The position numbers were made by a program, and so were the translations under genes. From IMG/VR virus record IMGVR_UViG_3300021061_000001: DNA of 64,000 bases; one strand, 5' to 3'. Position 1 is the first letter of the stretch. The number at the start of each line of letters is the position of its first letter. This document shows positions 1-64,000 of this stretch, in pieces. This DNA is from a virus. The notes beneath the pieces are model-generated. The model was not told the DNA's origin, did not search any database, and worked only from the letters and a program-made list of their open reading frames with translations.

Positions 1-1
1 C

Positions 2-1231
2 GACCTCACCGAACTGTCGGTTCCCGACCTGGCCGACATGATCTACGTTGTGGACGATCCGGCTGGCACGCCTCTGTCGCGCAAGATGTCCTTGAACAGG
101 CTTCTCGGTCTGCGGCAGTCGGTCTGCGAGGGCAGGCTGACGCTGGTCAGTGGGCAGCCCCTGTACGAGCCGACGAAGTTCCTCACGCCTTCCTCTGTGA
201 ATAGCACGACGGACATCGCTACGTTCTCTTCGGCGCATGGGCTCGTGACAGGAACTCTCGTGAAGCATCTTGGCCCGGGCATCTCCGGCATTACGGCCGG
301 CACGACATCCTGGATTCTGGCACAGTCAAGCACCACGGTGAGCTTTCATTCTTCATTGAGTGACGCCCTCTCGGACACTAACAGGAGAAACATCACAAGC
401 ACCACGATCTCCGGTGGCGCTTCCCTGCGGTTTATCGGCGTACAGAGCGGCACGCTTTATTTCACTCCGTATGTAGGCAACTGGATTGGGCTCTATGACG
501 GCACGCGCTGGAAGGTGCATTCGTTCACCGAACGCAGTTTGACGCTTGTTGGTCTTACGAGTGGCACGCCCTACGACGTGTTCATCTACGACAATGCTGG
601 CACGCTGACGTTGGAGTTATCGGCGGCGTGGGCGGACGACAACACGAGAACCGATGCCCTAGCCACGCAAGATGGCATACTCGTGAAATCCGGCGCGCCT
701 ACCAGGCGTTGGCTTGGCATCATCTACCCAATCGGAACGAATAGGGCTGATGATTCCGAAAGGAGCCGCCACCTTTTGAACGGTTACAACCAGGTGCCGC
801 GTTCAGTCTACATATGTCCGTCGTACAGGGACGATAACGCCTCGACGACATTTACTCATGGTGCGACTGGCGGCGAGGCTGGCGGCTGGACGGACGCCAC
901 AGAAGAAAACGTCAGTGGTGCCGTCAGCTTTCTCAGCGACGGCAGGAGCGCCTGTCGTTTCTGTTTCCAAGCCAGTGCCAATGCCATTTTCCGTGTCGGC
1001 TTACGAATCAACCCAGACACGCCGAGCAACATCGTAGCGAGTTCTGGAGGTGGCACTGGCAACATGGCCATGGCGACCTGGGCCGGCCTTCTGCCTGCTG
1101 GCCAGAACGGCGCCGCTGGAGTTGTTTTCGCCAGCGCCACCACCACGGCCTACAGCGTGGATTTTTCGCGAGGCTCCATATCCCTGCGCGATGTGCCCCT
1201 GACTCATCTCGAAGGTGTCGTGTATGGCTGA
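2..1231 (+). CDS. fibre/tail-associated virion protein, 5' end outside window
   Basis: The frame is open from the window edge, with no stop before the listed Met at 38. The 3' end overlaps the next gene start (GTGTATGGCTGA). It sits directly upstream of the fibre-paralog cassette. Confidence 0.6.
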   Translation, partial: DLTELSVPDLADMIYVVDDPAGTPLSRKMSLNRLLGLRQSVCEGRLTLVSGQPLYEPTKFLTPSSVNSTTDIATFSSAHGLVTGTLVKHLGPGISGITAGTTSWILAQSSTTVSFHSSLSDALSDTNRRNITSTTISGGASLRFIGVQSGTLYFTPYVGNWIGLYDGTRWKVHSFTERSLTLVGLTSGTPYDVFIYDNAGTLTLELSAAWADDNTRTDALATQDGILVKSGAPTRRWLGIIYPIGTNRADDSERSRHLLNGYNQVPRSVYICPSYRDDNASTTFTHGATGGEAGGWTDATEENVSGAVSFLSDGRSACRFCFQASANAIFRVGLRINPDTPSNIVASSGGGTGNMAMATWAGLLPAGQNGAAGVVFASATTTAYSVDFSRGSISLRDVPLTHLEGVVYG

Positions 1232-2489
1232 GCAGATCCTGAACGGCCCGATGAACCGCCTCCTGACTGGCCTTCAGTCGCAGAGCTACGGCGCGCATGT
1301 CCTGGGCATCTCCGGCACGCCCAAGACCACGGACATCGATGCCTCGATCACCATTACCTGGTCCGGCTCGCAGACCGGCACGGACGAGACGAACGCCGCC
1401 GCCTACATCGCCGCCTTCGACTGGCAGTATTCCACGACCGAGCGCGTGGCCCAACTCAACTGGAACGGCGAGGTGCTGGCCGCTCTCATCATGCAGGTGG
1501 ACCGGCTCCGGCGCGGGGATTGGACCGACGGCTGGGACTCGGCCCTCATCGCCACGGAGCGGGCCAAGGTCGAGAACTACTACAACAGCGTGGCCCCGAC
1601 CAACACGGTGCCCGGGGCCCAGACCATCGCCACGGGCCTCACCATCACCTTCTCGGGCGCGAAACAGATTTCGATTGCCGACGCGGCCCTGACCGGCAAC
1701 ATCAAGGTCACCCTGACGGTGACGAGCGGCACCCTCACCCTGTCGGGGACAACTGGCCTCACATTCACCACTGGCGACGGCACCAATGACGCCACGATGG
1801 TGTTCACGGGGACGCTCACCAACTGCAACAACGCCATCAACGGCATGACCTACACCGCGCCGGGTGGCGCTGGCTCTGACACCTTGACCATCACTGCGGA
1901 CGATCAGGCCAATACGGTGTTCGGGGCGGCCACGGGGATCAACCTGTGGGACAGGGACACGGTGGCCATCACGATCAACACGCTGTCCTCGTCGGAAGCG
2001 ATCGTCGGCACCGGCCTGGACGATTCCAGCTACGGCACGGCAACATGGCTCACGCCGACCAACATCCAGACCGATGACACCAACTACGCGACATGCCCCA
2101 ATGCCCCCATGGGCGCCGATACCAAGAGTCACTACCTCAAGGGTCGCAACTGCGGCTTCATGATCGCGTCGGACAAGACGATTGCCGGCATCGAAGTGAA
2201 AATCAACCGCAAGAAAACGGGCACCCACGCCATCACCGACGACCGCGTGCGCATCGTCAAGGCCGACGGCACGATCGGCACCACCGACAAGTCCACCGGC
2301 TCGGCCTGGACGACATCCGACGTGGAAGCGGTCTACGGTTCCAGCAGCGACCTCTGGGGCGAGACGTGGACTTACGCCGACATCAACGACGCGGACTTCG
2401 GCGCGGTGATCGCGGTCAACCTCGTGTCGGGAATGCCACCTGCGGATGCACAGGTCGATTACATGAAGATCAAGGTCTACTACTACTAG
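1224..2489 (+). CDS. fibre-like paralog 1 (421 aa)
   Basis: ATG at 1224 has GAAGGTG 6 nt upstream; the track start at 1215 is GTG. The N-terminus (LL.GLQSQSYGA.VLG ... W.G.Q) and C-terminus (ADINDADFG..IAVN ... VYY) are shared with the ORFs at 3232, 4782 and 6343. Confidence 0.75.
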   Translation: MAEQILNGPMNRLLTGLQSQSYGAHVLGISGTPKTTDIDASITITWSGSQTGTDETNAAAYIAAFDWQYSTTERVAQLNWNGEVLAALIMQVDRLRRGDWTDGWDSALIATERAKVENYYNSVAPTNTVPGAQTIATGLTITFSGAKQISIADAALTGNIKVTLTVTSGTLTLSGTTGLTFTTGDGTNDATMVFTGTLTNCNNAINGMTYTAPGGAGSDTLTITADDQANTVFGAATGINLWDRDTVAITINTLSSSEAIVGTGLDDSSYGTATWLTPTNIQTDDTNYATCPNAPMGADTKSHYLKGRNCGFMIASDKTIAGIEVKINRKKTGTHAITDDRVRIVKADGTIGTTDKSTGSAWTTSDVEAVYGSSSDLWGETWTYADINDADFGAVIAVNLVSGMPPADAQVDYMKIKVYYY

Positions 2490-2495
2490 CCGCCC

Positions 2496-2726
2496 ATGAC
2501 GGAAGAGGAACTGAAAACCTGGGAGGAGCGGCTGCGGCAGCGCGAGGAGTTGATCGTGGAGCGGGAGCAGGCTTTGTGGATGTGGTGGCTTAAAGGGCTG
2601 CAAGGGTGTGCTGGCAGCCTGCACGGCCTGCAAAAGCATGGCTTCGCGATTACGCCGCCGTGGCGCAAGGTGCTCAAGGATCAAGTGGATGTTCTCGGCG
2701 AAACGCTGACCAAGCTGGGAGACTGA
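2496..2726 (+). CDS. small coiled-coil protein (76 aa), possible fibre assembly factor
   Basis: The ORF fills the gap between two fibre-module genes. The N-terminus is charged and helical (EELKTWEERLRQREELIVEREQ). The RBS is weak. Confidence 0.45.
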   Translation: MTEEELKTWEERLRQREELIVEREQALWMWWLKGLQGCAGSLHGLQKHGFAITPPWRKVLKDQVDVLGETLTKLGD

Positions 2727-2727
2727 T

Positions 2728-3222
2728 ATGGCATCCGGTAATCATCTGGCTGTTTTCCATGCCCGCGACGGCTTCCCGCCCGCGTCGAACTACGGCGCGC
2801 GGGACGCGCGGAACACGAACCCCGTCGTGGACTTCGACCCGTCCACGATCGAAACCTTGTACTTCGACGGCATCCTGTCGCACCTCTACGGCGGCGGCGG
2901 GCTGACGTTCGAGATATGGTTCGCCATGACCACTGCCACCTCTGGCAACGTGGTCCTGGGCCTGGCCATGGAGCGGCACCAGGACGGCACGGACACCATC
3001 GCCTCGGACAGCTTCGCGACGGAGCAGACCGCGACCGTGGCCGTGCCCGGAACGGCGGGGGTGGTGAAGAAGGGGACCATCACCATGACCTCCGGGGCGC
3101 AGATGGACAGCCTAGCGGCCGGGGAGCACTTCCGGCTTCGCTTCCGCCGCGTGGCCGACAACGGCTCGGACACGGCGGCGGGGGACTGTGAGCTGATCGC
3201 GATTTTGGTCAAGGAGACGTAG
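2728..3222 (+). CDS. conserved 164-aa virion-module protein, paralog of 10813..11307
   Basis: GGGAGA RBS lies 5 nt upstream. It aligns by eye over its full length with the ORF at 10813 (MASGN, SNYA..D.RN..PV.DFD..TIE, ERHQD, GAQMDS.A.GEHFRL, ET end). Confidence 0.75.
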   Translation: MASGNHLAVFHARDGFPPASNYGARDARNTNPVVDFDPSTIETLYFDGILSHLYGGGGLTFEIWFAMTTATSGNVVLGLAMERHQDGTDTIASDSFATEQTATVAVPGTAGVVKKGTITMTSGAQMDSLAAGEHFRLRFRRVADNGSDTAAGDCELIAILVKET

Positions 3223-3231
3223 GAGGCACCC

Positions 3232-4767
3232 ATGGCCGTCACTAGCCTGCAAAAGGTCCAGGAACGTCTGCTGGCCGCGCTGCAAGCCGCTTCGTTTGGA
3301 GCGAAGGTGGTCGGCGTGGACCCGTACCCGCCCGCCGTCACCGATGCTACGCGCCAGCAACTGGTGATGGCCGGCGACGGGGACGAGTGGATGATCCGCT
3401 GGGACGGTACACAGAGCGAAGACGATACGACGGCAGCAGCAAATGCCGTTGGCGACTTCGACATGACCGAGACGCCGAGCGATGCGGCCGAAGAGTCACC
3501 AGCCAAAATCTCCCAGGGCACCTACGCCGCAATGCTGTTGGCGATGAACCAACTCATCAGGAAGGAGGAAGTGCAAGAGGATGCTGCCTCGCTGATCTCT
3601 GGTGCCGCAAAGGACATCACTGTCCTGACCACCAATTTCTCGGACACCTCGACTTACTTCGTGTCTGGCCCGGCCGCCAGTCCAACTATCAGCGTCAATA
3701 AGGGGCCTGTCGGTGGTTTCTCATTGTCTGGCCCGGTGGATTTTGGTGCTCAGCGTGCGGATGGCACCTTTCATGTGACACGCGGACAATTCGTGTTCGG
3801 CGGCACCGTGCCGAACGGTGTTAACGCGGCGGGGCCTGGACAGTGGAACATCGCGGGGTTTCGTGATTGGCCGACGATCCTCGAAGCGCAATCCTTGGAC
3901 CAGAATTTCCAGCCAGTAGGCAAGGTAAAGTTGTCGCGGACTAACGGAGATACTGGTCCCAACGCCGCCACCTTCCTTGTCGGTGATGCCGTCAACGGCT
4001 CCCAGCGTCTTGTGCTCGAAGGGACAGCGATCGAAATCTACGAATACCTCAACGTCACCTTCAAGGGTGATACCGGACCTCTCCCTCTTGGCACGTACTA
4101 CGTCAAATTGCGGGCCACGATCGAGGACCCGGTGTTCGGCGACAAGTACACCGGCAAGTGCAGAATCATGGCGATGGTTGGCTTTCTGCAAAACAACACT
4201 TATACGCCATGGGTCTATCCGACGAGCGTGACTACCACAGCCTCGACTCCGAGTTACCCATGGCTTAGCCCCAACGCGATCCGGTCCAAAGACAACCAGT
4301 TCGCTTTTTGTGCCGGCGCTCCGCGGCGGCCGTGCTCCTCGCCTCCCGCAGTGGTGAACAGCGATTGGCTGAATGCCTTGTTCCGATTCAGCGTGGCCGA
4401 CTTCGGTATGTCCGAGGGGGTCATTGGCAACGGCGTGAGGATTCGCGGTATCGAACTTCAGATCAAGAAGGCGAATCTCAGCGCTGGTGGTCAAATCTGG
4501 GATGAGACGCTGAAATTCGATCGTCCCGTCGCCGACAACAAAGCGAGTCCGGTGTTTTGGCAGAGAACGAACGGCAGCGAAGTGCCATGGAATACTTACG
4601 GCGGTCCAGGCGACAGATGGGGGACCACGCTTGACAACCACGTCGATTTCGTCAATGGCGTTACCATCAAACTGCGAGCGGCCCTCGGCACGTCGGCCCT
4701 TCTCGAAACCACCACGGCCATGATCGACACCATGCGTATGCGAGTTCGCTACGAACCAAGACCGTAA
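3232..4767 (+). CDS. fibre-like paralog 2 (511 aa)
   Basis: GGAGG RBS. The N-terminus (LQKVQERLLAALQAASFGAKVVGVDPYPPAVTDA ... W.IRWDGTQ) is shared with the ORF at 4782. The C-terminal beta-domain ends MIDTMRMRVRY. Confidence 0.8.
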   Translation: MAVTSLQKVQERLLAALQAASFGAKVVGVDPYPPAVTDATRQQLVMAGDGDEWMIRWDGTQSEDDTTAAANAVGDFDMTETPSDAAEESPAKISQGTYAAMLLAMNQLIRKEEVQEDAASLISGAAKDITVLTTNFSDTSTYFVSGPAASPTISVNKGPVGGFSLSGPVDFGAQRADGTFHVTRGQFVFGGTVPNGVNAAGPGQWNIAGFRDWPTILEAQSLDQNFQPVGKVKLSRTNGDTGPNAATFLVGDAVNGSQRLVLEGTAIEIYEYLNVTFKGDTGPLPLGTYYVKLRATIEDPVFGDKYTGKCRIMAMVGFLQNNTYTPWVYPTSVTTTASTPSYPWLSPNAIRSKDNQFAFCAGAPRRPCSSPPAVVNSDWLNALFRFSVADFGMSEGVIGNGVRIRGIELQIKKANLSAGGQIWDETLKFDRPVADNKASPVFWQRTNGSEVPWNTYGGPGDRWGTTLDNHVDFVNGVTIKLRAALGTSALLETTTAMIDTMRMRVRYEPRP

Positions 4768-4781
4768 GGAACCAAGCCACA

Positions 4782-6329
4782 ATGGCAACCGTACTCGAAA
4801 AACTCCGCGACCGGCTCACGACCAGCCTTCAGAGCCAGTTCGGCTCGAAGTTCCTGAAGCTGGATCCCTACCCGCCAGCAATCACCGACGCGGCCACGCA
4901 GCAGGTCGTGGAGGGCGCGGACGGGCTGGAGTGGATGGTGACGTGGGACGGCACGCAGACCGATGTAGATATGGCGAAGGCGCAAGCGATCGTCCAGGGG
5001 TCGGATGCAGTCTCGACACCCGAAGAGGAGGCCGCCGAGTCGCCAGCCGTCATCTCTTCAAGCACCCATGGGGCCTTGCTGGTGGCGGTGAACAAGCTGA
5101 TCCTGGGCGAAACCGTGCCCGTCAATGCGGCAGCGGAGGTGGCGGCTGCGGCGAGCCAGGCGCAGATTGCTTCCGGGCGGGCCTTGTCCTACGTGGTCAG
5201 CGGCGCGGCGGCAAACCCGGTGATCCTGGAGCAGCAGCAAGGCGCTCCGCGTTTCATCGGCCCTGGTACGGCTACCGGCGACCTGAATGCCAACGTACTG
5301 CGGCGCGGCCTGGCGAATGAGGAGTTGAACGTCGTCGCCCTCGCGCATGGATTCCATAACACGCCCGCCAATGCCGAAATTTCTTTGCAGATTCGATTTG
5401 AGTTTGCCAACACGGGCCAGCAGCTACCCGCAGTGGTCATCTTGTCGCGTGGGGCTTCGGCGCCGAACTGCGTCATAGGCGGCAACGTCAACGGGGACGC
5501 TGGTTTTCTCCTGCGCGGGAGGCGTGACGATGTTTTGATGAATCTGTTCATCAGAGTTCCCAAGGGCAGCCTCCCGATCCAGCGGACCATCAGGATCATC
5601 TACAACGCTACCATCAACGTCCCCGGAGTCGGCATCCACAGTAACAGGCAAATTGCCACCTTCATGTTTGGTCCGCTGCCGGGTGACAGGACGCCATGGC
5701 GATCTCCAACCTCCGCGATTACGACATCCACTCCTGACGGGGATCATGATTGGAGTGGCAACGATAACGATATTTTGCGCTCAGATGATCGGTCCATGTT
5801 CGTGGTAGGCGACCGAAACTGCATGGATCCGCGCATAGGAGTGCGAACACCCTTGGCGGAGGTGAAATCTTACTGGCTGAGGTTTTGCTTCCTGTTCAGG
5901 GCGTCGGACTTCGGCCTAATCAATGGAGATCCCGCCAGCAGGGCCACGATTCAGGGGATCGAGTTTTCCATTCTAAGGCGAGCCGCAGGCCCAGGCGTGC
6001 CTGGGGCTGTCTTAGACGAGTGGGTCAAGGTCGGTCATGACGATGGCGGAACTGAAATGATAGGCACGTCTGGGGTCGGGGGGACCGTATGGCCGGCCGC
6101 TTGGTCCTGGCAAACGTGGGGCGCTCCTCCAGCCGTTGGCGGATCTGGAAACTACCTCTGGCTAGACCCTGCCGCCCCTCCAGCGCCTGCACCGTTTTGG
6201 GACTGGATCAAGTGCCAAACGATGTACGGCTATCTCCAGGTCAAACTTGTTACGCCGACGGCTACGGCCGGGATGGTGCAGGCCATCGTGGACACGGCTC
6301 GGATGCGCATTTGGTTTCGCAGGAACTAA
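4782..6329 (+). CDS. fibre-like paralog 3 (515 aa)
   Basis: The N-terminus (LEKLRDRLTTSLQSQFGSKFLKLDPYPPAITDA ... WMVTWDGTQ) is shared with the ORF at 3232. The C-terminus ends IVDTARMRIWF, parallel to paralog 2. Confidence 0.8.
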   Translation: MATVLEKLRDRLTTSLQSQFGSKFLKLDPYPPAITDAATQQVVEGADGLEWMVTWDGTQTDVDMAKAQAIVQGSDAVSTPEEEAAESPAVISSSTHGALLVAVNKLILGETVPVNAAAEVAAAASQAQIASGRALSYVVSGAAANPVILEQQQGAPRFIGPGTATGDLNANVLRRGLANEELNVVALAHGFHNTPANAEISLQIRFEFANTGQQLPAVVILSRGASAPNCVIGGNVNGDAGFLLRGRRDDVLMNLFIRVPKGSLPIQRTIRIIYNATINVPGVGIHSNRQIATFMFGPLPGDRTPWRSPTSAITTSTPDGDHDWSGNDNDILRSDDRSMFVVGDRNCMDPRIGVRTPLAEVKSYWLRFCFLFRASDFGLINGDPASRATIQGIEFSILRRAAGPGVPGAVLDEWVKVGHDDGGTEMIGTSGVGGTVWPAAWSWQTWGAPPAVGGSGNYLWLDPAAPPAPAPFWDWIKCQTMYGYLQVKLVTPTATAGMVQAIVDTARMRIWFRRN

Positions 6330-6342
6330 AGAGGAGACAAAC

Positions 6343-7662
6343 ATGCGCGACATGGTGAAACGGCTCTACTCGGATCTCAAGGGCCAGAGTTACGGCGACA
6401 AGATCCTCGGCATGCGCGTCGATCCCGACGCCTCGGTGGGTCTGTCCTGGGACGGCACGCAGAGCAACGTCGATGTCGATGCCGCCAAGGCCGTCATCGA
6501 CGCCTTCGACTGGAACCCCAAGAACGCCGAGCGGGCCGCCCACGCCGGGCGCCCCGACGATGCGACCCTGACGGCTCTCGTCGTGGCGGTGAAGGAACTC
6601 AACGACCAGGTACAGAAACTTCGCCGCGGCGACTTCTCCGACTCGGCTCCCGCTTCGTGGGCGACCTCGGCCCTGGCCACGCCTGCCAGCAACGCCACGA
6701 CCGAGCAGGCCATCAGCGGGCCGGTCATCACGGCCCCATCGTCCAAGACGGTGGCGAACGCCTCGACCATCACGTTCTCGGGCGGCGATCTGATCTCGAT
6801 CGCTCACTCGTCCCTGACCGGCGACATCCAGGTGTCGCTGACCGTGGGAGGAGGCACCCTTACCCTGTCCGGCACGACGGGGCTCAGCTTCGCTTTCACG
6901 GCGGACAACTACGGCACGGCGGCCGGGGATGGCACGGGCGACGCCACGATGGTGTTCCGCGGCAGCCTGACCAATGTCAACAACGCCCTCAGCGGCATGG
7001 TCTACACGCCCACGACGGGAGTGTACGGCACCGATACGCTCACGATCACAGTCAACGATCTGGCCAACTCGCCGTGCGATTGCTGCGCCCAGACGGCCAC
7101 AAGGACCGTTAGCATCTCCGTGTACGGGCTCTCGTCCGGCCCGCGCCTGGCCACGGTCGGGGCCACCAGCAACAGCAACGGCGGCACGGCGGACTGGCCC
7201 AGCCCCAACGATGGCCGCATCACCGCCGACGATGGCAACTACGCCATCGCGGCTGGCTCGCCGACGCCGGGGCAGCAACTCAGCTACTACCTGTTCCTCA
7301 AGACGTTCGGCTTCAACCTCCCCTCGAACGCGATCATCGACGGCATCCTGTTCGAGGTGAAGCGGAAGGCCACGGCGGGCACGGGCGGGGTAACGACCGA
7401 CAACGAGGTGCGGGCCATTACGGCCGACGGCACGCTGGCGTCGAGCAACCTGGCCCAGGCCGCGTGGGCGACCACGGAGGGCTGGGTGCCTTACGGAGGG
7501 CCTACGGAATTGTGGGGGGCGACCTGGGCACACACCGACATCAACGACGCCGACTTCGGCCTCGCCATCGCGGTCAACGTCTGGGGTGGAATGTTGCCGG
7601 GCACCACGCCGTCTGACGCGCAGGTCAACACCTGCCGCTGCACGGTCTATTACCACACGTAG
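6343..7662 (+). CDS. fibre-like paralog 4 (439 aa)
   Basis: ATG at 6343 has GAGGAGA upstream. It shares with paralog 1 the ITFSG..ISIA..LTG.I.V.LTV..GTLTLSGTTGL ... DATMVF.G.L.N.NNA..GM.Y module and the TDINDADFG C-terminus. Confidence 0.8.
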   Translation: MRDMVKRLYSDLKGQSYGDKILGMRVDPDASVGLSWDGTQSNVDVDAAKAVIDAFDWNPKNAERAAHAGRPDDATLTALVVAVKELNDQVQKLRRGDFSDSAPASWATSALATPASNATTEQAISGPVITAPSSKTVANASTITFSGGDLISIAHSSLTGDIQVSLTVGGGTLTLSGTTGLSFAFTADNYGTAAGDGTGDATMVFRGSLTNVNNALSGMVYTPTTGVYGTDTLTITVNDLANSPCDCCAQTATRTVSISVYGLSSGPRLATVGATSNSNGGTADWPSPNDGRITADDGNYAIAAGSPTPGQQLSYYLFLKTFGFNLPSNAIIDGILFEVKRKATAGTGGVTTDNEVRAITADGTLASSNLAQAAWATTEGWVPYGGPTELWGATWAHTDINDADFGLAIAVNVWGGMLPGTTPSDAQVNTCRCTVYYHT

Positions 7663-7958
7663 GCCAGGAGGCGGCGAAGTGTGCCGGTAAGGCGCGGAGG
7701 AGGCGGGGAGGCAGGTAGTACGGCGCTGTAACGTGGCTGGCCGTGATGGTACGAAACAACGATGTCGCTGCGAAAGTTGGTCCACCAATGATCTTCCCAG
7801 CCATCTTCAGGAGTGTCGCTGCGACCTATGCCCGTGAACACGAACCGGGCCGGTTCGGTCGGAACAGGGGCTGTCCACCAGCAACATGCCAGGTTGGCGA
7901 CCACGCAGAGCAGGACAGCAGCCTCGGCGAGGCAAACGACTTTCAAGGCGGCTTTCAT
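7650..7958 (-). CDS. small secreted/membrane protein on the opposite strand (102 aa, moron-like)
   Basis: ATG at 7958 has GAGGAGG 6 nt upstream. The N-terminus is hydrophobic (MKAALKVVCLAEAAVLLCVVANLACCWW). It occupies a 520-bp gap that has no credible + strand ORF. Confidence 0.55.
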   Translation of the reverse strand: MKAALKVVCLAEAAVLLCVVANLACCWWTAPVPTEPARFVFTGIGRSDTPEDGWEDHWWTNFRSDIVVSYHHGQPRYSAVLPASPPPPRLTGTLRRLLAYVW

Positions 7959-8097
7959 GGCTGACCTCCTCAAGGCAAGTGTAGCCCGCAAAGCGGGGTG
8001 AAGCAAAATGGGTGGCCCGATCCTCTTGACCCTGTTGCAGCTTGGCGGCTCGGCCGTCGGTGACGCGCCGGCCGCGTTCGATCCGTGCGCGGTCCAC

Positions 8098-8187
8098 TAC
8101 CGCAGCCGCCCCGAGGAAACACTGACCCCGCGCAGCTTCCCCGAGGAGTCCGGCCAGCCGCGCACGCGGCCCGAGGAGTGCTAAGAT
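8098..8187 (+). repeat. three imperfect 30-bp tandem units, each containing CCCGAGGA
   Basis: CCCGAGGA occurs at 8110, 8140 and 8170, exactly 30 nt apart. CCGCGCA occurs at 8128 and 8158. The last unit supplies the RBS of the gene at 8186. Confidence 0.6.
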
Positions 8188-9373
8188 GCCGAATCAACGG
8201 CTCATCACGTTTCGCGATTGCGTCGAGCACCTCTTGGACTATACCGGGGGCGGCACGGACGAGATCAACCTGCGCCGCGCCCGCCGCGCCGTCCTCAACG
8301 CCTACCGCGAAGTCAGCAACGCCCGCCCCTGGCATTACTACTTCCGCCTCGGCAAGATCAACACCGTCGCCAGCTACTCCACCGGCACCGTGGCCTACGA
8401 CCACACCGGCGGCAGCAACGAGCGAGAACTGACCCTGACCTCGGGAACCTGGCCGGACTGGGCCGGGCTGGGGACCGTTCTCGTGGACAACGTGCCCTAC
8501 GACGTGGCCGCGCGCGTCTCCGCGACGGTGCTCACCCTGTCGGTCAACAACAACCCCGGCGCCGATGTGGCGGCAGGGACCAGCTACCAGATTTTCCAGG
8601 ATACCTACCAGTTGCCGGGCGATTTCAAGTCGTGCGGCGAGATGGTGAACAGCACGACGGCGGGAACGATCCCCTACATCCAGCCCGACGAGTGGCCCGG
8701 CCTGCACCGCAGCCTGCGTGCCCCGGCCATGCCCAGCCACTTCACGATCACGTCCGACCCGCGTTATCACGGCGTCCTGGCCGTCCGTTTCGGGCCGCCA
8801 CCCAGTTCCACCTGGCGCTACGATTTCGTCTACCGCCGCAAGCCGCGCGACCTGGTGACGGAGAATTATTCGACCGGCACCGTGACGGTCAACTCGGCGT
8901 CCACGACCGTCACCGGCACCGGCACGGCCTGGACCACGGCCATGGAGGGGGCGGTGATCCGCTTTTCCGGGGATGGCACCAACCTGCCGACCAGCCCCGC
9001 GGGCGGGCCTGGCGGGGAGCCGGCGGTTGTGGAGCGGATCATCACCGACGTGGCCAGCGCCACCAGCCTGACGATCGACGCCGTGCCGGGACAGACCCTG
9101 ACGGCGGTGAAGTACCTGATCTCCGACCCCATCGACATCGAGATGGAGTCGATGCAGAACTACCTCTTGCGCGAGTGCGAGCGACAGGTCAGGATCGGCA
9201 CCAAGTACCAGCCCACGGCGTTCGAGGAGGAGTTGCACAAACTGGCGATGATGCAGGCGTTCGAGGCGGACAACCGGGCGACGGAGCCGCGCTGGAGCGG
9301 GTCGGGCAGGCGGGCGTGGCCTCGCGTGGACGACTTCCCGGCAGCGGCGGCACTGAGGACGAGTTTGCCATGA
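8186..9373 (+). CDS. virion structural protein (395 aa), function unknown
   Basis: GAGGAG RBS and balanced amino-acid composition. The stop overlaps the next start (ATGA at 9370-9373). Confidence 0.75.
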   Translation: MPNQRLITFRDCVEHLLDYTGGGTDEINLRRARRAVLNAYREVSNARPWHYYFRLGKINTVASYSTGTVAYDHTGGSNERELTLTSGTWPDWAGLGTVLVDNVPYDVAARVSATVLTLSVNNNPGADVAAGTSYQIFQDTYQLPGDFKSCGEMVNSTTAGTIPYIQPDEWPGLHRSLRAPAMPSHFTITSDPRYHGVLAVRFGPPPSSTWRYDFVYRRKPRDLVTENYSTGTVTVNSASTTVTGTGTAWTTAMEGAVIRFSGDGTNLPTSPAGGPGGEPAVVERIITDVASATSLTIDAVPGQTLTAVKYLISDPIDIEMESMQNYLLRECERQVRIGTKYQPTAFEEELHKLAMMQAFEADNRATEPRWSGSGRRAWPRVDDFPAAAALRTSLP

Positions 9374-9546
9374 AACCAGCACGGCCGGCCGTGGTGATCA
9401 TCGATTTTCCTGGGCTGCTCTCCAACGTCGATCCGATCGACTTCCCGGAGGGCGGGGCGGAAGTGCAGCTCAACCTGGCGTCCGTGACGCTGGGGGAGGC
9501 GGTAGTGCGGCGAGGGCTTCGCAAGGTCGATTTCGAGGACGACTAA
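9370..9546 (+). CDS. small protein (58 aa)
   Basis: ATG at 9370 overlaps the upstream stop. It lies in the frame of the longer track ORF 8218..9546. It fills the gap before 9549. Confidence 0.45.
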   Translation: MKPARPAVVIIDFPGLLSNVDPIDFPEGGAEVQLNLASVTLGEAVVRRGLRKVDFEDD

Positions 9547-9548
9547 CC

Positions 9549-9860
9549 ATGTTCGCAGGCTTCGTACAACTCGGCTCGACCATCACCGGCGCGGTCTTGA
9601 CCAGGAACGCCAGCACTCAGGTGCCGACCGACGCGGCCAGCCCACCGACCTTCCGTATCTACGGCCCGTCGGGCCTGATGGCCAACGGCACCGGCACGGC
9701 CTCGCTCCTGGACTCGTCCAACACGGACGGGCTGTACTCCTGGTCCTACACGCCGGCCGGGGCCAACGGCTTCGCGGCCGGGGTGACTTACACGATCCTG
9801 TTCCAGTACACGGTGTCCGCAGTGGTGCAGGCCCAGATCGTGACCTTCACGGTGACCTAA
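9549..9860 (+). CDS. small beta-rich virion protein (103 aa), tandem paralog of 9861..10280
   Basis: Both proteins start MF.G.FQLG.T, followed by T.NAS..P.....P.... RIY. They are immediately adjacent. Confidence 0.65.
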   Translation: MFAGFVQLGSTITGAVLTRNASTQVPTDAASPPTFRIYGPSGLMANGTGTASLLDSSNTDGLYSWSYTPAGANGFAAGVTYTILFQYTVSAVVQAQIVTFTVT

Positions 9861-10280
9861 ATGTTCCTCGGTGATTTCCAACTTGGCCGCACGGTGATCC
9901 TGGACGTTCAGACGACGAACGCCTCGGGGACGCCGACCGTGCCGGACGATGCGCCGACGTGCCGCATCTATTCGGCGGCCGGGGCGCTCGTGCAGTCGAA
10001 GTTGATGCCGGTGGTGGAGCCGGAACAGGTGACGGGCCTGTTCGGCCTGCCTGTGTTCCTGGGCCTGGAGTTCGCCACGGGCTACTATCTGGTGCTCCTC
10101 CGCTGGGCGATCTCGGGGACGACTTACGCGGAAGCGCGCAGCTTCCGCATCGTGGCGGGCGGGGACGTGGAGGGGGCCGTGGTCGACATGCACTGGTTCC
10201 AGCGGCCACACGCGAACTATCTGGTCCATGTCCTGGAGTCGGGCTACGTGCGCAAGGGGCAGAATCCCAGCCTAACGTGA
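9861..10280 (+). CDS. small beta-rich virion protein (139 aa), tandem paralog of 9549..9860
   Basis: It starts directly after the upstream stop (TAAATG) and shares the N-terminal motif with the preceding ORF. Confidence 0.65.
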   Translation: MFLGDFQLGRTVILDVQTTNASGTPTVPDDAPTCRIYSAAGALVQSKLMPVVEPEQVTGLFGLPVFLGLEFATGYYLVLLRWAISGTTYAEARSFRIVAGGDVEGAVVDMHWFQRPHANYLVHVLESGYVRKGQNPSLT

Positions 10281-10405
10281 GGTGGAAGATGATCCAAGAG
10301 GCGACGGAACGCGAAAAGAGACTTTTGGTCAGGGGGCACTACGGCTGGCGGCACTGGTCCGCCCCGCGCAAGAGCGGCCTGCGCACTCTCCTGGGGGAGG
10401 GCGGC

Positions 10406-10810
10406 ATGGACAACCTCATCGTCACGACGGGGCTGAACCTGATCCTCAATAGCGGCCTGGGGACGCTCTACATGGGGCTCATCAACGCCAGCCCCACGCC
10501 GTCGATCGTGGCTGGCGACACGATGGCCTCGCACGCGGGCTGGGCCGAGACGCACACGACCTACAACGAGGCGACCCGGCCGCAGTGGTCCTATTCGGTG
10601 ACGAACGGGGTGGCGTCGGCGGCGAACGTCAACTTCAACTTCACCGGCACCGTCACCGTCCACGGTCTGTTCATGACCTCGAACAACACCAAGGGGGGCA
10701 CGACCGGCACACTCCTGTCGGCCGCCGCGTTCTCTCAGGGCAACCGCAGCTTCCAGAACGGGCAATTTCTCCAGGGCTCCTTCACCCTCACCCTCACACG
10801 AGTGCAATAA
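10406..10810 (+). CDS. virion-module protein (134 aa)
   Basis: ATG at 10406 has GGGAGG 6 nt upstream. An alternative ATG at 10289 would add an Arg/Lys-rich extension. Confidence 0.55.
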   Translation: MDNLIVTTGLNLILNSGLGTLYMGLINASPTPSIVAGDTMASHAGWAETHTTYNEATRPQWSYSVTNGVASAANVNFNFTGTVTVHGLFMTSNNTKGGTTGTLLSAAAFSQGNRSFQNGQFLQGSFTLTLTRVQ

Positions 10811-10812
10811 CG

Positions 10813-11307
10813 ATGGCCAGTGGTAACACGCTCTTGGTCCTGCTCCCGCAGCAGCACATACCGCCCAGCAGCAACTACGCCACGCTGGATCTGCGCAACC
10901 AGCACCCGGTCCTCGACTTCGATAAGGCCACGATCGAGTCGGCCCTGTTCGAGGACGTGATGCCCCGGGCCTACGCCGGGGGCGGCATCACCTGCCGGAT
11001 CTGCTTCTCGGCGACCACGGTCACGACGGGGGACGTGGTTTGGGGGATCTCCCTGGAGCGGCACCAGGACGAGACGGGGGATCTGGACTCGGACGACTTC
11101 GCCGCCGAGCGGACGGTGACGGCCACGGTACCGGGCACGTCGGGCATGGTGCAGTACGCCGAGATCGCCTTCACGGAAGGGGCGCAGATGGACTCGATCG
11201 CCCTGGGGGAGCACTTCCGGCTCAAGATCCGCCGCGTGGCAACCGACGCCGCCGACACCGCCGATAACGACGCGGAGTTGTGGTCCATTGAGGTGCGTGA
11301 GACGTAG
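10813..11307 (+). CDS. conserved 164-aa virion-module protein, paralog of 2728..3222
   Basis: It is collinear with the ORF at 2728 over its full length, with the same N- and C-terminal motifs. Confidence 0.75.
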   Translation: MASGNTLLVLLPQQHIPPSSNYATLDLRNQHPVLDFDKATIESALFEDVMPRAYAGGGITCRICFSATTVTTGDVVWGISLERHQDETGDLDSDDFAAERTVTATVPGTSGMVQYAEIAFTEGAQMDSIALGEHFRLKIRRVATDAADTADNDAELWSIEVRET

Positions 11308-11316
11308 GAGTTTCGG

Positions 11317-12174
11317 ATGGCCCGCAAGGGGAACGGATCATCGGCCAAGCTCGTCGGCCCCAGCCTCGGTTCGGGCCTGACCAGGCTCTCCATCCATCTG
11401 CGCTACCGCAACGACTCCGTTCCCGGCTCGGGGGACATCACGATCCCCGTCCACCTCTCCGACGCGGGCGGGGCCAATTACTCCACGATCTTCGCCTGGA
11501 ACCATTCGTCGGCCGGATCGCGGCAAGCCTGGACCATGGTGCAGGCCGACCACTCGACCCAGACCGTCGCGAAGTACGTGACCAGCCTCCAGGCCAATAC
11601 CTGGTATGACCTCGTCATGACCTGGGACGGCTCCAATCTCAAGGCGTACCTCAACGGCGCATTGGAGACGACCACGGCGGGGGCCGATCCCGACGGGGCG
11701 ATCACGGTCACGCCCAAGTTGCTGGTCTACGATGGGGCGCCCGATGCTTTCTGGGACGACGGCGAGGTCGCCGAGCTCGCGGTCTGGAGCGTGGCCCTGG
11801 ATGCGGCCGAGGCCAATGCACTCGGCAAGGGCTTCTCTCCCTACTTCATCCGCCCAGCTTCGCGGCTCCTCTACGCCCCGCTCATCCGCGAGACGAACAA
11901 CTGGCACGGCACGGCCCTGACCGACACCAGCACCACCGTCACGGACCACCCCGGCGTCATCTATCCGTTCGCGCGTGCGATGCCCCCGGGCCTGACCACC
12001 GTCCAGATGACCCAGACCGGCTCGGTGTCGGAATCGCTGACGGGCGACGACGCGGAGGAGTTCCGGGGGGAGTCGGCCACGGTGGCCGAGGCGTACCGGG
12101 TGAAGGGGATTGCACTGGCGCACACGCCGTATCTGGCCGTAGGGCGGCACCGGCCCAGCCCGCGAGGGAACTGA
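11317..12174 (+). CDS. LamG/concanavalin-like lectin-fold protein (285 aa)
   Basis: The motif WYDLVMTWDGSNLKAYLNG plus a later ElAvW segment is the pattern I associate with the Laminin_G_3 jelly-roll. GGAG RBS. Confidence 0.65.
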   Translation: MARKGNGSSAKLVGPSLGSGLTRLSIHLRYRNDSVPGSGDITIPVHLSDAGGANYSTIFAWNHSSAGSRQAWTMVQADHSTQTVAKYVTSLQANTWYDLVMTWDGSNLKAYLNGALETTTAGADPDGAITVTPKLLVYDGAPDAFWDDGEVAELAVWSVALDAAEANALGKGFSPYFIRPASRLLYAPLIRETNNWHGTALTDTSTTVTDHPGVIYPFARAMPPGLTTVQMTQTGSVSESLTGDDAEEFRGESATVAEAYRVKGIALAHTPYLAVGRHRPSPRGN

Positions 12175-12175
12175 C

Positions 12176-12397
12176 GTGGTGCCGCTCATCAAGGCTTTCG
12201 TCATCAAGCGGTTCAGCGGCTGGTATGTCTGCTTCGGAAGGCCAGACCTGGTGCTGGTGGATGCGGTAGGGCCGCTGGCGAAGAAGGCGGAAGCGAACAA
12301 GGCGCTACAGCGGATCAAGGCCGGGGCCACGACCATGAAGGTGATGCGCCGCATCGCCAAGGCGTACCAGCGAATGGTGGATCTGAGGGAGATATGA
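12176..12397 (+). CDS. small protein (73 aa)
   Basis: GTG start has GAGGGA 6 nt upstream. The stop overlaps the next ATG (ATGA). Confidence 0.5.
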   Translation: MVPLIKAFVIKRFSGWYVCFGRPDLVLVDAVGPLAKKAEANKALQRIKAGATTMKVMRRIAKAYQRMVDLREI

Positions 12398-14652
12398 CCG
12401 ACTTCGCCGAGACGGATCTGGGGCTCCTTTACCTGGCTGACGGCTTCTCGCCGGTCATGCGCTGGGACGGCATCACGCCCTCGATGGAACTGGCCGGGCT
12501 GGCCGCCCCAGCCACGGCCCCGGCCATCACCTCGCCGGGCAGCGGCAGCACGCTCGGGGTGTACTACGCCTACGTCCGCTACAAGGACCGATTCGGCTTC
12601 AAGTCGAACCTGTCGCCGATCTCGGCCGCGGCCATCGTGAAGGGGAACCTGACCGGCACCATCACGGGGGCGACCAACGCCGACCCCATCGTGATCTCGG
12701 CGGCCGGCCACAACCGGGCGACTGGGGACGAGGTGACGATCACCGGCGTGGGGGGCAACACGGCGGCCAACGGCACATGGACGATTACGGTCATCGACGC
12801 TAACTCTTTCTCTCTCGACGGTTCGCAGGGGAGCGGCGCGTACACCTCGGGAGGCTCATGGACGGCCAGCCCCATCATCACCTACACCGGCCTGGCCGTG
12901 CCGACCGATCCCAAGGTGACGCGGCGGCAGATCCTTCGCAACACCGACGGCCAGGCCGACGTGTTCTACGTGGACATCGACACCGACGACCTGACCTCCA
13001 CCACGCTGACCTCGACCCGCACCGACACGGAACTTGCCACGCAGGAGGCTCAAGCGATCCTCGACGATCTGGCCCTGCCGCTGGCCAATCGGCGGGACGT
13101 GCCGCCCAACCACAAGCCGTACCTGTTCCACCTCCTGTCGCGGCTGTTCTACCTGGGGTCGGTGGACTACAAGCGCGGACACGTCAAGGTGACGGTGGCT
13201 TCCACGACGGTGACCGGGGTCGGCACGGACTGGACCGAGGCCATGGAGGGCCGCTACCTGTACGTGACCGGGGCCAACGAATCGTACCTGATCTCGGCGG
13301 TGGACGAGACGGCGCAGACCCTCACCCTGTCCACGGCCTACCTGGGGCCCACGGACCTGTTCGCTCGCTACGCGATCCGGCCAGCACCGGCGGAGCGGCG
13401 GACGATGTACTGGTCCGAAGCTGGCGAACCGGAGGCGGTGAGCGTTTTCAATGCGTTGTCGATCCCGGAGAACTCCGACGAGATCACGGGCGGGTTCGTG
13501 CGCGGCTCGTTCGGTTACATCCTGGAGAAGCGGCACATCCACAAGCTGACGTTCCAGGACGATCCGGCGCGGGACGGGGGGCTGTTCCCGGCCGCCGACC
13601 GGGGCTGCATCAACAACCGCTGCTGGGTGCTGGTGGACTCGACGGCGTACATGCTGGACGAGGAGGGGGTTCATCGTTTCGGCGGCGGCGAAAGCGGGTC
13701 GGTATCGGACGCGATCCAGGACCTGTTCCGGCCGGGGGCGAACGTGCCCTATGCCATCAACTGGCAGGCGCAGGAGCAGTTCCATGCCGGGCACTGGCGG
13801 CAGCACTCGACGATACGCTGGTTCGTCTGCTTCGAGGGGGATTACCTGCCGCGGCACGCGCTCTGTTACAACTACCGCGCCGACAGGTGGTGGATCGAGC
13901 GCTACCCGTTCGCCATCGCCTCGGCGGCCAAGGGGGAGGTCAGGGGCGTGCCGTGTGTGTTCCTGGGCGGAGATGGGCGGCAGGTGTTCGTCTCCTGGGA
14001 GGGGCACCTGGATGTGGCGCAGTCATCCGCAGGAACGGTTCGTGGTACGGCGACATCGGCGGGCGTCCTGTCCCTGTCCGACTCGGGCGCTAGCTTCCCT
14101 GCGTCGTTCGTGGGAGCCCCCGTGGTCATCGTCGCGGGCAAGGGCAAGGGGCAGGAGCGGCGGATCGTGGACGTGAGCGCCACCACGCTCTACCTGGACC
14201 GTCCCTGGCTGGACCGGCCCGACACGACCTCGATCTACCAGGTGGGCGGCATCCAGTGGCAACTGCGGCTGTCGGACTTCCGCTTCGCCGTGGCGGAGGA
14301 GCACAAGGACCGCCGCGTGGAGCTGGTGTTCGAGCCGCAGTCCAGGGCGGCCCTGCTTGACATGCGATACTACTACGACTTCTCGGATACCCCCGTGACC
14401 CAGCGCGAGACAGTGCAGGGCGCGAAGCAGCGGGGCTTCTCTTCGACGGCGGGGCAGACTGATCTGGTGCTGGACCTGACGCGCGTGCGCGGCGTGGCCA
14501 GCCACTTGCTGCCCGACCACCGCGAAGACAGCAGCGAGGGGACGCGCTTCGTGCAACTGGAGTTGGGCGGGTGCTCCAACGGCGAGGAGCAGAAACTGCG
14601 GCAGGTGACCATGAACGGCGTCACCATGCCCGGGCAACTGGAGGCACCCTGA
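12394..14652 (+). CDS. large virion/tail protein (752 aa)
   Basis: Long ORF with balanced composition, coupled at both ends. I recognised no family motif. Confidence 0.8.
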   Translation: MTDFAETDLGLLYLADGFSPVMRWDGITPSMELAGLAAPATAPAITSPGSGSTLGVYYAYVRYKDRFGFKSNLSPISAAAIVKGNLTGTITGATNADPIVISAAGHNRATGDEVTITGVGGNTAANGTWTITVIDANSFSLDGSQGSGAYTSGGSWTASPIITYTGLAVPTDPKVTRRQILRNTDGQADVFYVDIDTDDLTSTTLTSTRTDTELATQEAQAILDDLALPLANRRDVPPNHKPYLFHLLSRLFYLGSVDYKRGHVKVTVASTTVTGVGTDWTEAMEGRYLYVTGANESYLISAVDETAQTLTLSTAYLGPTDLFARYAIRPAPAERRTMYWSEAGEPEAVSVFNALSIPENSDEITGGFVRGSFGYILEKRHIHKLTFQDDPARDGGLFPAADRGCINNRCWVLVDSTAYMLDEEGVHRFGGGESGSVSDAIQDLFRPGANVPYAINWQAQEQFHAGHWRQHSTIRWFVCFEGDYLPRHALCYNYRADRWWIERYPFAIASAAKGEVRGVPCVFLGGDGRQVFVSWEGHLDVAQSSAGTVRGTATSAGVLSLSDSGASFPASFVGAPVVIVAGKGKGQERRIVDVSATTLYLDRPWLDRPDTTSIYQVGGIQWQLRLSDFRFAVAEEHKDRRVELVFEPQSRAALLDMRYYYDFSDTPVTQRETVQGAKQRGFSSTAGQTDLVLDLTRVRGVASHLLPDHREDSSEGTRFVQLELGGCSNGEEQKLRQVTMNGVTMPGQLEAP

Positions 14653-15155
14653 TGGCTGGTCTATGGCAGGAACGGCAACGGCTCTTGCGCGAGGAGAAAT
14701 GGACGGCGAACGGGCTGGCCGAGGAACTGTACGCCATGATCTCGCCGGACGTGCCGGAAGATTTCCAGGCCCCGACCACGTTCCATCAAACGCCGGGCGG
14801 GGCACCGGCCATCACCATCACGGGGGCGGGGGAGGGGGATTCGGTATTCGACTTCAAGGGCCGCGACGGGGCAAAGGTCGGCGACATCAGGATCGTCAAC
14901 AACACGATCGAGATCGTGCAGCGCGACAAGGACACCGGGGCGGAGACGACCATTGCCGGGGCCAGCGTGGCCGGCGGCTTGCGCGGCACGGTGGTGTCAG
15001 GTTCGGGAAGCAGCTACGTGGTCAACACCAGCAGCGGCAACAAGAACGTGACCCAGCTCCAGATCGACAGCGGCGAAACGATCCCGGCCGGGACCAGCGT
15101 GGTCTTGTTCCGGGACGCCAGCGGCTACTTCATGCAGGTTCCCGTGTGGCTCTAA
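14652..15155 (+). CDS. virion protein (167 aa)
   Basis: ATG overlaps the upstream TGA. The track ORF 14571 extends upstream without an RBS. Confidence 0.65.
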   Translation: MAGLWQERQRLLREEKWTANGLAEELYAMISPDVPEDFQAPTTFHQTPGGAPAITITGAGEGDSVFDFKGRDGAKVGDIRIVNNTIEIVQRDKDTGAETTIAGASVAGGLRGTVVSGSGSSYVVNTSSGNKNVTQLQIDSGETIPAGTSVVLFRDASGYFMQVPVWL

Positions 15156-15901
15156 CACCTTTCTCGATCCCTGGCGAACAGTACAAGCTGCCCCTGGCCA
15201 GCCGGAAGTCGTCGTACACGCAGGTCTTTTTCCATGGTTCCTCGGTCAATCTCTATGCCGGTATGACCGGCAGCCAGAACTCCCTCACCGACAACTTCGC
15301 CAGGCAGGGCTACCTCGTGCGGCTGCCGCGCGTGGTGCGGTTTTTGTTCTCCTCCTCGGGTGGCACGCCAGCGACCGCGTTCACGAACCACTACAGCCCC
15401 CTCTGCTCAAGCCTCGGTATGGCCCTGGCATCGCATGGGATCTGCGTGGCGTGGGGTAAGGACGGCGGGGCAAGCCAGCGATGGCTCTCGCACGCCACGC
15501 CGGACAAGGACGCCAACTTCACGGCGGCGAACATGGTGGCGGGAGACATCTTCACCTACGTATTCGCCAGCTCGAACCTCGCTTACGGCAACGACCTCAT
15601 CGAGTACAACTCCCCGCTCAGCGCGGCGGCGACACAATACCAGTCGGACTACAACCGCTTCGTGGAGCGGCATCCGCGCTGCAAGAGTTTCGGCGGGCAC
15701 ATCTACCAGGTGCCGTTCGGCACGGACCTGGACGAGATCGCGCAGCGGGCGGTATCGGGGGCAGCGCCCATGGCCCAGTTCGGCCAGGGGCTCGACCAGT
15801 ACGGATGGACTTACACCGCCGTTGAATGGGACCTGCCCGCGAACTACGTCGGCTTGTCCGCGATCCAGGCGGAAGTTGAGAGTTTCTTCGGCATCGCGTA
15901 G
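15146..15901 (+). CDS. virion protein (about 251 aa)
   Basis: An in-frame GTG at 15146 overlaps the preceding gene by 10 nt. The start is uncertain. Confidence 0.55.
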   Translation: MALTPFSIPGEQYKLPLASRKSSYTQVFFHGSSVNLYAGMTGSQNSLTDNFARQGYLVRLPRVVRFLFSSSGGTPATAFTNHYSPLCSSLGMALASHGICVAWGKDGGASQRWLSHATPDKDANFTAANMVAGDIFTYVFASSNLAYGNDLIEYNSPLSAAATQYQSDYNRFVERHPRCKSFGGHIYQVPFGTDLDEIAQRAVSGAAPMAQFGQGLDQYGWTYTAVEWDLPANYVGLSAIQAEVESFFGIA

Positions 15902-15926
15902 AATCGGGGCAACAGGAGGATCTGCC

Positions 15927-16637
15927 ATGGCCATGCGACCCTTATCTTTCTTCTCGCGGGATCCGCTCAGCGGCTCGGCTGGTGGCGGGGGCGGGCTTCA
16001 GGCTCGCATGGAGTCGGACTTCGACCCCTTCGAGGCCGCTTCGCAGCGGAGCCTCCAGAACGAGCTGGCCGACAAGTCCGCTGCGGCCAGGCTCCGCGAA
16101 GCGCAGATCCAGGCCAACGCCGCCACGGCGGGGGTGCGAGCGCAGCAGAACAGGTTCAAGCAGATTTTTCCGCTCATCAAGAGCCAGCTTTCGGGCGCGT
16201 TCGGCGGCGGGCTTGGCGGCGGCGCGGCCACGGCGGGGGGCTCGTCCGGCTCTGGCCCGGCCATCAACGCCAACCCGATCTTTTCCGGCTCGCAGATCCA
16301 GCAACAGGTCAACGCCGCCACGGCGGCCAACGATCAGCGGGCGCAGACCCAGGCCCGCCTGGCCCGGGAACAGACTGCCGGCCACGGATTCGGCGCGCAG
16401 TCGCCTCTGGCGCGAGCGCTCGAGATGGGCGCGCAGAATCAGGCCATGGCGGCGAACACGGCCAACGAGCGCGAGATCCGGCTAGGGGCCACGGGGCGCA
16501 ATGCGGCGCACGTCCTGGATGCGCAGCGGGCGCAGGAGGAGCAGTACGCCAGCAGAATGCGGGAGGACATCGAGCGCCGCAAGCCGTACTTCCAGCAGCA
16601 GCAGAACATGCTCGCCGTGCTGGCTGGCTTGGTATAG
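15927..16637 (+). CDS. Gly/Gln/Ala-rich internal virion-type protein (236 aa)
   Basis: AGGAGGA RBS lies 6 nt upstream of ATG 15927. It is low-complexity with coiled-coil character and is followed by a terminator. Confidence 0.7.
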   Translation: MAMRPLSFFSRDPLSGSAGGGGGLQARMESDFDPFEAASQRSLQNELADKSAAARLREAQIQANAATAGVRAQQNRFKQIFPLIKSQLSGAFGGGLGGGAATAGGSSGSGPAINANPIFSGSQIQQQVNAATAANDQRAQTQARLAREQTAGHGFGAQSPLARALEMGAQNQAMAANTANEREIRLGATGRNAAHVLDAQRAQEEQYASRMREDIERRKPYFQQQQNMLAVLAGLV

Positions 16638-16716
16638 GATGAAACGGGTCATTGCTTGGAATTGGCGTCGCCTTAACGAATACCAAAACCAAGGCACTTG
16701 ACCTCGCCACATAGGA

Positions 16717-16757
16717 GATGCCGGGCGGTTACCCCAAGCCGCCCGGCATCTTTTTTG
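16717..16757 (+). terminator. intrinsic terminator
   Basis: A perfect 12-bp stem (GATGCCGGGCGG / CCGCCCGGCATC) with a 10-nt loop is followed by TTTTTTG. Confidence 0.75.
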
Positions 16758-16974
16758 CTTTAGCCGGAACAGGGGGCCTCATTCGGAGGATCCGGCCATG
16801 GCTGTCGAAATGCTCGTGATCGTGAGCATCGCCACCTGATTTGGGCTGCCGTTGCGCATGATCGTGCTCATGTGCGGGAACATGGTTGCGGATGAGGCCC
16901 TTTCTTCTCATCTCATGTCCGGGTAGAATGGCGGCACCACACTTCTTTTCCGGCCCCCGCCCGGAGCCGCGCCA

Positions 16975-18435
16975 ATGCCATTCACCAATCCACTCGGGGC
17001 CATGATCGGCTGGACCGAGCAAGACGAGGAAGAACTTCTGCGCCAGCGCCGCGAGGGACCGCTGGCCGGCCGCATGCCGGGCATCGTCGGCGGCGGCAGG
17101 CTGGGCGGCCTCGGAGCCGTGGCGCAAGCGGTTGGCGATGCCTCGCTGGGGGCGATGGAGGTAATGCCGCCACCGCCAAGCCCGGAGCGGCCTGCGGTCG
17201 AGTTGCCCGGCGCGAGGCCGCAATTGCCGATCACGCGCATCGTCGCCGACCTGCCCGACCAGAACCGGCCCAGGTCCGGTCCCACCAGTCCACCACCGCC
17301 TACGAGTCCTCCGACGCCGACCTCGCCGGCGCAGGCTGCGCCGGTACGGGCGCTGACCTTCGGCCCGCAGAGCACGTTGCCCAACGGGGTCGGGGTCCGC
17401 GATGTAGCCTTCGAGACGGCCGAGTTGGCTTTTGCTCGACAGCAGAATCCCACCCTCCCCATCGTCTCCTCGCCCTACTTCGATCCCAGCGTGGCCCCCA
17501 CCATCGTTGGCGGTCCCGGTAACTATGCCGTCATGCGCGGCGGCCAGGTGACGGCGGCACAGACACCGGCCGGCGGAGTGATGCCGAACCCGAACGACCC
17601 GGCCTTCTGGCAGGCGGTCAACGGCCAGATGCGCTTCAATGGTGACGCCTTCGGAGGGGCGATGCAGGGCTACCAGGCCGGGCTTCAGAATGCAGCGAAC
17701 CAGGCCAGACTGGATCTGGCGAGGCAGGAGGCGTTCGGCGGCATGGGGCTTGGCGGGCAATTCGTTCCGGGGCGGCTTCAGACCGATGCCTTGCAGGCGG
17801 CCAATGCGGGCAGGGCGGCGGAGATCCAGCACGGCCCCGATGCGGTCAACGAGCGGAACTTCAGCAGTTTCCTCCAGGCCACGCTTCAGCAGGGGGGCAC
17901 CATCCAGGATGCACGGCGGCGCTGGGCCGAGTCGGGGCTGGCCCTGCCACCGTCCCAGGGCGGATCGCCGCAGTCTCCAGCCTCGTTCGGCGCACCTACA
18001 GCGACAACGGGCGCAACAACTGTGGCGCCGACCGGCCCGCAGCGTGGCCCGACTCCGGTTCAGCAGTCCCCCGAAACGGTAATGGAACAGGTCTTGGCCG
18101 AGATGATGCGAGCGCAGACCCCGCTCCAGGGGGCGACGGGGCCGCGACCGCTGGGGCAGGGGGACGTAGCAAGCTTCATCCAGCGACTGCCGCCGGGATT
18201 TCTGGACCAGAACATCCAGCAGTTCATGCCGTTCATGATCCGCCGCTTCGGGCCGCAAGTCATGGACCAGTGGTTCACCGGGCGGTCCTGGCGTGGCAGT
18301 TCATCGCCGGACGCGGTAACTCGTCAGGCGGTCATGAACGCCGTCAACCGGGTCCGACCCGGCACCGTCGGCGGCAGCATCGCCAACCCGCAGTCGCCGT
18401 GGTGGACCCTGTACTTCGGCGGGCGGGAGCGGTGA
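16975..18435 (+). CDS. Pro/Gln/Gly-rich internal virion-type protein (486 aa)
   Basis: Long ORF downstream of the terminator. Its composition is typical of ejected or internal proteins. Confidence 0.7.
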   Translation: MPFTNPLGAMIGWTEQDEEELLRQRREGPLAGRMPGIVGGGRLGGLGAVAQAVGDASLGAMEVMPPPPSPERPAVELPGARPQLPITRIVADLPDQNRPRSGPTSPPPPTSPPTPTSPAQAAPVRALTFGPQSTLPNGVGVRDVAFETAELAFARQQNPTLPIVSSPYFDPSVAPTIVGGPGNYAVMRGGQVTAAQTPAGGVMPNPNDPAFWQAVNGQMRFNGDAFGGAMQGYQAGLQNAANQARLDLARQEAFGGMGLGGQFVPGRLQTDALQAANAGRAAEIQHGPDAVNERNFSSFLQATLQQGGTIQDARRRWAESGLALPPSQGGSPQSPASFGAPTATTGATTVAPTGPQRGPTPVQQSPETVMEQVLAEMMRAQTPLQGATGPRPLGQGDVASFIQRLPPGFLDQNIQQFMPFMIRRFGPQVMDQWFTGRSWRGSSSPDAVTRQAVMNAVNRVRPGTVGGSIANPQSPWWTLYFGGRER

Positions 18436-18633
18436 AACCACCATCCAGCCCGCCGCGGCCACCAGAATGACCACGGCAACCTGCACGAAGAGGACGGTCC
18501 AGTGCAGCGCCGATCCCGGACTGCCGATGAAGCGGTATTCGGTTCCCCACGGTTCGGACCAGGGCGGCACCAGGAGCATCACCGCCACGGCAGCGATCGC
18601 CGCCACGACAACCTTCTTGCGTTCCTCGTTCAT
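18301..18633 (-). CDS. small two-TM membrane protein on the opposite strand (110 aa as ORF)
   Basis: ATG at 18633 has GAGGAGAG 5-6 nt upstream. Two hydrophobic segments are present (VVVAAIAAVAVMLLV, VLFVQVAVVILVAAAGWMVV). The 3' tail overlaps the convergent gene and may be unstructured. Confidence 0.5.
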   Translation of the reverse strand: MNEERKKVVVAAIAAVAVMLLVPPWSEPWGTEYRFIGSPGSALHWTVLFVQVAVVILVAAAGWMVVSPLPPAEVQGPPRRLRVGDAAADGAGSDPVDGVHDRLTSYRVRR

Positions 18634-18694
18634 CGCATCTCTCCTCAAGTAGTGACCCCGCGCCAACCGTAGGTCACGACGGAGATCCGGTCAA

Positions 18695-21600
18695 ATGCCG
18701 CAACTCCCCGACCCCTTTGACTTCATCGGTCAACCACGCCCAATCCGCCCTCGCGCTGCCGACATCCTGCCGCCGCAGTCCCCCGAGGAGGAGCAGTCCC
18801 TGCTTGGCCAGCTCGGCTCGGGGCTCCTCTCCGGCCTGGGCTACATCGGCTCCAGCCTCGACAAGGTGCGCCGCGCCGCCTGGGCACTGCCGACCGGCAA
18901 CGCGCGCGAACTGGCCGCCATCATCCCCTTCTCCGACGCCCTCGGCATCACCGACCCGACCCAGGCCGTGCATGGCTCGGATTTGCTCGGCGGGGACGAA
19001 AATACGCCGTTCCTGTCCGGCGAAGGGCTGGGCGGTCTGGCCCTCGACATCGCCCTGGACCCGCTCACCTACCTCTCCTTCGGCGGCTCGGCCGTCTCCA
19101 AACTCGGCCAGGCCGCCAAGAAGGCCGGTGTCCTGCCCAAGTCGGGCGCCGCTCGTGCCGCCGGGCTGGCCGCAGCTTCGCCCGAGGCGGCCAAGCTGGC
19201 CCAGTACACCGGCCAGACGGTCGCCGATGTCGCCGGCAAGTCCCTGGGCGGGCACATCGGTGTCGGCCTGCCATGGCCCGGAGCGGCCAACTTCTGGACC
19301 GCCGATTTGACCCCTCTGGGCAACACCCTGTCGGGGGCCGCACAGGCCGCTTCTGGCGCCGTCGGAGCCCTTCCCGTGGTCGGGAAGCCTTTGCAGGCCC
19401 TGGGGAGCGGCCTGGGCGAAGCTGGGGCCGCTACGGGGCGTGCCTGGAACGCCCTTTTTGACCGTGACGTACTCGGCCAGCTCAGCCAGAAAGGTCAAGA
19501 ATACGGCCGTGAACTGTCCCTGGCCCGCAAGCTGGCCCAGGAGCAGGCTTTGGAATCGGTCGGTAGTGCGGTCAAGGCATATGGGCCAGACGCGCTCAAG
19601 GGTGGGCAGGAAGTGCGCGGCATCCTGGAAGGGACCTTGCCGGCCGGGCAGGCGTCGGCAGGCGGTCAGCGGGCGGCACCCGTCATCAAGAACGCGCAGG
19701 AGGCTTTTCTGGCGGAGGCGAAGGAGTGGGGGGTGCCGGTTGGGGAGATCGACAACTATTTTCACCGTTCTGTGGTGAAGCCCGAACTGGACGTGGCCCA
19801 CGGCGGCAAGGGGGCCGGATCCGGGCTGACGGTACGCTCCCCCTCGCAGATCGCGCGCGAGGAGATCTTGACCAACATCCCGGGCGGCACGGCGGCGATC
19901 GAGAAGATGGTGGCGGACCCGTTCCTATCCGGCACGGCGCGCGGGGCAGGGCAGGACACGGCGGCAGCCGCGCAGCACATCATGCAGAACTACGCCATCC
20001 AGGACCCGGTGAAGGCGAAGAACCTGGCGGAGTTTCTGTATAGCCTCAGCCCGGAGCGGCAAAAGATCGGCCTGTTCGCCAAGGAGGCCATGACGGATTT
20101 CGAGGAGGGGCTGAAGCAGATCGCGCAGTCCACGGCCACGGCCAAGACCATGATCGGCTTTCTGGCCAAGGAGGCGGTGACGGGGGCGAAGCCGCCCGGG
20201 GGCCGGTCGCTGGGGGAAGTGCTGGCCAACGTCGGGCTGGACCGGAACGTGGCCGACATCAAGATGCTCGACGCCCTGGTCGCCTCGGGCAAACATCCAC
20301 CGTTTCGCGGCAATCCGGCCCAGCAGGTGCTGACGCTCGACAACCACTTCGTCAGCCGCGAAGTGGCCGACGCCCTGGAGCGGAGCCTGCAAGCCTTCAC
20401 CATGCCGCGCGTCCTGGAGCCGGTGGTGAAGGTGTGGGACTCGATCCAGAACCTCACCAAATCGTTCCTGACATCGCCCAACCCGGCCTTTCACGCCCGC
20501 AACGCCGCTTCGGGCCTGTGGCAGAACTACATCCTGACCGGGGCCAAGGCCCTGCCCGACGCCTACCGCGAATCGGCCGCCCTCCTGCGCGACCCGGCCC
20601 ATGTGGTGAAGGGGCTCAGCCAGCACCCGGAGTTTCGCGGCCTCTCCGACGCCGCCGCCACGGAGATCCTGCGCCAGAAGGCGTTCACCTCGGGTCTGCT
20701 CGGGGCTGGACCGGCGCAGGACGTGGTCGGGCAGGCGGCGGCGCAGGAACTTCTCATGCGATTTCCGGGTGCCATGCCGGGCCGCAAGGTCGGACTCGAA
20801 GCCGTACCCGACTACCTTCAGGGGCTGGTCGGGCGAGGTCAGCCGGGGACGGCGGCGGAGAAGGCGAACCCCCTGGCGGTGCGCGGCGTGGGCGGCAGGG
20901 CGGAGAGCAAGTTCGCTCCTGTCGCGGCCGGGCAGAAGCTGGGCAACGAGGTCGAGGACCTGGGCCGCCTGGCCGGGTTCGTGGGGCTGGCACGGCAGGG
21001 CTACAGCCTTGATGTGGCGACCGAGATGGTGAAGGCGGCGCACGTGGACTACACGCGCCTGACCGGCTTCGAGTCGCAGGTGATGAAGCGGCTGGTGCCG
21101 TTCTACAGCTTCGCGCGCGGCAACGTACCGCAGCAATTCCGCCAGATCCTGGAGCGGCCCGGCGGCATCACGGCCAACATGGTGAAGGCCAGCAGCCAGG
21201 CCCGCGACGAGTTCGCCCCCGACTATCTGGGGCAGGGACTAGCCATCCCGGTCGGCGGGGACGATAAGACGCGGCGCTACCTGTCCAGCCTGGGACTGCC
21301 GTTCGAGCAGCTTGGTGAGTTTACGACCTTGCGAGGCTTGGCCGGACAACTGTCGCCTCTTCTCAAGTACCCTTACGAGCAGCTATCCGGCCAGCAGTTG
21401 TTCTCTGGCCGCGACCTGCGCGATCTGCATTCGAGACTGGGCGACCTCGGCGTCAACCTGCCGCAGCCGGTGGAGAACCTGCTGATGAACTCGCCCCTGT
21501 CGCGGCTCATCGGCATGGGTTCGACGCTGGTGGATCCGCGCAAGAGCTGGGCGGACGCGGCGCTGAACCTGGCGACGGGGGCAAGGGTGACGGACGTGGA

Positions 21601-21796
21601 CATGCAGAAGGCGAGGCAGCAGGCGATTCGCAAGGCGCTCGATGAGGAGTTGCGTGGCCAGCCTGGCGTGGGCGTGTTCAGCCGGATGTATTTCCGCCCG
21701 GAAGAGATCCAGAACATGGACCCACGTGAACAGGCCCTGGCTCGGCTATACCTGGCCCAGGAGCAGCGGGCGCGGCAGCAGCGGGCGCAGAGGTAG
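18695..21796 (+). CDS. very large virion/internal protein (1033 aa)
   Basis: This is the longest ORF in the block. GGAGA RBS. I recognised no family. Confidence 0.85.
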   Translation: MPQLPDPFDFIGQPRPIRPRAADILPPQSPEEEQSLLGQLGSGLLSGLGYIGSSLDKVRRAAWALPTGNARELAAIIPFSDALGITDPTQAVHGSDLLGGDENTPFLSGEGLGGLALDIALDPLTYLSFGGSAVSKLGQAAKKAGVLPKSGAARAAGLAAASPEAAKLAQYTGQTVADVAGKSLGGHIGVGLPWPGAANFWTADLTPLGNTLSGAAQAASGAVGALPVVGKPLQALGSGLGEAGAATGRAWNALFDRDVLGQLSQKGQEYGRELSLARKLAQEQALESVGSAVKAYGPDALKGGQEVRGILEGTLPAGQASAGGQRAAPVIKNAQEAFLAEAKEWGVPVGEIDNYFHRSVVKPELDVAHGGKGAGSGLTVRSPSQIAREEILTNIPGGTAAIEKMVADPFLSGTARGAGQDTAAAAQHIMQNYAIQDPVKAKNLAEFLYSLSPERQKIGLFAKEAMTDFEEGLKQIAQSTATAKTMIGFLAKEAVTGAKPPGGRSLGEVLANVGLDRNVADIKMLDALVASGKHPPFRGNPAQQVLTLDNHFVSREVADALERSLQAFTMPRVLEPVVKVWDSIQNLTKSFLTSPNPAFHARNAASGLWQNYILTGAKALPDAYRESAALLRDPAHVVKGLSQHPEFRGLSDAAATEILRQKAFTSGLLGAGPAQDVVGQAAAQELLMRFPGAMPGRKVGLEAVPDYLQGLVGRGQPGTAAEKANPLAVRGVGGRAESKFAPVAAGQKLGNEVEDLGRLAGFVGLARQGYSLDVATEMVKAAHVDYTRLTGFESQVMKRLVPFYSFARGNVPQQFRQILERPGGITANMVKASSQARDEFAPDYLGQGLAIPVGGDDKTRRYLSSLGLPFEQLGEFTTLRGLAGQLSPLLKYPYEQLSGQQLFSGRDLRDLHSRLGDLGVNLPQPVENLLMNSPLSRLIGMGSTLVDPRKSWADAALNLATGARVTDVDMQKARQQAIRKALDEELRGQPGVGVFSRMYFRPEEIQNMDPREQALARLYLAQEQRARQQRAQR

Positions 21797-21941
21797 GCTG
21801 GTGTTCGCCGCACCAGTCCTCCGCGTCCGTCTCGGGTGGCCAGTTATCGTCGCGCGGAGCGTGGCGGCGGCAGACGCCGATCTCATCTTCCATATGCTCC
21901 CAGTAGCGACACGTCCGGCAAGTTTCCAGCGAACCCGGCAT
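21678..21941 (-). CDS. small Cys-rich protein (87 aa)
   Basis: ATG at 21941 has a GGAGGAG RBS. The motif is C..C.YW......G.C.....WP....DWCGEH. The Pro/Ala tail overlaps the convergent gene end by 119 nt. Confidence 0.55.
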   Translation of the reverse strand: MPGSLETCRTCRYWEHMEDEIGVCRRHAPRDDNWPPETDAEDWCGEHQPTSAPAAAAPAAPGPGIAEPGPVHVGPCSGSLPGGNTSG

Positions 21942-21979
21942 GTCCCTTGCTCCTCCACCTGGCATGAACGATCTCCCCC

Positions 21980-22198
21980 TCATTCGCTGGCTACTGGACC
22001 CGACGGCGACAACCCAGGAGGCGCTGCTGCTGGCGTCCCATTGCGGCGGAAGGCGGCTCTGGCCTCCTCGTAGCGCCGCCACGCCGCCTGCGCCGCCTTC
22101 CACAGCCGCCCGCGCATCCGCCAGTCATCGCAGGCCAGCGCCACACCAAGAGCGTCCTGGCACTCATCCAGCAGCCGATGCAGTTCCGCTTGCGTCAT
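21980..22198 (-). CDS. small helical protein (72 aa)
   Basis: ATG has AGGAGG upstream. It overlaps the upstream gene end. Confidence 0.5.
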   Translation of the reverse strand: MTQAELHRLLDECQDALGVALACDDWRMRGRLWKAAQAAWRRYEEARAAFRRNGTPAAAPPGLSPSGPVASE

Positions 22199-22541
22199 CG
22201 GTGGATCGCCTCCTGTCGCGGATCTTGTAGTACGCGGTCAGGCACGCTTGGCACCAACTCCGCCTGATCCGCCGGCCGTGGCAGGTCGTCGTCGGGAACG
22301 AGCCCTTGGGATAGGCGACCTTGCAGCGCGAGCAGGTCTTGGGTTCTTCCGGCGGGTTCCTGGCGGCCTGTTCGGCGTCGGCCTCGCTGGCGAACACGGC
22401 GAGCAGGGTATCGCCCTGCCATACCCCATAGCCGCCCGCGATCGGCCCCACGCGGCAGGCCCGGCGGCGCTCGTGAGCGGGCGGGGCCTTCTCGCGGAGA
22501 CGCAGGACGTACTTGTCGGTGCTGGTAAAGGCCATGACCAT
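22164..22541 (-). CDS. zinc-ribbon protein (125 aa); speculative late-gene regulator
   Basis: ATG at 22541. The C-terminus has CSRC ... WCQAC. Its position after RusA at the end of the early operon resembles the lambda nin-Q layout. Confidence 0.55.
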   Translation of the reverse strand: MVMAFTSTDKYVLRLREKAPPAHERRRACRVGPIAGGYGVWQGDTLLAVFASEADAEQAARNPPEEPKTCSRCKVAYPKGSFPTTTCHGRRIRRSWCQACLTAYYKIRDRRRSTDDASGTASAAG

Positions 22542-22573
22542 TCGCGGCGTCCTTTCCAATCAAGGTTTGCGGC

Positions 22574-22876
22574 TCACTCCATCATCTCTTTCAGCTTCAC
22601 GAGCAGCGCCAGCACGTCGCGGTACGGGCCGGCGTCGGCCGCCTTGAGGTACACCGCCGCATCGAGCAGTTCCTGATAGGCGTCCACCAGATGGTCCCGG
22701 CCGCTACCGCGCTGGACCGGGCAGCCGTACTTGGCGATGCCGAACTCGCGGCGGGCGCGCATGTCCCGTAGCAGCTTGCACCACCGATCCGACCCAGCTA
22801 CGTCCTCGATCACTTCCAGCCACACGTCCCCCTTGGCGGGTCGTGGTGGCGGCTGAGGGGTGGTGGGGTCGCTCAT
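22574..22876 (-). CDS. phage protein (100 aa)
   Basis: ATG at 22876 overlaps the rusA stop (ATGA). The motif FGIAKYG ... AYQELLDAAVYL recalls small phage dNTP-pyrophosphohydrolase-like proteins, but the match is weak. Confidence 0.55.
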   Translation of the reverse strand: MSDPTTPQPPPRPAKGDVWLEVIEDVAGSDRWCKLLRDMRARREFGIAKYGCPVQRGSGRDHLVDAYQELLDAAVYLKAADAGPYRDVLALLVKLKEMME

Positions 22877-23316
22877 GTGCCGATCGTCTCCACTTCGAGG
22901 ATCATCTTGGGTCCGTCCAGGTCGTAATACTTGCTCAGGTGTTCGACCGCGATCTGCGAATCGTCCCGCCACAGCACCCCCGTCAGCGCGTCCTCGATCG
23001 CCCGCGTCAGCTTGAGCAGGTCCGGCCTGGTCGTGACCCAGTAGGGGGCGCCAACCTTGACGGCGCCCGTGCTGCGCAGATGCGTCTTGGGGCGGGGGGC
23101 GATGAACACGATGGTTAGCTGGAGCGGTCCTTCGAGCGGGGGGCGGTCGCCGAACTCGCGCCGCACCACGTCGGCCACGGCCCGCTTCCAGTCGCGGCTT
23201 TTCGGGTTGGCGTCGGACACGGCCACACCGATGCTGCCGTCCGTGCGCGGGATCGGGAAGGCCCGCTTCGAGCCGGCCGTCTGGGGTTTGCCGCGGACGA
23301 CGAAACGGTGGATCAT
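22873..23316 (-). CDS. rusA: RusA-family Holliday junction resolvase
   Basis: 147 aa. It begins VVRGKPQTAGSKR and ends RPDLLKLTRAIEDALTGVLWRDDSQI, matching the RusA catalytic region (PD.DN..K...D.L......DD). Confidence 0.8.
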   Translation of the reverse strand: MIHRFVVRGKPQTAGSKRAFPIPRTDGSIGVAVSDANPKSRDWKRAVADVVRREFGDRPPLEGPLQLTIVFIAPRPKTHLRSTGAVKVGAPYWVTTRPDLLKLTRAIEDALTGVLWRDDSQIAVEHLSKYYDLDGPKMILEVETIGT

Positions 23317-23579
23317 GGGCTCACCTTCTTGCAGTGGTACACCGATACATAGCCGCTCACGCCTTCGAGGAACACGACCGGATGCCCGGACGAATCAAGG
23401 AAAGCCTCCGACCGGACCTTGGCCACGACCGGAGGCCCGAACGGCAGGACGCTCCAATACTCCAGTTCGTCGCCTGGCTTGAAATCCTCGTTGAAGCGGT
23501 CCACGGATTCCTGGCCCATGCCGACCCGGCAGCGGCCACGGAGGTAGTTTTTCGGTTTCAGGATGTTGTCTGCCATCAC
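23313..23579 (-). CDS. hypothetical protein (88 aa)
   Basis: Coupled at both ends, with balanced composition. Confidence 0.6.
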   Translation of the reverse strand: MMADNILKPKNYLRGRCRVGMGQESVDRFNEDFKPGDELEYWSVLPFGPPVVAKVRSEAFLDSSGHPVVFLEGVSGYVSVYHCKKVSP

Positions 23580-23830
23580 GCCCTCCCTTCCGCCTTCGCG
23601 ATCGCGACAATGAGCAGACCGTGGACCGCACCGATGGCCAGTTCGATCGCCTCGACGGCTGTCTTGGCATCCGTCAGCAGATCAATGAGTCGTTCCTGAT
23701 GCCTACCCACTTCCTTACAGAGATCCTCGCAGGTGGCTTGTAGGGAGGCAAGTTCGGCGCGGAGTTGGGCATTCTCGGCTTGCAAGGTGCTTAGCCACGT
23801 ATCGGTCATGTTGCTGAAGTCTGGTTGCAT
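23576..23830 (-). CDS. coiled-coil protein (84 aa)
   Basis: Heptad-like LQAENAQLRAELASLQ. Coupled to the downstream gene. Confidence 0.55.
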   Translation of the reverse strand: MQPDFSNMTDTWLSTLQAENAQLRAELASLQATCEDLCKEVGRHQERLIDLLTDAKTAVEAIELAIGAVHGLLIVAIAKAEGRA

Positions 23831-23834
23831 CGGC

Positions 23835-24104
23835 TCACTCCTCCCTCATCTCCCTGTAGTAATGCCACTCCCGCCCGCACGCCTCGCACCGCCCGTCCCG
23901 GTAACTATCCCCGCCCGTCGGCGTCACGAGCAGCACGATCCCGTCCTGGCCGCAGTAGGGACACCGCCTCTCGCGGCACTCGTCGCAGATGTGCCACTGA
24001 CCTGCCTCGCGAATGCGTCCCTGGCCGCCAAGTCTGGCGTAGTCGCCGTTCGCGGCGGACCGGAGGCACCAGTCGCATGTGAGGGCGTTGAGGAAACTGG
24101 TCAT
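23835..24104 (-). CDS. Cys-rich zinc-binding protein (89 aa)
   Basis: Four CxxC-type pairs are present (CDWC, CDEC, CPYC, CEAC). Confidence 0.6.
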   Translation of the reverse strand: MTSFLNALTCDWCLRSAANGDYARLGGQGRIREAGQWHICDECRERRCPYCGQDGIVLLVTPTGGDSYRDGRCEACGREWHYYREMREE

Positions 24105-24121
24105 CTTGGCTCCCTTTGTCC

Positions 24122-24172
24122 GAACTATCCGGAAATTCCGGATAGTTCATTTGGAGAGTTGTGGAGAGTTGT
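24122..24172. promoter_or_regulatory. 27-bp perfect palindrome followed by a 10-bp x2 tandem repeat
   Basis: GAACTATCCGGAA-A-TTCCGGATAGTTC spans 24122-24148. GGAGAGTTGT occurs twice at 24153-24172. The element lies 18 nt upstream of the start at 24104. Confidence 0.6.
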
Positions 24173-24273
24173 GTCCTCTCGGAACCAACGCTTCACGGCA
24201 ACTCCCTGACTCACCCAAACGGCGCCCGTGCCGTCCGCTCGCGGCGAATCCAGACGGCCGCCGATTGATAGCC

Positions 24274-24453
24274 TCACGACCGCCTGCTAATCAATTCGAG
24301 TCCGTCCTGGAACAACTCGCTGGCCTCTTCGATCGTCTCAAGCACCTCGCTGTACTCGTCAAGCAACTTCCGCAACTTGTCGCGTTCCTTGGCTATCGTG
24401 TCGATGATGCCCCTGGCTTGCTTCCTGAAGTCGTCTGCGGTTTTTCGCGGCAT
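24274..24453 (-). CDS. small helical protein (59 aa)
   Basis: ATG at 24453 has GAGGAG 8 nt upstream. Confidence 0.5.
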   Translation of the reverse strand: MPRKTADDFRKQARGIIDTIAKERDKLRKLLDEYSEVLETIEEASELFQDGLELISRRS

Positions 24454-24709
24454 CTGTCTCACTCCTCGAACAGCGGCAGGCCCGGCGCCTGCGTCATCTC
24501 GTCCGCCTCACTAGACCCACGCGGGTCACTTCCCACAAAACAGCCCGCAACTCGTCACCGTCAGAGGGTCAAACTCGTCAGACCACAACATGCCTTGCTG
24601 ACGTGCACCGATGAGTTTCCGTACCGCCTTGACTCGCTTCGCGAAGATTTCCGGGGCACGCCGCCTGATCTCTCGTAGCGGCGTGCCCGGAATCCAAAAA
24701 AATAGTTGT

Positions 24710-24997
24710 TCACGAGGGGGGGCTGCCGTAGTCTATTTCGAGTTTCTCCGCTCTCTCAAAGAGTGCTGGATGGTGCTCCAACAACCCAGCCCACTCATAC
24801 CTCCTCTGGTAGAAGCACAAAAAACAATTGGCCCTGGATCGCCACGAAAAGAGAAAAGCACGGTCCCAAGGTTTCAGGTTTCGCACACACTCCCGGCCTG
24901 CATCGTCCAGCTTGGTCCACACCGCGTCGTAGAGCCGTTGCCAGAAGAACGTCGGCGGTAAGACGCCACGGGAACACGCCGTTGCGGTAGTCGTTGC
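24710..24997 (-). pseudogene. orphan C-terminal fragment resembling PAPS-reductase-family proteins
   Basis: The frame is open from the stop at 24998-25000, but the only start is a GTG at 24922. The motif NCFLCFYQRRYEWAGLLEHHPALFERAEKLE resembles the C-terminal GC..C..Q...EW...L...HP..F motif. Confidence 0.35.
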
Positions 24998-25044
24998 TTA
25001 CGATTCCAGAAGATCAATGGGCGGATCGCTCCACCTGCTCTTTC

Positions 25045-25473
25045 TCAATCAGCAACCCGCCGCATCGTCTTCGGGTCGAACTGGTACGTCACCTGGTACA
25101 CGCCGGCCGGTAGCCGATGGTGCGGATGCTCCGGGTGAGTCAGCATCCACACCTCAGACGCCACGACGACCGGGCCGAGAATTTCTTGGGGCTCCACGTC
25201 CATCGGCGGCTTCACGTATTCCGGCAGTTCCACGCCTTGAAACACCTCAACGGCTCCCTCGGCGACGTGCCTGGCTCCGTTGCCGGTTCCCAGCGCTACC
25301 TGGACCGAACCGCGTCCAATCTGTTTGCCGCGGGGGTGAGTATCGGCAACGCGATGGACGTAGATATCGCCCTGCTGGACGGCGTGACCAATCTCGATTC
25401 GCCGCGTGATGCGGACGTTTTCGTCGGCCTTGGCGTTCATCACGGCCTGGATTTTTTCGAGAACTTGCGTCAT
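25045..25473 (-). CDS. conserved phage protein (142 aa), function unknown
   Basis: The QQGDIYV ... ALGTGNGARHVA ... HPEH ... LPAGVY.V.YQ pattern is common in phage small beta-barrel proteins. Confidence 0.7.
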   Translation of the reverse strand: MTQVLEKIQAVMNAKADENVRITRRIEIGHAVQQGDIYVHRVADTHPRGKQIGRGSVQVALGTGNGARHVAEGAVEVFQGVELPEYVKPPMDVEPQEILGPVVVASEVWMLTHPEHPHHRLPAGVYQVTYQFDPKTMRRVAD

Positions 25474-25494
25474 GTTCTGACTCCTTGAAAAAGG

Positions 25495-26430
25495 TTAGGA
25501 CTTGGCCAAAATCCGTGATTCATCGAAACCGCAAATCGATTCGTGTGCTTCTCGGCACGTCTTCACTGTGCCGACGACCGGCATGTAGTAAACTCGCTTG
25601 GTGCCGCCATCAGTTCCAACGAGCCACTGGTCGCCGTGGGCGTCTCGCACCAGGCAGCGCGGTGCCGCTCCCTTCCGGCATTTTTCGCGGTCGGCGTCTA
25701 CCAGTTCGGCTTTGGATTCCCAGAGGTATTTTTCGGGCGTCATTCGCTCGATGAGTGCTCGGCGAACTTCGGCGTTCGATTCGGTGCGAATTTCTTCGAC
25801 CGTAATTTGTTCGGGACAGAGAATCGCGTAGGCCGGGACCAGAACGCCGTGCCAGAAATACAGGTTCTCGACATCGTTTCTTATCGCCGGACCATCCTCG
25901 CAATGCAGACGGCGAACGTCACCGACCGACTCGGTTTTCACTTCGGGTTTGGCTATCCAGAACAGCGTCTTGTCGGTCCAAAACAGACACCAGCACCCTC
26001 CCAGGAAGGCGTCTAAGAGCGGCATCGACCACGACTGAACTTTTGGCTTGTTGTCACTACCGAAGTAGGTGGTTGACAACCAAGAGAGTTCCCACCAGTA
26101 CCACCGACAACCAGTCAGCACACACCATTGCGCGAAACGTCGAAACTTACCGTTCAGAACGTCCCGAGCGTTCCGAGCGTCCCGAGCGGCCCGAGCGGCC
26201 CGAGCGGCCCGAGCGTCTTTCGGCAACCGCTTGCAAACGTCTTCTGCGATCTCGAAGACTGTTTGGCGGAGATCGATATCCTGGCACCATTCGCCGACTA
26301 AGCGTTTCACCTTCCGCTCGATTCCAAGCGTGCGACAATACTCGGCAAGAGCCGCATTGACGGTATCCTCGTCCAGGATGCCGGGATAGTTGCACGCCTC
26401 AACGTAACGGTCGAACAGTTCGCCTTTCAT
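25495..26430 (-). CDS. DUF6745-like protein (311 aa)
   Basis: The C-terminal LHCEDGPA ... YFWHGVLVP ... IRTESNAEVRRALIERM pattern matches my memory of that family. Confidence 0.7.
   Translation of the reverse strand: MKGELFDRYVEACNYPGILDEDTVNAALAEYCRTLGIERKVKRLVGEWCQDIDLRQTVFEIAEDVCKRLPKDARAARAARAARDARNARDVLNGKFRRFAQWCVLTGCRWYWWELSWLSTTYFGSDNKPKVQSWSMPLLDAFLGGCWCLFWTDKTLFWIAKPEVKTESVGDVRRLHCEDGPAIRNDVENLYFWHGVLVPAYAILCPEQITVEEIRTESNAEVRRALIERMTPEKYLWESKAELVDADREKCRKGAAPRCLVRDAHGDQWLVGTDGGTKRVYYMPVVGTVKTCREAHESICGFDESRILAKS
26163..26216. repeat. 9-bp x6 tandem repeat inside the CDS
   Basis: The unit is (C/T)CCGAGCG(G/T). It encodes ARAARAARAARDARNARD on the minus strand. Confidence 0.85.
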
Positions 26431-26437
26431 CGCACGC

Positions 26438-26863
26438 CTAGCCTTTTCGCAAGAGTGAGCAGAGCAAGAGCCGCTGTTGCCGGAACCACCGCGTTACCTC
26501 CTGCTCGGAGACGTTCCAAGCGGTTGTCCAGCCGATCGGCATCCCCATCAGCCATTCCACGAAGGTAGCGTTCAGCCTCTTCCGCTGTGAGGGCGGGAGC
26601 GAGGTGCGGGTAATCGCGCAGGATTTCGGCCCAGCGTTCTCGCTCTCCTGGGCCTGGTGGGAAAGGTCCGAAGTCCAAGATGCAGCATCCCGGTTCAGGT
26701 TGCCGCCCTGGGTGCTGTGCTCGTCCACTCCCAGTCGCCTGCCGTCGTGAGCATTCGGTGTCGCCCAGACTTCCGTCTGGCCTGGTAGCCTCGCTCCACC
26801 AGCCACCGCCGTTCCTTTTGCCGACCCCCGAACAGAGCGAGATGTAGGAACGTAGAGCCACAT
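26438..26863 (-). CDS. small protein with W.TP.A.D and LN..FVEWLMG.P.GWT motifs (methyltransferase-associated tail type)
   Basis: ATG follows directly after the SWIM gene stop (TGAATG). Contains VWATPNAHDG and RLNATFVEWLMGMPIGWT. No methyltransferase catalytic domain is present. Confidence 0.6.
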   Translation of the reverse strand: MWLYVPTSRSVRGSAKGTAVAGGARLPGQTEVWATPNAHDGRRLGVDEHSTQGGNLNRDAASWTSDLSHQAQESENAGPKSCAITRTSLPPSQRKRLNATFVEWLMGMPIGWTTAWNVSEQEVTRWFRQQRLLLCSLLRKG

Positions 26864-27160
26864 TCACTGCCTCCTGGGTTGCGGCGGCATCAGCCCAAGC
26901 TCGACCAGCGCGCGCAGGTGCTTGCACCCCGCGTAGTCCACGCCCTCGCGGCGAAAAGTGAAGTCGGGGCAGCCGCAGTGGTTGCCGTGGCCGTTCGTGT
27001 AGAGGTCGTAGCTGACGTGGCCCAGCCTGGGGTCGGGCCGCGTCAGGCGCCAGGCCGGTTCCGCCACGCGCGGGTCCGGGGACAACCTCTCCAGCTTGTA
27101 CCAGCGGCGGCCGATCAGGACGGCCAGGGCCACCTTGGGCCGCGTAGGCGTGCGTGTCAT
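26864..27160 (-). CDS. SWIM zinc-finger protein (98 aa)
   Basis: HCGCPDF ... GCKHLRAL fits the C.C..nC.H signature. ATGA overlap with the upstream gene. Confidence 0.65.
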   Translation of the reverse strand: MTRTPTRPKVALAVLIGRRWYKLERLSPDPRVAEPAWRLTRPDPRLGHVSYDLYTNGHGNHCGCPDFTFRREGVDYAGCKHLRALVELGLMPPQPRRQ

Positions 27161-27339
27161 TCGTAGAACTCCAGATTGATCTTCAGGCGGTCCGCATCGG
27201 CCCGGTAGGCTGGCGTGGCGCGGATCTCCACATAGTTTTCGGACCCGGTGACACCGTGCAGGGCGTCCAGAAGGATCAGGCGGCACGCATTCCAGTTCGG
27301 CGCCTCCAGCGCATACTCGATCATCTCGCGCATCGACAT
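27157..27339 (-). CDS. small protein (60 aa)
   Basis: ATG at 27339. The upstream part of the track ORF is Arg/Gly-rich and unlikely to be coding. Confidence 0.45.
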   Translation of the reverse strand: MSMREMIEYALEAPNWNACRLILLDALHGVTGSENYVEIRATPAYRADADRLKINLEFYE

Positions 27340-27359
27340 GCCGCGCCGCTCGACATTGC

Positions 27360-28025
27360 TCACAGCATCACGCTCACTTTCTTCTTGCCCCGCCCCGCCT
27401 CCAGGAACAGGCAACTCTCCCGCCCCCGCAGCTTTGGCTTCACGCCGGATTCCAACTTCTCCTTCACGGCCTGCAGCGTCTCGGTGTCGCGCCACCGGAG
27501 AGCCCGCTTGATCGCCTCGGGGATCTGGTCGCGGATCGGCTCCTCCACCAGGTCGGCAATCTCCTGGGCCAGTTTGTTCTTGAGCCGCTTCACGCCTTCA
27601 TCCGGTGCGTCCTTGACCATGACTTCGCCCCACGCCTCGAAGCCCATCCATACCAGCATCGGCACACGCTTGTCCGCCTTCATCCGCTCGCGCAGTTCGT
27701 GGTAGAACTCGCGAATCTGGGCTACCGGGGCGGTCAGGAGCGGGCCGAGCAGTTCATCGGCCTTGGCGTCGTGAGCGTCGTACTCGTCCTTGTCGTGCGC
27801 CAGGCACATGCCGACCACGGCCTCGATCCACTTCTCCACCATCTCTTTCACCTGCATGTTGGTTCTCCGTTTCTTGCTTGGGAAACGCATCGCGTAGCGG
27901 ATCAGGGCACCGACATCTCGCATCCTCTGGACCGGCACACTGCGGCCACCCTTCCACCTCATGCGCAGGTCCCAGAGGAATTTGCCGGCTTCCAGGCTGG
28001 CCATCACGGCGGAACGAACGCCCAT
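27360..28025 (-). CDS. hypothetical protein (221 aa)
   Basis: ATG at 28025 overlaps the upstream stop (TGATG). The C-terminal two thirds are helical and charged. Confidence 0.6.
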   Translation of the reverse strand: MGVRSAVMASLEAGKFLWDLRMRWKGGRSVPVQRMRDVGALIRYAMRFPSKKRRTNMQVKEMVEKWIEAVVGMCLAHDKDEYDAHDAKADELLGPLLTAPVAQIREFYHELRERMKADKRVPMLVWMGFEAWGEVMVKDAPDEGVKRLKNKLAQEIADLVEEPIRDQIPEAIKRALRWRDTETLQAVKEKLESGVKPKLRGRESCLFLEAGRGKKKVSVML

Positions 28026-28459
28026 CACTTCTTGACCCTCCTCCAGTCCAGGCCCATCTCCAGGAACGTCCTTTTCGCCAGCTTCGCCGTGCCGTGCGAA
28101 ATCTCCGCCATCTCGGCTACGTAGTGCTCCAGGACCTCGAAGGGCGGGTTCTTCGGCAGGCGCAGGATCAGGTTCACGACCAGCTCGATCTCGCATTGCA
28201 GGCACCGCTCGCGGCGGGCCACGATCTGGCGGAACTCGGCCACGGTCGGCGAGTTTCGCGAGTGAAACCCGTCGTGGCAGGGGCACTCCAGGGGATGGCC
28301 AAGCGAGATCAGGTTAATGCGGATGTCCAATCTGCTGCCGCCCCCATGCCCTTTCGGGCGGATGTGGTGCGGCTGCCTGGCCCGGCACTTGGCCAGGCAA
28401 AACGCGCACGTTCCGGGGCCGCGAAATAGATCAAGGGTTTCCTCGCTCGTGTAGATCAT
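28025..28459 (-). CDS. HNH-fold nuclease-like protein (144 aa)
   Basis: The motif string is CAFC ... HHI.PKGHGGG ... NLISL ... CPCHDGFH. Confidence 0.6.
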   Translation of the reverse strand: MIYTSEETLDLFRGPGTCAFCLAKCRARQPHHIRPKGHGGGSRLDIRINLISLGHPLECPCHDGFHSRNSPTVAEFRQIVARRERCLQCEIELVVNLILRLPKNPPFEVLEHYVAEMAEISHGTAKLAKRTFLEMGLDWRRVKK

Positions 28460-28487
28460 CGCTCGATTCCTTGCGATTAAGGGCCTG

Positions 28488-29036
28488 TCACTCCTCGATC
28501 TCGCCGATCTTGCTCGTCAACTGGCGGATTGTGCTCGGCAACGAAGCCATCTCTTTCTTCAGCGCGTTTGGCAGCAACCGCTCTCGGTAGTTGCGTGTCT
28601 GAAGTTGCTCGTAAACCTTCATGAACTGAGCCCTGACGACGGCGACCGGCTCCTTGCCGTAGCAGAGCGCGTGAATGCCCATGACCTGCATTGCCTCGAC
28701 CACCAGAGGCGGCAGGTCTTTGCAGCCGCGCTCGATCGAGCCGTCAACCTCCGGGTCGATCTTGCCGATGCCTCGCCACGCGATCGCCCACGCTTCCGCC
28801 GGTGTCGGTTCCTTGTCCGATCGCATCACTTCGGCGGCAGCTTCTCTCAACTCGCTGACCGTCGGGAACGTCGCCCACTTGTGCTCCAGCACCACTTTTT
28901 TCGCCGCAAGCCTCAGCGCCTCGATCGGTATGTCGCCGAGCAGGTCCATGTAGACCTCGGCCAAGTCGGCCGATGGCGGTTTGCCGATCGCGGCGCCGAT
29001 GTAAGCCAGCACTTGAGCCAATTCCAGCCTGGTCAT
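28488..29036 (-). CDS. helicase-loader-like protein (G39P-type N-terminus), 182 aa
   Basis: The N-terminus (E.a.vLayI.aa....p...l.evy.dlL.D....al..A.kk......FPtv.El) resembles the replicative helicase loader family. It sits downstream of the replication-organiser-like gene. Confidence 0.5.
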   Translation of the reverse strand: MTRLELAQVLAYIGAAIGKPPSADLAEVYMDLLGDIPIEALRLAAKKVVLEHKWATFPTVSELREAAAEVMRSDKEPTPAEAWAIAWRGIGKIDPEVDGSIERGCKDLPPLVVEAMQVMGIHALCYGKEPVAVVRAQFMKVYEQLQTRNYRERLLPNALKKEMASLPSTIRQLTSKIGEIEE

Positions 29037-29881
29037 CTCGCTTCCCCTCGCGCAACGAACTCTTCCAGGCCAGCAAAGAGTTTTCCGTTGCTGTTGCGAT
29101 CGTCGTACTTGCCCTCGATGAGTTGCGCCACGGTGTCGCTACGCAGAAACCAGTCGATGTCAGCCCGCCACCCTCGACTGCCGCCGCCTTGGCAAAACGA
29201 ACTCGCGGCAACTTTCGCCAGCGCCGCCTCGACATTTCCCAGCCAGCCGCTTTGCTTGATCCGAAGGCGGTACTCTTTCCGCCGTTTGTCCGTCACGACC
29301 TGGCAGTGCGAGACGTTGGGGATTTCGTTCCATCGAGCGATCAGCGTTTCGATGGTTGGCGCCGCCGCCGCCGGTGTTGTCTCCTGCTCTTGTTCCTGCT
29401 CTTGCTCCTGCTCTTGTTCCTGTTCTTGGCTTCGGACACCCTTTGAAGGGGCTTCGAGGACCCTCATGGGAGGCAGGTGATAACGGTCCCCGTATCTGGC
29501 GTAAAACGCCTTATAGAATGGGGACTTATGGTAAGGTTCCAGCGCCCGCACGATGCCCTTAACCCGGTTGTCCTTTGGTTGGAGCGATTCCCCGATCTGG
29601 TAGCGCGCCATTTCGGGTATCCAAACGACCTCTGAAGCCCTGTCGTACTCCGCGAAATCCGCTTCGCGGACCCTTTGAAGGGCCTTCCAAGCGGCTTCGC
29701 GGCCCAGCCCGAGGTCATGAGCGATCATGGGCAGCGGCAGGTAATAAAGGCCGATCATGTTGGCGAGCCGGCAGGTGAGGAGGTAAATCGCCACGAGCTG
29801 GGTCTGTGGTCCAGCCCTGCGAAGTTTGAGGCCGGTTTCGCCCGTCCAGAATGACGGGGCGACTTTGCAATACTCTCTCAT
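29033..29881 (-). CDS. replication organiser/initiator-like protein (282 aa)
   Basis: ATG at 29881. Two domains are joined by an (EQ)n linker. The gene is coupled to the loader-like gene. Confidence 0.6.
   Translation of the reverse strand: MREYCKVAPSFWTGETGLKLRRAGPQTQLVAIYLLTCRLANMIGLYYLPLPMIAHDLGLGREAAWKALQRVREADFAEYDRASEVVWIPEMARYQIGESLQPKDNRVKGIVRALEPYHKSPFYKAFYARYGDRYHLPPMRVLEAPSKGVRSQEQEQEQEQEQEQEQETTPAAAAPTIETLIARWNEIPNVSHCQVVTDKRRKEYRLRIKQSGWLGNVEAALAKVAASSFCQGGGSRGWRADIDWFLRSDTVAQLIEGKYDDRNSNGKLFAGLEEFVARGEAR
29383..29430. repeat. 12-bp x4 tandem repeat in the linker of the replication-organiser-like gene
   Basis: The units are CCTGCTCTTGTT / CCTGCTCTTGCT / CCTGCTCTTGTT / CCTGTTCTTGGC. 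Confidence 0.85.
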
Positions 29882-29930
29882 GGTCCATCCACCGCAGCCT
29901 GCGGTCCCTCTCGTTGGGCGAAAAGGGTTC

Positions 29931-30155
29931 CTACGTGCGATCCTTGAGCAGTCCGCGCTTGAGCAGTTCCCAGGCGCAGACCATGGTGTTGAGCTGGCCG
30001 AAGCGGGCGTAGCATTCGGCATCGGTGGGCATCCTGCCCTGCACCCGCCGAGCCTCCCGGATGAACTCCAGGAGGATCTCGGGGGTGCAGCGGGCGAAGC
30101 TCCCCGTGTCCGCGGGGGTGTCGCTCTTGGCCGCGTTGGGGTCGAATAGCCTCAT
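29931..30155 (-). CDS. small protein (74 aa), possibly DNA-binding
   Basis: Coupled to the upstream gene (ATGA) and helical in composition. Confidence 0.55.
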   Translation of the reverse strand: MRLFDPNAAKSDTPADTGSFARCTPEILLEFIREARRVQGRMPTDAECYARFGQLNTMVCAWELLKRGLLKDRT

Positions 30156-30409
30156 TCCTCGTCGTCCTCGTCGGCCCAGCTATCGTCCGGGTCGGGGTCG
30201 CCGTCTGGCTCGTCCTTCTTCTTGCGAACCTTGATCTTTTCCTCGCCTGGTACACGCTCCACGACCTGGCCGTCGAACTCGTCGCGCACGTCCACATACG
30301 CCTCGGCCGCCCGCTCGATCGCGTCGATCTTGGGCGGTTCCATTTCGGGGAAATGGCCCTGCCTCGCTTTCGGCTCCTTGGGCGGTCTGGGGGTCTTGGT
30401 CTTTGCCAT
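30152..30409 (-). CDS. small protein with basic N-terminus and acidic tail (85 aa)
   Basis: ATG at 30409 has an AAGGAGA RBS. It ends DSWADEDDEE. Confidence 0.6.
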   Translation of the reverse strand: MAKTKTPRPPKEPKARQGHFPEMEPPKIDAIERAAEAYVDVRDEFDGQVVERVPGEEKIKVRKKKDEPDGDPDPDDSWADEDDEE

Positions 30410-30422
30410 CCTGTTTCTCCTT

Positions 30423-30465
30423 GGGGAAAAGCCTGCCGGGCCGGTTCCGCAACCACCCGGCAGGC
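30423..30465 (-). terminator. hairpin plus short U-tract (candidate attenuator or terminator inside the operon)
   Basis: A 10-bp stem (GCCTGCCGGG / CCCGGCAGGC) is followed on the minus strand by TTTTCCCC. A second 9-bp hairpin lies at 30476-30502. Confidence 0.35.
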
Positions 30466-30581
30466 CGCTCATCCCCTGTTCCGGCTCTCGAAACCGGAAC
30501 AGGTTCACGGCCAGCTACGCCGCCGCCGTGCCCCGCCATTTGGGGTGATCGGAACGAGGGACCTGGCGGGGCCGGCACCGG

Positions 30582-30779
30582 CTACGCCGCCGGGCCGTTT
30601 TTCGTGGGTTCGGACTCCTCGGCGAAGATCGGCTGCCCCTGGCCGTCCTCGGCGCAAACGCAGCGCAGACCGAGCGCCCGGCCGGCGTGCTTGAGCAACT
30701 GTCTGATGCGGTGAGCCACCGGCGGGTCCTTGTCGTCGGCGGCGACGAACGTGAGTCGGAAGCGATCCGTGCCCTTCAT
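30582..30779 (-). CDS. small protein (65 aa)
   Basis: Coupled to the upstream gene, with balanced composition. Confidence 0.5.
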   Translation of the reverse strand: MKGTDRFRLTFVAADDKDPPVAHRIRQLLKHAGRALGLRCVCAEDGQGQPIFAEESEPTKNGPAA

Positions 30780-31069
30780 ATGCGATCCATCTCCTCGATG
30801 AGATCCCGGAACAAGCCGATGGCCAGGTAACGGGCATCGGCGACCGTGATGTCTGCCGTGTCGTGGCGGTTGCCGAGGACGCGACCGTAGTGCGCCTTCA
30901 GCTTTTTCATCAGGCGATCAAGCTGCTCGTCGATCGCGGCTATGGCTACCTGATCCACTGTCTCGCACGGGTTGCAGAGAAAGGTGGTCATGACGACGGC
31001 CCCTTTCATCGCGTCAAGCATGTGCGCCCACTGCCCATAGAGCAGGAAGGGGTTGGGTTGCTCGCTCAT
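30776..31069 (-). CDS. small protein (97 aa)
   Basis: ATG at 31069 overlaps the upstream stop (ATGA). Confidence 0.6.
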   Translation of the reverse strand: MSEQPNPFLLYGQWAHMLDAMKGAVVMTTFLCNPCETVDQVAIAAIDEQLDRLMKKLKAHYGRVLGNRHDTADITVADARYLAIGLFRDLIEEMDRI

Positions 31070-31758
31070 GCCCCCGCCTTCTTCCTGCCGCGCCTGCGGC
31101 TCGTGCCGTTCTCCGGCGGCTCCTGGCTTGGCAGAGGGTCGGCGTCGGGGTTCTCGGGGTACTGGTCGCCGTTCTGGAACTTTTCCGAGACGGGGGGCAG
31201 TTCCTCCTCCTCGTCCGGGAATTGCTCCTCGCCGCCGAAGCTCTCTTCCTGTGGCTGCGAGAGCTGAGCGATCCAGGCCCTGACCGCCGCCGTGTCGCGG
31301 GCCGGGTTGTACGCCTGGAAGCCCTGCTCGCGCCACCGCTCGATAAATTGTTCCCTGGTCACGCCGAAGCGGCCCAGTTCGGTCAGGGCGCGGTTGAGGT
31401 CCCAGAACTCGACGCCTGGCACCCCTGGCGCACCGCCCACGCGCGGCGCTCGCACCCGCACGCCGCCCACCAATTTGCCGCCGAAGTTGACGTTGGGCTC
31501 CCAATACAGTTCGATCGGCTTGCCGGACCAGAAATCGCTCTCGTCGCCGTACAGGCTTTCGACGATCGACCAGTTCGTGTTGTTGACGATGAGCGGCTTG
31601 AGCCCCGGGGGGCTCATGAAGCTCATCACCGGCTTGTCCTCCTCGCCGTGGTCGGACTTGATCCGCCCCATCTGCACGGAACGGATCGTGGCCACGACCG
31701 GCGTCGATACGTCCTCCTTCGACAGATAGGTGCTGGGGAATGCCTGCGACTTCTTCAT
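31066..31758 (-). CDS. putative ssDNA-binding-like protein (230 aa)
   Basis: The N-terminal domain carries LIVNNTNW..VESLYGD....W.GKPIELY. There is an acidic segment (EEQFPDEEEE). Its neighbours are recombination genes. Confidence 0.5.
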   Translation of the reverse strand: MKKSQAFPSTYLSKEDVSTPVVATIRSVQMGRIKSDHGEEDKPVMSFMSPPGLKPLIVNNTNWSIVESLYGDESDFWSGKPIELYWEPNVNFGGKLVGGVRVRAPRVGGAPGVPGVEFWDLNRALTELGRFGVTREQFIERWREQGFQAYNPARDTAAVRAWIAQLSQPQEESFGGEEQFPDEEEELPPVSEKFQNGDQYPENPDADPLPSQEPPENGTSRRRGRKKAGA

Positions 31759-31775
31759 GTCATGCCTCCGAAAAC

Positions 31776-32129
31776 TTAGTTGAGTGTGAATCCGCCTTCG
31801 CTGTTGATCCTCGCTATGCGCTGGTCGATCTCCTCTTGCATGGCCTTCTTCTTCTGCTCCTCCGCCTTGATGTGAGCCAGCACTTCGTCACGGGTCATCG
31901 GGGCCAGTGTGTCGCCAACGATCAGCGCGAAGGGCCGCTCGCCGGCCTCGCAAATCTCGTGGATGCCTTCGCACTCCGGCAGATAGCCTCTCTCGTCGCC
32001 ATGGCACACCGCCGCGGCCACGAACTCGCGTGCCAGACCGAACTTGCGCGATCGGCCAGTAACGAAAGCGACCCACGTTTTTGCCCCCGGCTGGTTCTTG
32101 AGCCAGAGACACACGCCGTCGTAGCGCAT
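31776..32129 (-). CDS. hypothetical protein (117 aa)
   Basis: Compact ORF with balanced composition. Confidence 0.6.
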   Translation of the reverse strand: MRYDGVCLWLKNQPGAKTWVAFVTGRSRKFGLAREFVAAAVCHGDERGYLPECEGIHEICEAGERPFALIVGDTLAPMTRDEVLAHIKAEEQKKKAMQEEIDQRIARINSEGGFTLN

Positions 32130-32131
32130 CG

Positions 32132-32368
32132 CTAGCTCCGCACCGCCACCGTGGTTGGTTGCTCGGCAAGCACTTCGTCATGAGTTGCCAGTAGCGAGAT
32201 GTTCGGCGGCTCGATGTCCGGGTGCGATAGTTCGCCCATCGTGCCGTCTGACTGATCGAACATCCACTTACGCCATCGTTCGATCGCACGCTGCATCGAT
32301 GTGGCCACAATGAATAGTGGCCCCGTTTCTTCGTCGCTCACCAAATACAGATTGTTCTTGTCTTTCAT
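32132..32368 (-). CDS. hypothetical protein (78 aa)
   Basis: Compact ORF coupled to its neighbours. Confidence 0.6.
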   Translation of the reverse strand: MKDKNNLYLVSDEETGPLFIVATSMQRAIERWRKWMFDQSDGTMGELSHPDIEPPNISLLATHDEVLAEQPTTVAVRS

Positions 32369-33021
32369 CGCACCGCCACCGTTTGCGCCTCGTAGAACTC
32401 CACGCCGGCCACCTTCGCGTCCGGCCCCAGTGCCTGCGCCAGCTTGGACAGCTTCTGCTCGTCCACCATCAGGAACTCGCGCGGCACCTGGGCCGCGTCG
32501 GTTACTCGGAAGGTCCAGCGCCGCCGGGTCACGACCCCGGCCGGCTTGGGAGGCGGAGCCGACGGCAGGACCACCGGCGCCACCACCTGGGCGGCCTGGG
32601 CCAGACGCTGCTCGCGCAATTCCGGCGTCTTGAGCTTGGCGGCCTGCTTCGCGAGCCGCTCCCGCTCCTTCCTGGCACGCTCGTCCGCCTCGGCCTGCAA
32701 CCTGCGGGCCTCCTCCTGCCGCTTACGATCCTCTTCGCGCTGGTAGGTGAGCATGGCGGCTTTTACTAGCCGCTCTGCTTCGTCGAGGGGGCCAAGCAGC
32801 CCCTTCTCGGTCTGGCAGATTTCCTTGTGGGCCTCCGCCGCCCGTTTTTTCATGGGGGCGAAGAAGTCGGCGATCCGGCGGCCGAGCGATTTGACCGCCC
32901 GTAGCCGGTCGCTGACCGCCTGCATCTGGTCCGGTGACGTGATCGTGACCGCCTTGGCCCACGCCAGGACAGAGGACGATTCGGTAGCCATCTCGGCCGG
33001 GATCTCTACGAGGTCTGGCAT
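32365..33021 (-). CDS. coiled-coil phage protein (218 aa)
   Basis: ATG at 33021. It has a central charged coiled coil and a C-terminal W.FRV.D...VPREFL..D motif seen in phage recombination modules. Confidence 0.65.
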   Translation of the reverse strand: MPDLVEIPAEMATESSSVLAWAKAVTITSPDQMQAVSDRLRAVKSLGRRIADFFAPMKKRAAEAHKEICQTEKGLLGPLDEAERLVKAAMLTYQREEDRKRQEEARRLQAEADERARKERERLAKQAAKLKTPELREQRLAQAAQVVAPVVLPSAPPPKPAGVVTRRRWTFRVTDAAQVPREFLMVDEQKLSKLAQALGPDAKVAGVEFYEAQTVAVR

Positions 33022-33614
33022 CACGCGCTCCTCATGTACTGCTGTTGGAAGTTCCACACTGTCAGCGCCGCCAAAAACTGCTGCTCGGCCAGCCGTAGCT
33101 CGTAGGGCGACAGCCAGAGTGTGCGGTAGCTGCCGTCCTCGCGCAGCTCCACTGCGGCCGCCCTGGCCGGCTTGCCGTGGCCGTTCTCGCACGCGAGGAG
33201 CGAGTACGCGCCGAGCTGCAATCGCACGCGCGGCTCGATCGTCGATTTGAGGTCCACCACCACCAGCCCGACCCCCGGCACGCTCCCCAGCCTGTCGAGC
33301 GTGCCCGCGAAGCGATATGTCCGGGACGCCAAGGGCTGTTCGGCCAGGACCGGCACCAGCCCGGCCGCCGACCGGAACTCTTGCCAGGCCCGCACACGCC
33401 CAAGCACCGTTGCCGGCACGGCTGTCCAGTCCAAAAAGTTCTCGTCAAATTGCTGGCACAGTTCATGGACCAGCGTGCCGCGCTCCAGGTGGTGCGGCTC
33501 GGCCTGGAACTGCCCGGGCAGGACCGCGCGGACGACTTGCGTCACGCTGGGCAGGATCTGTCCATCGAGGGTGTAGGTGTGCCGGGATGAGTCGAATTGC
33601 AGGTCCATTCTCAA
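33021..33614 (-). CDS. PD-(D/E)XK (Cas4/RecB-like) nuclease
   Basis: The motifs H.Y.LDG..LPSVT.V, GT.VH, VVDLKS and QLGAY appear in the canonical order. Confidence 0.7.
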   Translation of the reverse strand: MRMDLQFDSSRHTYTLDGQILPSVTQVVRAVLPGQFQAEPHHLERGTLVHELCQQFDENFLDWTAVPATVLGRVRAWQEFRSAAGLVPVLAEQPLASRTYRFAGTLDRLGSVPGVGLVVVDLKSTIEPRVRLQLGAYSLLACENGHGKPARAAAVELREDGSYRTLWLSPYELRLAEQQFLAALTVWNFQQQYMRSA

Positions 33615-34015
33615 TTCTCTTCGCCGTTGCCGTCGCCGTTGCCGTCGCCGTAGCCGTTGCCGTCGCCGTAGCCGTTGCCGTTGCCGTCGCCGTTGCCGTC
33701 GCCGTAGCCGTTGCCGTCGCCGTAGCCGTTGCCGTTGCCGTCGCCGTTGCCGTTGCCGTTGCCGTCGCCGTAGCCGTTGCCGTAGCCGTAGCCGTAGCCG
33801 TAGCCGTAGCCGTCGCCGTCGCCGTTGCCGTTGCCGTAGCCTTTGCCGTTGCCGTAGCCGCCTACGGCGGCGGCCTGGATGTACTCGTTGTCTGAGTAGT
33901 CAGAGGCGTTCCCGGCAATGACGCCGTGCTCCTCAACCCACTTCTTCACGCCGTCGATACAGGCGCCAGCGTCCAAGACGTCAGCGACGGTGACTCGCTC
34001 CTTGTACTCGAACAT
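33611..34015 (-). CDS. protein with a small N-terminal domain and a long Gly-(Asn/Asp/Tyr) dipeptide repeat (134 aa)
   Basis: A 55-aa N-terminus (GACIDGVKKWVEEHG) is followed by about 75 aa of GNGDGYG-type repeats, encoded by GCCGTT/GCCGTC/GCCGTA hexamers. Confidence 0.65.
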   Translation of the reverse strand: MFEYKERVTVADVLDAGACIDGVKKWVEEHGVIAGNASDYSDNEYIQAAAVGGYGNGKGYGNGNGDGDGYGYGYGYGYGNGYGDGNGNGNGDGNGNGYGDGNGYGDGNGDGNGNGYGDGNGYGDGNGDGNGEEN

Positions 34016-34291
34016 TTACTTCGCCTCCTCCCACGCCTTGGCTGCTTCGGGAGTGACCTCGAAAACGGCCGTCACTTTCCGCACGTCGATGTCGGCGCGA
34101 GCGGAAATCTTGCTGGTGGAGGTCGGGCCGGTTTCCGCAAGCTGCATGACGCCTCGCTGTGTGCCGAAGTAGATAGCCATGCGAGCACGCTTGAGGTGGA
34201 CGCGATCACCGTTCGTATCCTCGGCGTACCCGAAGAACACTCCGCGATGCTCGGTGCAGACGATGACAGGTCGCTCAGATTTCTTGGCCAT
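34016..34291 (-). CDS. conserved small phage protein (91 aa)
   Basis: ATG at 34291. It contains VIVCTEHRGVFFGY ... ARMAIYFG. Confidence 0.65.
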   Translation of the reverse strand: MAKKSERPVIVCTEHRGVFFGYAEDTNGDRVHLKRARMAIYFGTQRGVMQLAETGPTSTSKISARADIDVRKVTAVFEVTPEAAKAWEEAK

Positions 34292-34320
34292 CGAAATTCT
34301 CCTTGTGTGGTTTTCGTCGT

Positions 34321-34680
34321 TCAGCTTCCGACCGCGAAGGGGTCTTGTGCGCCAGTGAAGGCGGCCTGTACGTCGGCCAGATCGTCCTTGCCTCTCTGCT
34401 TCTCCAGGGCACCGCTCAGCGCCGCCGCCAGGGTCGGCCCGGTCGCGATCCGCCCATCGGCATAGACCCGCCAAACGACCTCGTTCCTGTCCTTGTGCAG
34501 CGCCAGGTCGAACGAGATCGAGGCGTAAGTGTCCTCACCAAAGGCCAGCTTGAGTTTCTGCGCCGCCTCCAGGAGATCCACTGGCCCCTGAATCGGCAGG
34601 CCGATCATGCCCGCGATTCCGTCCAGCTTGTCAGCCATGCCTCTGAGAGTCTCGGCCGCCTCGCGTATGTCCTGACGCAT
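34321..34680 (-). CDS. hypothetical protein (119 aa)
   Basis: ATG at 34680 has GGAGG 8 nt upstream. Confidence 0.6.
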   Translation of the reverse strand: MRQDIREAAETLRGMADKLDGIAGMIGLPIQGPVDLLEAAQKLKLAFGEDTYASISFDLALHKDRNEVVWRVYADGRIATGPTLAAALSGALEKQRGKDDLADVQAAFTGAQDPFAVGS

Positions 34681-34900
34681 TCCCCTGCCTCCAAATCGTG
34701 TAAAGAAAAGCCCGCCGCCGTATGATGAAGCCGGCGGCGGGCGCGACCCCGACAACGGAGCCGTCCAGGTCCGTCACCGACTCGACCAGGAAGCCCTCGG
34801 GGTAGTCCGGCTCGTGCGGCATGTTCCGCTCCGCTCGCTCGTAACGCCCCTCGACCACCACCACCAAACCGCTCTCCAGCGTGTGCTCGAACCCAATCAC
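34631..34900 (-). CDS. hypothetical protein (89 aa), first gene of the minus-strand block below the integrase
   Basis: GTG at 34900 has GAGGGA 6 nt upstream. It overlaps the next gene by 50 nt. Confidence 0.5.
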   Translation of the reverse strand: MIGFEHTLESGLVVVVEGRYERAERNMPHEPDYPEGFLVESVTDLDGSVVGVAPAAGFIIRRRAFLYTIWRQGNASGHTRGGRDSQRHG

Positions 34901-35084
34901 GACACGTCCCTCGCAAAAACAAACGGGGTCAGGAACTAGGGATTAAGCAGCAGTTATGGCCAGCGCCCAAGAATGAGCCGGCTATTTCGCGAGTCAGAAA
35001 CTCCCTGACATCCGAGAAGGGGTTATTTTCTTTTTGAACAAGTGTTCCGCTTTCTTTGCCGGGCCTTCGTGGTAGGATTGGTAT

Positions 35085-35118
35085 CTCTCGTGCGCACGCT
35101 GGGGCATGCGCACGAGAG
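35085..35118. promoter_or_regulatory. 12-bp perfect inverted repeat in the divergent region upstream of int
   Basis: CTCTCGTGCGCA - N10 - TGCGCACGAGAG lies 45 nt before the int start. Confidence 0.5.
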
Positions 35119-35162
35119 TGAAAGCCTCCTTGCCGCGTAGCGCGACATAGGGAGGCCCGTCC

Positions 35163-36110
35163 GTGTCCACGATCCGCCTTTTCTCGGGCAACCAGCCCGA
35201 ACCAGCCCTCACCGTGCGCCAGGTCATCGCCGCCTACCTTGACCAGAAGGCGCTCGACCACCTCGCCGGCGCTTTCAGCCTCAAAGCCCTGGAATCGGCC
35301 CGCCATTACCTTGGCCGCTTCGCCAAGGACTTCGGCGATCTGCCCGTCAGCCAGTGCCACAAGAACGATCTGACACACTGGCTGCTCAAGCACCCGGAAT
35401 GGGAATCGACCTTCACCCGCCACGATGCCGTCGGCCGCGTGGTGACGTGCTTTTACTGGGCCGAGGACGAGCTGGGCATCGTCAGCCGCTACCGCCGCCC
35501 CAAGTTCGTGGGCGCCCCCCTGCGCCCACGGCCGGCCATCGAGCCGGCCGAATACCGCGCCATGCAGCGCTATGCTCGCCGGGCCAGGAACACCCGCCGC
35601 ATGCTCCGCACGCGAAACGTATTCCGTGCCGCCTTGTCCTTCCTGTGGCGGACGGGTGCCCGGCCCTGCGAGATGCGCACCGCTCAATGGACCGAACTCG
35701 ACTGGCGCCGAGAGATCATCGTCACCAAGAACAAGACCGAGAAGGCGACCGGCAAGGACCGCATGATCCCCGTCGGCTCCGTCATGCACCTCTTGCGCTG
35801 GCTCTACCGCCGCAAGAAGCCCGGTCAGACGCACATCTTCACCAACACCCTGGGAAAGCCCTGGACGGCCGACCGCTTCGCCAAGGAGTTCCGCCGCTAC
35901 GCCAACCTGGCCGGCGTCCGCCAGAAGGTGAGCGCCTACTGCCTGCGCCATGGCATGTGCGTCCGGCTGCTGGAGAAGGGCGAGGGGGAGAGGCAGATAG
36001 CCGACGTGCTCGGCCACGAATCGACCCGCTACGTGAGCTGGTACGGCAGAACGACCCGGACCATGGCCGACTACCTCAACGACGTGATTCGCCGGAAGAA
36101 GCGGCCCTGA
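35163..36110 (+). CDS. int: tyrosine recombinase / phage integrase
   Basis: 315 aa, GTG start with a GGAGG RBS. It carries WRTGARPCE (Arg), CLRHGMCVR (His-x-x-Arg), VLGHES (His) and YVSWYGR (Tyr). Confidence 0.9.
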   Translation: MSTIRLFSGNQPEPALTVRQVIAAYLDQKALDHLAGAFSLKALESARHYLGRFAKDFGDLPVSQCHKNDLTHWLLKHPEWESTFTRHDAVGRVVTCFYWAEDELGIVSRYRRPKFVGAPLRPRPAIEPAEYRAMQRYARRARNTRRMLRTRNVFRAALSFLWRTGARPCEMRTAQWTELDWRREIIVTKNKTEKATGKDRMIPVGSVMHLLRWLYRRKKPGQTHIFTNTLGKPWTADRFAKEFRRYANLAGVRQKVSAYCLRHGMCVRLLEKGEGERQIADVLGHESTRYVSWYGRTTRTMADYLNDVIRRKKRP

Positions 36111-36346
36111 TTCGCCGACACCTGGCGGGTGTGTTTCGGCCTGTGAGAGGAAGTTGCGCCCCAAGGTCGTGCGCGCGGCCCATCTAGGGTCACGCCCCGA
36201 CGCGCGGCACATTGGTCGGTCTGTGACCGGCCAGTCAAGCGGGTTACCCGCCCAATCGCGGAGGTTTTCGTACTCGACGCGGCGTGCCATTTGGGACTGC
36301 CTTGGTGGACCTTGGATCTGGCTTGGTCAAAGCATAGGCGGCTTAC

Positions 36347-36393
36347 TTGCAAAATGCAAGATCAAAATTTCCGCAAATTTTGCAATTGCAAAA
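36347..36393. promoter_or_regulatory. two TTGCAA-type palindromes upstream of the first HTH gene
   Basis: TTGCA-AAA-TGCAA spans 36347-36359. The perfect 16-bp TTTTGCAATTGCAAAA spans 36378-36393. Confidence 0.5.
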
Positions 36394-36415
36394 AGACAGG
36401 AAGTGGGATAGCTTT

Positions 36416-36670
36416 ATGAGCATGCACAAGGATTCGTCAGGTATGCCAACCTCGGAACTTCAGGAGTTCATGAACCTGAAGGGTTGGAACCGAACCAAGC
36501 TGGCAGCGGCTCTCGACATAACCGCCAATACGGTAGATCGTTGGTTCATGGCCGGAAAAGTCGCTGGCGGTCCCCCATCCATCCTTCTCCGCGAGTGGCT
36601 GGAGCGCGAACGCGCCCGGGCCGCCCACGAGGGGAACGGTCGCAAGCAACTCACTGGCTCCGCTAGCTAA
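36416..36670 (+). CDS. HTH DNA-binding protein (84 aa)
   Basis: WNRTKLAAALDITANTVDRWF looks like a helix-turn-helix. ATG at 36416. Confidence 0.6.
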   Translation: MSMHKDSSGMPTSELQEFMNLKGWNRTKLAAALDITANTVDRWFMAGKVAGGPPSILLREWLERERARAAHEGNGRKQLTGSAS

Positions 36671-36721
36671 ACCCTGCGCGGAGCCACATCATGGAACCAT
36701 TCCGCAGTTTCTGCGTCGGAC

Positions 36722-36750
36722 TTGACCAGTCTGGTCAAGCGTCCTATCCT
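36722..36750 (+). promoter_or_regulatory. promoter/operator module TTGACC-N5-GGTCAA-N6-TATCCT
   Basis: The -35-like TTGACC forms the left half of a 17-bp palindrome. A 17-nt spacer leads to TATCCT. The module lies 19 nt before ATG 36769. The same layout occurs at 43674-43702 on the minus strand. Confidence 0.6.
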
Positions 36751-36768
36751 CCAACAGAGGAGGACGAC

Positions 36769-37002
36769 ATGCAGACCAAACCGCGCGCCTTGTTCACCCC
36801 GGAACTCATCAAGGAGATCCGCGCCACGCTGGGGCTCACGCTGGAGCAGGCCGCGGCCCGCGCCGGGGTAACCCTGTTCACCTGGCACCGCTGGGAGTCG
36901 GGCAAGCGCCATCCGCGCTGGCAGCATCAGCAGACGCTCGAAGAGATGTACGAATCAGCGAAGCGGAAGCGGCCGAAGAAGCCGCAGACGGAGGGTGAGT
37001 GA
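36769..37002 (+). CDS. XRE/Cro-CI-type HTH regulator (77 aa), candidate repressor
   Basis: GAGGAGGA RBS. LIKEIRATLGLTLEQAAARAGVTLFTWHRWESG is a typical HTH_3 pattern. Confidence 0.7.
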   Translation: MQTKPRALFTPELIKEIRATLGLTLEQAAARAGVTLFTWHRWESGKRHPRWQHQQTLEEMYESAKRKRPKKPQTEGE

Positions 37003-37005
37003 GTT

Positions 37006-37245
37006 ATGGGCGTCATGCCATGCTACCGGGCCGGCTGCCCGAACATCCTTTGCGACCACTTTTTGAACGGCCACTACATCTGCCTTGAGTGCCAGATGGA
37101 TTTTGACAAACTCCTGGAGGACTGGCCAAAGCAGATGACGCGTGCCGGGATCAAGAGGCGAATCGAGGAGTTTTTCGCCAAGTCGAAGGACGACTACGAA
37201 GTAGTTGACGTGGACGAGGCGATCAAGAAATTGGAAGAACCATAA
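37006..37245 (+). CDS. zinc-ribbon protein (79 aa)
   Basis: CYRAGCPNILC ... CLEC. It is the last gene of the plus-strand island. Confidence 0.6.
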   Translation: MGVMPCYRAGCPNILCDHFLNGHYICLECQMDFDKLLEDWPKQMTRAGIKRRIEEFFAKSKDDYEVVDVDEAIKKLEEP

Positions 37246-37256
37246 GCGATCCGCGA

Positions 37257-37673
37257 CTAGCCCCCATCCTTGCCCGCCCCTTGGCGGGCCTTCCTTGCCC
37301 TTCTGGCCTTCTCGCAGAGCCTGTCCACCAGCCTGGCCGACCACGGTTGCGACCAGCGTTTTTCCGGCTCGACCCGGTGCTCCAGCATGTGCAGCGCCAG
37401 CGCGTGAGCGCTCCAGCCCTGGCCGCGCTGGGTTAGGAAATATTCCCCCCAGCGCACGTCGTCGGCCTGGGCCTGGCTCTGTCGCCAGTCCTTGCGCCTG
37501 GCGGCGCGGATTAGCTTGGGCCAGGGCCAGAAGGTCTTGTGATGGCGTCCCCGATACCAGACCCAGATACCGTCGGGGGTGGGGCAGTAGACGAGGGGGT
37601 TGCCGGCCTGGTCGGTGAGGTGGGGGAGGGTAATGCGGCCTGGCTTGGGGGGGCGCTTATCGTGGCGGGGCAT
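37257..37673 (-). CDS. hypothetical protein (138 aa)
   Basis: Trp/Arg-rich but a plausible protein. The ATG abuts the repeat with no visible Shine-Dalgarno sequence. Confidence 0.55.
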   Translation of the reverse strand: MPRHDKRPPKPGRITLPHLTDQAGNPLVYCPTPDGIWVWYRGRHHKTFWPWPKLIRAARRKDWRQSQAQADDVRWGEYFLTQRGQGWSAHALALHMLEHRVEPEKRWSQPWSARLVDRLCEKARRARKARQGAGKDGG

Positions 37674-37776
37674 CGCTTAAAGTGTCGCTTAAAGTGTCGT
37701 GATCCCGAATTTCTGTACTGCGACTTGCATTACAATTTTGGACCAGCTTTCGATTTGTATTGCGCTTAGCATTACA
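37674..37776. promoter_or_regulatory. AT-richer intergenic region with direct repeats
   Basis: CGCTTAAAGTGT occurs twice at 37674-37697. GCG.CTT.GCATTACA occurs twice, with GCATTACA at 37727 and 37769, 42 bp apart. Confidence 0.45.
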
Positions 37777-37781
37777 TTTTC

Positions 37782-38060
37782 TCACCCTCGATCGATCTCC
37801 AGTCCGACCCGGGCCGCGAAGTAGAGCCGCGCCAGCCCGTCGTCATCCGCAGCCAGGCCGAGTTTCCTCTTGATCCCGGAGCGGAACGAGTTGACGGTTC
37901 TGGCCGAGATCCCGAGACGCCTGGCGATCTCCCGGGGAGTATACCCCATTGCGATGTGGGCGAGGATGTCCCCCTCGCGCGGCGAAAGGCCCTGGACCCG
38001 CGCGATCGTGTCGTGCAGGTCCAGGGCGAATAGTTCGGTGGCTCGCTGGATGGTCAGCAC
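37782..38060 (-). CDS. LuxR/GerE-type HTH protein (92 aa)
   Basis: LSPREGDILAHIAMGYTPREIARRLGISARTVNSFRSGIKRKLG. GTG at 38060 has GAGGAGGA 9 nt upstream and overlaps the upstream stop. Confidence 0.7.
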   Translation of the reverse strand: MLTIQRATELFALDLHDTIARVQGLSPREGDILAHIAMGYTPREIARRLGISARTVNSFRSGIKRKLGLAADDDGLARLYFAARVGLEIDRG

Positions 38061-38419
38061 TGTTGACCGTCCTCCTCGCAAAACATCTGGACGTGCATGA
38101 TGCAGCGGAGCGGAGCGTCCAGCAGGACCATCACGCCCTCCCGCCGGCAGTGTGCCACCGTTTCGCGTGGACAGCCACGAATGCCAACCACGCTTGGCCA
38201 GCCGGCAAGTTGCACAGCATCGACAGCATCGCGCAGCTCCGCGTCGGTCCATGTTGCCGACGTGAAGCACAGCAGCATCGGGCGATCGTTCGGTTCGATG
38301 ATGGCGCATTCGCCATCACGGTTTTTCAGCGCCAACCACTCGGCGGGCTCATCGGGGAGCGACGGCGTCGGCAGAGCGTCCGTCAAATACTTGTCCAGGT
38401 TGACCAGTTTGTGCCTCAT
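38054..38419 (-). CDS. hypothetical protein (121 aa) coupled to the LuxR-type HTH gene
   Basis: The stop lies inside GTGCTGA, which is shared with the next start. Confidence 0.6.
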   Translation of the reverse strand: MRHKLVNLDKYLTDALPTPSLPDEPAEWLALKNRDGECAIIEPNDRPMLLCFTSATWTDAELRDAVDAVQLAGWPSVVGIRGCPRETVAHCRREGVMVLLDAPLRCIMHVQMFCEEDGQQC

Positions 38420-38440
38420 GTCTGGCCTCGCGACAGTGCT

Positions 38441-38527
38441 GGAGCCCCGCTTGGGCGATTTTGTTTAGCCTAGGTACCGTTTTCAATGCGACCCGCAGCA
38501 ATTGCGGGAGGCACCTTCGGTCTTGGG
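38441..38527. repeat. intergenic two-hairpin element, copy A
   Basis: It shares GGAGCCCCGCTTGGGC and TTCAATG.GACCCGCAGCAATTGCGGGAGG..CCTTCG with copy B. Copy A carries a 25-bp insertion. Confidence 0.75.
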
Positions 38528-38573
38528 CCGGTCCGATTTACTCGGCCTGCTCCCGCGCTTCGATGATCTGGTT

Positions 38574-38849
38574 TTAGCGCTGACCATCGCTCAACTGCAC
38601 TTCGCCGATTACGCGGCAGTCGCCGCACGACGCCACTCGCAAGTCGCCCAGAGCCACGCAGTATTCCTGGCCCTCGTCGCCCTGCGTGAAGCACACCAAG
38701 CCGGCCTCTTCCTCGTTCTCGCCCCACCACGAGCCGTCCACGAACTCGGCTCCCTCGATCACGTTCGAGGGCTCCCAGCCGATTGGAACGCACCAGCGGG
38801 CTTGCGGAATCGAACTGCGGCGCCCAAGGCGGATTTTCAACTGAGCCAT
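38574..38849 (-). CDS. hypothetical protein (91 aa)
   Basis: It is preceded by the conserved leader TTTTTAACGGAGGGTAGGACA. Confidence 0.6.
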   Translation of the reverse strand: MAQLKIRLGRRSSIPQARWCVPIGWEPSNVIEGAEFVDGSWWGENEEEAGLVCFTQGDEGQEYCVALGDLRVASCGDCRVIGEVQLSDGQR

Positions 38850-38911
38850 TGTCCTACCCTCCGTTAAAAAGTGTCCGTGTTCTTTGCTTCAATGGGTCCA
38901 TCGACGAATGA

Positions 38912-38989
38912 CCGCAACTCGCGAGCGTACTCTTGCGCGTCCTCGCGTGAGCCGAAAGTCTGCTCGCGATTGAGGCCACAATCGCGGCC
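38912..38989. repeat. 78-bp perfect repeat, copy 1 (startless gene remnant)
   Basis: It is identical to 40406-40483. Here its reading frame has an upstream stop at 39014-39016 and no start codon. Confidence 0.9.
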
Positions 38990-38990
38990 A

Positions 38991-39404
38991 TCACCTGCGG
39001 TGCGGCAACTCGCTCATCGGCGCCAACTCTGCCTCGAATATGCACTCGGATGCCCTCCTTGGGTCGTAGTGGTCCGAGCCCGTCTGGGCCCACACCTTTC
39101 CATTCTCGTCAATGAGCACGAACTCCTCCCATGGGCGCCTATCTGCCACGACGCGACTATCGCCGGGCGTTAGCGGCTCTAGCCGCCCGTCGACGGCGCG
39201 CCTGTGCGTCGCAAGCAAACCGGCGCGGGATGCCAGGTCGTGAAAGAAGTTGCTCCCGCCATAGGTGGGCGTGGCGGCCGGTGTCCAGCCTGCGGGGATG
39301 TCCCCGCTGACCTCGACGCGGTAGGTGGCCCAGCCGGGGTTGATGCTACTCATGTCTGTCGGCCGGTGGGAATCCACCTTGACGGCCTTTAGGACTAGTT
39401 TCAT
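38991..39404 (-). CDS. hypothetical protein (137 aa)
   Basis: AGGAGGAAA RBS region upstream and balanced composition. Confidence 0.6.
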   Translation of the reverse strand: MKLVLKAVKVDSHRPTDMSSINPGWATYRVEVSGDIPAGWTPAATPTYGGSNFFHDLASRAGLLATHRRAVDGRLEPLTPGDSRVVADRRPWEEFVLIDENGKVWAQTGSDHYDPRRASECIFEAELAPMSELPHRR

Positions 39405-39473
39405 TGTTTCCTCCTAGCCAGCGGAGTCGGTCATTTTCGCCGCAGTGACCGATAGTTTGGGGAGCTTACCCCC

Positions 39474-39540
39474 GGAGCCCCGCTTGGGCTCACTTCAATG
39501 TGACCCGCAGCAATTGCGGGAGGGCGCCTTCGATCCTGGG
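39474..39540. repeat. intergenic two-hairpin element, copy B
   Basis: See copy A. It overlaps the last codons of the ORF ending at 39490. Confidence 0.75.
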
Positions 39541-39783
39541 TACCGGCATCACCGTGCATTCGATGCGTCGGCGTTTGCCGGCTATTGTCACCTTGCCGCG
39601 ATAGATTGTGGCTCCGCTCTTGGTGTCCTTGCCGATAACTGGCTTCGCCGTCAGGCTCAGGTCGCCGAGAGCCTTTTGGGCCGCGACGAAATCGGGGTTA
39701 CTGTCTTCCAACTCGCCGCGCAGGCCCGCCAGGTCCATGTACTGGCGGACCGCAGCGATGGTGATGTACCAGCGCCATGTCAT
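39490..39783 (-). CDS. hypothetical protein (97 aa)
   Basis: ATG at 39783 overlaps the upstream stop (ATGA). Confidence 0.6.
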   Translation of the reverse strand: MTWRWYITIAAVRQYMDLAGLRGELEDSNPDFVAAQKALGDLSLTAKPVIGKDTKSGATIYRGKVTIAGKRRRIECTVMPVPRIEGALPQLLRVTLK

Positions 39784-40310
39784 GGAGTACCTCGGTCCAA
39801 TGACATCTTGACGGGGTATCGCGACGGAACGTCCGCCGCTTGCTGCTCGGCCAACCCGGCATGCAGCGCGAATGTATGAGTCGCCGACGATGCGCCGGCA
39901 AGGCGGGCCGAATGATATCTGGCCACACTTGCGCGGTCGCGATAATACTGCGCGGTCGCGACCCTGACCGGAAGAGGCACCGGGCCAACAGGACAATCAT
40001 CTCCCAGCCATTCAATCAACTCCTCCGCTTCGTCCTCATCCATGTCGAGCAGCAGCGCCAGCACGGGGACTCGCTCGATGTCATACATGGCAGCCCAATC
40101 CTTGCGGTCCCATTCGCGCTGCTCGTCGTCGCTCAGGGACGGGGGGTTGTTCCGCCACGCCGCCACGCAACAACGTTTCCAACGGCGAGCGTCGGCGGCA
40201 GACAGATAGTAGGCGTGAGAGCCAATGACAACGCCGTTGCCGCCGTCGCCATAACTGGCGTCAACGCATTCGCATTCGGTGTCCGTTAGTCTGTACAGGT
40301 AGTGCTTCAT
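39780..40310 (-). CDS. hypothetical protein (176 aa)
   Basis: ATG at 40310 is preceded by the shared leader GGACCCATTGAAGCAAAG. Confidence 0.6.
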   Translation of the reverse strand: MKHYLYRLTDTECECVDASYGDGGNGVVIGSHAYYLSAADARRWKRCCVAAWRNNPPSLSDDEQREWDRKDWAAMYDIERVPVLALLLDMDEDEAEELIEWLGDDCPVGPVPLPVRVATAQYYRDRASVARYHSARLAGASSATHTFALHAGLAEQQAADVPSRYPVKMSLDRGTP

Positions 40311-40393
40311 GTTCTTTCCCTTTGCTTCAATGGGTCCACCCCTGTTCGCTGGGGCCGCGTTCCCGCCTGAAACCCCGGCGGGTCGGGTTCGGG

Positions 40394-40927
40394 CTACTCC
40401 TTGGCCCGCAACTCGCGAGCGTACTCTTGCGCGTCCTCGCGTGAGCCGAAAGTCTGCTCGCGATTGAGGCCACAATCGCGGCCTTGGCCCTCGGTCCACT
40501 CGTACCAGGACACGGTGTAGCCGTTGCCGCTGATCGTCACCGTCACGTCTTCGTAATTCTTCATCGTCCTACCCTCCGTTAAAAAGATGGCCGTCGCCTC
40601 AATGCTGTCCGTTCTCGGGGCCGCTTTGCCGCTCGGGTCGCTGTTTAGCAGCATCCACAATTCGGCCTCGTCGAGTCTGACGGCGACCCATTCGCCGTCG
40701 GACCAAACAAACCATCGCCATGACCAGTCGTTAGCGTTATTGAGCCTCGCAATCCGCTTGTACTCGTCGTACACGGAACGGACGTAGCCTGTAATCTGCG
40801 GCTCGTTGCCTGGACTGCTAATGCGCAGACTGGTCTGGCCGTTGCGATCTGTCCACCGCTCTGGCGAGTTAGTCCACGCCAACCCGACACGGCTGCGGCG
40901 AGTGATGGTTAGTGTCGTTGCGGTCAT
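40394..40927 (-). CDS. hypothetical protein (177 aa) with a nested in-frame start at 40564 (56-aa product)
   Basis: ATG at 40927 has an AGGAGA RBS. An internal copy of the leader TTTTTAACGGAGGGTAGGACG precedes the in-frame ATG at 40564. Confidence 0.55.
   Translation of the reverse strand: MTATTLTITRRSRVGLAWTNSPERWTDRNGQTSLRISSPGNEPQITGYVRSVYDEYKRIARLNNANDWSWRWFVWSDGEWVAVRLDEAELWMLLNSDPSGKAAPRTDSIEATAIFLTEGRTMKNYEDVTVTISGNGYTVSWYEWTEGQGRDCGLNREQTFGSREDAQEYARELRAKE
40406..40483. repeat. 78-bp perfect repeat, copy 2 (coding)
   Basis: It is identical to 38912-38989 and encodes GRDCGLNREQTFGSREDAQEYARELR. Confidence 0.9.
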
Positions 40928-41061
40928 GATTCGTTCTCCTGAGTTAAGCGTGTGTGAATAGCACCAGCCCCGGCCCGTAACCTGGCAGGGTGGACGGGCG
41001 CGGGCGCTGGTGCGTGGATCGTTCGTTGTGCGGTGGATTCCCTGCCAGGAATATCCCAAGT

Positions 41062-41280
41062 TTAGCACGGTTTTAGCGCGGTGTTAAGCGTGCTGCTGTC
41101 TCGCGCGCTGTCTCGCGCGGCGGCTTCCAGGCCGGCATCGAAGCACGCTTGCATGACGGCCCCCAGCATTTCGCGGCCGATGTCGTCAAGCTGGCCGAGA
41201 AGCACGGGGACATAGGACAGCGCCACATCGGCCCGTACCGAGTAGGGCGCGGCTGCGGATTGTTGGCTAATCTTCGGCAT
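41062..41280 (-). CDS. small protein (72 aa)
   Basis: Compact ORF between coupled genes. Confidence 0.5.
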   Translation of the reverse strand: MPKISQQSAAAPYSVRADVALSYVPVLLGQLDDIGREMLGAVMQACFDAGLEAAARDSARDSSTLNTALKPC

Positions 41281-41285
41281 CGCGG

Positions 41286-41624
41286 CTACCTCCTCGCGTC
41301 GAAGTCGTCCAGGTCCAGGACCTGGGCGGGTGATGGTTCATGCTGCTTTCCCTCCGCTTTGGCGAGAGCGGCATTGATTGCATCCAAGCAAGATCCGTTG
41401 CCGTCGTATTCACTGGCCATAGCATGAGCCATCTTGCATGCCGCCAGTAGTGCCGGCGCGGCTGCGATCAGCCGGGCATTGGCTTCTGCTTCGGCAATCG
41501 AGATGTCTGGCAGCATCCGGCGCAACCTCGCTACAATCCAGTTCTCAGAATCAACAATCACCATGTCCCTTCGTTCGTTCACGCAAACGAATTTCCATGG
41601 CCCCGGCGTGTGCGGCATCTTCAT
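41286..41624 (-). CDS. conserved small phage protein (112 aa)
   Basis: PGPW ... EANARLIAAAPALL is a recurrent phage motif of unknown function. Confidence 0.65.
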   Translation of the reverse strand: MKMPHTPGPWKFVCVNERRDMVIVDSENWIVARLRRMLPDISIAEAEANARLIAAAPALLAACKMAHAMASEYDGNGSCLDAINAALAKAEGKQHEPSPAQVLDLDDFDARR

Positions 41625-41702
41625 TCCCTCCCATTCGCGGTTAGTGGTAAACGGCCTCCGCCGTCGCCCTGGTGGGGATGCCAGGGCGTCAGCGGCGGCC
41701 GG

Positions 41703-42923
41703 TTACGCCATAGCCAGCTTGTAGGCTACCTGCTTCATCTGGTCGCCGGTTCCAGCGATCGCGCTCTCGAATCGCCGCGTACGGCGCTCGTCCAGGTCCT
41801 TCGCCTGGCGGCCAAGCGTGTTATGATCTGCGTGGTCGGTGATCGCGTTAAACGCCTTCCAGGCCGTGCCATCTTCGGCGATCTGCTCGCGGTGATAGCG
41901 GTCGATGATGTCAGCCAGGGCGGCGCGGTGGGCTGCTTCCTTGCGGGCCAGCGCCTTTTCGGCTTCCTCCTTGGCTCGCAGGTCGTGCGCGGCCGCCAGT
42001 TCGCGTACCAGCTCGCGAGACTCCTCGATGCGCATGATCTCGTCCAGGACATTGCGGGCGTAGGGGCGGATCTCCAGGCGCTTGCTTGCCATATGGGCGG
42101 CCGCAAGGGCAAACGCCTCGTGCGCCTTGGCCGTGTTGGCAAGCGCCCTTTCGGCATTGGCAAGCTTCTGTCGCACTGATCCGGTATGCCTGATGCTGAT
42201 GCCCTTCACGCGATCGCTGATCGACGCGGTAAAAGTGTTGTTGCAGACAACGCGCACCGATGTCGGATAGCAGTAGAGCGCGCCGGACCCATCGTGCGCC
42301 ATGGTCACCAGTGCGTATGCCTCGTTCCGGTCCTGCTTGCCGAAAACGAAGCATTGCTTGGGGAGCTGGGCCAACATCCAGACTTTGCGGCCGCCGTCCA
42401 GGGCCCCCGCGGTTTCATACTTCGCCCCGAAGCTTGAAAGCGCCCCGTCCAGGAGGCCGAAACCGTCCTTATTCTGGATCGGCGCATATCGGCTGCCAAC
42501 CGCGCCAAGAAAAGCGCCCGTGTCCTGCCTGACGATTCCCCAAGCGTCATCCGCAATGCGAGTCTCCCCGTTGTACGTGTAGGTGAGCTGCTGCTTCACA
42601 ACCTGCCAGTCCAGGGAAGCCAGGCGGATTGCATCCGCGCTCGAAACCGCTTCGCGCACGAGTACGCCGAGCCCGTGCCATGGCAGCGTGCCGGCGGCCA
42701 TGATCGCCACTCGGCCAGTGCTGTTGTCCAGCGCGTGGCAGGAGTTGTAGTAATCGTGGTTCTCGCTCACGATCTCCGGCCCGGCGCCGTTGCCAATTTC
42801 GGTAGCTTCGAGCATGGCCCGCAATTCGGCGCGGCGCTTTTCGGCGTGATCCCCCTTCGTCGATCGCAGCATTTCCAGCTCTTTTCCGAGTTGAGAAAAC
42901 AGGCTAGCCCATTGCTGGCCCAT
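41703..42923 (-). CDS. DUF932-like phage/plasmid protein (about 406 aa)
   Basis: The motifs LPWHGLG, IVRQDTG..LG.VG.RY.P.QN, GGRKVW, HDGSGA and VRVVCNNT fit my memory of DUF932/TIGR03299. The start is uncertain (ATG at 42923; the track start is TTG at 42938). Confidence 0.7.
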   Translation of the reverse strand: MGQQWASLFSQLGKELEMLRSTKGDHAEKRRAELRAMLEATEIGNGAGPEIVSENHDYYNSCHALDNSTGRVAIMAAGTLPWHGLGVLVREAVSSADAIRLASLDWQVVKQQLTYTYNGETRIADDAWGIVRQDTGAFLGAVGSRYAPIQNKDGFGLLDGALSSFGAKYETAGALDGGRKVWMLAQLPKQCFVFGKQDRNEAYALVTMAHDGSGALYCYPTSVRVVCNNTFTASISDRVKGISIRHTGSVRQKLANAERALANTAKAHEAFALAAAHMASKRLEIRPYARNVLDEIMRIEESRELVRELAAAHDLRAKEEAEKALARKEAAHRAALADIIDRYHREQIAEDGTAWKAFNAITDHADHNTLGRQAKDLDERRTRRFESAIAGTGDQMKQVAYKLAMA

Positions 42924-42962
42924 ACCATCGCCCCGCAACAGCGCGCGGGGCGTTAGTGCGGG

Positions 42963-43187
42963 TCAGAACCCCAGCAACTCACGACCGTAGGCGAATGCCT
43001 TTTCCCAGGCAGGAAAGCGGCAGTCGATGTAGATCGCGCTCGGCCCAACCGTGGACAGCATGACCTTGCAGATGCCGAACCCGTAAACCGCTTCAATCTT
43101 GTCTGCCAGGTCACAAAGCCCGTTGCTGTCCCGATGGGAAACCAGATGCTTTGTCCCTTGCCACCAATGCCGATTCTCGCTTGCCAT
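42963..43187 (-). CDS. small protein (74 aa)
   Basis: Balanced composition within the operon. Confidence 0.55.
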   Translation of the reverse strand: MASENRHWWQGTKHLVSHRDSNGLCDLADKIEAVYGFGICKVMLSTVGPSAIYIDCRFPAWEKAFAYGRELLGF

Positions 43188-43206
43188 TGCCCAGCCCCTT
43201 TCACGG

Positions 43207-43449
43207 TTAAATCAACCCCTCATCCTGCGCCGCCTCGATACTCAACATCGCCTTTTCAATCGCCAGCTCGGCATCCTGGAGATGCGCCACTGCTTCCGGG
43301 ATCAACTCCCCTTCGTCGTTCTCCGGGTCCTGACGCTCTTCCAAGTCGGCATAGGCGTCAGATACCAGCGTCATCAGCTCGGCAAGGGTTAGTTCCATGG
43401 GCTGCCCCTTGACGGTTACCGCAACGGTCACGTCCGTTCTCTGCTTCAT
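43207..43449 (-). CDS. small acidic protein (80 aa)
   Basis: ATGA overlap with the upstream small gene. Confidence 0.55.
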   Translation of the reverse strand: MKQRTDVTVAVTVKGQPMELTLAELMTLVSDAYADLEERQDPENDEGELIPEAVAHLQDAELAIEKAMLSIEAAQDEGLI

Positions 43450-43622
43450 GACAGCCCCTTCACGATTCCAACAGCCAGGAATACCAGCCCGGTAATGTCA
43501 GCGGACCACGCCGGGAATCCCAGCGTCACCAGCCCGGCGCCGATCACGATGCCGATTCCCAGCATGTGGAATACCCTGGCTAGGGCAGTCAGTTCCGGCA
43601 CATGATCCCGATTCCGTTTCAT
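43446..43622 (-). CDS. small two-TM membrane protein (58 aa, below the ORF-track cutoff)
   Basis: ATG at 43622 has GGGAGGGG 6 nt upstream. The translation is MKRNRDHVPELTALARVFHMLGIGIVIGAGLVTLGFPAWSADITGLVFLAVGIVKGLS. Confidence 0.55.
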   Translation of the reverse strand: MKRNRDHVPELTALARVFHMLGIGIVIGAGLVTLGFPAWSADITGLVFLAVGIVKGLS

Positions 43623-43639
43623 CGCTTGCCCCTCCCGGT

Positions 43640-43726
43640 AAAACCGCTCTGGTCAAATTGACCAGTCAAGGGAAGAATAAACCACTTGACCGAAATGGTC
43701 AAATAGATTTTTTCCGAATTGGTCAA
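43640..43726 (-). promoter_or_regulatory. early promoter with clustered TTGACC/GGTCAA operators
   Basis: On the minus strand, TTGACC-atttc-GGTCAA-gtggtt-TATTCT spans 43702 down to 43674. The perfect palindrome TGGTCAAATTGACCA lies at 43650-43664. A further GGTCAA lies at 43721-43726. Confidence 0.6.
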
Positions 43727-43861
43727 AAAACCGGAAAGACCTGAAAAGGCCAGAAGATCGGCAAAGGAAAAAAACCGGAAGGGACGAAACCGAGAAAGGA
43801 AAAAAGACCGGCCCAGCTCGAAAACCGCCCGATTCCCAGGGAATCAGCCCAAAATGTGACC

Positions 43862-44270
43862 CTAAGCGGCCCAGAGTACCGTACAGGGAACACAGAACCA
43901 AGGAATACGGCACCAGCACCACCAGCCCAGCACCAGAACCAGCAGCACCAACAGAGCAGTACGGGGGCAGGAACCAGAGCACGCTCGGGGCATGATCCAG
44001 GCATGACCTGGCATATGCAACCAGCAGCACCAGTCCCGTCCCCGGGCCAGCCACCAGCCCAGCCACCAGCCCAGCCACCAGTCCAGCCCCTCATACACCA
44101 ACACCTAACCCCGGCATCAGCACATGACCAGCCCCACTACCAGCCCTGCACCAGCAGCAGCACAGTACGTAAGCTGCTGCAGCAGCAGCACTACAGCAGA
44201 GCGGGGCAGGAGCAGGAGCAGGAGCGGGGCAGGAGCGGGGGCCGGCGCAGGAGCAGGAGCAGGCCGGTGG
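43862..44270. repeat. T-depleted CA-rich / GA-rich low-complexity tract with short tandem repeats
   Basis: CCAGCCACCAGC occurs three times at 44047-44082. GCAGGA hexamer runs lie at 44204-44264. CAG/CAC/CCA runs are present. All reading frames are open because + strand T is rare. Confidence 0.75.
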
Positions 44271-44340
44271 TATACCCGGAGTGCCCCCAGATGGGGGGGC
44301 TGGCGGGTCTTCATATGCTGGCGGTGGGGTTTTTCGGACA

Positions 44341-44668
44341 TTATCGTGTTTTGGAACTGGAGCAGATCCTGTTGCTGCCCCAGAGTTTACGAGGCTTGCC
44401 GAGATGAGATTGCTTGGTGACGCCAGTGAGCCAGGACCATGTTTGGCCGGTTTTGATTCCAGAGACGGTGTTGACGCTGATTCGGTATCTGGCTGCAAGC
44501 GTTTGAAGTTTCGCCCCGGCCGGTTCCTTCTTTGAACGTGACATAGTCGTAACCGTACTGGTTCTTGCAGGATTTGATCCTTCTGTCGCCTTTCCAGACG
44601 CTGCCATCAGAGCCGATGCGAAACCCTGGCTGGCCCATGATCTCTCGGTATTCAACGGTTTCGTTCAT
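44341..44668 (-). pseudogene. NUMOD4-like N-terminus and HTH C-terminus in two frames (frameshifted homing-endonuclease-related gene)
   Basis: Frame 1 gives MNETVEYREIMGQPGFRIGSDGSVWKGDRRIKSCKNQYGYDYVTF. Frame 2 gives KLQTLAARYRISVNTVSGIKTGQTWSW. The junction is near 44515-44540. Confidence 0.45.
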
Positions 44669-44949
44669 GATTTTCTCAGGCAGGAACAGGACTGGTACCC
44701 CATGCGGCGGTGGCGGGGGCAGGCGGTGCCGAGTTGTTTGCGAGTTGAGTTGATGAGGCGGTGGTCGGATTGGTCTTGGCTGCCGTGGCGGCTCAGGGTG
44801 TCTTCGGCGGCGTTTAAGATGGCTTTGCTGGCCCAGATAAGGAGATGTTCGCCGCTCATGGCGGCTACTTTCTCCAGGAGGGCGTGTTCCTTGGGGGTGA
44901 GGGAGATCGTGATGGTGTAGGCGAATTCGGGCTTTTTGGTGCGTGGCAT
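44665..44949 (-). CDS. ribbon-helix-helix-like protein (94 aa)
   Basis: ATG at 44949. ITISLTPKEHALLEKVAAMSGE resembles an RHH/CopG-type N-terminus. Confidence 0.55.
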   Translation of the reverse strand: MPRTKKPEFAYTITISLTPKEHALLEKVAAMSGEHLLIWASKAILNAAEDTLSRHGSQDQSDHRLINSTRKQLGTACPRHRRMGYQSCSCLRKS

Positions 44950-44954
44950 GGCGA

Positions 44955-45131
44955 TCACTTCACTTTCTTTGGGTCGAGGGCCTTGAGTTGCTCCAGGCAG
45001 CGCTGGCAGATGTGGTTGAGGTCGGTCCAGCCAACGACGGTGAGCTTGCCGTCGGTGATGAGCAGGTGGACCAGGTTTTGCTCGCTGGCGCAGAGGTTGC
45101 AGACCGGGAGCGGCTTGTTGACGATGGTCAT
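44955..45131 (-). CDS. small zinc-ribbon protein (58 aa, below the ORF-track cutoff)
   Basis: ATG at 45131 overlaps the upstream stop. GAGGAAA RBS. It contains CNLC ... CQRC. Confidence 0.5.
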   Translation of the reverse strand: MTIVNKPLPVCNLCASEQNLVHLLITDGKLTVVGWTDLNHICQRCLEQLKALDPKKVK

Positions 45132-45403
45132 GGTTTCCTCGAAACGAGCATGGGCAGGATGCCCTTGTGGATGTGAATGCCGCAGAGGACGCCTTCTTCG
45201 TTGTAGCTGGCCGTTACGGCCCCTGGGATGATCTCCGTGGCTGTCTTGGGCTTTCCGGTGGCGGTGTAGATGTAGCAGCGATCCGGCGCGTAGTAGACGC
45301 GGACCTGGGAGGCTTCGGACATGGCGGCGCGGATCACGTCGGCGACCCTGGCGCGGGCCTCATCGGCCAGGCCGAGTGTCGCCGCCCACTGTTCGGGGGT
45401 CAT
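45128..45403 (-). CDS. hypothetical protein (91 aa)
   Basis: ATG at 45403 has GGGAGG 5 nt upstream. Confidence 0.6.
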   Translation of the reverse strand: MTPEQWAATLGLADEARARVADVIRAAMSEASQVRVYYAPDRCYIYTATGKPKTATEIIPGAVTASYNEEGVLCGIHIHKGILPMLVSRKP

Positions 45404-45439
45404 TTCCGCCTCCCTTCGGCTCTGGAACCACACGAGCGA

Positions 45440-45838
45440 TCATGGCTTGATCCTCCTCTTTGCTTCTTCCACCCTCTTGCGCATCCTGGCAGCGTCCTCG
45501 ACGACGTGGGAATTGCTCCGCAGCCACGAATACAGGTGGCCGAACGCAAAATGGTCGCGGCGGCAGAGCGTGATGAGGTTGGCCGCGTCACATTCCAGGT
45601 CCGGCCGCTCGGCAAACGGAACAACATGGTGAACCTCGATATCGTTCGCCGTGCCGCACACCTCGCAGCGCGGGTGCTTGGCCAGGTGGGCCGCCCTCGC
45701 TTTGGTCCAGCACGCCGTTCGCGCTGTATGGCCGACTGGCGGAACTGCCTCTTCGGCGGTTGGCATGTTCATGCCGACCAGGGCGCCGATCAGCAGAGTG
45801 ACCAGATAAGCCAGCGGATTGCTTCTTCGATGTGGCAC
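45440..45838 (-). CDS. HNH endonuclease with hydrophobic N-terminal segment (132 aa)
   Basis: CEVCG ... EVHHVVP ... NLITLC..DH...GH. Confidence 0.7.
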   Translation of the reverse strand: MPHRRSNPLAYLVTLLIGALVGMNMPTAEEAVPPVGHTARTACWTKARAAHLAKHPRCEVCGTANDIEVHHVVPFAERPDLECDAANLITLCRRDHFAFGHLYSWLRSNSHVVEDAARMRKRVEEAKRRIKP

Positions 45839-45839
45839 T

Positions 45840-45980
45840 TTACGACCGCCCCGCCCATTTGCAGGCGCATGCCAGACCGAAGAGGATCGAGGCGGCGAGG
45901 TTGCCCCAGAACAGGTAATGGTCGGGGGTGGTAAAGAGTACCGTGGCCGAGCAGCACAGGGCCGCGAAAGATCGGATCAT
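45840..45980 (-). CDS. small hydrophobic peptide (46 aa)
   Basis: ATG at 45980 overlaps the upstream stop (ATGA). The translation is MIRSFAALCCSATVLFTTPDHYLFWGNLAASILFGLACACKWAGRS. Confidence 0.4.
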   Translation of the reverse strand: MIRSFAALCCSATVLFTTPDHYLFWGNLAASILFGLACACKWAGRS

Positions 45981-46396
45981 GTGGTGGGCTCCTTGACTCG
46001 GGACGCTTCACGCTTCTTCGCCTCGGCAAGCATAGCTTCCGCAGCATCGAAGCACACGCTGGCAAACAGGGTCCACTCCATTTCGGCGTGGTCCACGATG
46101 CCCATCGCCGCCACCGCCCAGCGCCGCACCCACTCGTTGTCATGCGCTCGCTCCATCATGGCAGCTTGTTTGGCTTTGTCCTTTACCGCTGCCGCCGCCT
46201 CCAGGAAGTCAACGACCTCTTGCCGCGTGCCCTTGGCAATCTCGAAGATTCCTAATTTTGCGGCTGGCTCAGTCGCAGGCTCGCCGACGCAGACCGGCTC
46301 GTCGGCTCGTCTGGGGCAGTCGGGATGGTGCTCGTTCACCGACTCGCCCTCCTTGCGGTTCCACAGGCGGCATTCGCACAATTCGGGGCTCATCAT
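45977..46396 (-). CDS. hypothetical protein (139 aa), first gene of the minus-strand block
   Basis: The N-terminus is Cys/His-rich (CECRLWN ... HHPDCP). GAGGAAAAG RBS. Confidence 0.6.
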   Translation of the reverse strand: MMSPELCECRLWNRKEGESVNEHHPDCPRRADEPVCVGEPATEPAAKLGIFEIAKGTRQEVVDFLEAAAAVKDKAKQAAMMERAHDNEWVRRWAVAAMGIVDHAEMEWTLFASVCFDAAEAMLAEAKKREASRVKEPTT

Positions 46397-46496
46397 CTTT
46401 TCCTCACTGGTGTGGTATTAGTCCAAAACGGACAAAAACAGTCTACGCCGCTTGGCCAAAGGGTGCAAGAAATTTTGTCAAAAACGGTCTAAGTCC

Positions 46497-46526
46497 TTGA
46501 CTGAGCGAGCGGCTCGGCTGTAAATT
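46497..46526 (+). promoter_or_regulatory. candidate sigma70-like late promoter
   Basis: TTGACT - 18 nt - TAAATT. The spacer contains the dyad CGAGC-G-GCTCG. The host is unknown, so the consensus may not apply. Confidence 0.35.
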
Positions 46527-46715
46527 GTGAGCAAGAAGCCGCAAGGTGGCGGCGCATCCACACCTCGAAAAAGCGGACCAAGAGATGCAAGCAAGCGTCG
46601 TTGGCAACCCAAAAACCCCCACAAGATAACGCCCGCTCGGATTTGGCAAGGAACCGACAACCAGCATTTGGCGACATGGGCGACTGATCCCCGCCTGTGA
46701 CACCAGCAAAACAGG

Positions 46716-46758
46716 TAGCCGTCGAGGGCTCGACACCTCGGCGGCTATTTTCGTTTTT
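46716..46758 (+). terminator. intrinsic terminator 45 nt upstream of the first late gene
   Basis: A 12-bp stem (TAGCCGTCGAGG / CCTCGGCGGCTA, one G-U pair) with an 8-nt loop is followed by TTTTCGTTTTTG. Confidence 0.7.
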
Positions 46759-46802
46759 GCTCGTCCTTGCTGGTTGTCGGTTTCTTTTTTACGAGGCACT
46801 TC

Positions 46803-47951
46803 ATGGCAGACGAAGCCCCCCTGTTCCAAGCGGACACGTCGGAAGCCGCTCCCGCCAGCACCACTCCCGAACCTTCCGCGCCCGAAACACAGCCGGTCGC
46901 GGAAGCGTCTCCAGAACAACCGGCAGCGCAGCCAGCGCAGCCGTCAAGCCAGCCCGATACCGCAGCACAACAAGCCGCCCAGCCCGCCCAGCAGCCGTGG
47001 TGGTCCAGTCTGGGGGCCGACGAGTCCGCCGCGCAAGCCGCCGTCAACGGCATGCGGCAGCAGCTCGAACAGATGCGGCAACTCGCGCCTTACGCGAACT
47101 TCGTGGCGCAGTATCCGCAGGAAGTCCAGGAGTTCATTCGGGCCCGACACCAGAAGCAGCAACCGGCCGCCGCGCCCGCCACGGAAAAATCGTGGTACGA
47201 CGGGCTGTACGAGGCCCCGGAATACGATCCGGCCTGGCTGACGATGGTGCAGAAGAACCCGACCACGGGCCTGATCGAGTCTTTGCCGGGCTACCCGGCC
47301 GAAATCGGCCTCAAAGTGCAGGCCGCCTTGCACCACCAGCAGCAAGTGCAGCGGCGTTTCCTGGAAAATCCGCCCGAGTTCATCAAGCCCTTCGCGGAGC
47401 GGATCGCCGAGCAGGTGGCCGAAAAGGTCGTGCAGCGGCACCTGGGAGGCCGCGACGAACAGCAACTTCAGCGCGACTTCATCAACCAGAACAACGGCTG
47501 GCTCTACGAGCGCGACGACAAGGGCCAGCAGCGCATGACGCACGTCTGGGATCCCAACACCGGGCGGCAGGTGCAGACGCCGGTCCTGTCCGTGTGGGGC
47601 AAGCGCTACCGCGACCTGCTCAACGAGCGGCACGCCTACCAGATGCAGCGCTTCGGCCAGGCCGACTACCAGGATCAACTGGCGTGGGCGCTGGCGCACG
47701 TCAAGAACGAATACTACGAGTGGGCGCAGCAGCACGGCCAGCCACAGGCCGCAGCGCAGCCCGCTCCGGCACAGCCTGCCGCCGACCCGCGCAGTCCGCG
47801 CGAGAAGGCCAATGAGCAGTGGCTGGCCGGCCAGCCCAAGGCCGGTTCTCGGCCGTCCAACGGAAACACCGCACCCGCCGATACCCCCGTGACCAACAAC
47901 ACGTTCGCATCCCACCTGCTGCGTGAGCTGGAAACAGCCGGCGCGGCATAG
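46803..47951 (+). CDS. scaffolding-like protein (382 aa)
   Basis: ATG at 46803 has a GAGG RBS. It has Pro/Gln/Ala-rich ends and a helical core and lies directly upstream of the capsid gene. Confidence 0.6.
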   Translation: MADEAPLFQADTSEAAPASTTPEPSAPETQPVAEASPEQPAAQPAQPSSQPDTAAQQAAQPAQQPWWSSLGADESAAQAAVNGMRQQLEQMRQLAPYANFVAQYPQEVQEFIRARHQKQQPAAAPATEKSWYDGLYEAPEYDPAWLTMVQKNPTTGLIESLPGYPAEIGLKVQAALHHQQQVQRRFLENPPEFIKPFAERIAEQVAEKVVQRHLGGRDEQQLQRDFINQNNGWLYERDDKGQQRMTHVWDPNTGRQVQTPVLSVWGKRYRDLLNERHAYQMQRFGQADYQDQLAWALAHVKNEYYEWAQQHGQPQAAAQPAPAQPAADPRSPREKANEQWLAGQPKAGSRPSNGNTAPADTPVTNNTFASHLLRELETAGAA

Positions 47952-47973
47952 GGCCAGTTTGGGGGTTTAGGAC

Positions 47974-49122
47974 ATGGACCAAGCAACGCTTCGCGCGATC
48001 AACACCACGATCGCCAAGTATTTCAAGACCGTCGAAGAGGCGGTTTTGCGCAAGCGCGTTGTCCTCGCCATGCTCATGAGCAAGGGCAATATCCACATGG
48101 GGGCCTCGGGCCTCAAGATGAACTGGAAGATCCGCTTCAGGCGCACCAGTTCGCAGCCGCTCCTGGGCGGCCAGACCCTGACCTTCGTGCCGCGCGACCA
48201 GTGGCGCACGGCCGAACTGGGCTGGCGCGGTTTCGCCTCCACCAACTCCATCGAGGAGTTCGAGCTGGAGATGAACAAGGGCAAGGAAGCCATCGTCAAC
48301 GTCTGGTCCAACGCGGCCAAGCTGCTCGCCTCGGACATCGAGCAGAACTTCGCCGACCAGCTCTACACCGACGGCGAGGCTTCCGGCCGCGAGTCGGACC
48401 TGCACGGCTTCGAGTCGATCTTCGGCACCAACGGCGTTTCGACCAAGCGCCCCATCGGCATCAACGACGATAGCTACGCCGGTGTCGCCACCGACCTGGC
48501 CTCCGAGGGTGGTTCGTGGTCCACGACCGGCACCAATACGTCGTACACCGACTGGCCCGACGGCCGCGGCGACTACCACTACGACTTCTTCACCCCGCTC
48601 GTGGTCAACTACTCCTCCACGATCTCGACCAGCGCCGGCGCCGGCAACATCGGCTGGTCGGCCTCGACCAAGACCTGGCTCAACACCTGCATCGAGGCGC
48701 TGCGATTCGGCATCCTGGGCTGCTCCAAGAACGACGGCCCCGACGCCAAGATGGACCTCATCATCCTCGAACAGGCCATGATGCGGGACCTCAAGAACAA
48801 GCTCCAGGCCGAGGAGCAGATCACGGTCACGAAGAACACCGGCCCGGGCAGCCCCTACGCCCTGGGCTTCACCGACACGATCAACGTGGACGGCGTGGAC
48901 TGCATGTGGGAGTACGGCGTGCCGGCCAACGTCGGCTACGGCCTGCCTTTGGGCCTCATCGAGCTGCACTCGCTCAAGCCCAAGCTGTTCAACCCCGGCG
49001 GCCCGGACTTCCGCCCCGAGGATCAGTCCTGGCGGATCTGGACCAAGTTCATGGGCAATCTCAAGTTCGGCAACGAGAAGGGCGGCGTGCGGAACTTCCT
49101 CAAGTTCGCCGCTCTCGGCTAA
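47974..49122 (+). CDS. major capsid protein (382 aa)
   Basis: The call rests on size, position after the scaffold-like gene, composition, and the decoration-like gene and terminator that follow. The family was not confirmed. Confidence 0.65.
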   Translation: MDQATLRAINTTIAKYFKTVEEAVLRKRVVLAMLMSKGNIHMGASGLKMNWKIRFRRTSSQPLLGGQTLTFVPRDQWRTAELGWRGFASTNSIEEFELEMNKGKEAIVNVWSNAAKLLASDIEQNFADQLYTDGEASGRESDLHGFESIFGTNGVSTKRPIGINDDSYAGVATDLASEGGSWSTTGTNTSYTDWPDGRGDYHYDFFTPLVVNYSSTISTSAGAGNIGWSASTKTWLNTCIEALRFGILGCSKNDGPDAKMDLIILEQAMMRDLKNKLQAEEQITVTKNTGPGSPYALGFTDTINVDGVDCMWEYGVPANVGYGLPLGLIELHSLKPKLFNPGGPDFRPEDQSWRIWTKFMGNLKFGNEKGGVRNFLKFAALG

Positions 49123-49177
49123 GTCGTCATCCGCGTTCGCTTAACCATCAACCGCTCACGATTTCGAGGATATTGCC

Positions 49178-49798
49178 ATGAACAGTCCCTTGATGGAACG
49201 CGGCCAGACGGCATACGGCCCGACCGCGTCCATTGACACCAACGCTCTCAAGTTCGTGCACTGGGAGGGCAAGGAGTTCACCTTCGAGGACATCGACTAC
49301 AACGATGTCTCGGTGGGGACCAAGCCGCTCCGCTCCAAGGCCATGGTCAAGTGCCGCATCGTGCGGAATATGTCGAGCGCCACCCTGCTTCCCAAGCGGC
49401 TGGCGCGGCTCAAGAAGTCGGGCCTCGACATCCTATCCCGCGTGGACGGCTATGCCTGCACCACGGCGGACGGCCCGTGCTACCCCATCGACGAGTTCCT
49501 GCCCGCGGCCGGTGTGCGGCACGGCGATCTCTTTTACGTCGTCGTCGAAGGCCCGGCCATGGTGCTCACCGACATTGCCTCGGGGGCCAACAACCTGATC
49601 TCGGTCGGCGACTGGCTCGTGTCCCTGACCGGCGCCACCACCGGCGCCACCACGTCGGGCCGCGTCAAGCCGCAGGACCTCACCGGCGCCACCGCCCTGC
49701 TCGGCAACGAGATCCAGCACCGCATCGGTCGGGCGCTGTCGGCCCAGACCACGGCCAACACGGCCAACAGCCTGCTCATGAACGTGACGAAGTTCTGA
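49178..49798 (+). CDS. capsid-associated (decoration-like) protein (206 aa)
   Basis: It lies immediately after the capsid gene and is followed by a hairpin. Confidence 0.55.
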   Translation: MNSPLMERGQTAYGPTASIDTNALKFVHWEGKEFTFEDIDYNDVSVGTKPLRSKAMVKCRIVRNMSSATLLPKRLARLKKSGLDILSRVDGYACTTADGPCYPIDEFLPAAGVRHGDLFYVVVEGPAMVLTDIASGANNLISVGDWLVSLTGATTGATTSGRVKPQDLTGATALLGNEIQHRIGRALSAQTTANTANSLLMNVTKF

Positions 49799-49816
49799 CC
49801 CGCACTGTCGTGCGCC

Positions 49817-49850
49817 GGCCCGGTCTGGCACCTGCCAGGCCGGGCTTTCC
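49817..49850 (+). terminator. candidate partial terminator after the capsid genes
   Basis: A 10-bp stem (CCCGGTCTGG / CCAGGCCGGG, one G-U pair) with a 6-nt loop is followed by CTTTCC. Confidence 0.4.
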
Positions 49851-49868
49851 CACACCCGAGGACTCGTC

Positions 49869-50612
49869 ATGTCGGCCACCTGTCACCCCCGCCACATCCA
49901 GATCGACTACCGCCCTGGCACCCAGGACGAAGAAGCCTTCCGCGAAGTCATGTCCGAAAACTGCTACCGCCTCCCTTCGCGGCTCCGCGCCGACGACGTG
50001 GTGGTGGACGTAGGCGCGCACATCGGCAACTTTTCCCTGGCCTGCATCCTGCGCGGTGCTGGCCGCGTCCTGGCCTTCGAGCCGGACCGGGACAACTTCC
50101 GCTATCTGACCAGCAACCTCGAGCGCTGGATCGGCGCCACCGCCCGCAACGCCGCCGTCTGGCGCAGCGACAAGATCGAACAGGTCCATTTCACCGGCTA
50201 CCCGGCGCAGAACGCCTTCCTGGACGCCGCCCCCTACGCCAACGCCTGCGGCTCGTGCATGCCGCAGGTGAACGTGAGCGGGGTCAATGAGCGCCGCCCC
50301 GTGGAATCCGTGCCCCTGGACCAGATCCTGGAAGGCATCGCGGCGGACGGCAAGCGCGTGCGGCTACTCAAACTTGACTGCGAAGGAGCCGAGTTCCCCA
50401 TCCTCTACACCTCCAAGCGGCTCGATCTCGTTGACGAGATTTGCGGCGAACTGCACGATTTCGGCCTGCGCGGCCTGCCGCCGATGGTGGAGGGATTCAC
50501 CGACTACGACATGGACGAGATGGCCTACTACCTGGAGGGCCAGGGCTTCGACGTGGACGTGGAGCCCAATAGCCAGAGCCGGCAAATGTTCCTGTTCTGG
50601 GCCAGGCGCTAG
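49869..50612 (+). CDS. FkbM-family SAM-dependent methyltransferase
   Basis: VVDVGAHIGNFSL (motif I) and LLKLDCEGAEFPIL match the FkbM pattern. Confidence 0.75.
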   Translation: MSATCHPRHIQIDYRPGTQDEEAFREVMSENCYRLPSRLRADDVVVDVGAHIGNFSLACILRGAGRVLAFEPDRDNFRYLTSNLERWIGATARNAAVWRSDKIEQVHFTGYPAQNAFLDAAPYANACGSCMPQVNVSGVNERRPVESVPLDQILEGIAADGKRVRLLKLDCEGAEFPILYTSKRLDLVDEICGELHDFGLRGLPPMVEGFTDYDMDEMAYYLEGQGFDVDVEPNSQSRQMFLFWARR

Positions 50613-50640
50613 CCGCCACACCCTTACCCCCGAGGACACG

Positions 50641-51564
50641 ATGACCCCCGCGAAACTGAACATTCTCCTGGCCGGCTTCCCCTATGGCGGCAACGGCGCG
50701 ACCAGTTCCGAGGTGCCGTGCCTGCGCCACTGGTTCGCCAAGGTGGTGGTCGCAGCCAAGAAGGACGAGCGCGTTGGCGACATCTGGGCCATGGATTTCT
50801 CGGACACGCCCATCACGATGACCCGCAACGCGGCCGTGCTCAAGGCAAGACAACTGGGGGCCGACGTGCTGGTCATGTTCGATTCGGACCAGAAGCCCGA
50901 CATGCTCCTGGGCCAGGACCCGACCGCCAAGCCCTTCTTCGAGTCCAGTTTCGACTTCCTCTACGAGCGCAAGCAGCAAGGAAAGGCGACCTCGATCTGC
51001 GCCCCTTACTGCGGCGCGCCGCCCGAGCGGGTGCCGTTCTGCTTCACCTGGACCACCGACGACCCGGACCATCCCGACGGTCACGCACGGATGCGGCTCC
51101 TGACCCGCGAGGAAGCGGCCCTGCGCATGGGCATTCACGAGGTTCCGGCTCAGCCGACCGGCCTCATCATGTTCGACATGGACCTGTTCGAGATCACCGA
51201 CCCCAAGCACGAGTTCGAGCGCATGCTTCAGGCCGGTTATCCGCGGCAGATCGCTCAGGCGGTCACCAAGCCGTGGTTCTACTACGAGTGGCCGGACATT
51301 TATGCGGCCCGCAAGGACTCGACCGAGGACGTGACGGCCACGCGCGACATGGGGCTCGCGTGCATCAACGCCCGCGGCTACAACCCGCTCTTTTGCAACT
51401 ACGACGCCTGGGCCGGGCACTGGAAGCCGGAATGCGTTGGCAAGCCCAGGCCGATCAGTGGCGATGCCGTGAACGAGAAGTACCGCACTGCGGCCCTCAA
51501 AGGCAAGCAGTCCGGCGAAAGGCTGGTGCATGTCCGTGCCAACGGACAGCTTGTGAGCGCCTAG
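50641..51564 (+). CDS. glycosyltransferase-like protein (GT-A-type motifs), 307 aa
   Basis: ATG at 50641 has a GAGGA RBS. It contains VLVMFDSDQ (DxD-like) and a later STEDV...RD...G segment. The family was not confirmed. Confidence 0.5.
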   Translation: MTPAKLNILLAGFPYGGNGATSSEVPCLRHWFAKVVVAAKKDERVGDIWAMDFSDTPITMTRNAAVLKARQLGADVLVMFDSDQKPDMLLGQDPTAKPFFESSFDFLYERKQQGKATSICAPYCGAPPERVPFCFTWTTDDPDHPDGHARMRLLTREEAALRMGIHEVPAQPTGLIMFDMDLFEITDPKHEFERMLQAGYPRQIAQAVTKPWFYYEWPDIYAARKDSTEDVTATRDMGLACINARGYNPLFCNYDAWAGHWKPECVGKPRPISGDAVNEKYRTAALKGKQSGERLVHVRANGQLVSA

Positions 51565-51607
51565 CTCCGCCGCGCCCCGGCCAAGACCGTTTGACTGAGG
51601 GCTCCCG

Positions 51608-51925
51608 ATGTTCGCACAGGCTCCGCCAGACTGGCTCAACAACTGGGAGCGCTTCGGCTATGGCGGCATCAGCTTCCTCATGGCGGCCACGATGTTCTGG
51701 TTCTACGGCCGCCACTGGTTTCTGCGGCAGATCAAGCTGGCGGACATCTGCATCCGGGACAAGCGGATGTCGCGCAAGAGGCTCAGATGGGCGCACAGGC
51801 GGCTTCAAGAGGCCCTGCAAGGACTGGAAGAGGCACAGGCGGAACTGGTGGCCACCAAGGCCAAGGTGATCGAACTCGAACTGAGGCTCAGCCATGCAGA
51901 CCGTCCTGGTGATCGAGGACAGTAG
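51608..51925 (+). CDS. membrane protein with coiled-coil tail (105 aa), holin/spanin-like candidate
   Basis: It has one hydrophobic segment (GGISFLMAATMFWFY) followed by a charged helix. Confidence 0.5.
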   Translation: MFAQAPPDWLNNWERFGYGGISFLMAATMFWFYGRHWFLRQIKLADICIRDKRMSRKRLRWAHRRLQEALQGLEEAQAELVATKAKVIELELRLSHADRPGDRGQ

Positions 51926-52325
51926 CGAACTGGCCAAATTGTGGCAGCAGACCCTACCCGGCTTCGGCTTGCATGTGAGGCTGGCCGGCTCGCTCAGGGA
52001 GGCATTCGTGGCGCTAGCAGCAGAGGTCCCCGACTGCATCGTCCTTGATCTGTGCCTGCCAAACGGTGCCGGGGTCAACTGCGTTAAGGCAGTGCGGGCC
52101 GTCGCGGCCGACACCCCGTTGATCGTGGTCACTGGCTCGATCGAGCCGGGGCTGCGGGAAAGATGCCTGGCGGCAGGCGCGGATGTGTACTTGGAAAAGC
52201 CGACCGGGGTCAAGGACATGGTGCGGGAGATCAAGGTGGCGATCGCGACGCGCAGCACGCTGGCCGAGTGCGGCCGGCATATCGAGTCGGCCCGGCGCGG
52301 GCTGGCCTGCACGCGAGGGATGTGA
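51894..52325 (+). CDS. stand-alone CheY-like response-regulator receiver domain (143 aa)
   Basis: VLVIEDS (E8, D9), IVLDLCLP (D52), LIVVTG (T80) and YLEKP (K102) give the full receiver signature. No output domain is present. Confidence 0.8.
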   Translation: MQTVLVIEDSSELAKLWQQTLPGFGLHVRLAGSLREAFVALAAEVPDCIVLDLCLPNGAGVNCVKAVRAVAADTPLIVVTGSIEPGLRERCLAAGADVYLEKPTGVKDMVREIKVAIATRSTLAECGRHIESARRGLACTRGM

Positions 52326-52954
52326 TGAGCGAAGAACGCCTGCATGCTCTGGAAGGCGCGTTGACGGAACTGCGTACCCGGCTGTCCGCCGTCGAAACGC
52401 ATGCCGTCGAGATGGACCACCGGATCGACGTGCTGGAGGAACCCAACCCAATCGTCGTCAAGGCCAGGGGCTGGCTCGGCTGGCTGTGGGAAAACAGGCC
52501 CGAGTGGCGAACACTCCTGCCTTACCTCATCATCGCCGCCCTGCTCCTGCGCGGCGGTCAGGGCTGCGACATCCGCTGCGACCGGCTGCCGATCCCCGAC
52601 TGGGTCAATCCGATTCCTGTCCCCAAGGGGGACCTGCGCGTCGTGGTCATCTACGAGTCGGCCGATGAGCACAAACTACCGGCCGGTCAGCGCAACATCA
52701 TCATGGGCCAGAAATTCCGCGACTGGGTGACGGCCCACTGCGGCAAGTCCGATGGCAGGACGGCCGACTTCCGCGCCTACGACAAGGACACCGACACCGC
52801 CAACGATTATCCGTGGGCGCAAGAGGCCATGAAGCGGCCGCGTGCCGAACTGCCGTGGATCGTGGTCATCAAGGGAACCTCGATCGTTCACGAGGGCAAA
52901 TTGCCCGCCGACCCGGACCAGGCGATTTCGCTCTTGTCGAAGTACGGAGCCTGA
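52325..52954 (+). CDS. coiled-coil / TM / C-terminal globular domain protein (209 aa)
   Basis: ATG overlaps the upstream TGA. The hydrophobic segment is LLPYLIIAALLL. Confidence 0.6.
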   Translation: MSEERLHALEGALTELRTRLSAVETHAVEMDHRIDVLEEPNPIVVKARGWLGWLWENRPEWRTLLPYLIIAALLLRGGQGCDIRCDRLPIPDWVNPIPVPKGDLRVVVIYESADEHKLPAGQRNIIMGQKFRDWVTAHCGKSDGRTADFRAYDKDTDTANDYPWAQEAMKRPRAELPWIVVIKGTSIVHEGKLPADPDQAISLLSKYGA

Positions 52955-52955
52955 G

Positions 52956-53765
52956 ATGCCCGACATCATCACCATCACCGACGACAACTATCGTGGCTTC
53001 ATCGACTCGGCCGATGACATGCCGGGCGACCACAAGGGGCTCACCCCTCGCGACTTCGCCACCTTCCCGGTCGGCCACTACGCCAACGCTGGCCCGATCG
53101 ATTTCCCCCTCTTCTCCGATGAGCAGATCGAGAAGGAGATCAGGAACCAGGAGGAGAACGGTTCCTCGCTCGAACATCTGCGAATGACTTACGACGGCGG
53201 CAAGCCGATCGACGCCCTGGACCAGAACGGGCAGGGCTATTGCTGGGCCTACTCGACGACTTCCTGCGTGACCCTGGCGCGGGCCAAGCAGGGCATGCCC
53301 TACGAGCCGCTGTCGGGGCACATGATCGGCTGCATCATCAAGAACTATCGCAACCAGGGCGGTTGGAACGCGCAATCGATGCAGTTCGCGCAGGAGCATG
53401 GCGTGGCCTCGCAAAAGTTCTGGCCCGCCAAGTCGATGTCGCGCTCCAACGACACGCCCGAGATGCGCGAGGACGCCCGCAAGCGCCGCATTACCGAATG
53501 GTGGGACCTGTCGGACGATCCCGAGACGGTCAAGCGGCAGTTGGCGACCCTGCTCCTGCTCAACTGCCCGGTGGCGGTGGACTTCAACTGGTGGTTGCAC
53601 TCGGTCTGTGCCATCCGGCTCATGTCGTGGCGGCCGTTCAAGATCAGGATTCTCAATTCGTGGTCCAATAGCTGGTCGAAATTGGGCATGGGCGACCTCG
53701 AAGGGGGCCGGGCCATTCCCAACGGCGCGATCGCGCCGCGCGTCATCACCGCCAAGGCGGCCTGA
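52956..53765 (+). CDS. papain-family (C1-like) cysteine peptidase (269 aa)
   Basis: QNGQGYCWAYS (Gln and Cys), WWLHSV (His) and ILNSWSNSWSKLGMG (Asn-Ser-Trp) appear in the canonical order. Confidence 0.7.
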   Translation: MPDIITITDDNYRGFIDSADDMPGDHKGLTPRDFATFPVGHYANAGPIDFPLFSDEQIEKEIRNQEENGSSLEHLRMTYDGGKPIDALDQNGQGYCWAYSTTSCVTLARAKQGMPYEPLSGHMIGCIIKNYRNQGGWNAQSMQFAQEHGVASQKFWPAKSMSRSNDTPEMREDARKRRITEWWDLSDDPETVKRQLATLLLLNCPVAVDFNWWLHSVCAIRLMSWRPFKIRILNSWSNSWSKLGMGDLEGGRAIPNGAIAPRVITAKAA

Positions 53766-53779
53766 AAGGAAGGTGTTCC

Positions 53780-54331
53780 ATGAAGAAGTTCATCGACAAC
53801 CGGCACGTCTACATCGGTCTGGGCATCTTCGCGGCTGTGCTGGTGCTGGCCATCTCGCTCGGCGCCTTCCAGTCGAAAGCCAACCCCATCCTGCCGCCGC
53901 CTCCCGTGCCGGATCAGGTGCCTGTCATCGACGACGACAAGCGACCGGACGGCTTTCTGGAACCCAAACCGGAACCCGTCAAGAAACAGGCGAGCAGCCC
54001 TTATTGTGATCCGTCCTGCTCCTGCGGATGCCAGGGGGGCGGGTCGTGCGTCTGCTACATGACCATGCGAGCCAGAGCGATCAAGGAGGGGGCTGGTCTG
54101 GTGGTCTGGATCGGCTGCCGGCGCGGCACAGGCTACGACGATCATTTGCACTGCGAAGTGAAGTCGCTGCCTGGCTTCGAGGGGTTCAAGGGGCATGTCA
54201 TCAGCTACGTCAGGAACGGCGAGTTGTGGTTCGCCAGGGCGGTGCCGCACGCGGCCATGCAGGCCCCGAGGCAACCAGTGTTCTTCCAGCCGGGCGGTGG
54301 AGTCGTGCGCATGCGCGGACGCTCGTGCTGA
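53780..54331 (+). CDS. N-terminally anchored Cys-rich protein (183 aa)
   Basis: It has the TM segment VYIGLGIFAAVLVLAISLGAF, a Pro-rich linker and CDPSCSCGCQGGGSCVC. Confidence 0.6.
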   Translation: MKKFIDNRHVYIGLGIFAAVLVLAISLGAFQSKANPILPPPPVPDQVPVIDDDKRPDGFLEPKPEPVKKQASSPYCDPSCSCGCQGGGSCVCYMTMRARAIKEGAGLVVWIGCRRGTGYDDHLHCEVKSLPGFEGFKGHVISYVRNGELWFARAVPHAAMQAPRQPVFFQPGGGVVRMRGRSC

Positions 54332-54375
54332 TAGGTCCGATGTCGGCTCCGGTGCGGGGCCAGAGGAGACATGCC

Positions 54376-54594
54376 ATGGAAAACGAAGTGCAAAAGGCCA
54401 TGATGGCGGCGGCGGCGGTCGGCCTGAACCTTACCGAGGAGCAGGTCAGGGCGATCCTGGACCTCATCTACAGCGGCGGCGATTCGGTCGTGCTGGCCAC
54501 GGCCAACCCGTTCGACAACCTGGCCTGGGCCATCGCCAAGCCGATTCTCAAGCAGTTCGAGGCCAAACTGATCGCGATTCTGACCAAGAAGTGA
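54376..54594 (+). CDS. small protein (72 aa)
   Basis: AGAGGAGA RBS lies 6 nt upstream of ATG 54376. Confidence 0.5.
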   Translation: MENEVQKAMMAAAAVGLNLTEEQVRAILDLIYSGGDSVVLATANPFDNLAWAIAKPILKQFEAKLIAILTKK

Positions 54595-54597
54595 TCC

Positions 54598-54708
54598 ATG
54601 GATCGCTGGATCATTCGAGCCCTGGTGCTCCTGGCTGCCCCGATCTGGGTGCCTTACATCGCCTGGCTCGTGGCCAGGGATGTTCTGGCCGAGATGAAAA
54701 AGAGGTGA
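54598..54708 (+). CDS. 36-aa hydrophobic peptide
   Basis: The translation is MDRWIIRALVLLAAPIWVPYIAWLVARDVLAEMKKR. It fills the gap between two genes and is below the ORF-track cutoff. Confidence 0.3.
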   Translation: MDRWIIRALVLLAAPIWVPYIAWLVARDVLAEMKKR

Positions 54709-54711
54709 CCC

Positions 54712-55083
54712 ATGTCCCGCTCTCTCGTGCTCCTGAAACTCGTCCTGCTCCTGGCCCCGGTCGTGCCCGCCGAGCGCAAGGAGGGCCAGCAGCCGGTGCC
54801 GGATCTGGTGGCGACCACTCAATTCGGTTCGATGACCCAGAGCGGCAAGGTGCTGACGATCCAGGGCACCTACTGGTCGGCGACGGGCGAAATCCGCGAG
54901 GACGGCACGATCTACCTCTTGTGGATCACCAGGGGCGGCCGCATCGCTCCGGGCGTGTACCGGCAAGACGGAGACACGCTTGTGGGAAATTGGGGCTGGG
55001 TCGATGACGTGGAGATCGCCTTGGACGGCGAACTGATCGGGCAAACGTGTCGCGAGACGCTGTACCTGACGCGGCCCAAGTGA
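54712..55083 (+). CDS. secreted protein with signal-peptide-like N-terminus (123 aa)
   Basis: MSRSLVLLKLVLLLAPVVPA. Confidence 0.6.
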   Translation: MSRSLVLLKLVLLLAPVVPAERKEGQQPVPDLVATTQFGSMTQSGKVLTIQGTYWSATGEIREDGTIYLLWITRGGRIAPGVYRQDGDTLVGNWGWVDDVEIALDGELIGQTCRETLYLTRPK

Positions 55084-55185
55084 GCCTTACCCCGGCGTCA
55101 CCGTGTTCGGCTGGGCGACGGGCCGGTGCGCCGGGGCGGATCTTGTGATGGAAGGGGATGGGTGGGGGCCTGTCCCCGGTGTGGA

Positions 55186-55225
55186 CCGGACCTGGGGAGG
55201 GCGACCGAACCAGGTCCGGGTTTAT
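55186..55225 (+). other. 10-bp perfect hairpin in the 212-bp gap before the terminase genes
   Basis: CCGGACCTGG - N14 - CCAGGTCCGG is followed by GTTTATC. Confidence 0.35.
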
Positions 55226-55295
55226 CGCCGGCAGGCCGGGACAGTCGGAAGCGTACACCGCATACCGGCCGCCGGCGGCCATCGAGGCGAAGTAG

Positions 55296-55706
55296 ATGCC
55301 GAAGAAGAAGTCCGCGAGCAAACGAACCGAAGAAGCCATGCTCGTGGAGACGATGCGCGGAGCCCTCCAGACCCGCAACACCGGCATGCTCCGCGAGATC
55401 ATGGAAGAGACGATGAACCTGGCCGGCGGAACCAGGTGCTTCGCGAAGCTCTTGTGGGATGCGTACACGTCCTCTGACGCCGGGCCGCTCTTGCGGTCAC
55501 GCATCCTGGACGTGTGGATGAGAGCCCTGATGGTGACCCAGCCCAAGGGCGACCCCGACAACGATCTTGGCGCACTCAGCGCCGAGGACATCGACAGGGA
55601 GATGAAGGAGTTGATCGGTGCCGTTCGATCCGAGCAAAATGCCGCCGACGCCGCCCAAGAGGACCACCACCTCGAAGGCGACGACGACAGCGCCGAAGAA
55701 GAATAG
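55296..55706 (+). CDS. candidate small terminase subunit (136 aa)
   Basis: Assigned by position directly upstream of, and overlapping, the large subunit gene. It has a basic N-terminus and an acidic tail. Confidence 0.45.
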   Translation: MPKKKSASKRTEEAMLVETMRGALQTRNTGMLREIMEETMNLAGGTRCFAKLLWDAYTSSDAGPLLRSRILDVWMRALMVTQPKGDPDNDLGALSAEDIDREMKELIGAVRSEQNAADAAQEDHHLEGDDDSAEEE

Positions 55707-57372
55707 CGTGCCCGAAGCGCCGCCGCCTGGGATGCCCGAGCACAAGCTGGCCCGCTTCCGCAAGCTGCTCGTCGCTCGCGCCAAGCTGCGCATGGAAGGG
55801 CTCAAGCTGTTCGAGCCCATGCCGGTGCAGACCGCCTTCCTCTCCTCCTCCTGCCGCGAACGCATCGTCTATGGGTCCAACCGCAGTGGCAAGACAACGG
55901 TGGCCATGGTGGACCTGGCCCGCATCCTGACCGGCCAGGACCCGCTCGGCCGCCTGCCGCGCGAGAACCTGATCTGGTATGTGGTTGGCAAGGACGGCCG
56001 CGAGCTGGCCAACGTCGTTCACAAGAAACTGTTCATGCCCGCCTGCTTCCAGATCATCCGCGACGAACGGACCCGGCAGTGGCGAGCCTTCCGGCCTTAT
56101 CAGGAGGCGGACGCCCAGAGAGAGCAGGAAGCACGCTGGGCTCCGCCCCTGATCCCGGAGCGGTTCGTCCGCGAGGTGTCGTGGGAGAACAAGAAGGAAG
56201 GGCTGCCCAAGCTGGTGAAGCTCATCAACGGCTCGGAGATCCACTTCTTCTCGGGCAACGCCCGTCCGCCACACGGCTCGTCGATTCACGGGGCGAACTT
56301 CGACGAGGAAGTGCCCGACGGCTGGTATGCCGAGATCGCGGCCCGCCTGGTGGACTACCGCGGCTACTTCACCTGGTCGGCCACGCCCGAGCAGGGCACG
56401 GACCAGCTCCTCATCCTGCACGAACGGGCGATGGGGGAGATGGAGCGGTTCATGCAGACCGGCGTCAAGCCGTCCATCGAAGAGTATTTCATGGCCATCC
56501 ACGGCAACCGGCACCTGACCCGGGAGCAGGTGGAGGAGTTCGAGTCGAAGCTGACCGACGAGCAGAAGCGGGTCAAGGTCTACGGCGAGTTCCTGCAGCT
56601 TGGCGCGTCGGTGTTCCCCGAGTTCCTGCCATCGCTGCATGTCGTGGACCAGTTCCCGATCCCGCTCGACTGGACGCGCTACCTTTACATCGACCCCGGT
56701 TATCAGGTGTGTGCGGTCCTGTTCATGGCCGTGCCCGACCCTCGCGACGAGAAGCACGCCGGTTACAGGTACGTCTACGACGAACTGTACCTCTACAACT
56801 GCAACGCGGACCTGTTCGGCCGCAAGATGCGCGAGAAGTGCGAGGGGCAGGACTTCGAGGCGTTCCTGATCGACGAGCACGAGGCGCGCAAGCACTCGGC
56901 CGGCGACGGCAAGACTCTGGCCTCGCAGTATTCGGAGGCCCTGAGCCGCTACAAGATTCGTTCGCGCACGACCGGCTACGGTTTCTCGCCCGGCTCGGAC
57001 GATCCCAAGGCCGACGTGGCGGCCATTCGCGACTGGCTGCGTAACCGGCCCGACAAGGGGCCGATCCTGCGCGTCTTTCCCAAGGACGCCATCCCCAACT
57101 TCCACTACGAGATCACGCACTGGCGGTTCAAGAAGGACGCCAAGGGGCTGGTTACGGATGAACCCGAATCGCGCGGGCGCGTTCACCTCATGGCGGGGCT
57201 GCGCGGGCTGGTGCAGTGCGATCCGCAATGGGTCAGGCCCAAGCACATGCCGGCACCGGACGAGATCCAGCGCATCATCGCCGAGGACCGCAGGCGCGAG
57301 AAGGCCCTGTATGGCGACGGCCCCGCGGTGTTTTGCGGCCCGCGCGGCGCGCGGGTGGGGGTGGGGGCATGA
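55618..57372 (+). CDS. terL: terminase large subunit
   Basis: Walker A is GSNRSGKT and the Walker B-like segment is GANFDEE. The product is 584 aa. GTG start has AAGGAG 7 nt upstream. Confidence 0.85.
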   Translation: MPFDPSKMPPTPPKRTTTSKATTTAPKKNSVPEAPPPGMPEHKLARFRKLLVARAKLRMEGLKLFEPMPVQTAFLSSSCRERIVYGSNRSGKTTVAMVDLARILTGQDPLGRLPRENLIWYVVGKDGRELANVVHKKLFMPACFQIIRDERTRQWRAFRPYQEADAQREQEARWAPPLIPERFVREVSWENKKEGLPKLVKLINGSEIHFFSGNARPPHGSSIHGANFDEEVPDGWYAEIAARLVDYRGYFTWSATPEQGTDQLLILHERAMGEMERFMQTGVKPSIEEYFMAIHGNRHLTREQVEEFESKLTDEQKRVKVYGEFLQLGASVFPEFLPSLHVVDQFPIPLDWTRYLYIDPGYQVCAVLFMAVPDPRDEKHAGYRYVYDELYLYNCNADLFGRKMREKCEGQDFEAFLIDEHEARKHSAGDGKTLASQYSEALSRYKIRSRTTGYGFSPGSDDPKADVAAIRDWLRNRPDKGPILRVFPKDAIPNFHYEITHWRFKKDAKGLVTDEPESRGRVHLMAGLRGLVQCDPQWVRPKHMPAPDEIQRIIAEDRRREKALYGDGPAVFCGPRGARVGVGA

Positions 57373-57548
57373 AGCAGCGCGAACGCGGCTCGCTGGACGC
57401 TCAGCTTCGGGATCTTGGCTTCAAGATCCATTCCCGGCCGTCCAAGGGGGAGCCGATCTGGGAGCGGCTAGGGATCAGGTACACACAGAAGGCGGCGCTG
57501 GAAGTTCTGGCCCGCTACAAGGAAACCCACAAGGAGAACCAGCAGTGA
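57369..57548 (+). CDS. small protein (59 aa)
   Basis: ATG overlaps the terL stop (ATGA). Confidence 0.45.
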   Translation: MKQRERGSLDAQLRDLGFKIHSRPSKGEPIWERLGIRYTQKAALEVLARYKETHKENQQ

Positions 57549-57889
57549 GCGCAACAGCAACCGCGCCGGCCAAAGGGCCGGTCCAGTACGACATGCCCGA
57601 GGTGGAGCCGGGCAGCCTGGTGTGGTGGTACCGGGAAGGACATCCGCACGGGGAGCCGACGGCGGCTCTCGTGACGCGTGTCTATGCCCGCAGCGTGGAC
57701 CTCAACTTCTTCGTCGCGGGACGGGCCACGATGGACGGCCGCTCCGGGGTGCGCTGCTGCGACGACCCGGACATGAAGGACTCGGAGCGGCGCTACAACG
57801 GCGGCTGGACGCTGACCGGCCAGGACCGCAAGCTGCGCGAGCGGCTGGCGGCCCTGGAGGCACAGGTGAAGGACCTCAAGAAGAAGTAG
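57545..57889 (+). CDS. small protein (114 aa)
   Basis: GTG overlaps the upstream stop (GTGA). AGGAGA RBS. Confidence 0.5.
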   Translation: MSATATAPAKGPVQYDMPEVEPGSLVWWYREGHPHGEPTAALVTRVYARSVDLNFFVAGRATMDGRSGVRCCDDPDMKDSERRYNGGWTLTGQDRKLRERLAALEAQVKDLKKK

Positions 57890-57893
57890 GCCG

Positions 57894-59798
57894 ATGGACA
57901 ACCCTTTCCTGGCGGTGAAGTCCGGCTGGATCAAAAAGATCGTGGCGTCCCTGAAAGCCAAGCAGGAGTTTCAGGAGAACGCCAACGAGGGGATGGCGTT
58001 TTTCAATGGCCCCTACGACTTCCTCTATAAGCCGGAAACATTCGCCGAGAAGAAGTCCCTGGCCTGGCACGGCGACGGTTCGTTCCCAACCCCCGGCTTC
58101 GGCATCGTCATCAACAAGATTTCCGAGGGGGTGCAGCTTTTCGGGCCATCGCTCTACCACCGCAACCCGGACAGGCAGGCCACGCCGCGCCTGTTCCCGA
58201 TCCTGCCGCCGGAGGTGTTCGGCGACCCGCTGGACCCCGCCGTGCAGCAGATGCACCTGGCCATGAAGATGCAGGTCATGCAGGAGCAGCTTCCCGACCG
58301 CATCCGCGGCCGCCTGGTGGAGCACTACCTGGACGCCACCCCGAACATGCTGGACCTGGAAAGTTCGGCCCGCAAGGTGGTGGACGAGGCGATCATCAAG
58401 GGCATGGGCTGCTTCCGGCACAAGCTCTACCGCGTGCCGGGCGGGCGCATGCGGGTGGCGGGCTCGTTCTATCAGTCGGTCGATGACGTGACCGTGGACC
58501 CGGACATGGAATCGTTCGAGGACGGCAAGTGGCTGGCCATCCGCTGCGTCAAGCCGATCTGGGAGGTCGAGGACCAGTACAACCTGCCGCGCGGCTCGCT
58601 CAAAAACAAGGGCACCGACCAGTCGCTGACCCAGAACGAAACCAGCACCGATTTCGAGACGCAGTTGCGGCGGGTCAAGGGGGAGACGTGCGACCTCCTG
58701 ACCTACTGGGAAGTCTATTCCCGGATGGGCATGGGCTCGCTCCTGTCTGGCGTCCACGAGGACGCCAAGGCCATCGACGTGTTCGGTCCCTACGTGAAGC
58801 TGGTCGTGGCCGAGACGGTCGATTACCCGCTCAATCTCCCCGAGGCGATCTGGGCCGACAAGGACGCCGTGGCCCGCGCCGTTCAGTGGGACACGCCGTT
58901 CTGGGTCGGCGACGGCTGGCCGGTGACGCCGCTCAGTTTCCACTGGATCCCGCGCAAGGTCTGGCCGCAGTCGCACTTCGCCCCGGCCATGGGGGAGTTG
59001 CACTTTCTCAACTGGGCCTACTCGTTCATCGCCACGAAGATGGCGGTGTCGATCAAGGACTGGATCGGCATCAAGGCTGGCGCGGAAGAGGCGATCCAGA
59101 AGGCCATCGAGAGCCCGGTCGGCGACTACCGCGTCGTCAAGATCCCGGCCAACCTCGGCGACAACATCAAGGACGTGATCGAGTTCCTTCAGCATCCGCC
59201 GTTCCACCCGCAGTTCTTCCAGGTGGTGCTGGCGTTCATGGAGAGCTTCGACAAGCGCACCGGCCTCACGGAACTCATGTACGGCCAGACCGCCACCCAG
59301 TCGCGTTCCTCGGCCGACTCGCAGCTCAAGGGCGAGGCCATGAAGATTCGCCCCGACGACATGGCCAAACAACTCGAACGCACCATGGCCGCCACGGGCT
59401 GGAAAGAGGCCCTGATGGCCCGCTGGCACCTGGAGCCGGAGGATCTGCTGCCGATCCTCGGCCAGGTCGGGACGCAGTATTGGCAGCAGTTCGTGGCCAC
59501 GCACGACCCGGCCCAGCTCGTTCACGGCCTGGAGTATCGCGTCGAGTCGGGCAACATCCGCAAGCCGAACCAGGACAAGAAGGCGCAGGACGCGACGGCG
59601 GCGTTGTCGCAACTATTCCAACCCTTCTGGCAATATGCTACGATGACTGGCGACGTGAATCCGGTCAACGCCCTCGTCACGCTCTGGTGCGAGGGGCAGC
59701 AGCTTGATCCGGCCCCCTTCCTCCTTCCCACACCACCTCCCGTAGCTCCCACCGCTACCGGCCAACCCCCTCCCGAAAAACCGAAGGAAGCCGCATGA
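57894..59798 (+). CDS. portal protein (634 aa)
   Basis: Assigned by size and position downstream of terL. The family was not confirmed by motif. Confidence 0.65.
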   Translation: MDNPFLAVKSGWIKKIVASLKAKQEFQENANEGMAFFNGPYDFLYKPETFAEKKSLAWHGDGSFPTPGFGIVINKISEGVQLFGPSLYHRNPDRQATPRLFPILPPEVFGDPLDPAVQQMHLAMKMQVMQEQLPDRIRGRLVEHYLDATPNMLDLESSARKVVDEAIIKGMGCFRHKLYRVPGGRMRVAGSFYQSVDDVTVDPDMESFEDGKWLAIRCVKPIWEVEDQYNLPRGSLKNKGTDQSLTQNETSTDFETQLRRVKGETCDLLTYWEVYSRMGMGSLLSGVHEDAKAIDVFGPYVKLVVAETVDYPLNLPEAIWADKDAVARAVQWDTPFWVGDGWPVTPLSFHWIPRKVWPQSHFAPAMGELHFLNWAYSFIATKMAVSIKDWIGIKAGAEEAIQKAIESPVGDYRVVKIPANLGDNIKDVIEFLQHPPFHPQFFQVVLAFMESFDKRTGLTELMYGQTATQSRSSADSQLKGEAMKIRPDDMAKQLERTMAATGWKEALMARWHLEPEDLLPILGQVGTQYWQQFVATHDPAQLVHGLEYRVESGNIRKPNQDKKAQDATAALSQLFQPFWQYATMTGDVNPVNALVTLWCEGQQLDPAPFLLPTPPPVAPTATGQPPPEKPKEAA

Positions 59799-59920
59799 AG
59801 TGTGCTTCGTGCAAGAAGGTCCGCGTTCGCTTCCGCGGTAATCGCTGCGCTCGCTGCGGTGACAAGATCGTCAAGGCGGCCATCCGTCTCATCAAGCGCG
59901 AAAGGTCAGGTGCCCGATGA
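59795..59920 (+). CDS. 41-aa zinc-ribbon peptide
   Basis: The translation is MKCASCKKVRVRFRGNRCARCG... ATGA overlaps occur at both ends. Confidence 0.4.
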   Translation: MKCASCKKVRVRFRGNRCARCGDKIVKAAIRLIKRERSGAR

Positions 59921-60135
59921 TGCCTCCTCAAGATCCCATGGCCCAGCTCATGGCCGGACAGGGGCCGGCGATGCCCGGCGGCGTACCCGGCGCCGCCGTC
60001 TGTCCCATGTGCGGCATGCCCATGGGCGCCCCGGTCGGCATGCCCCCCGGCCCGCCGATGGCCATCCCGCCCGAACAAGACCAGAGCCCGCTCGCGGCCA
60101 TGCTGATGGGCGGAGCGCCTCCGGGAGCCTACTGA
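59917..60135 (+). CDS. Met/Pro/Gly-rich small protein (72 aa)
   Basis: Coupled at both ends and of low complexity. Confidence 0.45.
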   Translation: MMPPQDPMAQLMAGQGPAMPGGVPGAAVCPMCGMPMGAPVGMPPGPPMAIPPEQDQSPLAAMLMGGAPPGAY

Positions 60136-60695
60136 TGCCCAGCCACGCCGAGTACCTGGAACTGTTCGCCGAGACGGACGATCCGGCGCAGATCGAGCAC
60201 TACGAACTGTGCCGCAAGAACGGCGCGTCGCACCGGCTGGCGCTGATGCTGGCCCTGGGCGTGCCGCCCATGTCCAACTCGGATCGGGAGTTTTTGCAAG
60301 GCTCGGAGAATGGCCGCCAGTTCCAGAACTGCCCGCACATCGGCAACGCTTACGCGAAGCTGGCCAAGCGGGCCGGGTTCACGGACCTGTCAGGCAAGAA
60401 GTACCTGTCGGGCCTGGCCCGCTTCCCGGGCGATCCCGAGGCGTGGGTATCCGACCGCAGCGACGTGAAGCGCGTTCTGGAGAACCGCGGATGGGGGGCG
60501 GAGGGGGCGGTCACGACCAAGGTCCGCGAACTGGACCAGCCTCCCGAGATTACCCCGGTTGCTCCGCACATCGTCGAACGCGAGACGCAGGCGGAGGTGG
60601 CCAAGACGGGGCCGGTGACGCCCAAGAAGAGGCGAGAGATCAAGGAGCAGGTCCGCGAGCGGCTAACGCCGCACTGGGCCAAGAAGGGGGTCTGA
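60135..60695 (+). CDS. head-module protein (186 aa)
   Basis: ATG overlaps the upstream TGA. Composition is balanced. Confidence 0.6.
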   Translation: MPSHAEYLELFAETDDPAQIEHYELCRKNGASHRLALMLALGVPPMSNSDREFLQGSENGRQFQNCPHIGNAYAKLAKRAGFTDLSGKKYLSGLARFPGDPEAWVSDRSDVKRVLENRGWGAEGAVTTKVRELDQPPEITPVAPHIVERETQAEVAKTGPVTPKKRREIKEQVRERLTPHWAKKGV

Positions 60696-60696
60696 C

Positions 60697-61005
60697 ATGG
60701 CGAACAAGATCGGCAAGATCGTGGAGCAGATCGTGTCGGATGCGGTGGCGACGGGGCAGGTGGCCCTGAACGCCTCGACGCCGACCCTGATCGCGGCGGC
60801 GCGGCCGGGGCGGCAGCGCATCACGATCACCAACGATTCCTCGATCAAGGTCTACATCGGCGGCTCGACCGTCGCGACCAACAGCGGGGACATGATCGCG
60901 GCCACGTCCGGCTCGGCCAAGACATACCACACGGAGGCGGCGCTGTACGGCATCGCGGCCTCGGGCACCCCCACCGTCACGTACCTGGAAGAATACGTCT
61001 CTTGA
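60697..61005 (+). CDS. small beta-rich virion protein (102 aa)
   Basis: It starts 2 nt after the upstream stop. Confidence 0.6.
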   Translation: MANKIGKIVEQIVSDAVATGQVALNASTPTLIAAARPGRQRITITNDSSIKVYIGGSTVATNSGDMIAATSGSAKTYHTEAALYGIAASGTPTVTYLEEYVS

Positions 61006-61024
61006 TCCGAAGGGAGATCGCGTC

Positions 61025-62068
61025 ATGTCTCTGAACGTAGCAATCGAACCTCGTCTGGCGAAGGCCCTCAAGGACGACGGACTGGCCCGCGACCTCGTAA
61101 CGGACATCAACGCCGTCCTCGACGGCAGCCTGGGCGACACGACTCCCGGCACGGTCGAAGCCTCCAAGGTCGTGGTGGTGGATTCCAACAAGGACATCTC
61201 CAGTTTCCGCAACGTCGGGCTCACCGGCGACCTGACCCTGGCCAGCGGCGGCAATCTCGTCCTCAGCGGGGCAACGGGCGAGTCGGAAATCATCCTCACC
61301 GACAACCTGGCCGATGCCCTGTCCGTCAAAATCTCGGGCGGCGCGGACTTCTTCGTGTTCTGCACCACCGACTCGGCCGAGAAGCTGACCCTCGCCCAGG
61401 ACTTCCACCTCATCGGCGGCAAGGACTTGGTATTCACGGGGGCAACCGGCGAGTCGGAGATCCACCTGACGGATAACCTGGCGGACGCTCTTTCGGTCAA
61501 GATCGCTGGCGGGGCCGATTTCCTCGTCTGCGTCACCACCGATTCCGCCGAGAAGATCAACATTTCGCAGGACGTTCACTTGATCGGCGGCAAAGACCTC
61601 TTGTTCGTCGGGGCCACGGGCGAGTCCGAAATCCACCTGACCGACAACCTCGCCGATGCCCTGTCGGTGAAGATCGCGGGCGGTGCCGACTTCCTGGTGT
61701 TCGTGACCACGGACTCGGCCGAAGGGATCACGGTCGGCCAGCATCTGACCATGGCCGACGCCAAGAACATCATCCTCAACACCACGACCGGCACGAAGAT
61801 CGGCACGGCCACGACCCAGAAGCTGGGCTTCTACAACGCCACGCCGGTCGCGCAGCCCGCCGCGCTGACCGCGCAGCTTACGACCATCACGCATACCGCT
61901 CCGGGTAGCGACGACTTCGCCATCCAGAACCTGACCAATTCCTCGCCCTTCGGCTTCGTGACGGCGGACGAAGGCAACACGGTCCTCAAGGTGATCGCCA
62001 ACTTGCAGGCCAGACTGGCCGAAGTGGAAGCCCGTCTCGAAGCTCTCGGACTCGTGGCCGCCAACTAA
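61025..62068 (+). CDS. virion fibre/decoration protein with three 57-aa tandem repeats (347 aa)
   Basis: The repeat is GATGESEI.LTDNLADALSVKI.GGADF.V..TTDSAE. The C-terminus ends in the coiled coil LQARLAEVEARLEALG. Confidence 0.75.
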   Translation: MSLNVAIEPRLAKALKDDGLARDLVTDINAVLDGSLGDTTPGTVEASKVVVVDSNKDISSFRNVGLTGDLTLASGGNLVLSGATGESEIILTDNLADALSVKISGGADFFVFCTTDSAEKLTLAQDFHLIGGKDLVFTGATGESEIHLTDNLADALSVKIAGGADFLVCVTTDSAEKINISQDVHLIGGKDLLFVGATGESEIHLTDNLADALSVKIAGGADFLVFVTTDSAEGITVGQHLTMADAKNIILNTTTGTKIGTATTQKLGFYNATPVAQPAALTAQLTTITHTAPGSDDFAIQNLTNSSPFGFVTADEGNTVLKVIANLQARLAEVEARLEALGLVAAN

Positions 62069-62078
62069 GGAGCCTCGC

Positions 62079-62558
62079 ATGGCCGTATCCGGTCCAGCTA
62101 CGTTCCGCCTGGAAACGGCGCTGAACGATCCCGATTCCGCCCGCCACCTGATCGAGCAGATCAACGCGGCGGGCGGCACGGTCATCGACGAACTGGTGAC
62201 CCTGACCAACGCGGTCACGGTCAACCTGTCGCAGGTCGTGCCGTCGGGATCGGTCGTTTTGTCGGTCCAGGCCAACTTGCAAACCACCGTGAGCGGGGAC
62301 GGGTCGGGGGACGATTTGCTGGCCAAGGTCGGCATCGGCACCACCGTGGACCCCGACAAGTACGCCATCACCTCGGCGCTGACCAAAAACTCCAAGGCCA
62401 AGGGGCTGGCCGACTGGGCCGTCCTGGCCTCCGACGAGCAGATCGCGGTCAGGGCCTGCCAGTCGGACGGCTCCCCATGCACCGAGAAGTTCCTGGCCGG
62501 GGGCCAGGTCCGCGTCCGCGTCGTGTACCTGTCCGTTCCCGACCTGGGCAACGCCTGA
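62079..62558 (+). CDS. virion protein (159 aa)
   Basis: Compact ORF between two fibre-like genes. Confidence 0.65.
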   Translation: MAVSGPATFRLETALNDPDSARHLIEQINAAGGTVIDELVTLTNAVTVNLSQVVPSGSVVLSVQANLQTTVSGDGSGDDLLAKVGIGTTVDPDKYAITSALTKNSKAKGLADWAVLASDEQIAVRACQSDGSPCTEKFLAGGQVRVRVVYLSVPDLGNA

Positions 62559-62569
62559 GAGGGTGACCT

Positions 62570-64000
62570 GTGGCCGATAATGTCCAGCTCAACTCGGGAA
62601 GCGGCGGCGCTACCGTCCGCACGCTGGAGGACGGCTCCTCCATCCAGTGGCCGGCCGGGGTGTGTGCCTACGCCATCTCGGTCGGCACGCCCGACGTGCT
62701 CCAGATCGTCACCCTGGCCAACGGTCTGCCGGTCCAGCCCGGCACCTCGACCACCTGGACCGTGGTCAACAGCGGCACCTTCGCGGTCCAGGCCGCCCAA
62801 TCGGGAACCTGGACCGTCCAGCCTGGTAACACCGCCAACACGACCCCATGGCTCGTCTCCATCCACGACGGCACCAACAAGGCGTCCGTCCGCGACCTGG
62901 GCTCCAGCGATGCCCTCAACGTCGCCATCTGCGATGGGTCCGGCAACCAGATCACCTCGTTCGGCGGCGGCACCCAATACACCGAAGGGGACACGGACAC
63001 CACCATCACCGGCACGGCGATGATGTGGGAGGATGCGTCCGACACCCTGAGAGCCGTGTCGGCATCCAAACCGCTGCCGGTCGGAGACGCGGGCGGCTCC
63101 CTGACCGTGGACAACGCCGGCACCTTTGCCGTGCAGGCGGCCCAGAGCGGCACCTGGAACATCACGAACATCTCGGGCACGGTCAGCCTGCCCACCGGGG
63201 CGGCCACCGCCGCCAAGCAGCCCGCTCTGGGCACCGCAGGAACCGCCTCCAGCGATGTCATCACCGTGCAGGGCATCGCCTCGATGACGCCCGTGCAGGT
63301 CAGCCAGGCCACGGCCTCGAACCTGAACGCCACCGTGGTCGGGACCGGCACCTTTGCCGTGCAGGTGACGAGCCTGCCCGCCTCCACCAGCACGATCGAG
63401 GTGGTCGGCGATGCGGCCCACGATGCCGCGGCAGCCGGCAATCCCCTGCTCCTGGGCGGCTACGCTTCCGCTGCGGCTCCTTCCGACGTGTCCGCCGATG
63501 GCGATGCGGTCAGACTGTGGGCTCTGCGAAACGGCGCCTTGGCGGTCAACGTCACCGCGGCCGGAGCGCTGGTTGGCGGGGACGCGACGAACGGCCTGGA
63601 CGTGGATGTGACCCGCGTGCAGGGGAGCGTCACGGTCGCTCAAGCCACTGCAGGCAACTTGAACGCCACCGTCGTGGGAACCGGCACCTTCGCGGTACAG
63701 GCCGCGCAGAGCGGGACCTGGAATGTGGCCACCGTCACCAACATCACGGGCGGCAGCACGGCCCACGACGCGGCTGCTGGCTCGGTCAACCCGCTCCTTC
63801 TGGGCGGCTATGCGTCGGCGGCAGCCCCGACCTCCGTCTCGGCGGACGGGGACGCGGTGCAGGCGTGGTTTCTCCGCAACGGGGCGCAGGCGACTGTCAT
63901 CACGGCGGCCGGGGCCTTGATCGGTGGGGACGCCACCAATGGCCTGGACGTGGACGTGACGCGGGTCAAGCCCGATGGCACGAACACGATGCCCTCTCTC
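62570..64000 (+). CDS. repeat-containing fibre-like protein, 3' end outside window
   Basis: GTG at 62570 has GAGGG 5 nt upstream. The frame is open to the window edge, so it is absent from the ORF track. It contains recurrent GTFAVQAAQSGTW motifs and a repeat of about 115 aa. Confidence 0.75.
   Translation, partial: MADNVQLNSGSGGATVRTLEDGSSIQWPAGVCAYAISVGTPDVLQIVTLANGLPVQPGTSTTWTVVNSGTFAVQAAQSGTWTVQPGNTANTTPWLVSIHDGTNKASVRDLGSSDALNVAICDGSGNQITSFGGGTQYTEGDTDTTITGTAMMWEDASDTLRAVSASKPLPVGDAGGSLTVDNAGTFAVQAAQSGTWNITNISGTVSLPTGAATAAKQPALGTAGTASSDVITVQGIASMTPVQVSQATASNLNATVVGTGTFAVQVTSLPASTSTIEVVGDAAHDAAAAGNPLLLGGYASAAAPSDVSADGDAVRLWALRNGALAVNVTAAGALVGGDATNGLDVDVTRVQGSVTVAQATAGNLNATVVGTGTFAVQAAQSGTWNVATVTNITGGSTAHDAAAGSVNPLLLGGYASAAAPTSVSADGDAVQAWFLRNGAQATVITAAGALIGGDATNGLDVDVTRVKPDGTNTMPSL

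Follow-up and report, generated by a model that had tools for sequence, protein, structure and literature searches.

Two-component signaling is normally a closed bacterial circuit, and the gene studied here raises the question of what a phage might do with a single receiver taken from such a circuit. It lies in a 64,000-nucleotide stretch of viral DNA (the window), and an earlier note on this DNA had described its product as a stand-alone, CheY-like receiver of 143 aa with a complete phosphoacceptor signature and no output domain. Counting along the translation placed E8, D9, D52, T80, and K102 exactly as described, together with Y99 at the aromatic switch position and P103 directly after K102, and the set E8-D9 / D52 / T80 / K102-P103 aligned with the phospho-sites of KdpE and CheY. 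Pfam PF00072 (Response_reg) matched residues 4-113 over profile positions 1-110 of 111, with 71.3 bits and an E value of 9.5e-20 against a cutoff of 30.2, which is far above chance, and it was the only domain that Pfam found in the protein. The GC3 of the frame was 0.84, typical of the real genes in this window of 64% GC. A long antisense ORF across the same region failed the GC3 filter. Three PHROG families whose function is unannotated (731, 5982, and 20458) also matched the protein. The product is almost certainly a real receiver, and its sequence predicts a complete, phosphorylatable single-domain response regulator. The coordinates of the gene and of the other features discussed are collected in Table 1.

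Table 1. Features of the receiver locus, of the modeled receiver, and of the two Alteromonas phage loci compared with it. Positions are nucleotides of the window unless residues are indicated.
Feature	Position	Strand	Description
Major head protein	47974-49122		Major-head-protein PHROG match
Antisense ORF	51497-52672	-	Long ORF; fails the GC3 filter
w105	51608-51925	+	105 aa; weakly hydrophobic N-terminal segment (about residues 17-34), basic coiled-coil-like C-terminal half
Shine-Dalgarno-like motif	51883-51886	+	GAGG, 7 nt before the receiver ATG, within w105; read from the sequence
Receiver	51894-52325	+	Stand-alone receiver; ATG start, TGA stop, 143 aa
Receiver strands	residues 2-7, 26-31, 48-52, 76-80, 98-101		beta1 to beta5 in the AF2 model
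Receiver helices	residues 11-24, 34-43, 61-70, 87-93, 106-141		alpha1 to alpha5 in the AF2 model; alpha5 unusually long
w209	52325-52954	+	N-terminal coiled coil, then a short hydrophobic stretch (about residues 62-76) and a conserved domain of about 130 aa at the C-terminus
Terminator-like match	52512-52498	-	Short; within w209, opposite strand
w269	52956-53765	+	Papain-family (C1) cysteine peptidase-like; candidate envelope/lysis enzyme
w183	53780-54331	+	N-terminal TM anchor, Pro-rich linker, Cys-rich C-terminal part
Terminase large subunit	55732-57372		Phage marker
Portal protein	57894-59798		Phage marker
Repeat protein	61025-62065		347 aa; DUF2807-like repeats, beta-helix-like structural protein
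V22 ORF28			Papain-like amidase
V22 ORF29			125 aa; weak hydrophobic N-terminus and coiled coil
V22 ORF30			Receiver (gp30)
V22 ORF31			TM and coiled coil; 32-nt overlap with the receiver end; Rz-like spanin by PHROG (E 7e-6)
V22 ORF32			Two TM segments
A5 (vB_AemP_PT15-A5) locus			gp10; gp11, receiver (147 aa); gp12 (35-nt overlap); gp13; gp14, annotated endolysin

The structure of the receiver was modeled with AF2. Single-sequence AlphaFold gave an unusable pLDDT of 43.8, and the model was built with a 30-sequence alignment of the nearest homologues, which raised the pLDDT to 94 with a pTM of 0.85. The modeled chain follows the canonical (beta-alpha)5 order over residues 1-118 and then continues as an extended alpha-5 helix up to residue 141, so that the part after the receiver domain is a single helix. 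Foldseek searches against the PDB returned 612 matches at E ≤ 1e-3, and the best 50 of these 612 were all receiver domains or receiver-containing proteins. The receiver of Escherichia coli KdpE ranked first (TM 0.91 by the target, rmsd 1.5 Å, 33% identity), followed by other receiver domains, mostly of the OmpR/PhoB family and of the NtrC type. The flavodoxin-like fold without an acidic pocket, which the earlier note had named as refuting its claim, does not apply here.

The closest class of receivers was judged from both sequence and structure. Among solved structures, the KdpE receiver gave 62 bits (33-34% identity) and Vibrio CheY4 34.7 bits, so that the closest similarity was to KdpE and not to CheY orthologues, and the top structures belonged to the OmpR family. 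The spacing of E8-D9, D52, T80, Y99, and K102-P103 is also the same in KdpE, a member of the OmpR/PhoB family. The receiver is nearer to OmpR/KdpE-type and single-domain regulators than to CheY, and the name "CheY-like" is true at the superfamily level only. Members of the OmpR/PhoB family, however, have a winged-helix Trans_reg_C domain, which is missing from the phage protein, and consequently it cannot serve as a transcription factor of that family.

Genes for a major head protein, a terminase large subunit, and a portal protein mark the window as phage DNA, and further window ORFs matched Phage_integrase, RusA, HNH, PD-(D/E)XK, and HTH regulators. An identical receiver protein was found on six contigs, the longest of 68,103 bp. 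On that contig, the end of the window joins its start via ~4.1 kb (genes of 1277, 427, and 461 aa, with no Pfam match on record), indicating that the window is ~94% of a circularly permuted genome of ~68.1 kb. A single long plus-strand late block runs from 46767 to 64000 and on from 1 to 21796. A megablast search of GenBank phages with 20 kb of the window gave no match. Relatives of the terminase at 40-68% identity number in the hundreds, and many lie on contigs of 60-70 kb. Relatives are also present as prophages in Planctomycetota chromosomes, namely in Singulisphaera sp. GP187, in MAG contigs of 0.6-2.7 Mb from Planctomycetales and Planctomycetota, and in MAGs of Fimbriiglobus, Pirellulaceae, and Phycisphaerales. 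These prophages point to a planctomycete as the likely host, which they suggest rather than prove. The phage itself is temperate, judging from the Phage_integrase match, the HTH regulators, and the prophage relatives.

No HisKA, HATPase_c, Hpt, or che-type domain was found by Pfam in the 87 window ORFs, and none is on record in the remaining ~4.1 kb, in agreement with the earlier note, which had seen no phage histidine kinase. A CheD match (E 2e-4) in the repeat protein at 61025-62065 covered a 29-residue stretch inside the repeats with 21.9 bits, below the cutoff of 25, and was regarded as spurious. Any phosphorylation of the receiver must therefore come from host donors, and a receiver-only phage that taps them would read, or brake, host signaling directly. 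The earlier note had proposed host two-component or chemotaxis pathways as donors. The need for host donors stands, whereas the bit scores of KdpE and CheY4 and the missing che genes argue against the chemotaxis part. The same evidence bears on the possibility that the protein is a true CheY, which would plug into host chemotaxis or motility and alter the swimming of infected cells. Such a role would suit a single-domain protein, as CheY is, with a weak match to Vibrio CheY4. However, KdpE scores far higher and heads the structural matches, the genome has no che genes beyond the sub-threshold CheD stretch, and CheY lacks such an extended alpha-5 helix, so that this role is scarcely credible.

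The receiver gene is tightly embedded between its neighbors. As had been claimed, it overlaps the upstream gene and is coupled to the downstream one: its ATG sits 32 nt inside w105, and its TGA shares one base with the ATG of w209 at 52325 (TGATG). No promoter-like site was found at the receiver gene, and the terminator-like matches of the region were at the level of shuffled sequence, one short match lying in w209 on the opposite strand. The receiver gene thus belongs to a late operon in which it is co-translated with its neighbors, and it is not a self-contained moron. It is very probably a phage-encoded late gene.

This arrangement weighs on a second possibility, lysogenic conversion, in which the receiver would be expressed from the prophage and would rewire host two-component signaling for the lysogen, with effects on behavior, development, or superinfection immunity. 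A temperate phage with Phage_integrase and HTH regulators, whose relatives are Planctomycetota prophages, could be expected to carry such a gene, and the accessory, patchy distribution of the receiver described below would fit. However, the gene lies inside the late operon, overlapping both neighbors with no promoter-like site of its own, its GC3 matches that of the neighbors, and nothing about it is moron-like. Moreover, the analogous receivers of the Alteromonas phages V22 and A5 occur in phages grown on Alteromonas, and no integrase is present among the annotated features of V22 positions 1-50000. Lysogenic conversion is thus an improbable role.

The proteins encoded around the receiver were then compared with known families. 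The hydrophobic segment of w105 stayed under the Kyte-Doolittle window threshold of 1.6, with a hand-computed mean of ~1.0 for residues 17-34. The earlier note had described this upstream protein as a TM and coiled-coil protein; its TM segment is probable rather than certain. The segment of w183 is clearer (residues 7-34, Kyte-Doolittle mean 2.5). Neither w105, w209, nor w183 matched any Pfam or PHROG family, and hence no holin, spanin, or other lysis family. In w269, Pfam Peptidase_C1 scored 29.7 bits, and in the PDB it matched bromelain and papain at the catalytic Cys motif (GYCWAYS), while NSWSNSW lined up with NSWGARW. The Pfam survey detected no canonical endolysin domain among the window ORFs, and the papain-like w269 was the sole hydrolase candidate in it. 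To our knowledge, C1 peptidases are not a known muralytic family. Calling this gene cluster a lysis cassette is what we infer from its position.

Whether the receiver is a constant part of this cluster was examined in related phages. The closest relative (L002), whose terminase is 68% identical, has the same gene order with the receiver absent. The shared order comprises a 394-aa protein, the head protein, and a 206-aa protein (43-71% identical), an FkbM methyltransferase (51%), a 307-aa protein (71%), a small TM/coiled-coil protein, a w209 homologue (35%), the papain-like peptidase (53%), and the terminase. The w209 protein is likewise retained in another relative without the receiver (L003), with 39% identity over the C-terminal domain. 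A receiver HMM, seeded with the window protein and with KdpE, PhoB, CheY, and Spo0F, was run on ORFs from all six frames of 183 related loci (2.37 Mb). Beyond the window, only one of the 183 loci carried a receiver, L068/L104 (IMGVR_UViG_3300028146_000001, 65.4 kb), whose terminase is 47% identical. Its receiver is stand-alone, of ~144 aa, with the ED, D, T, and K residues in place and only 30% identity to the window receiver in a pairwise comparison. On one side of it lies a homologue of the 206-aa protein, and on the other several TM and coiled-coil proteins in a row, after which comes a C1-like peptidase ORF of 414 aa. Two such divergent receivers in the same module of one family could descend from an old gene that was lost repeatedly, or could have been captured more than once. 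Since relatives without it exist, the receiver is accessory and dispensable within this large Planctomycetota-type phage family, which is new here. For this large family of ~65-70 kb phages of Planctomycetota, in which hardly anything is annotated, the window thereby supplies an accessory gene with a description.

To place the receiver among its homologues, several searches were combined. When 1.84 billion representatives were scanned exhaustively with HMMER, 159,034 matched as receivers, and the sole close full-length relative among them was P0148, a protein of 146 aa with 45% identity, aligned to residue 140 and thus including the tail. A word-indexed homologue search with the receiver alone returned only the receiver itself, IMG/VR scans with the receiver alone and with the window and P0148 alignment returned nothing, and a GTDB genome scan returned generic receivers only, at identities of ≤37%. 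In view of these null searches, the family formed by the window receiver and P0148 has two known members.

P0148 is encoded on a contig of 1.9 kb with 56% GC, and it is preceded there by a 110-aa protein (L184_110) whose end overlaps its start by 20 nt. This protein is a full-length homologue of w105 (27% identity, E 1.5e-9) with the same architecture, a weakly hydrophobic N-terminal segment and then a charged coiled coil. By BLAST, w105 has no similarity to the small protein that fills its slot in the closest relative phage (L002_121), although the flanking genes are 35-71% identical; that small protein gave weak "hol-like" PHROG matches (E ~1e-3). Nor did w105 give a BLAST signal with V22 ORF29 or L068_136, and the likeness to these two and to L002_121 is architectural only. 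As the w105 homologue pairs with P0148 while the slot protein of the relative is unrelated by BLAST, the simplest reading is that w105 and the receiver moved as a two-gene unit, which would have replaced a resident small membrane protein. This conserved cassette of w105 and receiver is also new here. That the receiver works with w105 is about an even chance. Under the positive-inside rule, a basic stretch after a hydrophobic segment stays cytoplasmic, and the coiled coil of w105 would accordingly be placed in the cytoplasm, on the same side as the receiver. Both w105 and L184_110 have a conserved His-Ala close to the C-terminus, which was considered as a phosphotransfer His but rejected, as the embedded receiver ATG (CAT-GCx) explains it.

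A profile of the window receiver and P0148 retrieved 30 proteins, all of them single-domain receivers of 96-146 aa with 31-45% identity, which share the alpha-4 motif RERCLAAGA. The phage gene thus derives from ordinary bacterial single-domain regulators. The genomic context was checked for two cellular relatives: P0273 adjoins a PAS histidine kinase and a hybrid kinase, and P0271 has a transposase as its neighbor on a short contig that carries no kinase gene. The bacterial regulators (117-135 aa, P0271-P0298) have the same domain and likewise no output domain, whereas the phage protein has an alpha-5 helix ~22 aa longer, no kinase, and coupling to a small coiled-coil protein. DivK, CpdR, Spo0F, and sink CheYs are the functional analogues among bacterial single-domain regulators, and the expected action of such proteins is phospho-dependent protein-protein interaction or phosphate shuttling.

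This background raises the possibility of a phosphate sink or decoy, in which the partner-less receiver would drain host kinases or compete with cognate regulators and so blunt a late host response such as envelope stress, defense, or development. A complete phospho-acceptor site in a phage with no kinase is what a sink would need, and the nearest cellular relatives are single-domain regulators beside histidine and hybrid kinases. In addition, alpha-1 is the usual kinase-docking surface of receivers, and its residues A14, L16, W17, Q19, and L21 are conserved with P0148. However, a sink leaves unexplained the pairing with w105, the translational coupling, and the conserved long alpha-5 extension, and the product of a late operon would act late in infection only. 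We regard a sink as rather unlikely.

Phage stand-alone receivers have already been published and catalogued, and the window receiver is a sequence-distinct further case. CDS-30 (gp30) of phage V22 and its homologue gp11 of phage A5 were published as "CheY-like" class II AMGs, and both phages were isolated and grown on Alteromonas hosts (PMC7289586, PMC10579305). Our literature search turned up no functional work on stand-alone receivers of phages, nor on receivers that form part of a lysis cassette. In a viral structure library (BFVD), the window receiver matched gp30 of Alteromonas phage vB_AmeM_PT11-V22 (149 aa, TMq 0.80 over 141 columns), A0A516LRC2 (153 aa, TMq 0.88), and a 143-aa "CheY-like receiver" of an uncultured Caudovirales phage. 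The library also contains response regulators of greater length from phages, together with histidine kinases, already well known, from phaeoviruses and giant viruses. The matches to stand-alone phage receivers spanned 139-141 columns. Most of the receiver matches obtained by tblastn in GenBank phages were rejected as precedents, being unannotated contigs or multi-contig records with ompR, creB, qseB, and baeR that are probably host DNA. A match in Burkholderia phage vB_E427 was not comparable, as the protein has 229 aa and its gene adjoins one for an RND efflux adaptor.

The V22 and A5 receivers resemble the window receiver in kind and in context. Each stands alone, measures ~145-150 aa, keeps the complete phospho-site, and ends in a helical extension, an architecture that the window receiver shares. 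Both lie in the late region, coupled to small coiled-coil or membrane genes beside a papain-like amidase (V22) or an annotated endolysin (A5), a position like that in the window, and no phage kinase has been reported for either phage. However, V22 gp30 (the one of the two that was compared) is only ~20% identical to the window receiver, and tblastn with the window receiver at E 1e-3 matched no Alteromonas phage. The window receiver is therefore an independent acquisition rather than an orthologue. The hosts also differ, being Gammaproteobacteria for V22 and A5 and probably Planctomycetota for the window phage. The neighbors of the V22 and A5 receivers are not demonstrably homologous to those in the window, and the gene downstream of the receiver encodes a spanin-like protein in V22 and a coiled-coil/TM protein with a large C-terminal domain in the window. 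In unrelated phages, stand-alone receivers repeatedly turn up next to genes for peptidases, spanins, and membrane proteins, which is the third new observation here.

When four phage receivers (window, P0148, L068, and V22 gp30) were aligned, the acidic pair, phospho-Asp, Thr/Ser, and Lys were retained in every one, and each had a C-terminal extension of 22-30 aa. In this alignment, the window receiver was only 20-21% identical to those of L068 and V22. Conservation of the phospho-site in four of four divergent proteins argues for selection on phosphorylation. This bears on the idea of a pseudo-receiver or scaffold, whose fold would serve structure or assembly and never be phosphorylated. Phosphorylation-independent receivers do exist in bacteria, and the lack of a kinase encoded nearby would be consistent with one here. 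Pseudo-receivers, however, typically lose some of the phosphorylation residues, whereas the four phage receivers, at 20-45% identity, keep all residues of the chemistry, which makes a scaffold very improbable. A further phage receiver, the cREC of jumbo phages, is a divergent receiver tied to NAD+/ADP-ribose-processing genes (Iyer et al. 2021, PMC7824862). Like the window receiver, it is a phage-encoded receiver fold without a histidine kinase. The window receiver differs in being a canonical PF00072 domain; the cREC entry in BFVD was a weak match (E 1.9e-4, TMq 0.55), and the Pfam survey found no NAD+/ADP-ribose-processing genes near the window receiver.

Taken as a mechanism, we tentatively propose that the receiver taps host donors, contacts partners among w105 and w209, and tunes a late membrane event, a possibility that we rate as somewhat short of even. 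The temperate ~68 kb phage would have captured the receiver, probably as a cassette with w105, and would make it late in infection along with its neighbors. The phosphoryl group would come from a host histidine kinase, an Hpt protein, or acetyl phosphate. As the receiver has no output domain, it would act through protein-protein contact, presumably by the alpha4-beta5-alpha5 face and the protruding alpha-5 helix, and the likeliest contacts would be the cytoplasmic coiled-coil parts of w105 and/or w209. The signaling or energy state of the host could in this way tune the late membrane event, and the most plausible target would be the moment at which the adjacent papain-like peptidase module brings about lysis or breaks down the envelope.

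Control of lysis timing itself, raised in the earlier note as one of its reasonable functional ideas and suggested by w269 as the sole hydrolase candidate and by analogy to V22 and A5, is doubtful. The shared context of the window, V22, and L068 receivers may be convergence or coincidence, since the window receiver is only 20-30% identical to the other two. A broader joint reading, which we consider decidedly unlikely, is that unrelated phages, namely Alteromonas myo- and schitoviruses and this Planctomycetota-type family, independently put a kinase-less receiver in the lysis/envelope module. There it would be a phospho-switchable, antiholin-like timer, phosphorylated by host kinases or acetyl phosphate and read out via the extended alpha-5 and a small membrane coiled-coil partner, which would couple lysis to the physiological state of the host. 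The recurrence of such receivers in V22/A5 and in Planctomycetota-type phages turns a scattered "AMG" label into a testable lysis-timing hypothesis, and V22 and A5 offer a cultured system for receivers of this kind.

A second stand-alone receiver was found in a distant member of the phage family, the 65.4-kb relative L068 (the same as L104; IMGVR_UViG_3300028146_000001). This protein is very divergent, sharing 30% identity with the receiver of the window, and it carries a serine instead of a proline after the lysine. The gene is followed by membrane and coiled-coil proteins and a C1-like peptidase. The coordinates of the features are listed in the following table.

Coordinates of features in the window and in related phages
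Feature	Sequence	Position	Size
Stand-alone receiver	L068	~4245-4679	~144 aa
2-TM, TM/coiled-coil and coiled-coil proteins	L068	downstream of receiver	
C1-like peptidase	L068	downstream of receiver	414 aa
TM/coiled-coil protein	L002	5594-5959	121 aa
Region of Peptidase_M10 metalloprotease	L004	7034-8743	
First gene of late-operon pair	window	46767-47951	394 aa
Second gene of late-operon pair	window	47974-49122	382 aa
FkbM-type methyltransferase, then conserved protein	window	49869-51564	247 and 307 aa
DUF2807 protein	window	61025-62065	347 aa
Rejected ORF	window	62668-63441 (minus)	
E1_FCCH-like protein	window	12394-14652	752 aa
E1_FCCH protein	L003	from 21404	785 aa

In L002, the closest relative, which lacks the receiver, the TM/coiled-coil protein fills the slot of w105, the gene directly upstream of the receiver in the window. 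It gave weak matches to PHROGs annotated "hol-like chemotaxis" (E values of 1e-3 and 4e-3), which may reflect merely its coiled-coil composition. In L004, whose terminase is 50% identical, the metalloprotease occupies the slot of the papain-like peptidase and follows a cytochrome-c-like (CBB3) protein. The type of protease encoded here seems to be exchanged within the family.

The methyltransferase and its neighbor, which lie after the head genes and before the receiver cluster, are kept in L002 and L004. The 307-aa protein had no family match, and a glycosyltransferase-like DxD-type motif, FDSD, was noted in it by eye. At the start of the late operon, two genes of almost the same length lie side by side, and only the 382-aa gene matched a major-head-protein PHROG. 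The terminase and portal genes lie downstream of the head genes, an unusual order.

A contig of 68,103 bp (locus L270, 10492-17006) carries approximately 4.1 kb, with genes of 1277, 427, and 461 aa, that bridges the window end (62570-64000) to its start (1-1231). The phage genome is therefore circularly permuted, and the window represents ~94% of it in rotated form. The 1277-aa plus-strand gene extends past the window end, and the minus-strand ORF of high GC3 was rejected as its shadow. Terminase relatives of 37-40% identity (L008, L020, and L022) were located within large Planctomycetota contigs, namely one of 6.28 Mb from Singulisphaera sp. GP187 and MAG contigs with lengths of 2.7 and 0.6 Mb. 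These loci look like integrated prophages of the same ~65-70 kb phage family, which is otherwise unannotated.

Among the other late proteins, the 347-aa structural-region protein contains DUF2807 (head GIN domain) repeats, and its CheD match (residues 211-239, 21.9 bits) was sub-threshold and dismissed as spurious. The 752-aa late protein has an E1_FCCH-like domain at residues 104-157 (28.4 bits, just below the cutoff), and the 785-aa protein of L003 has the E1_FCCH Pfam family on record.
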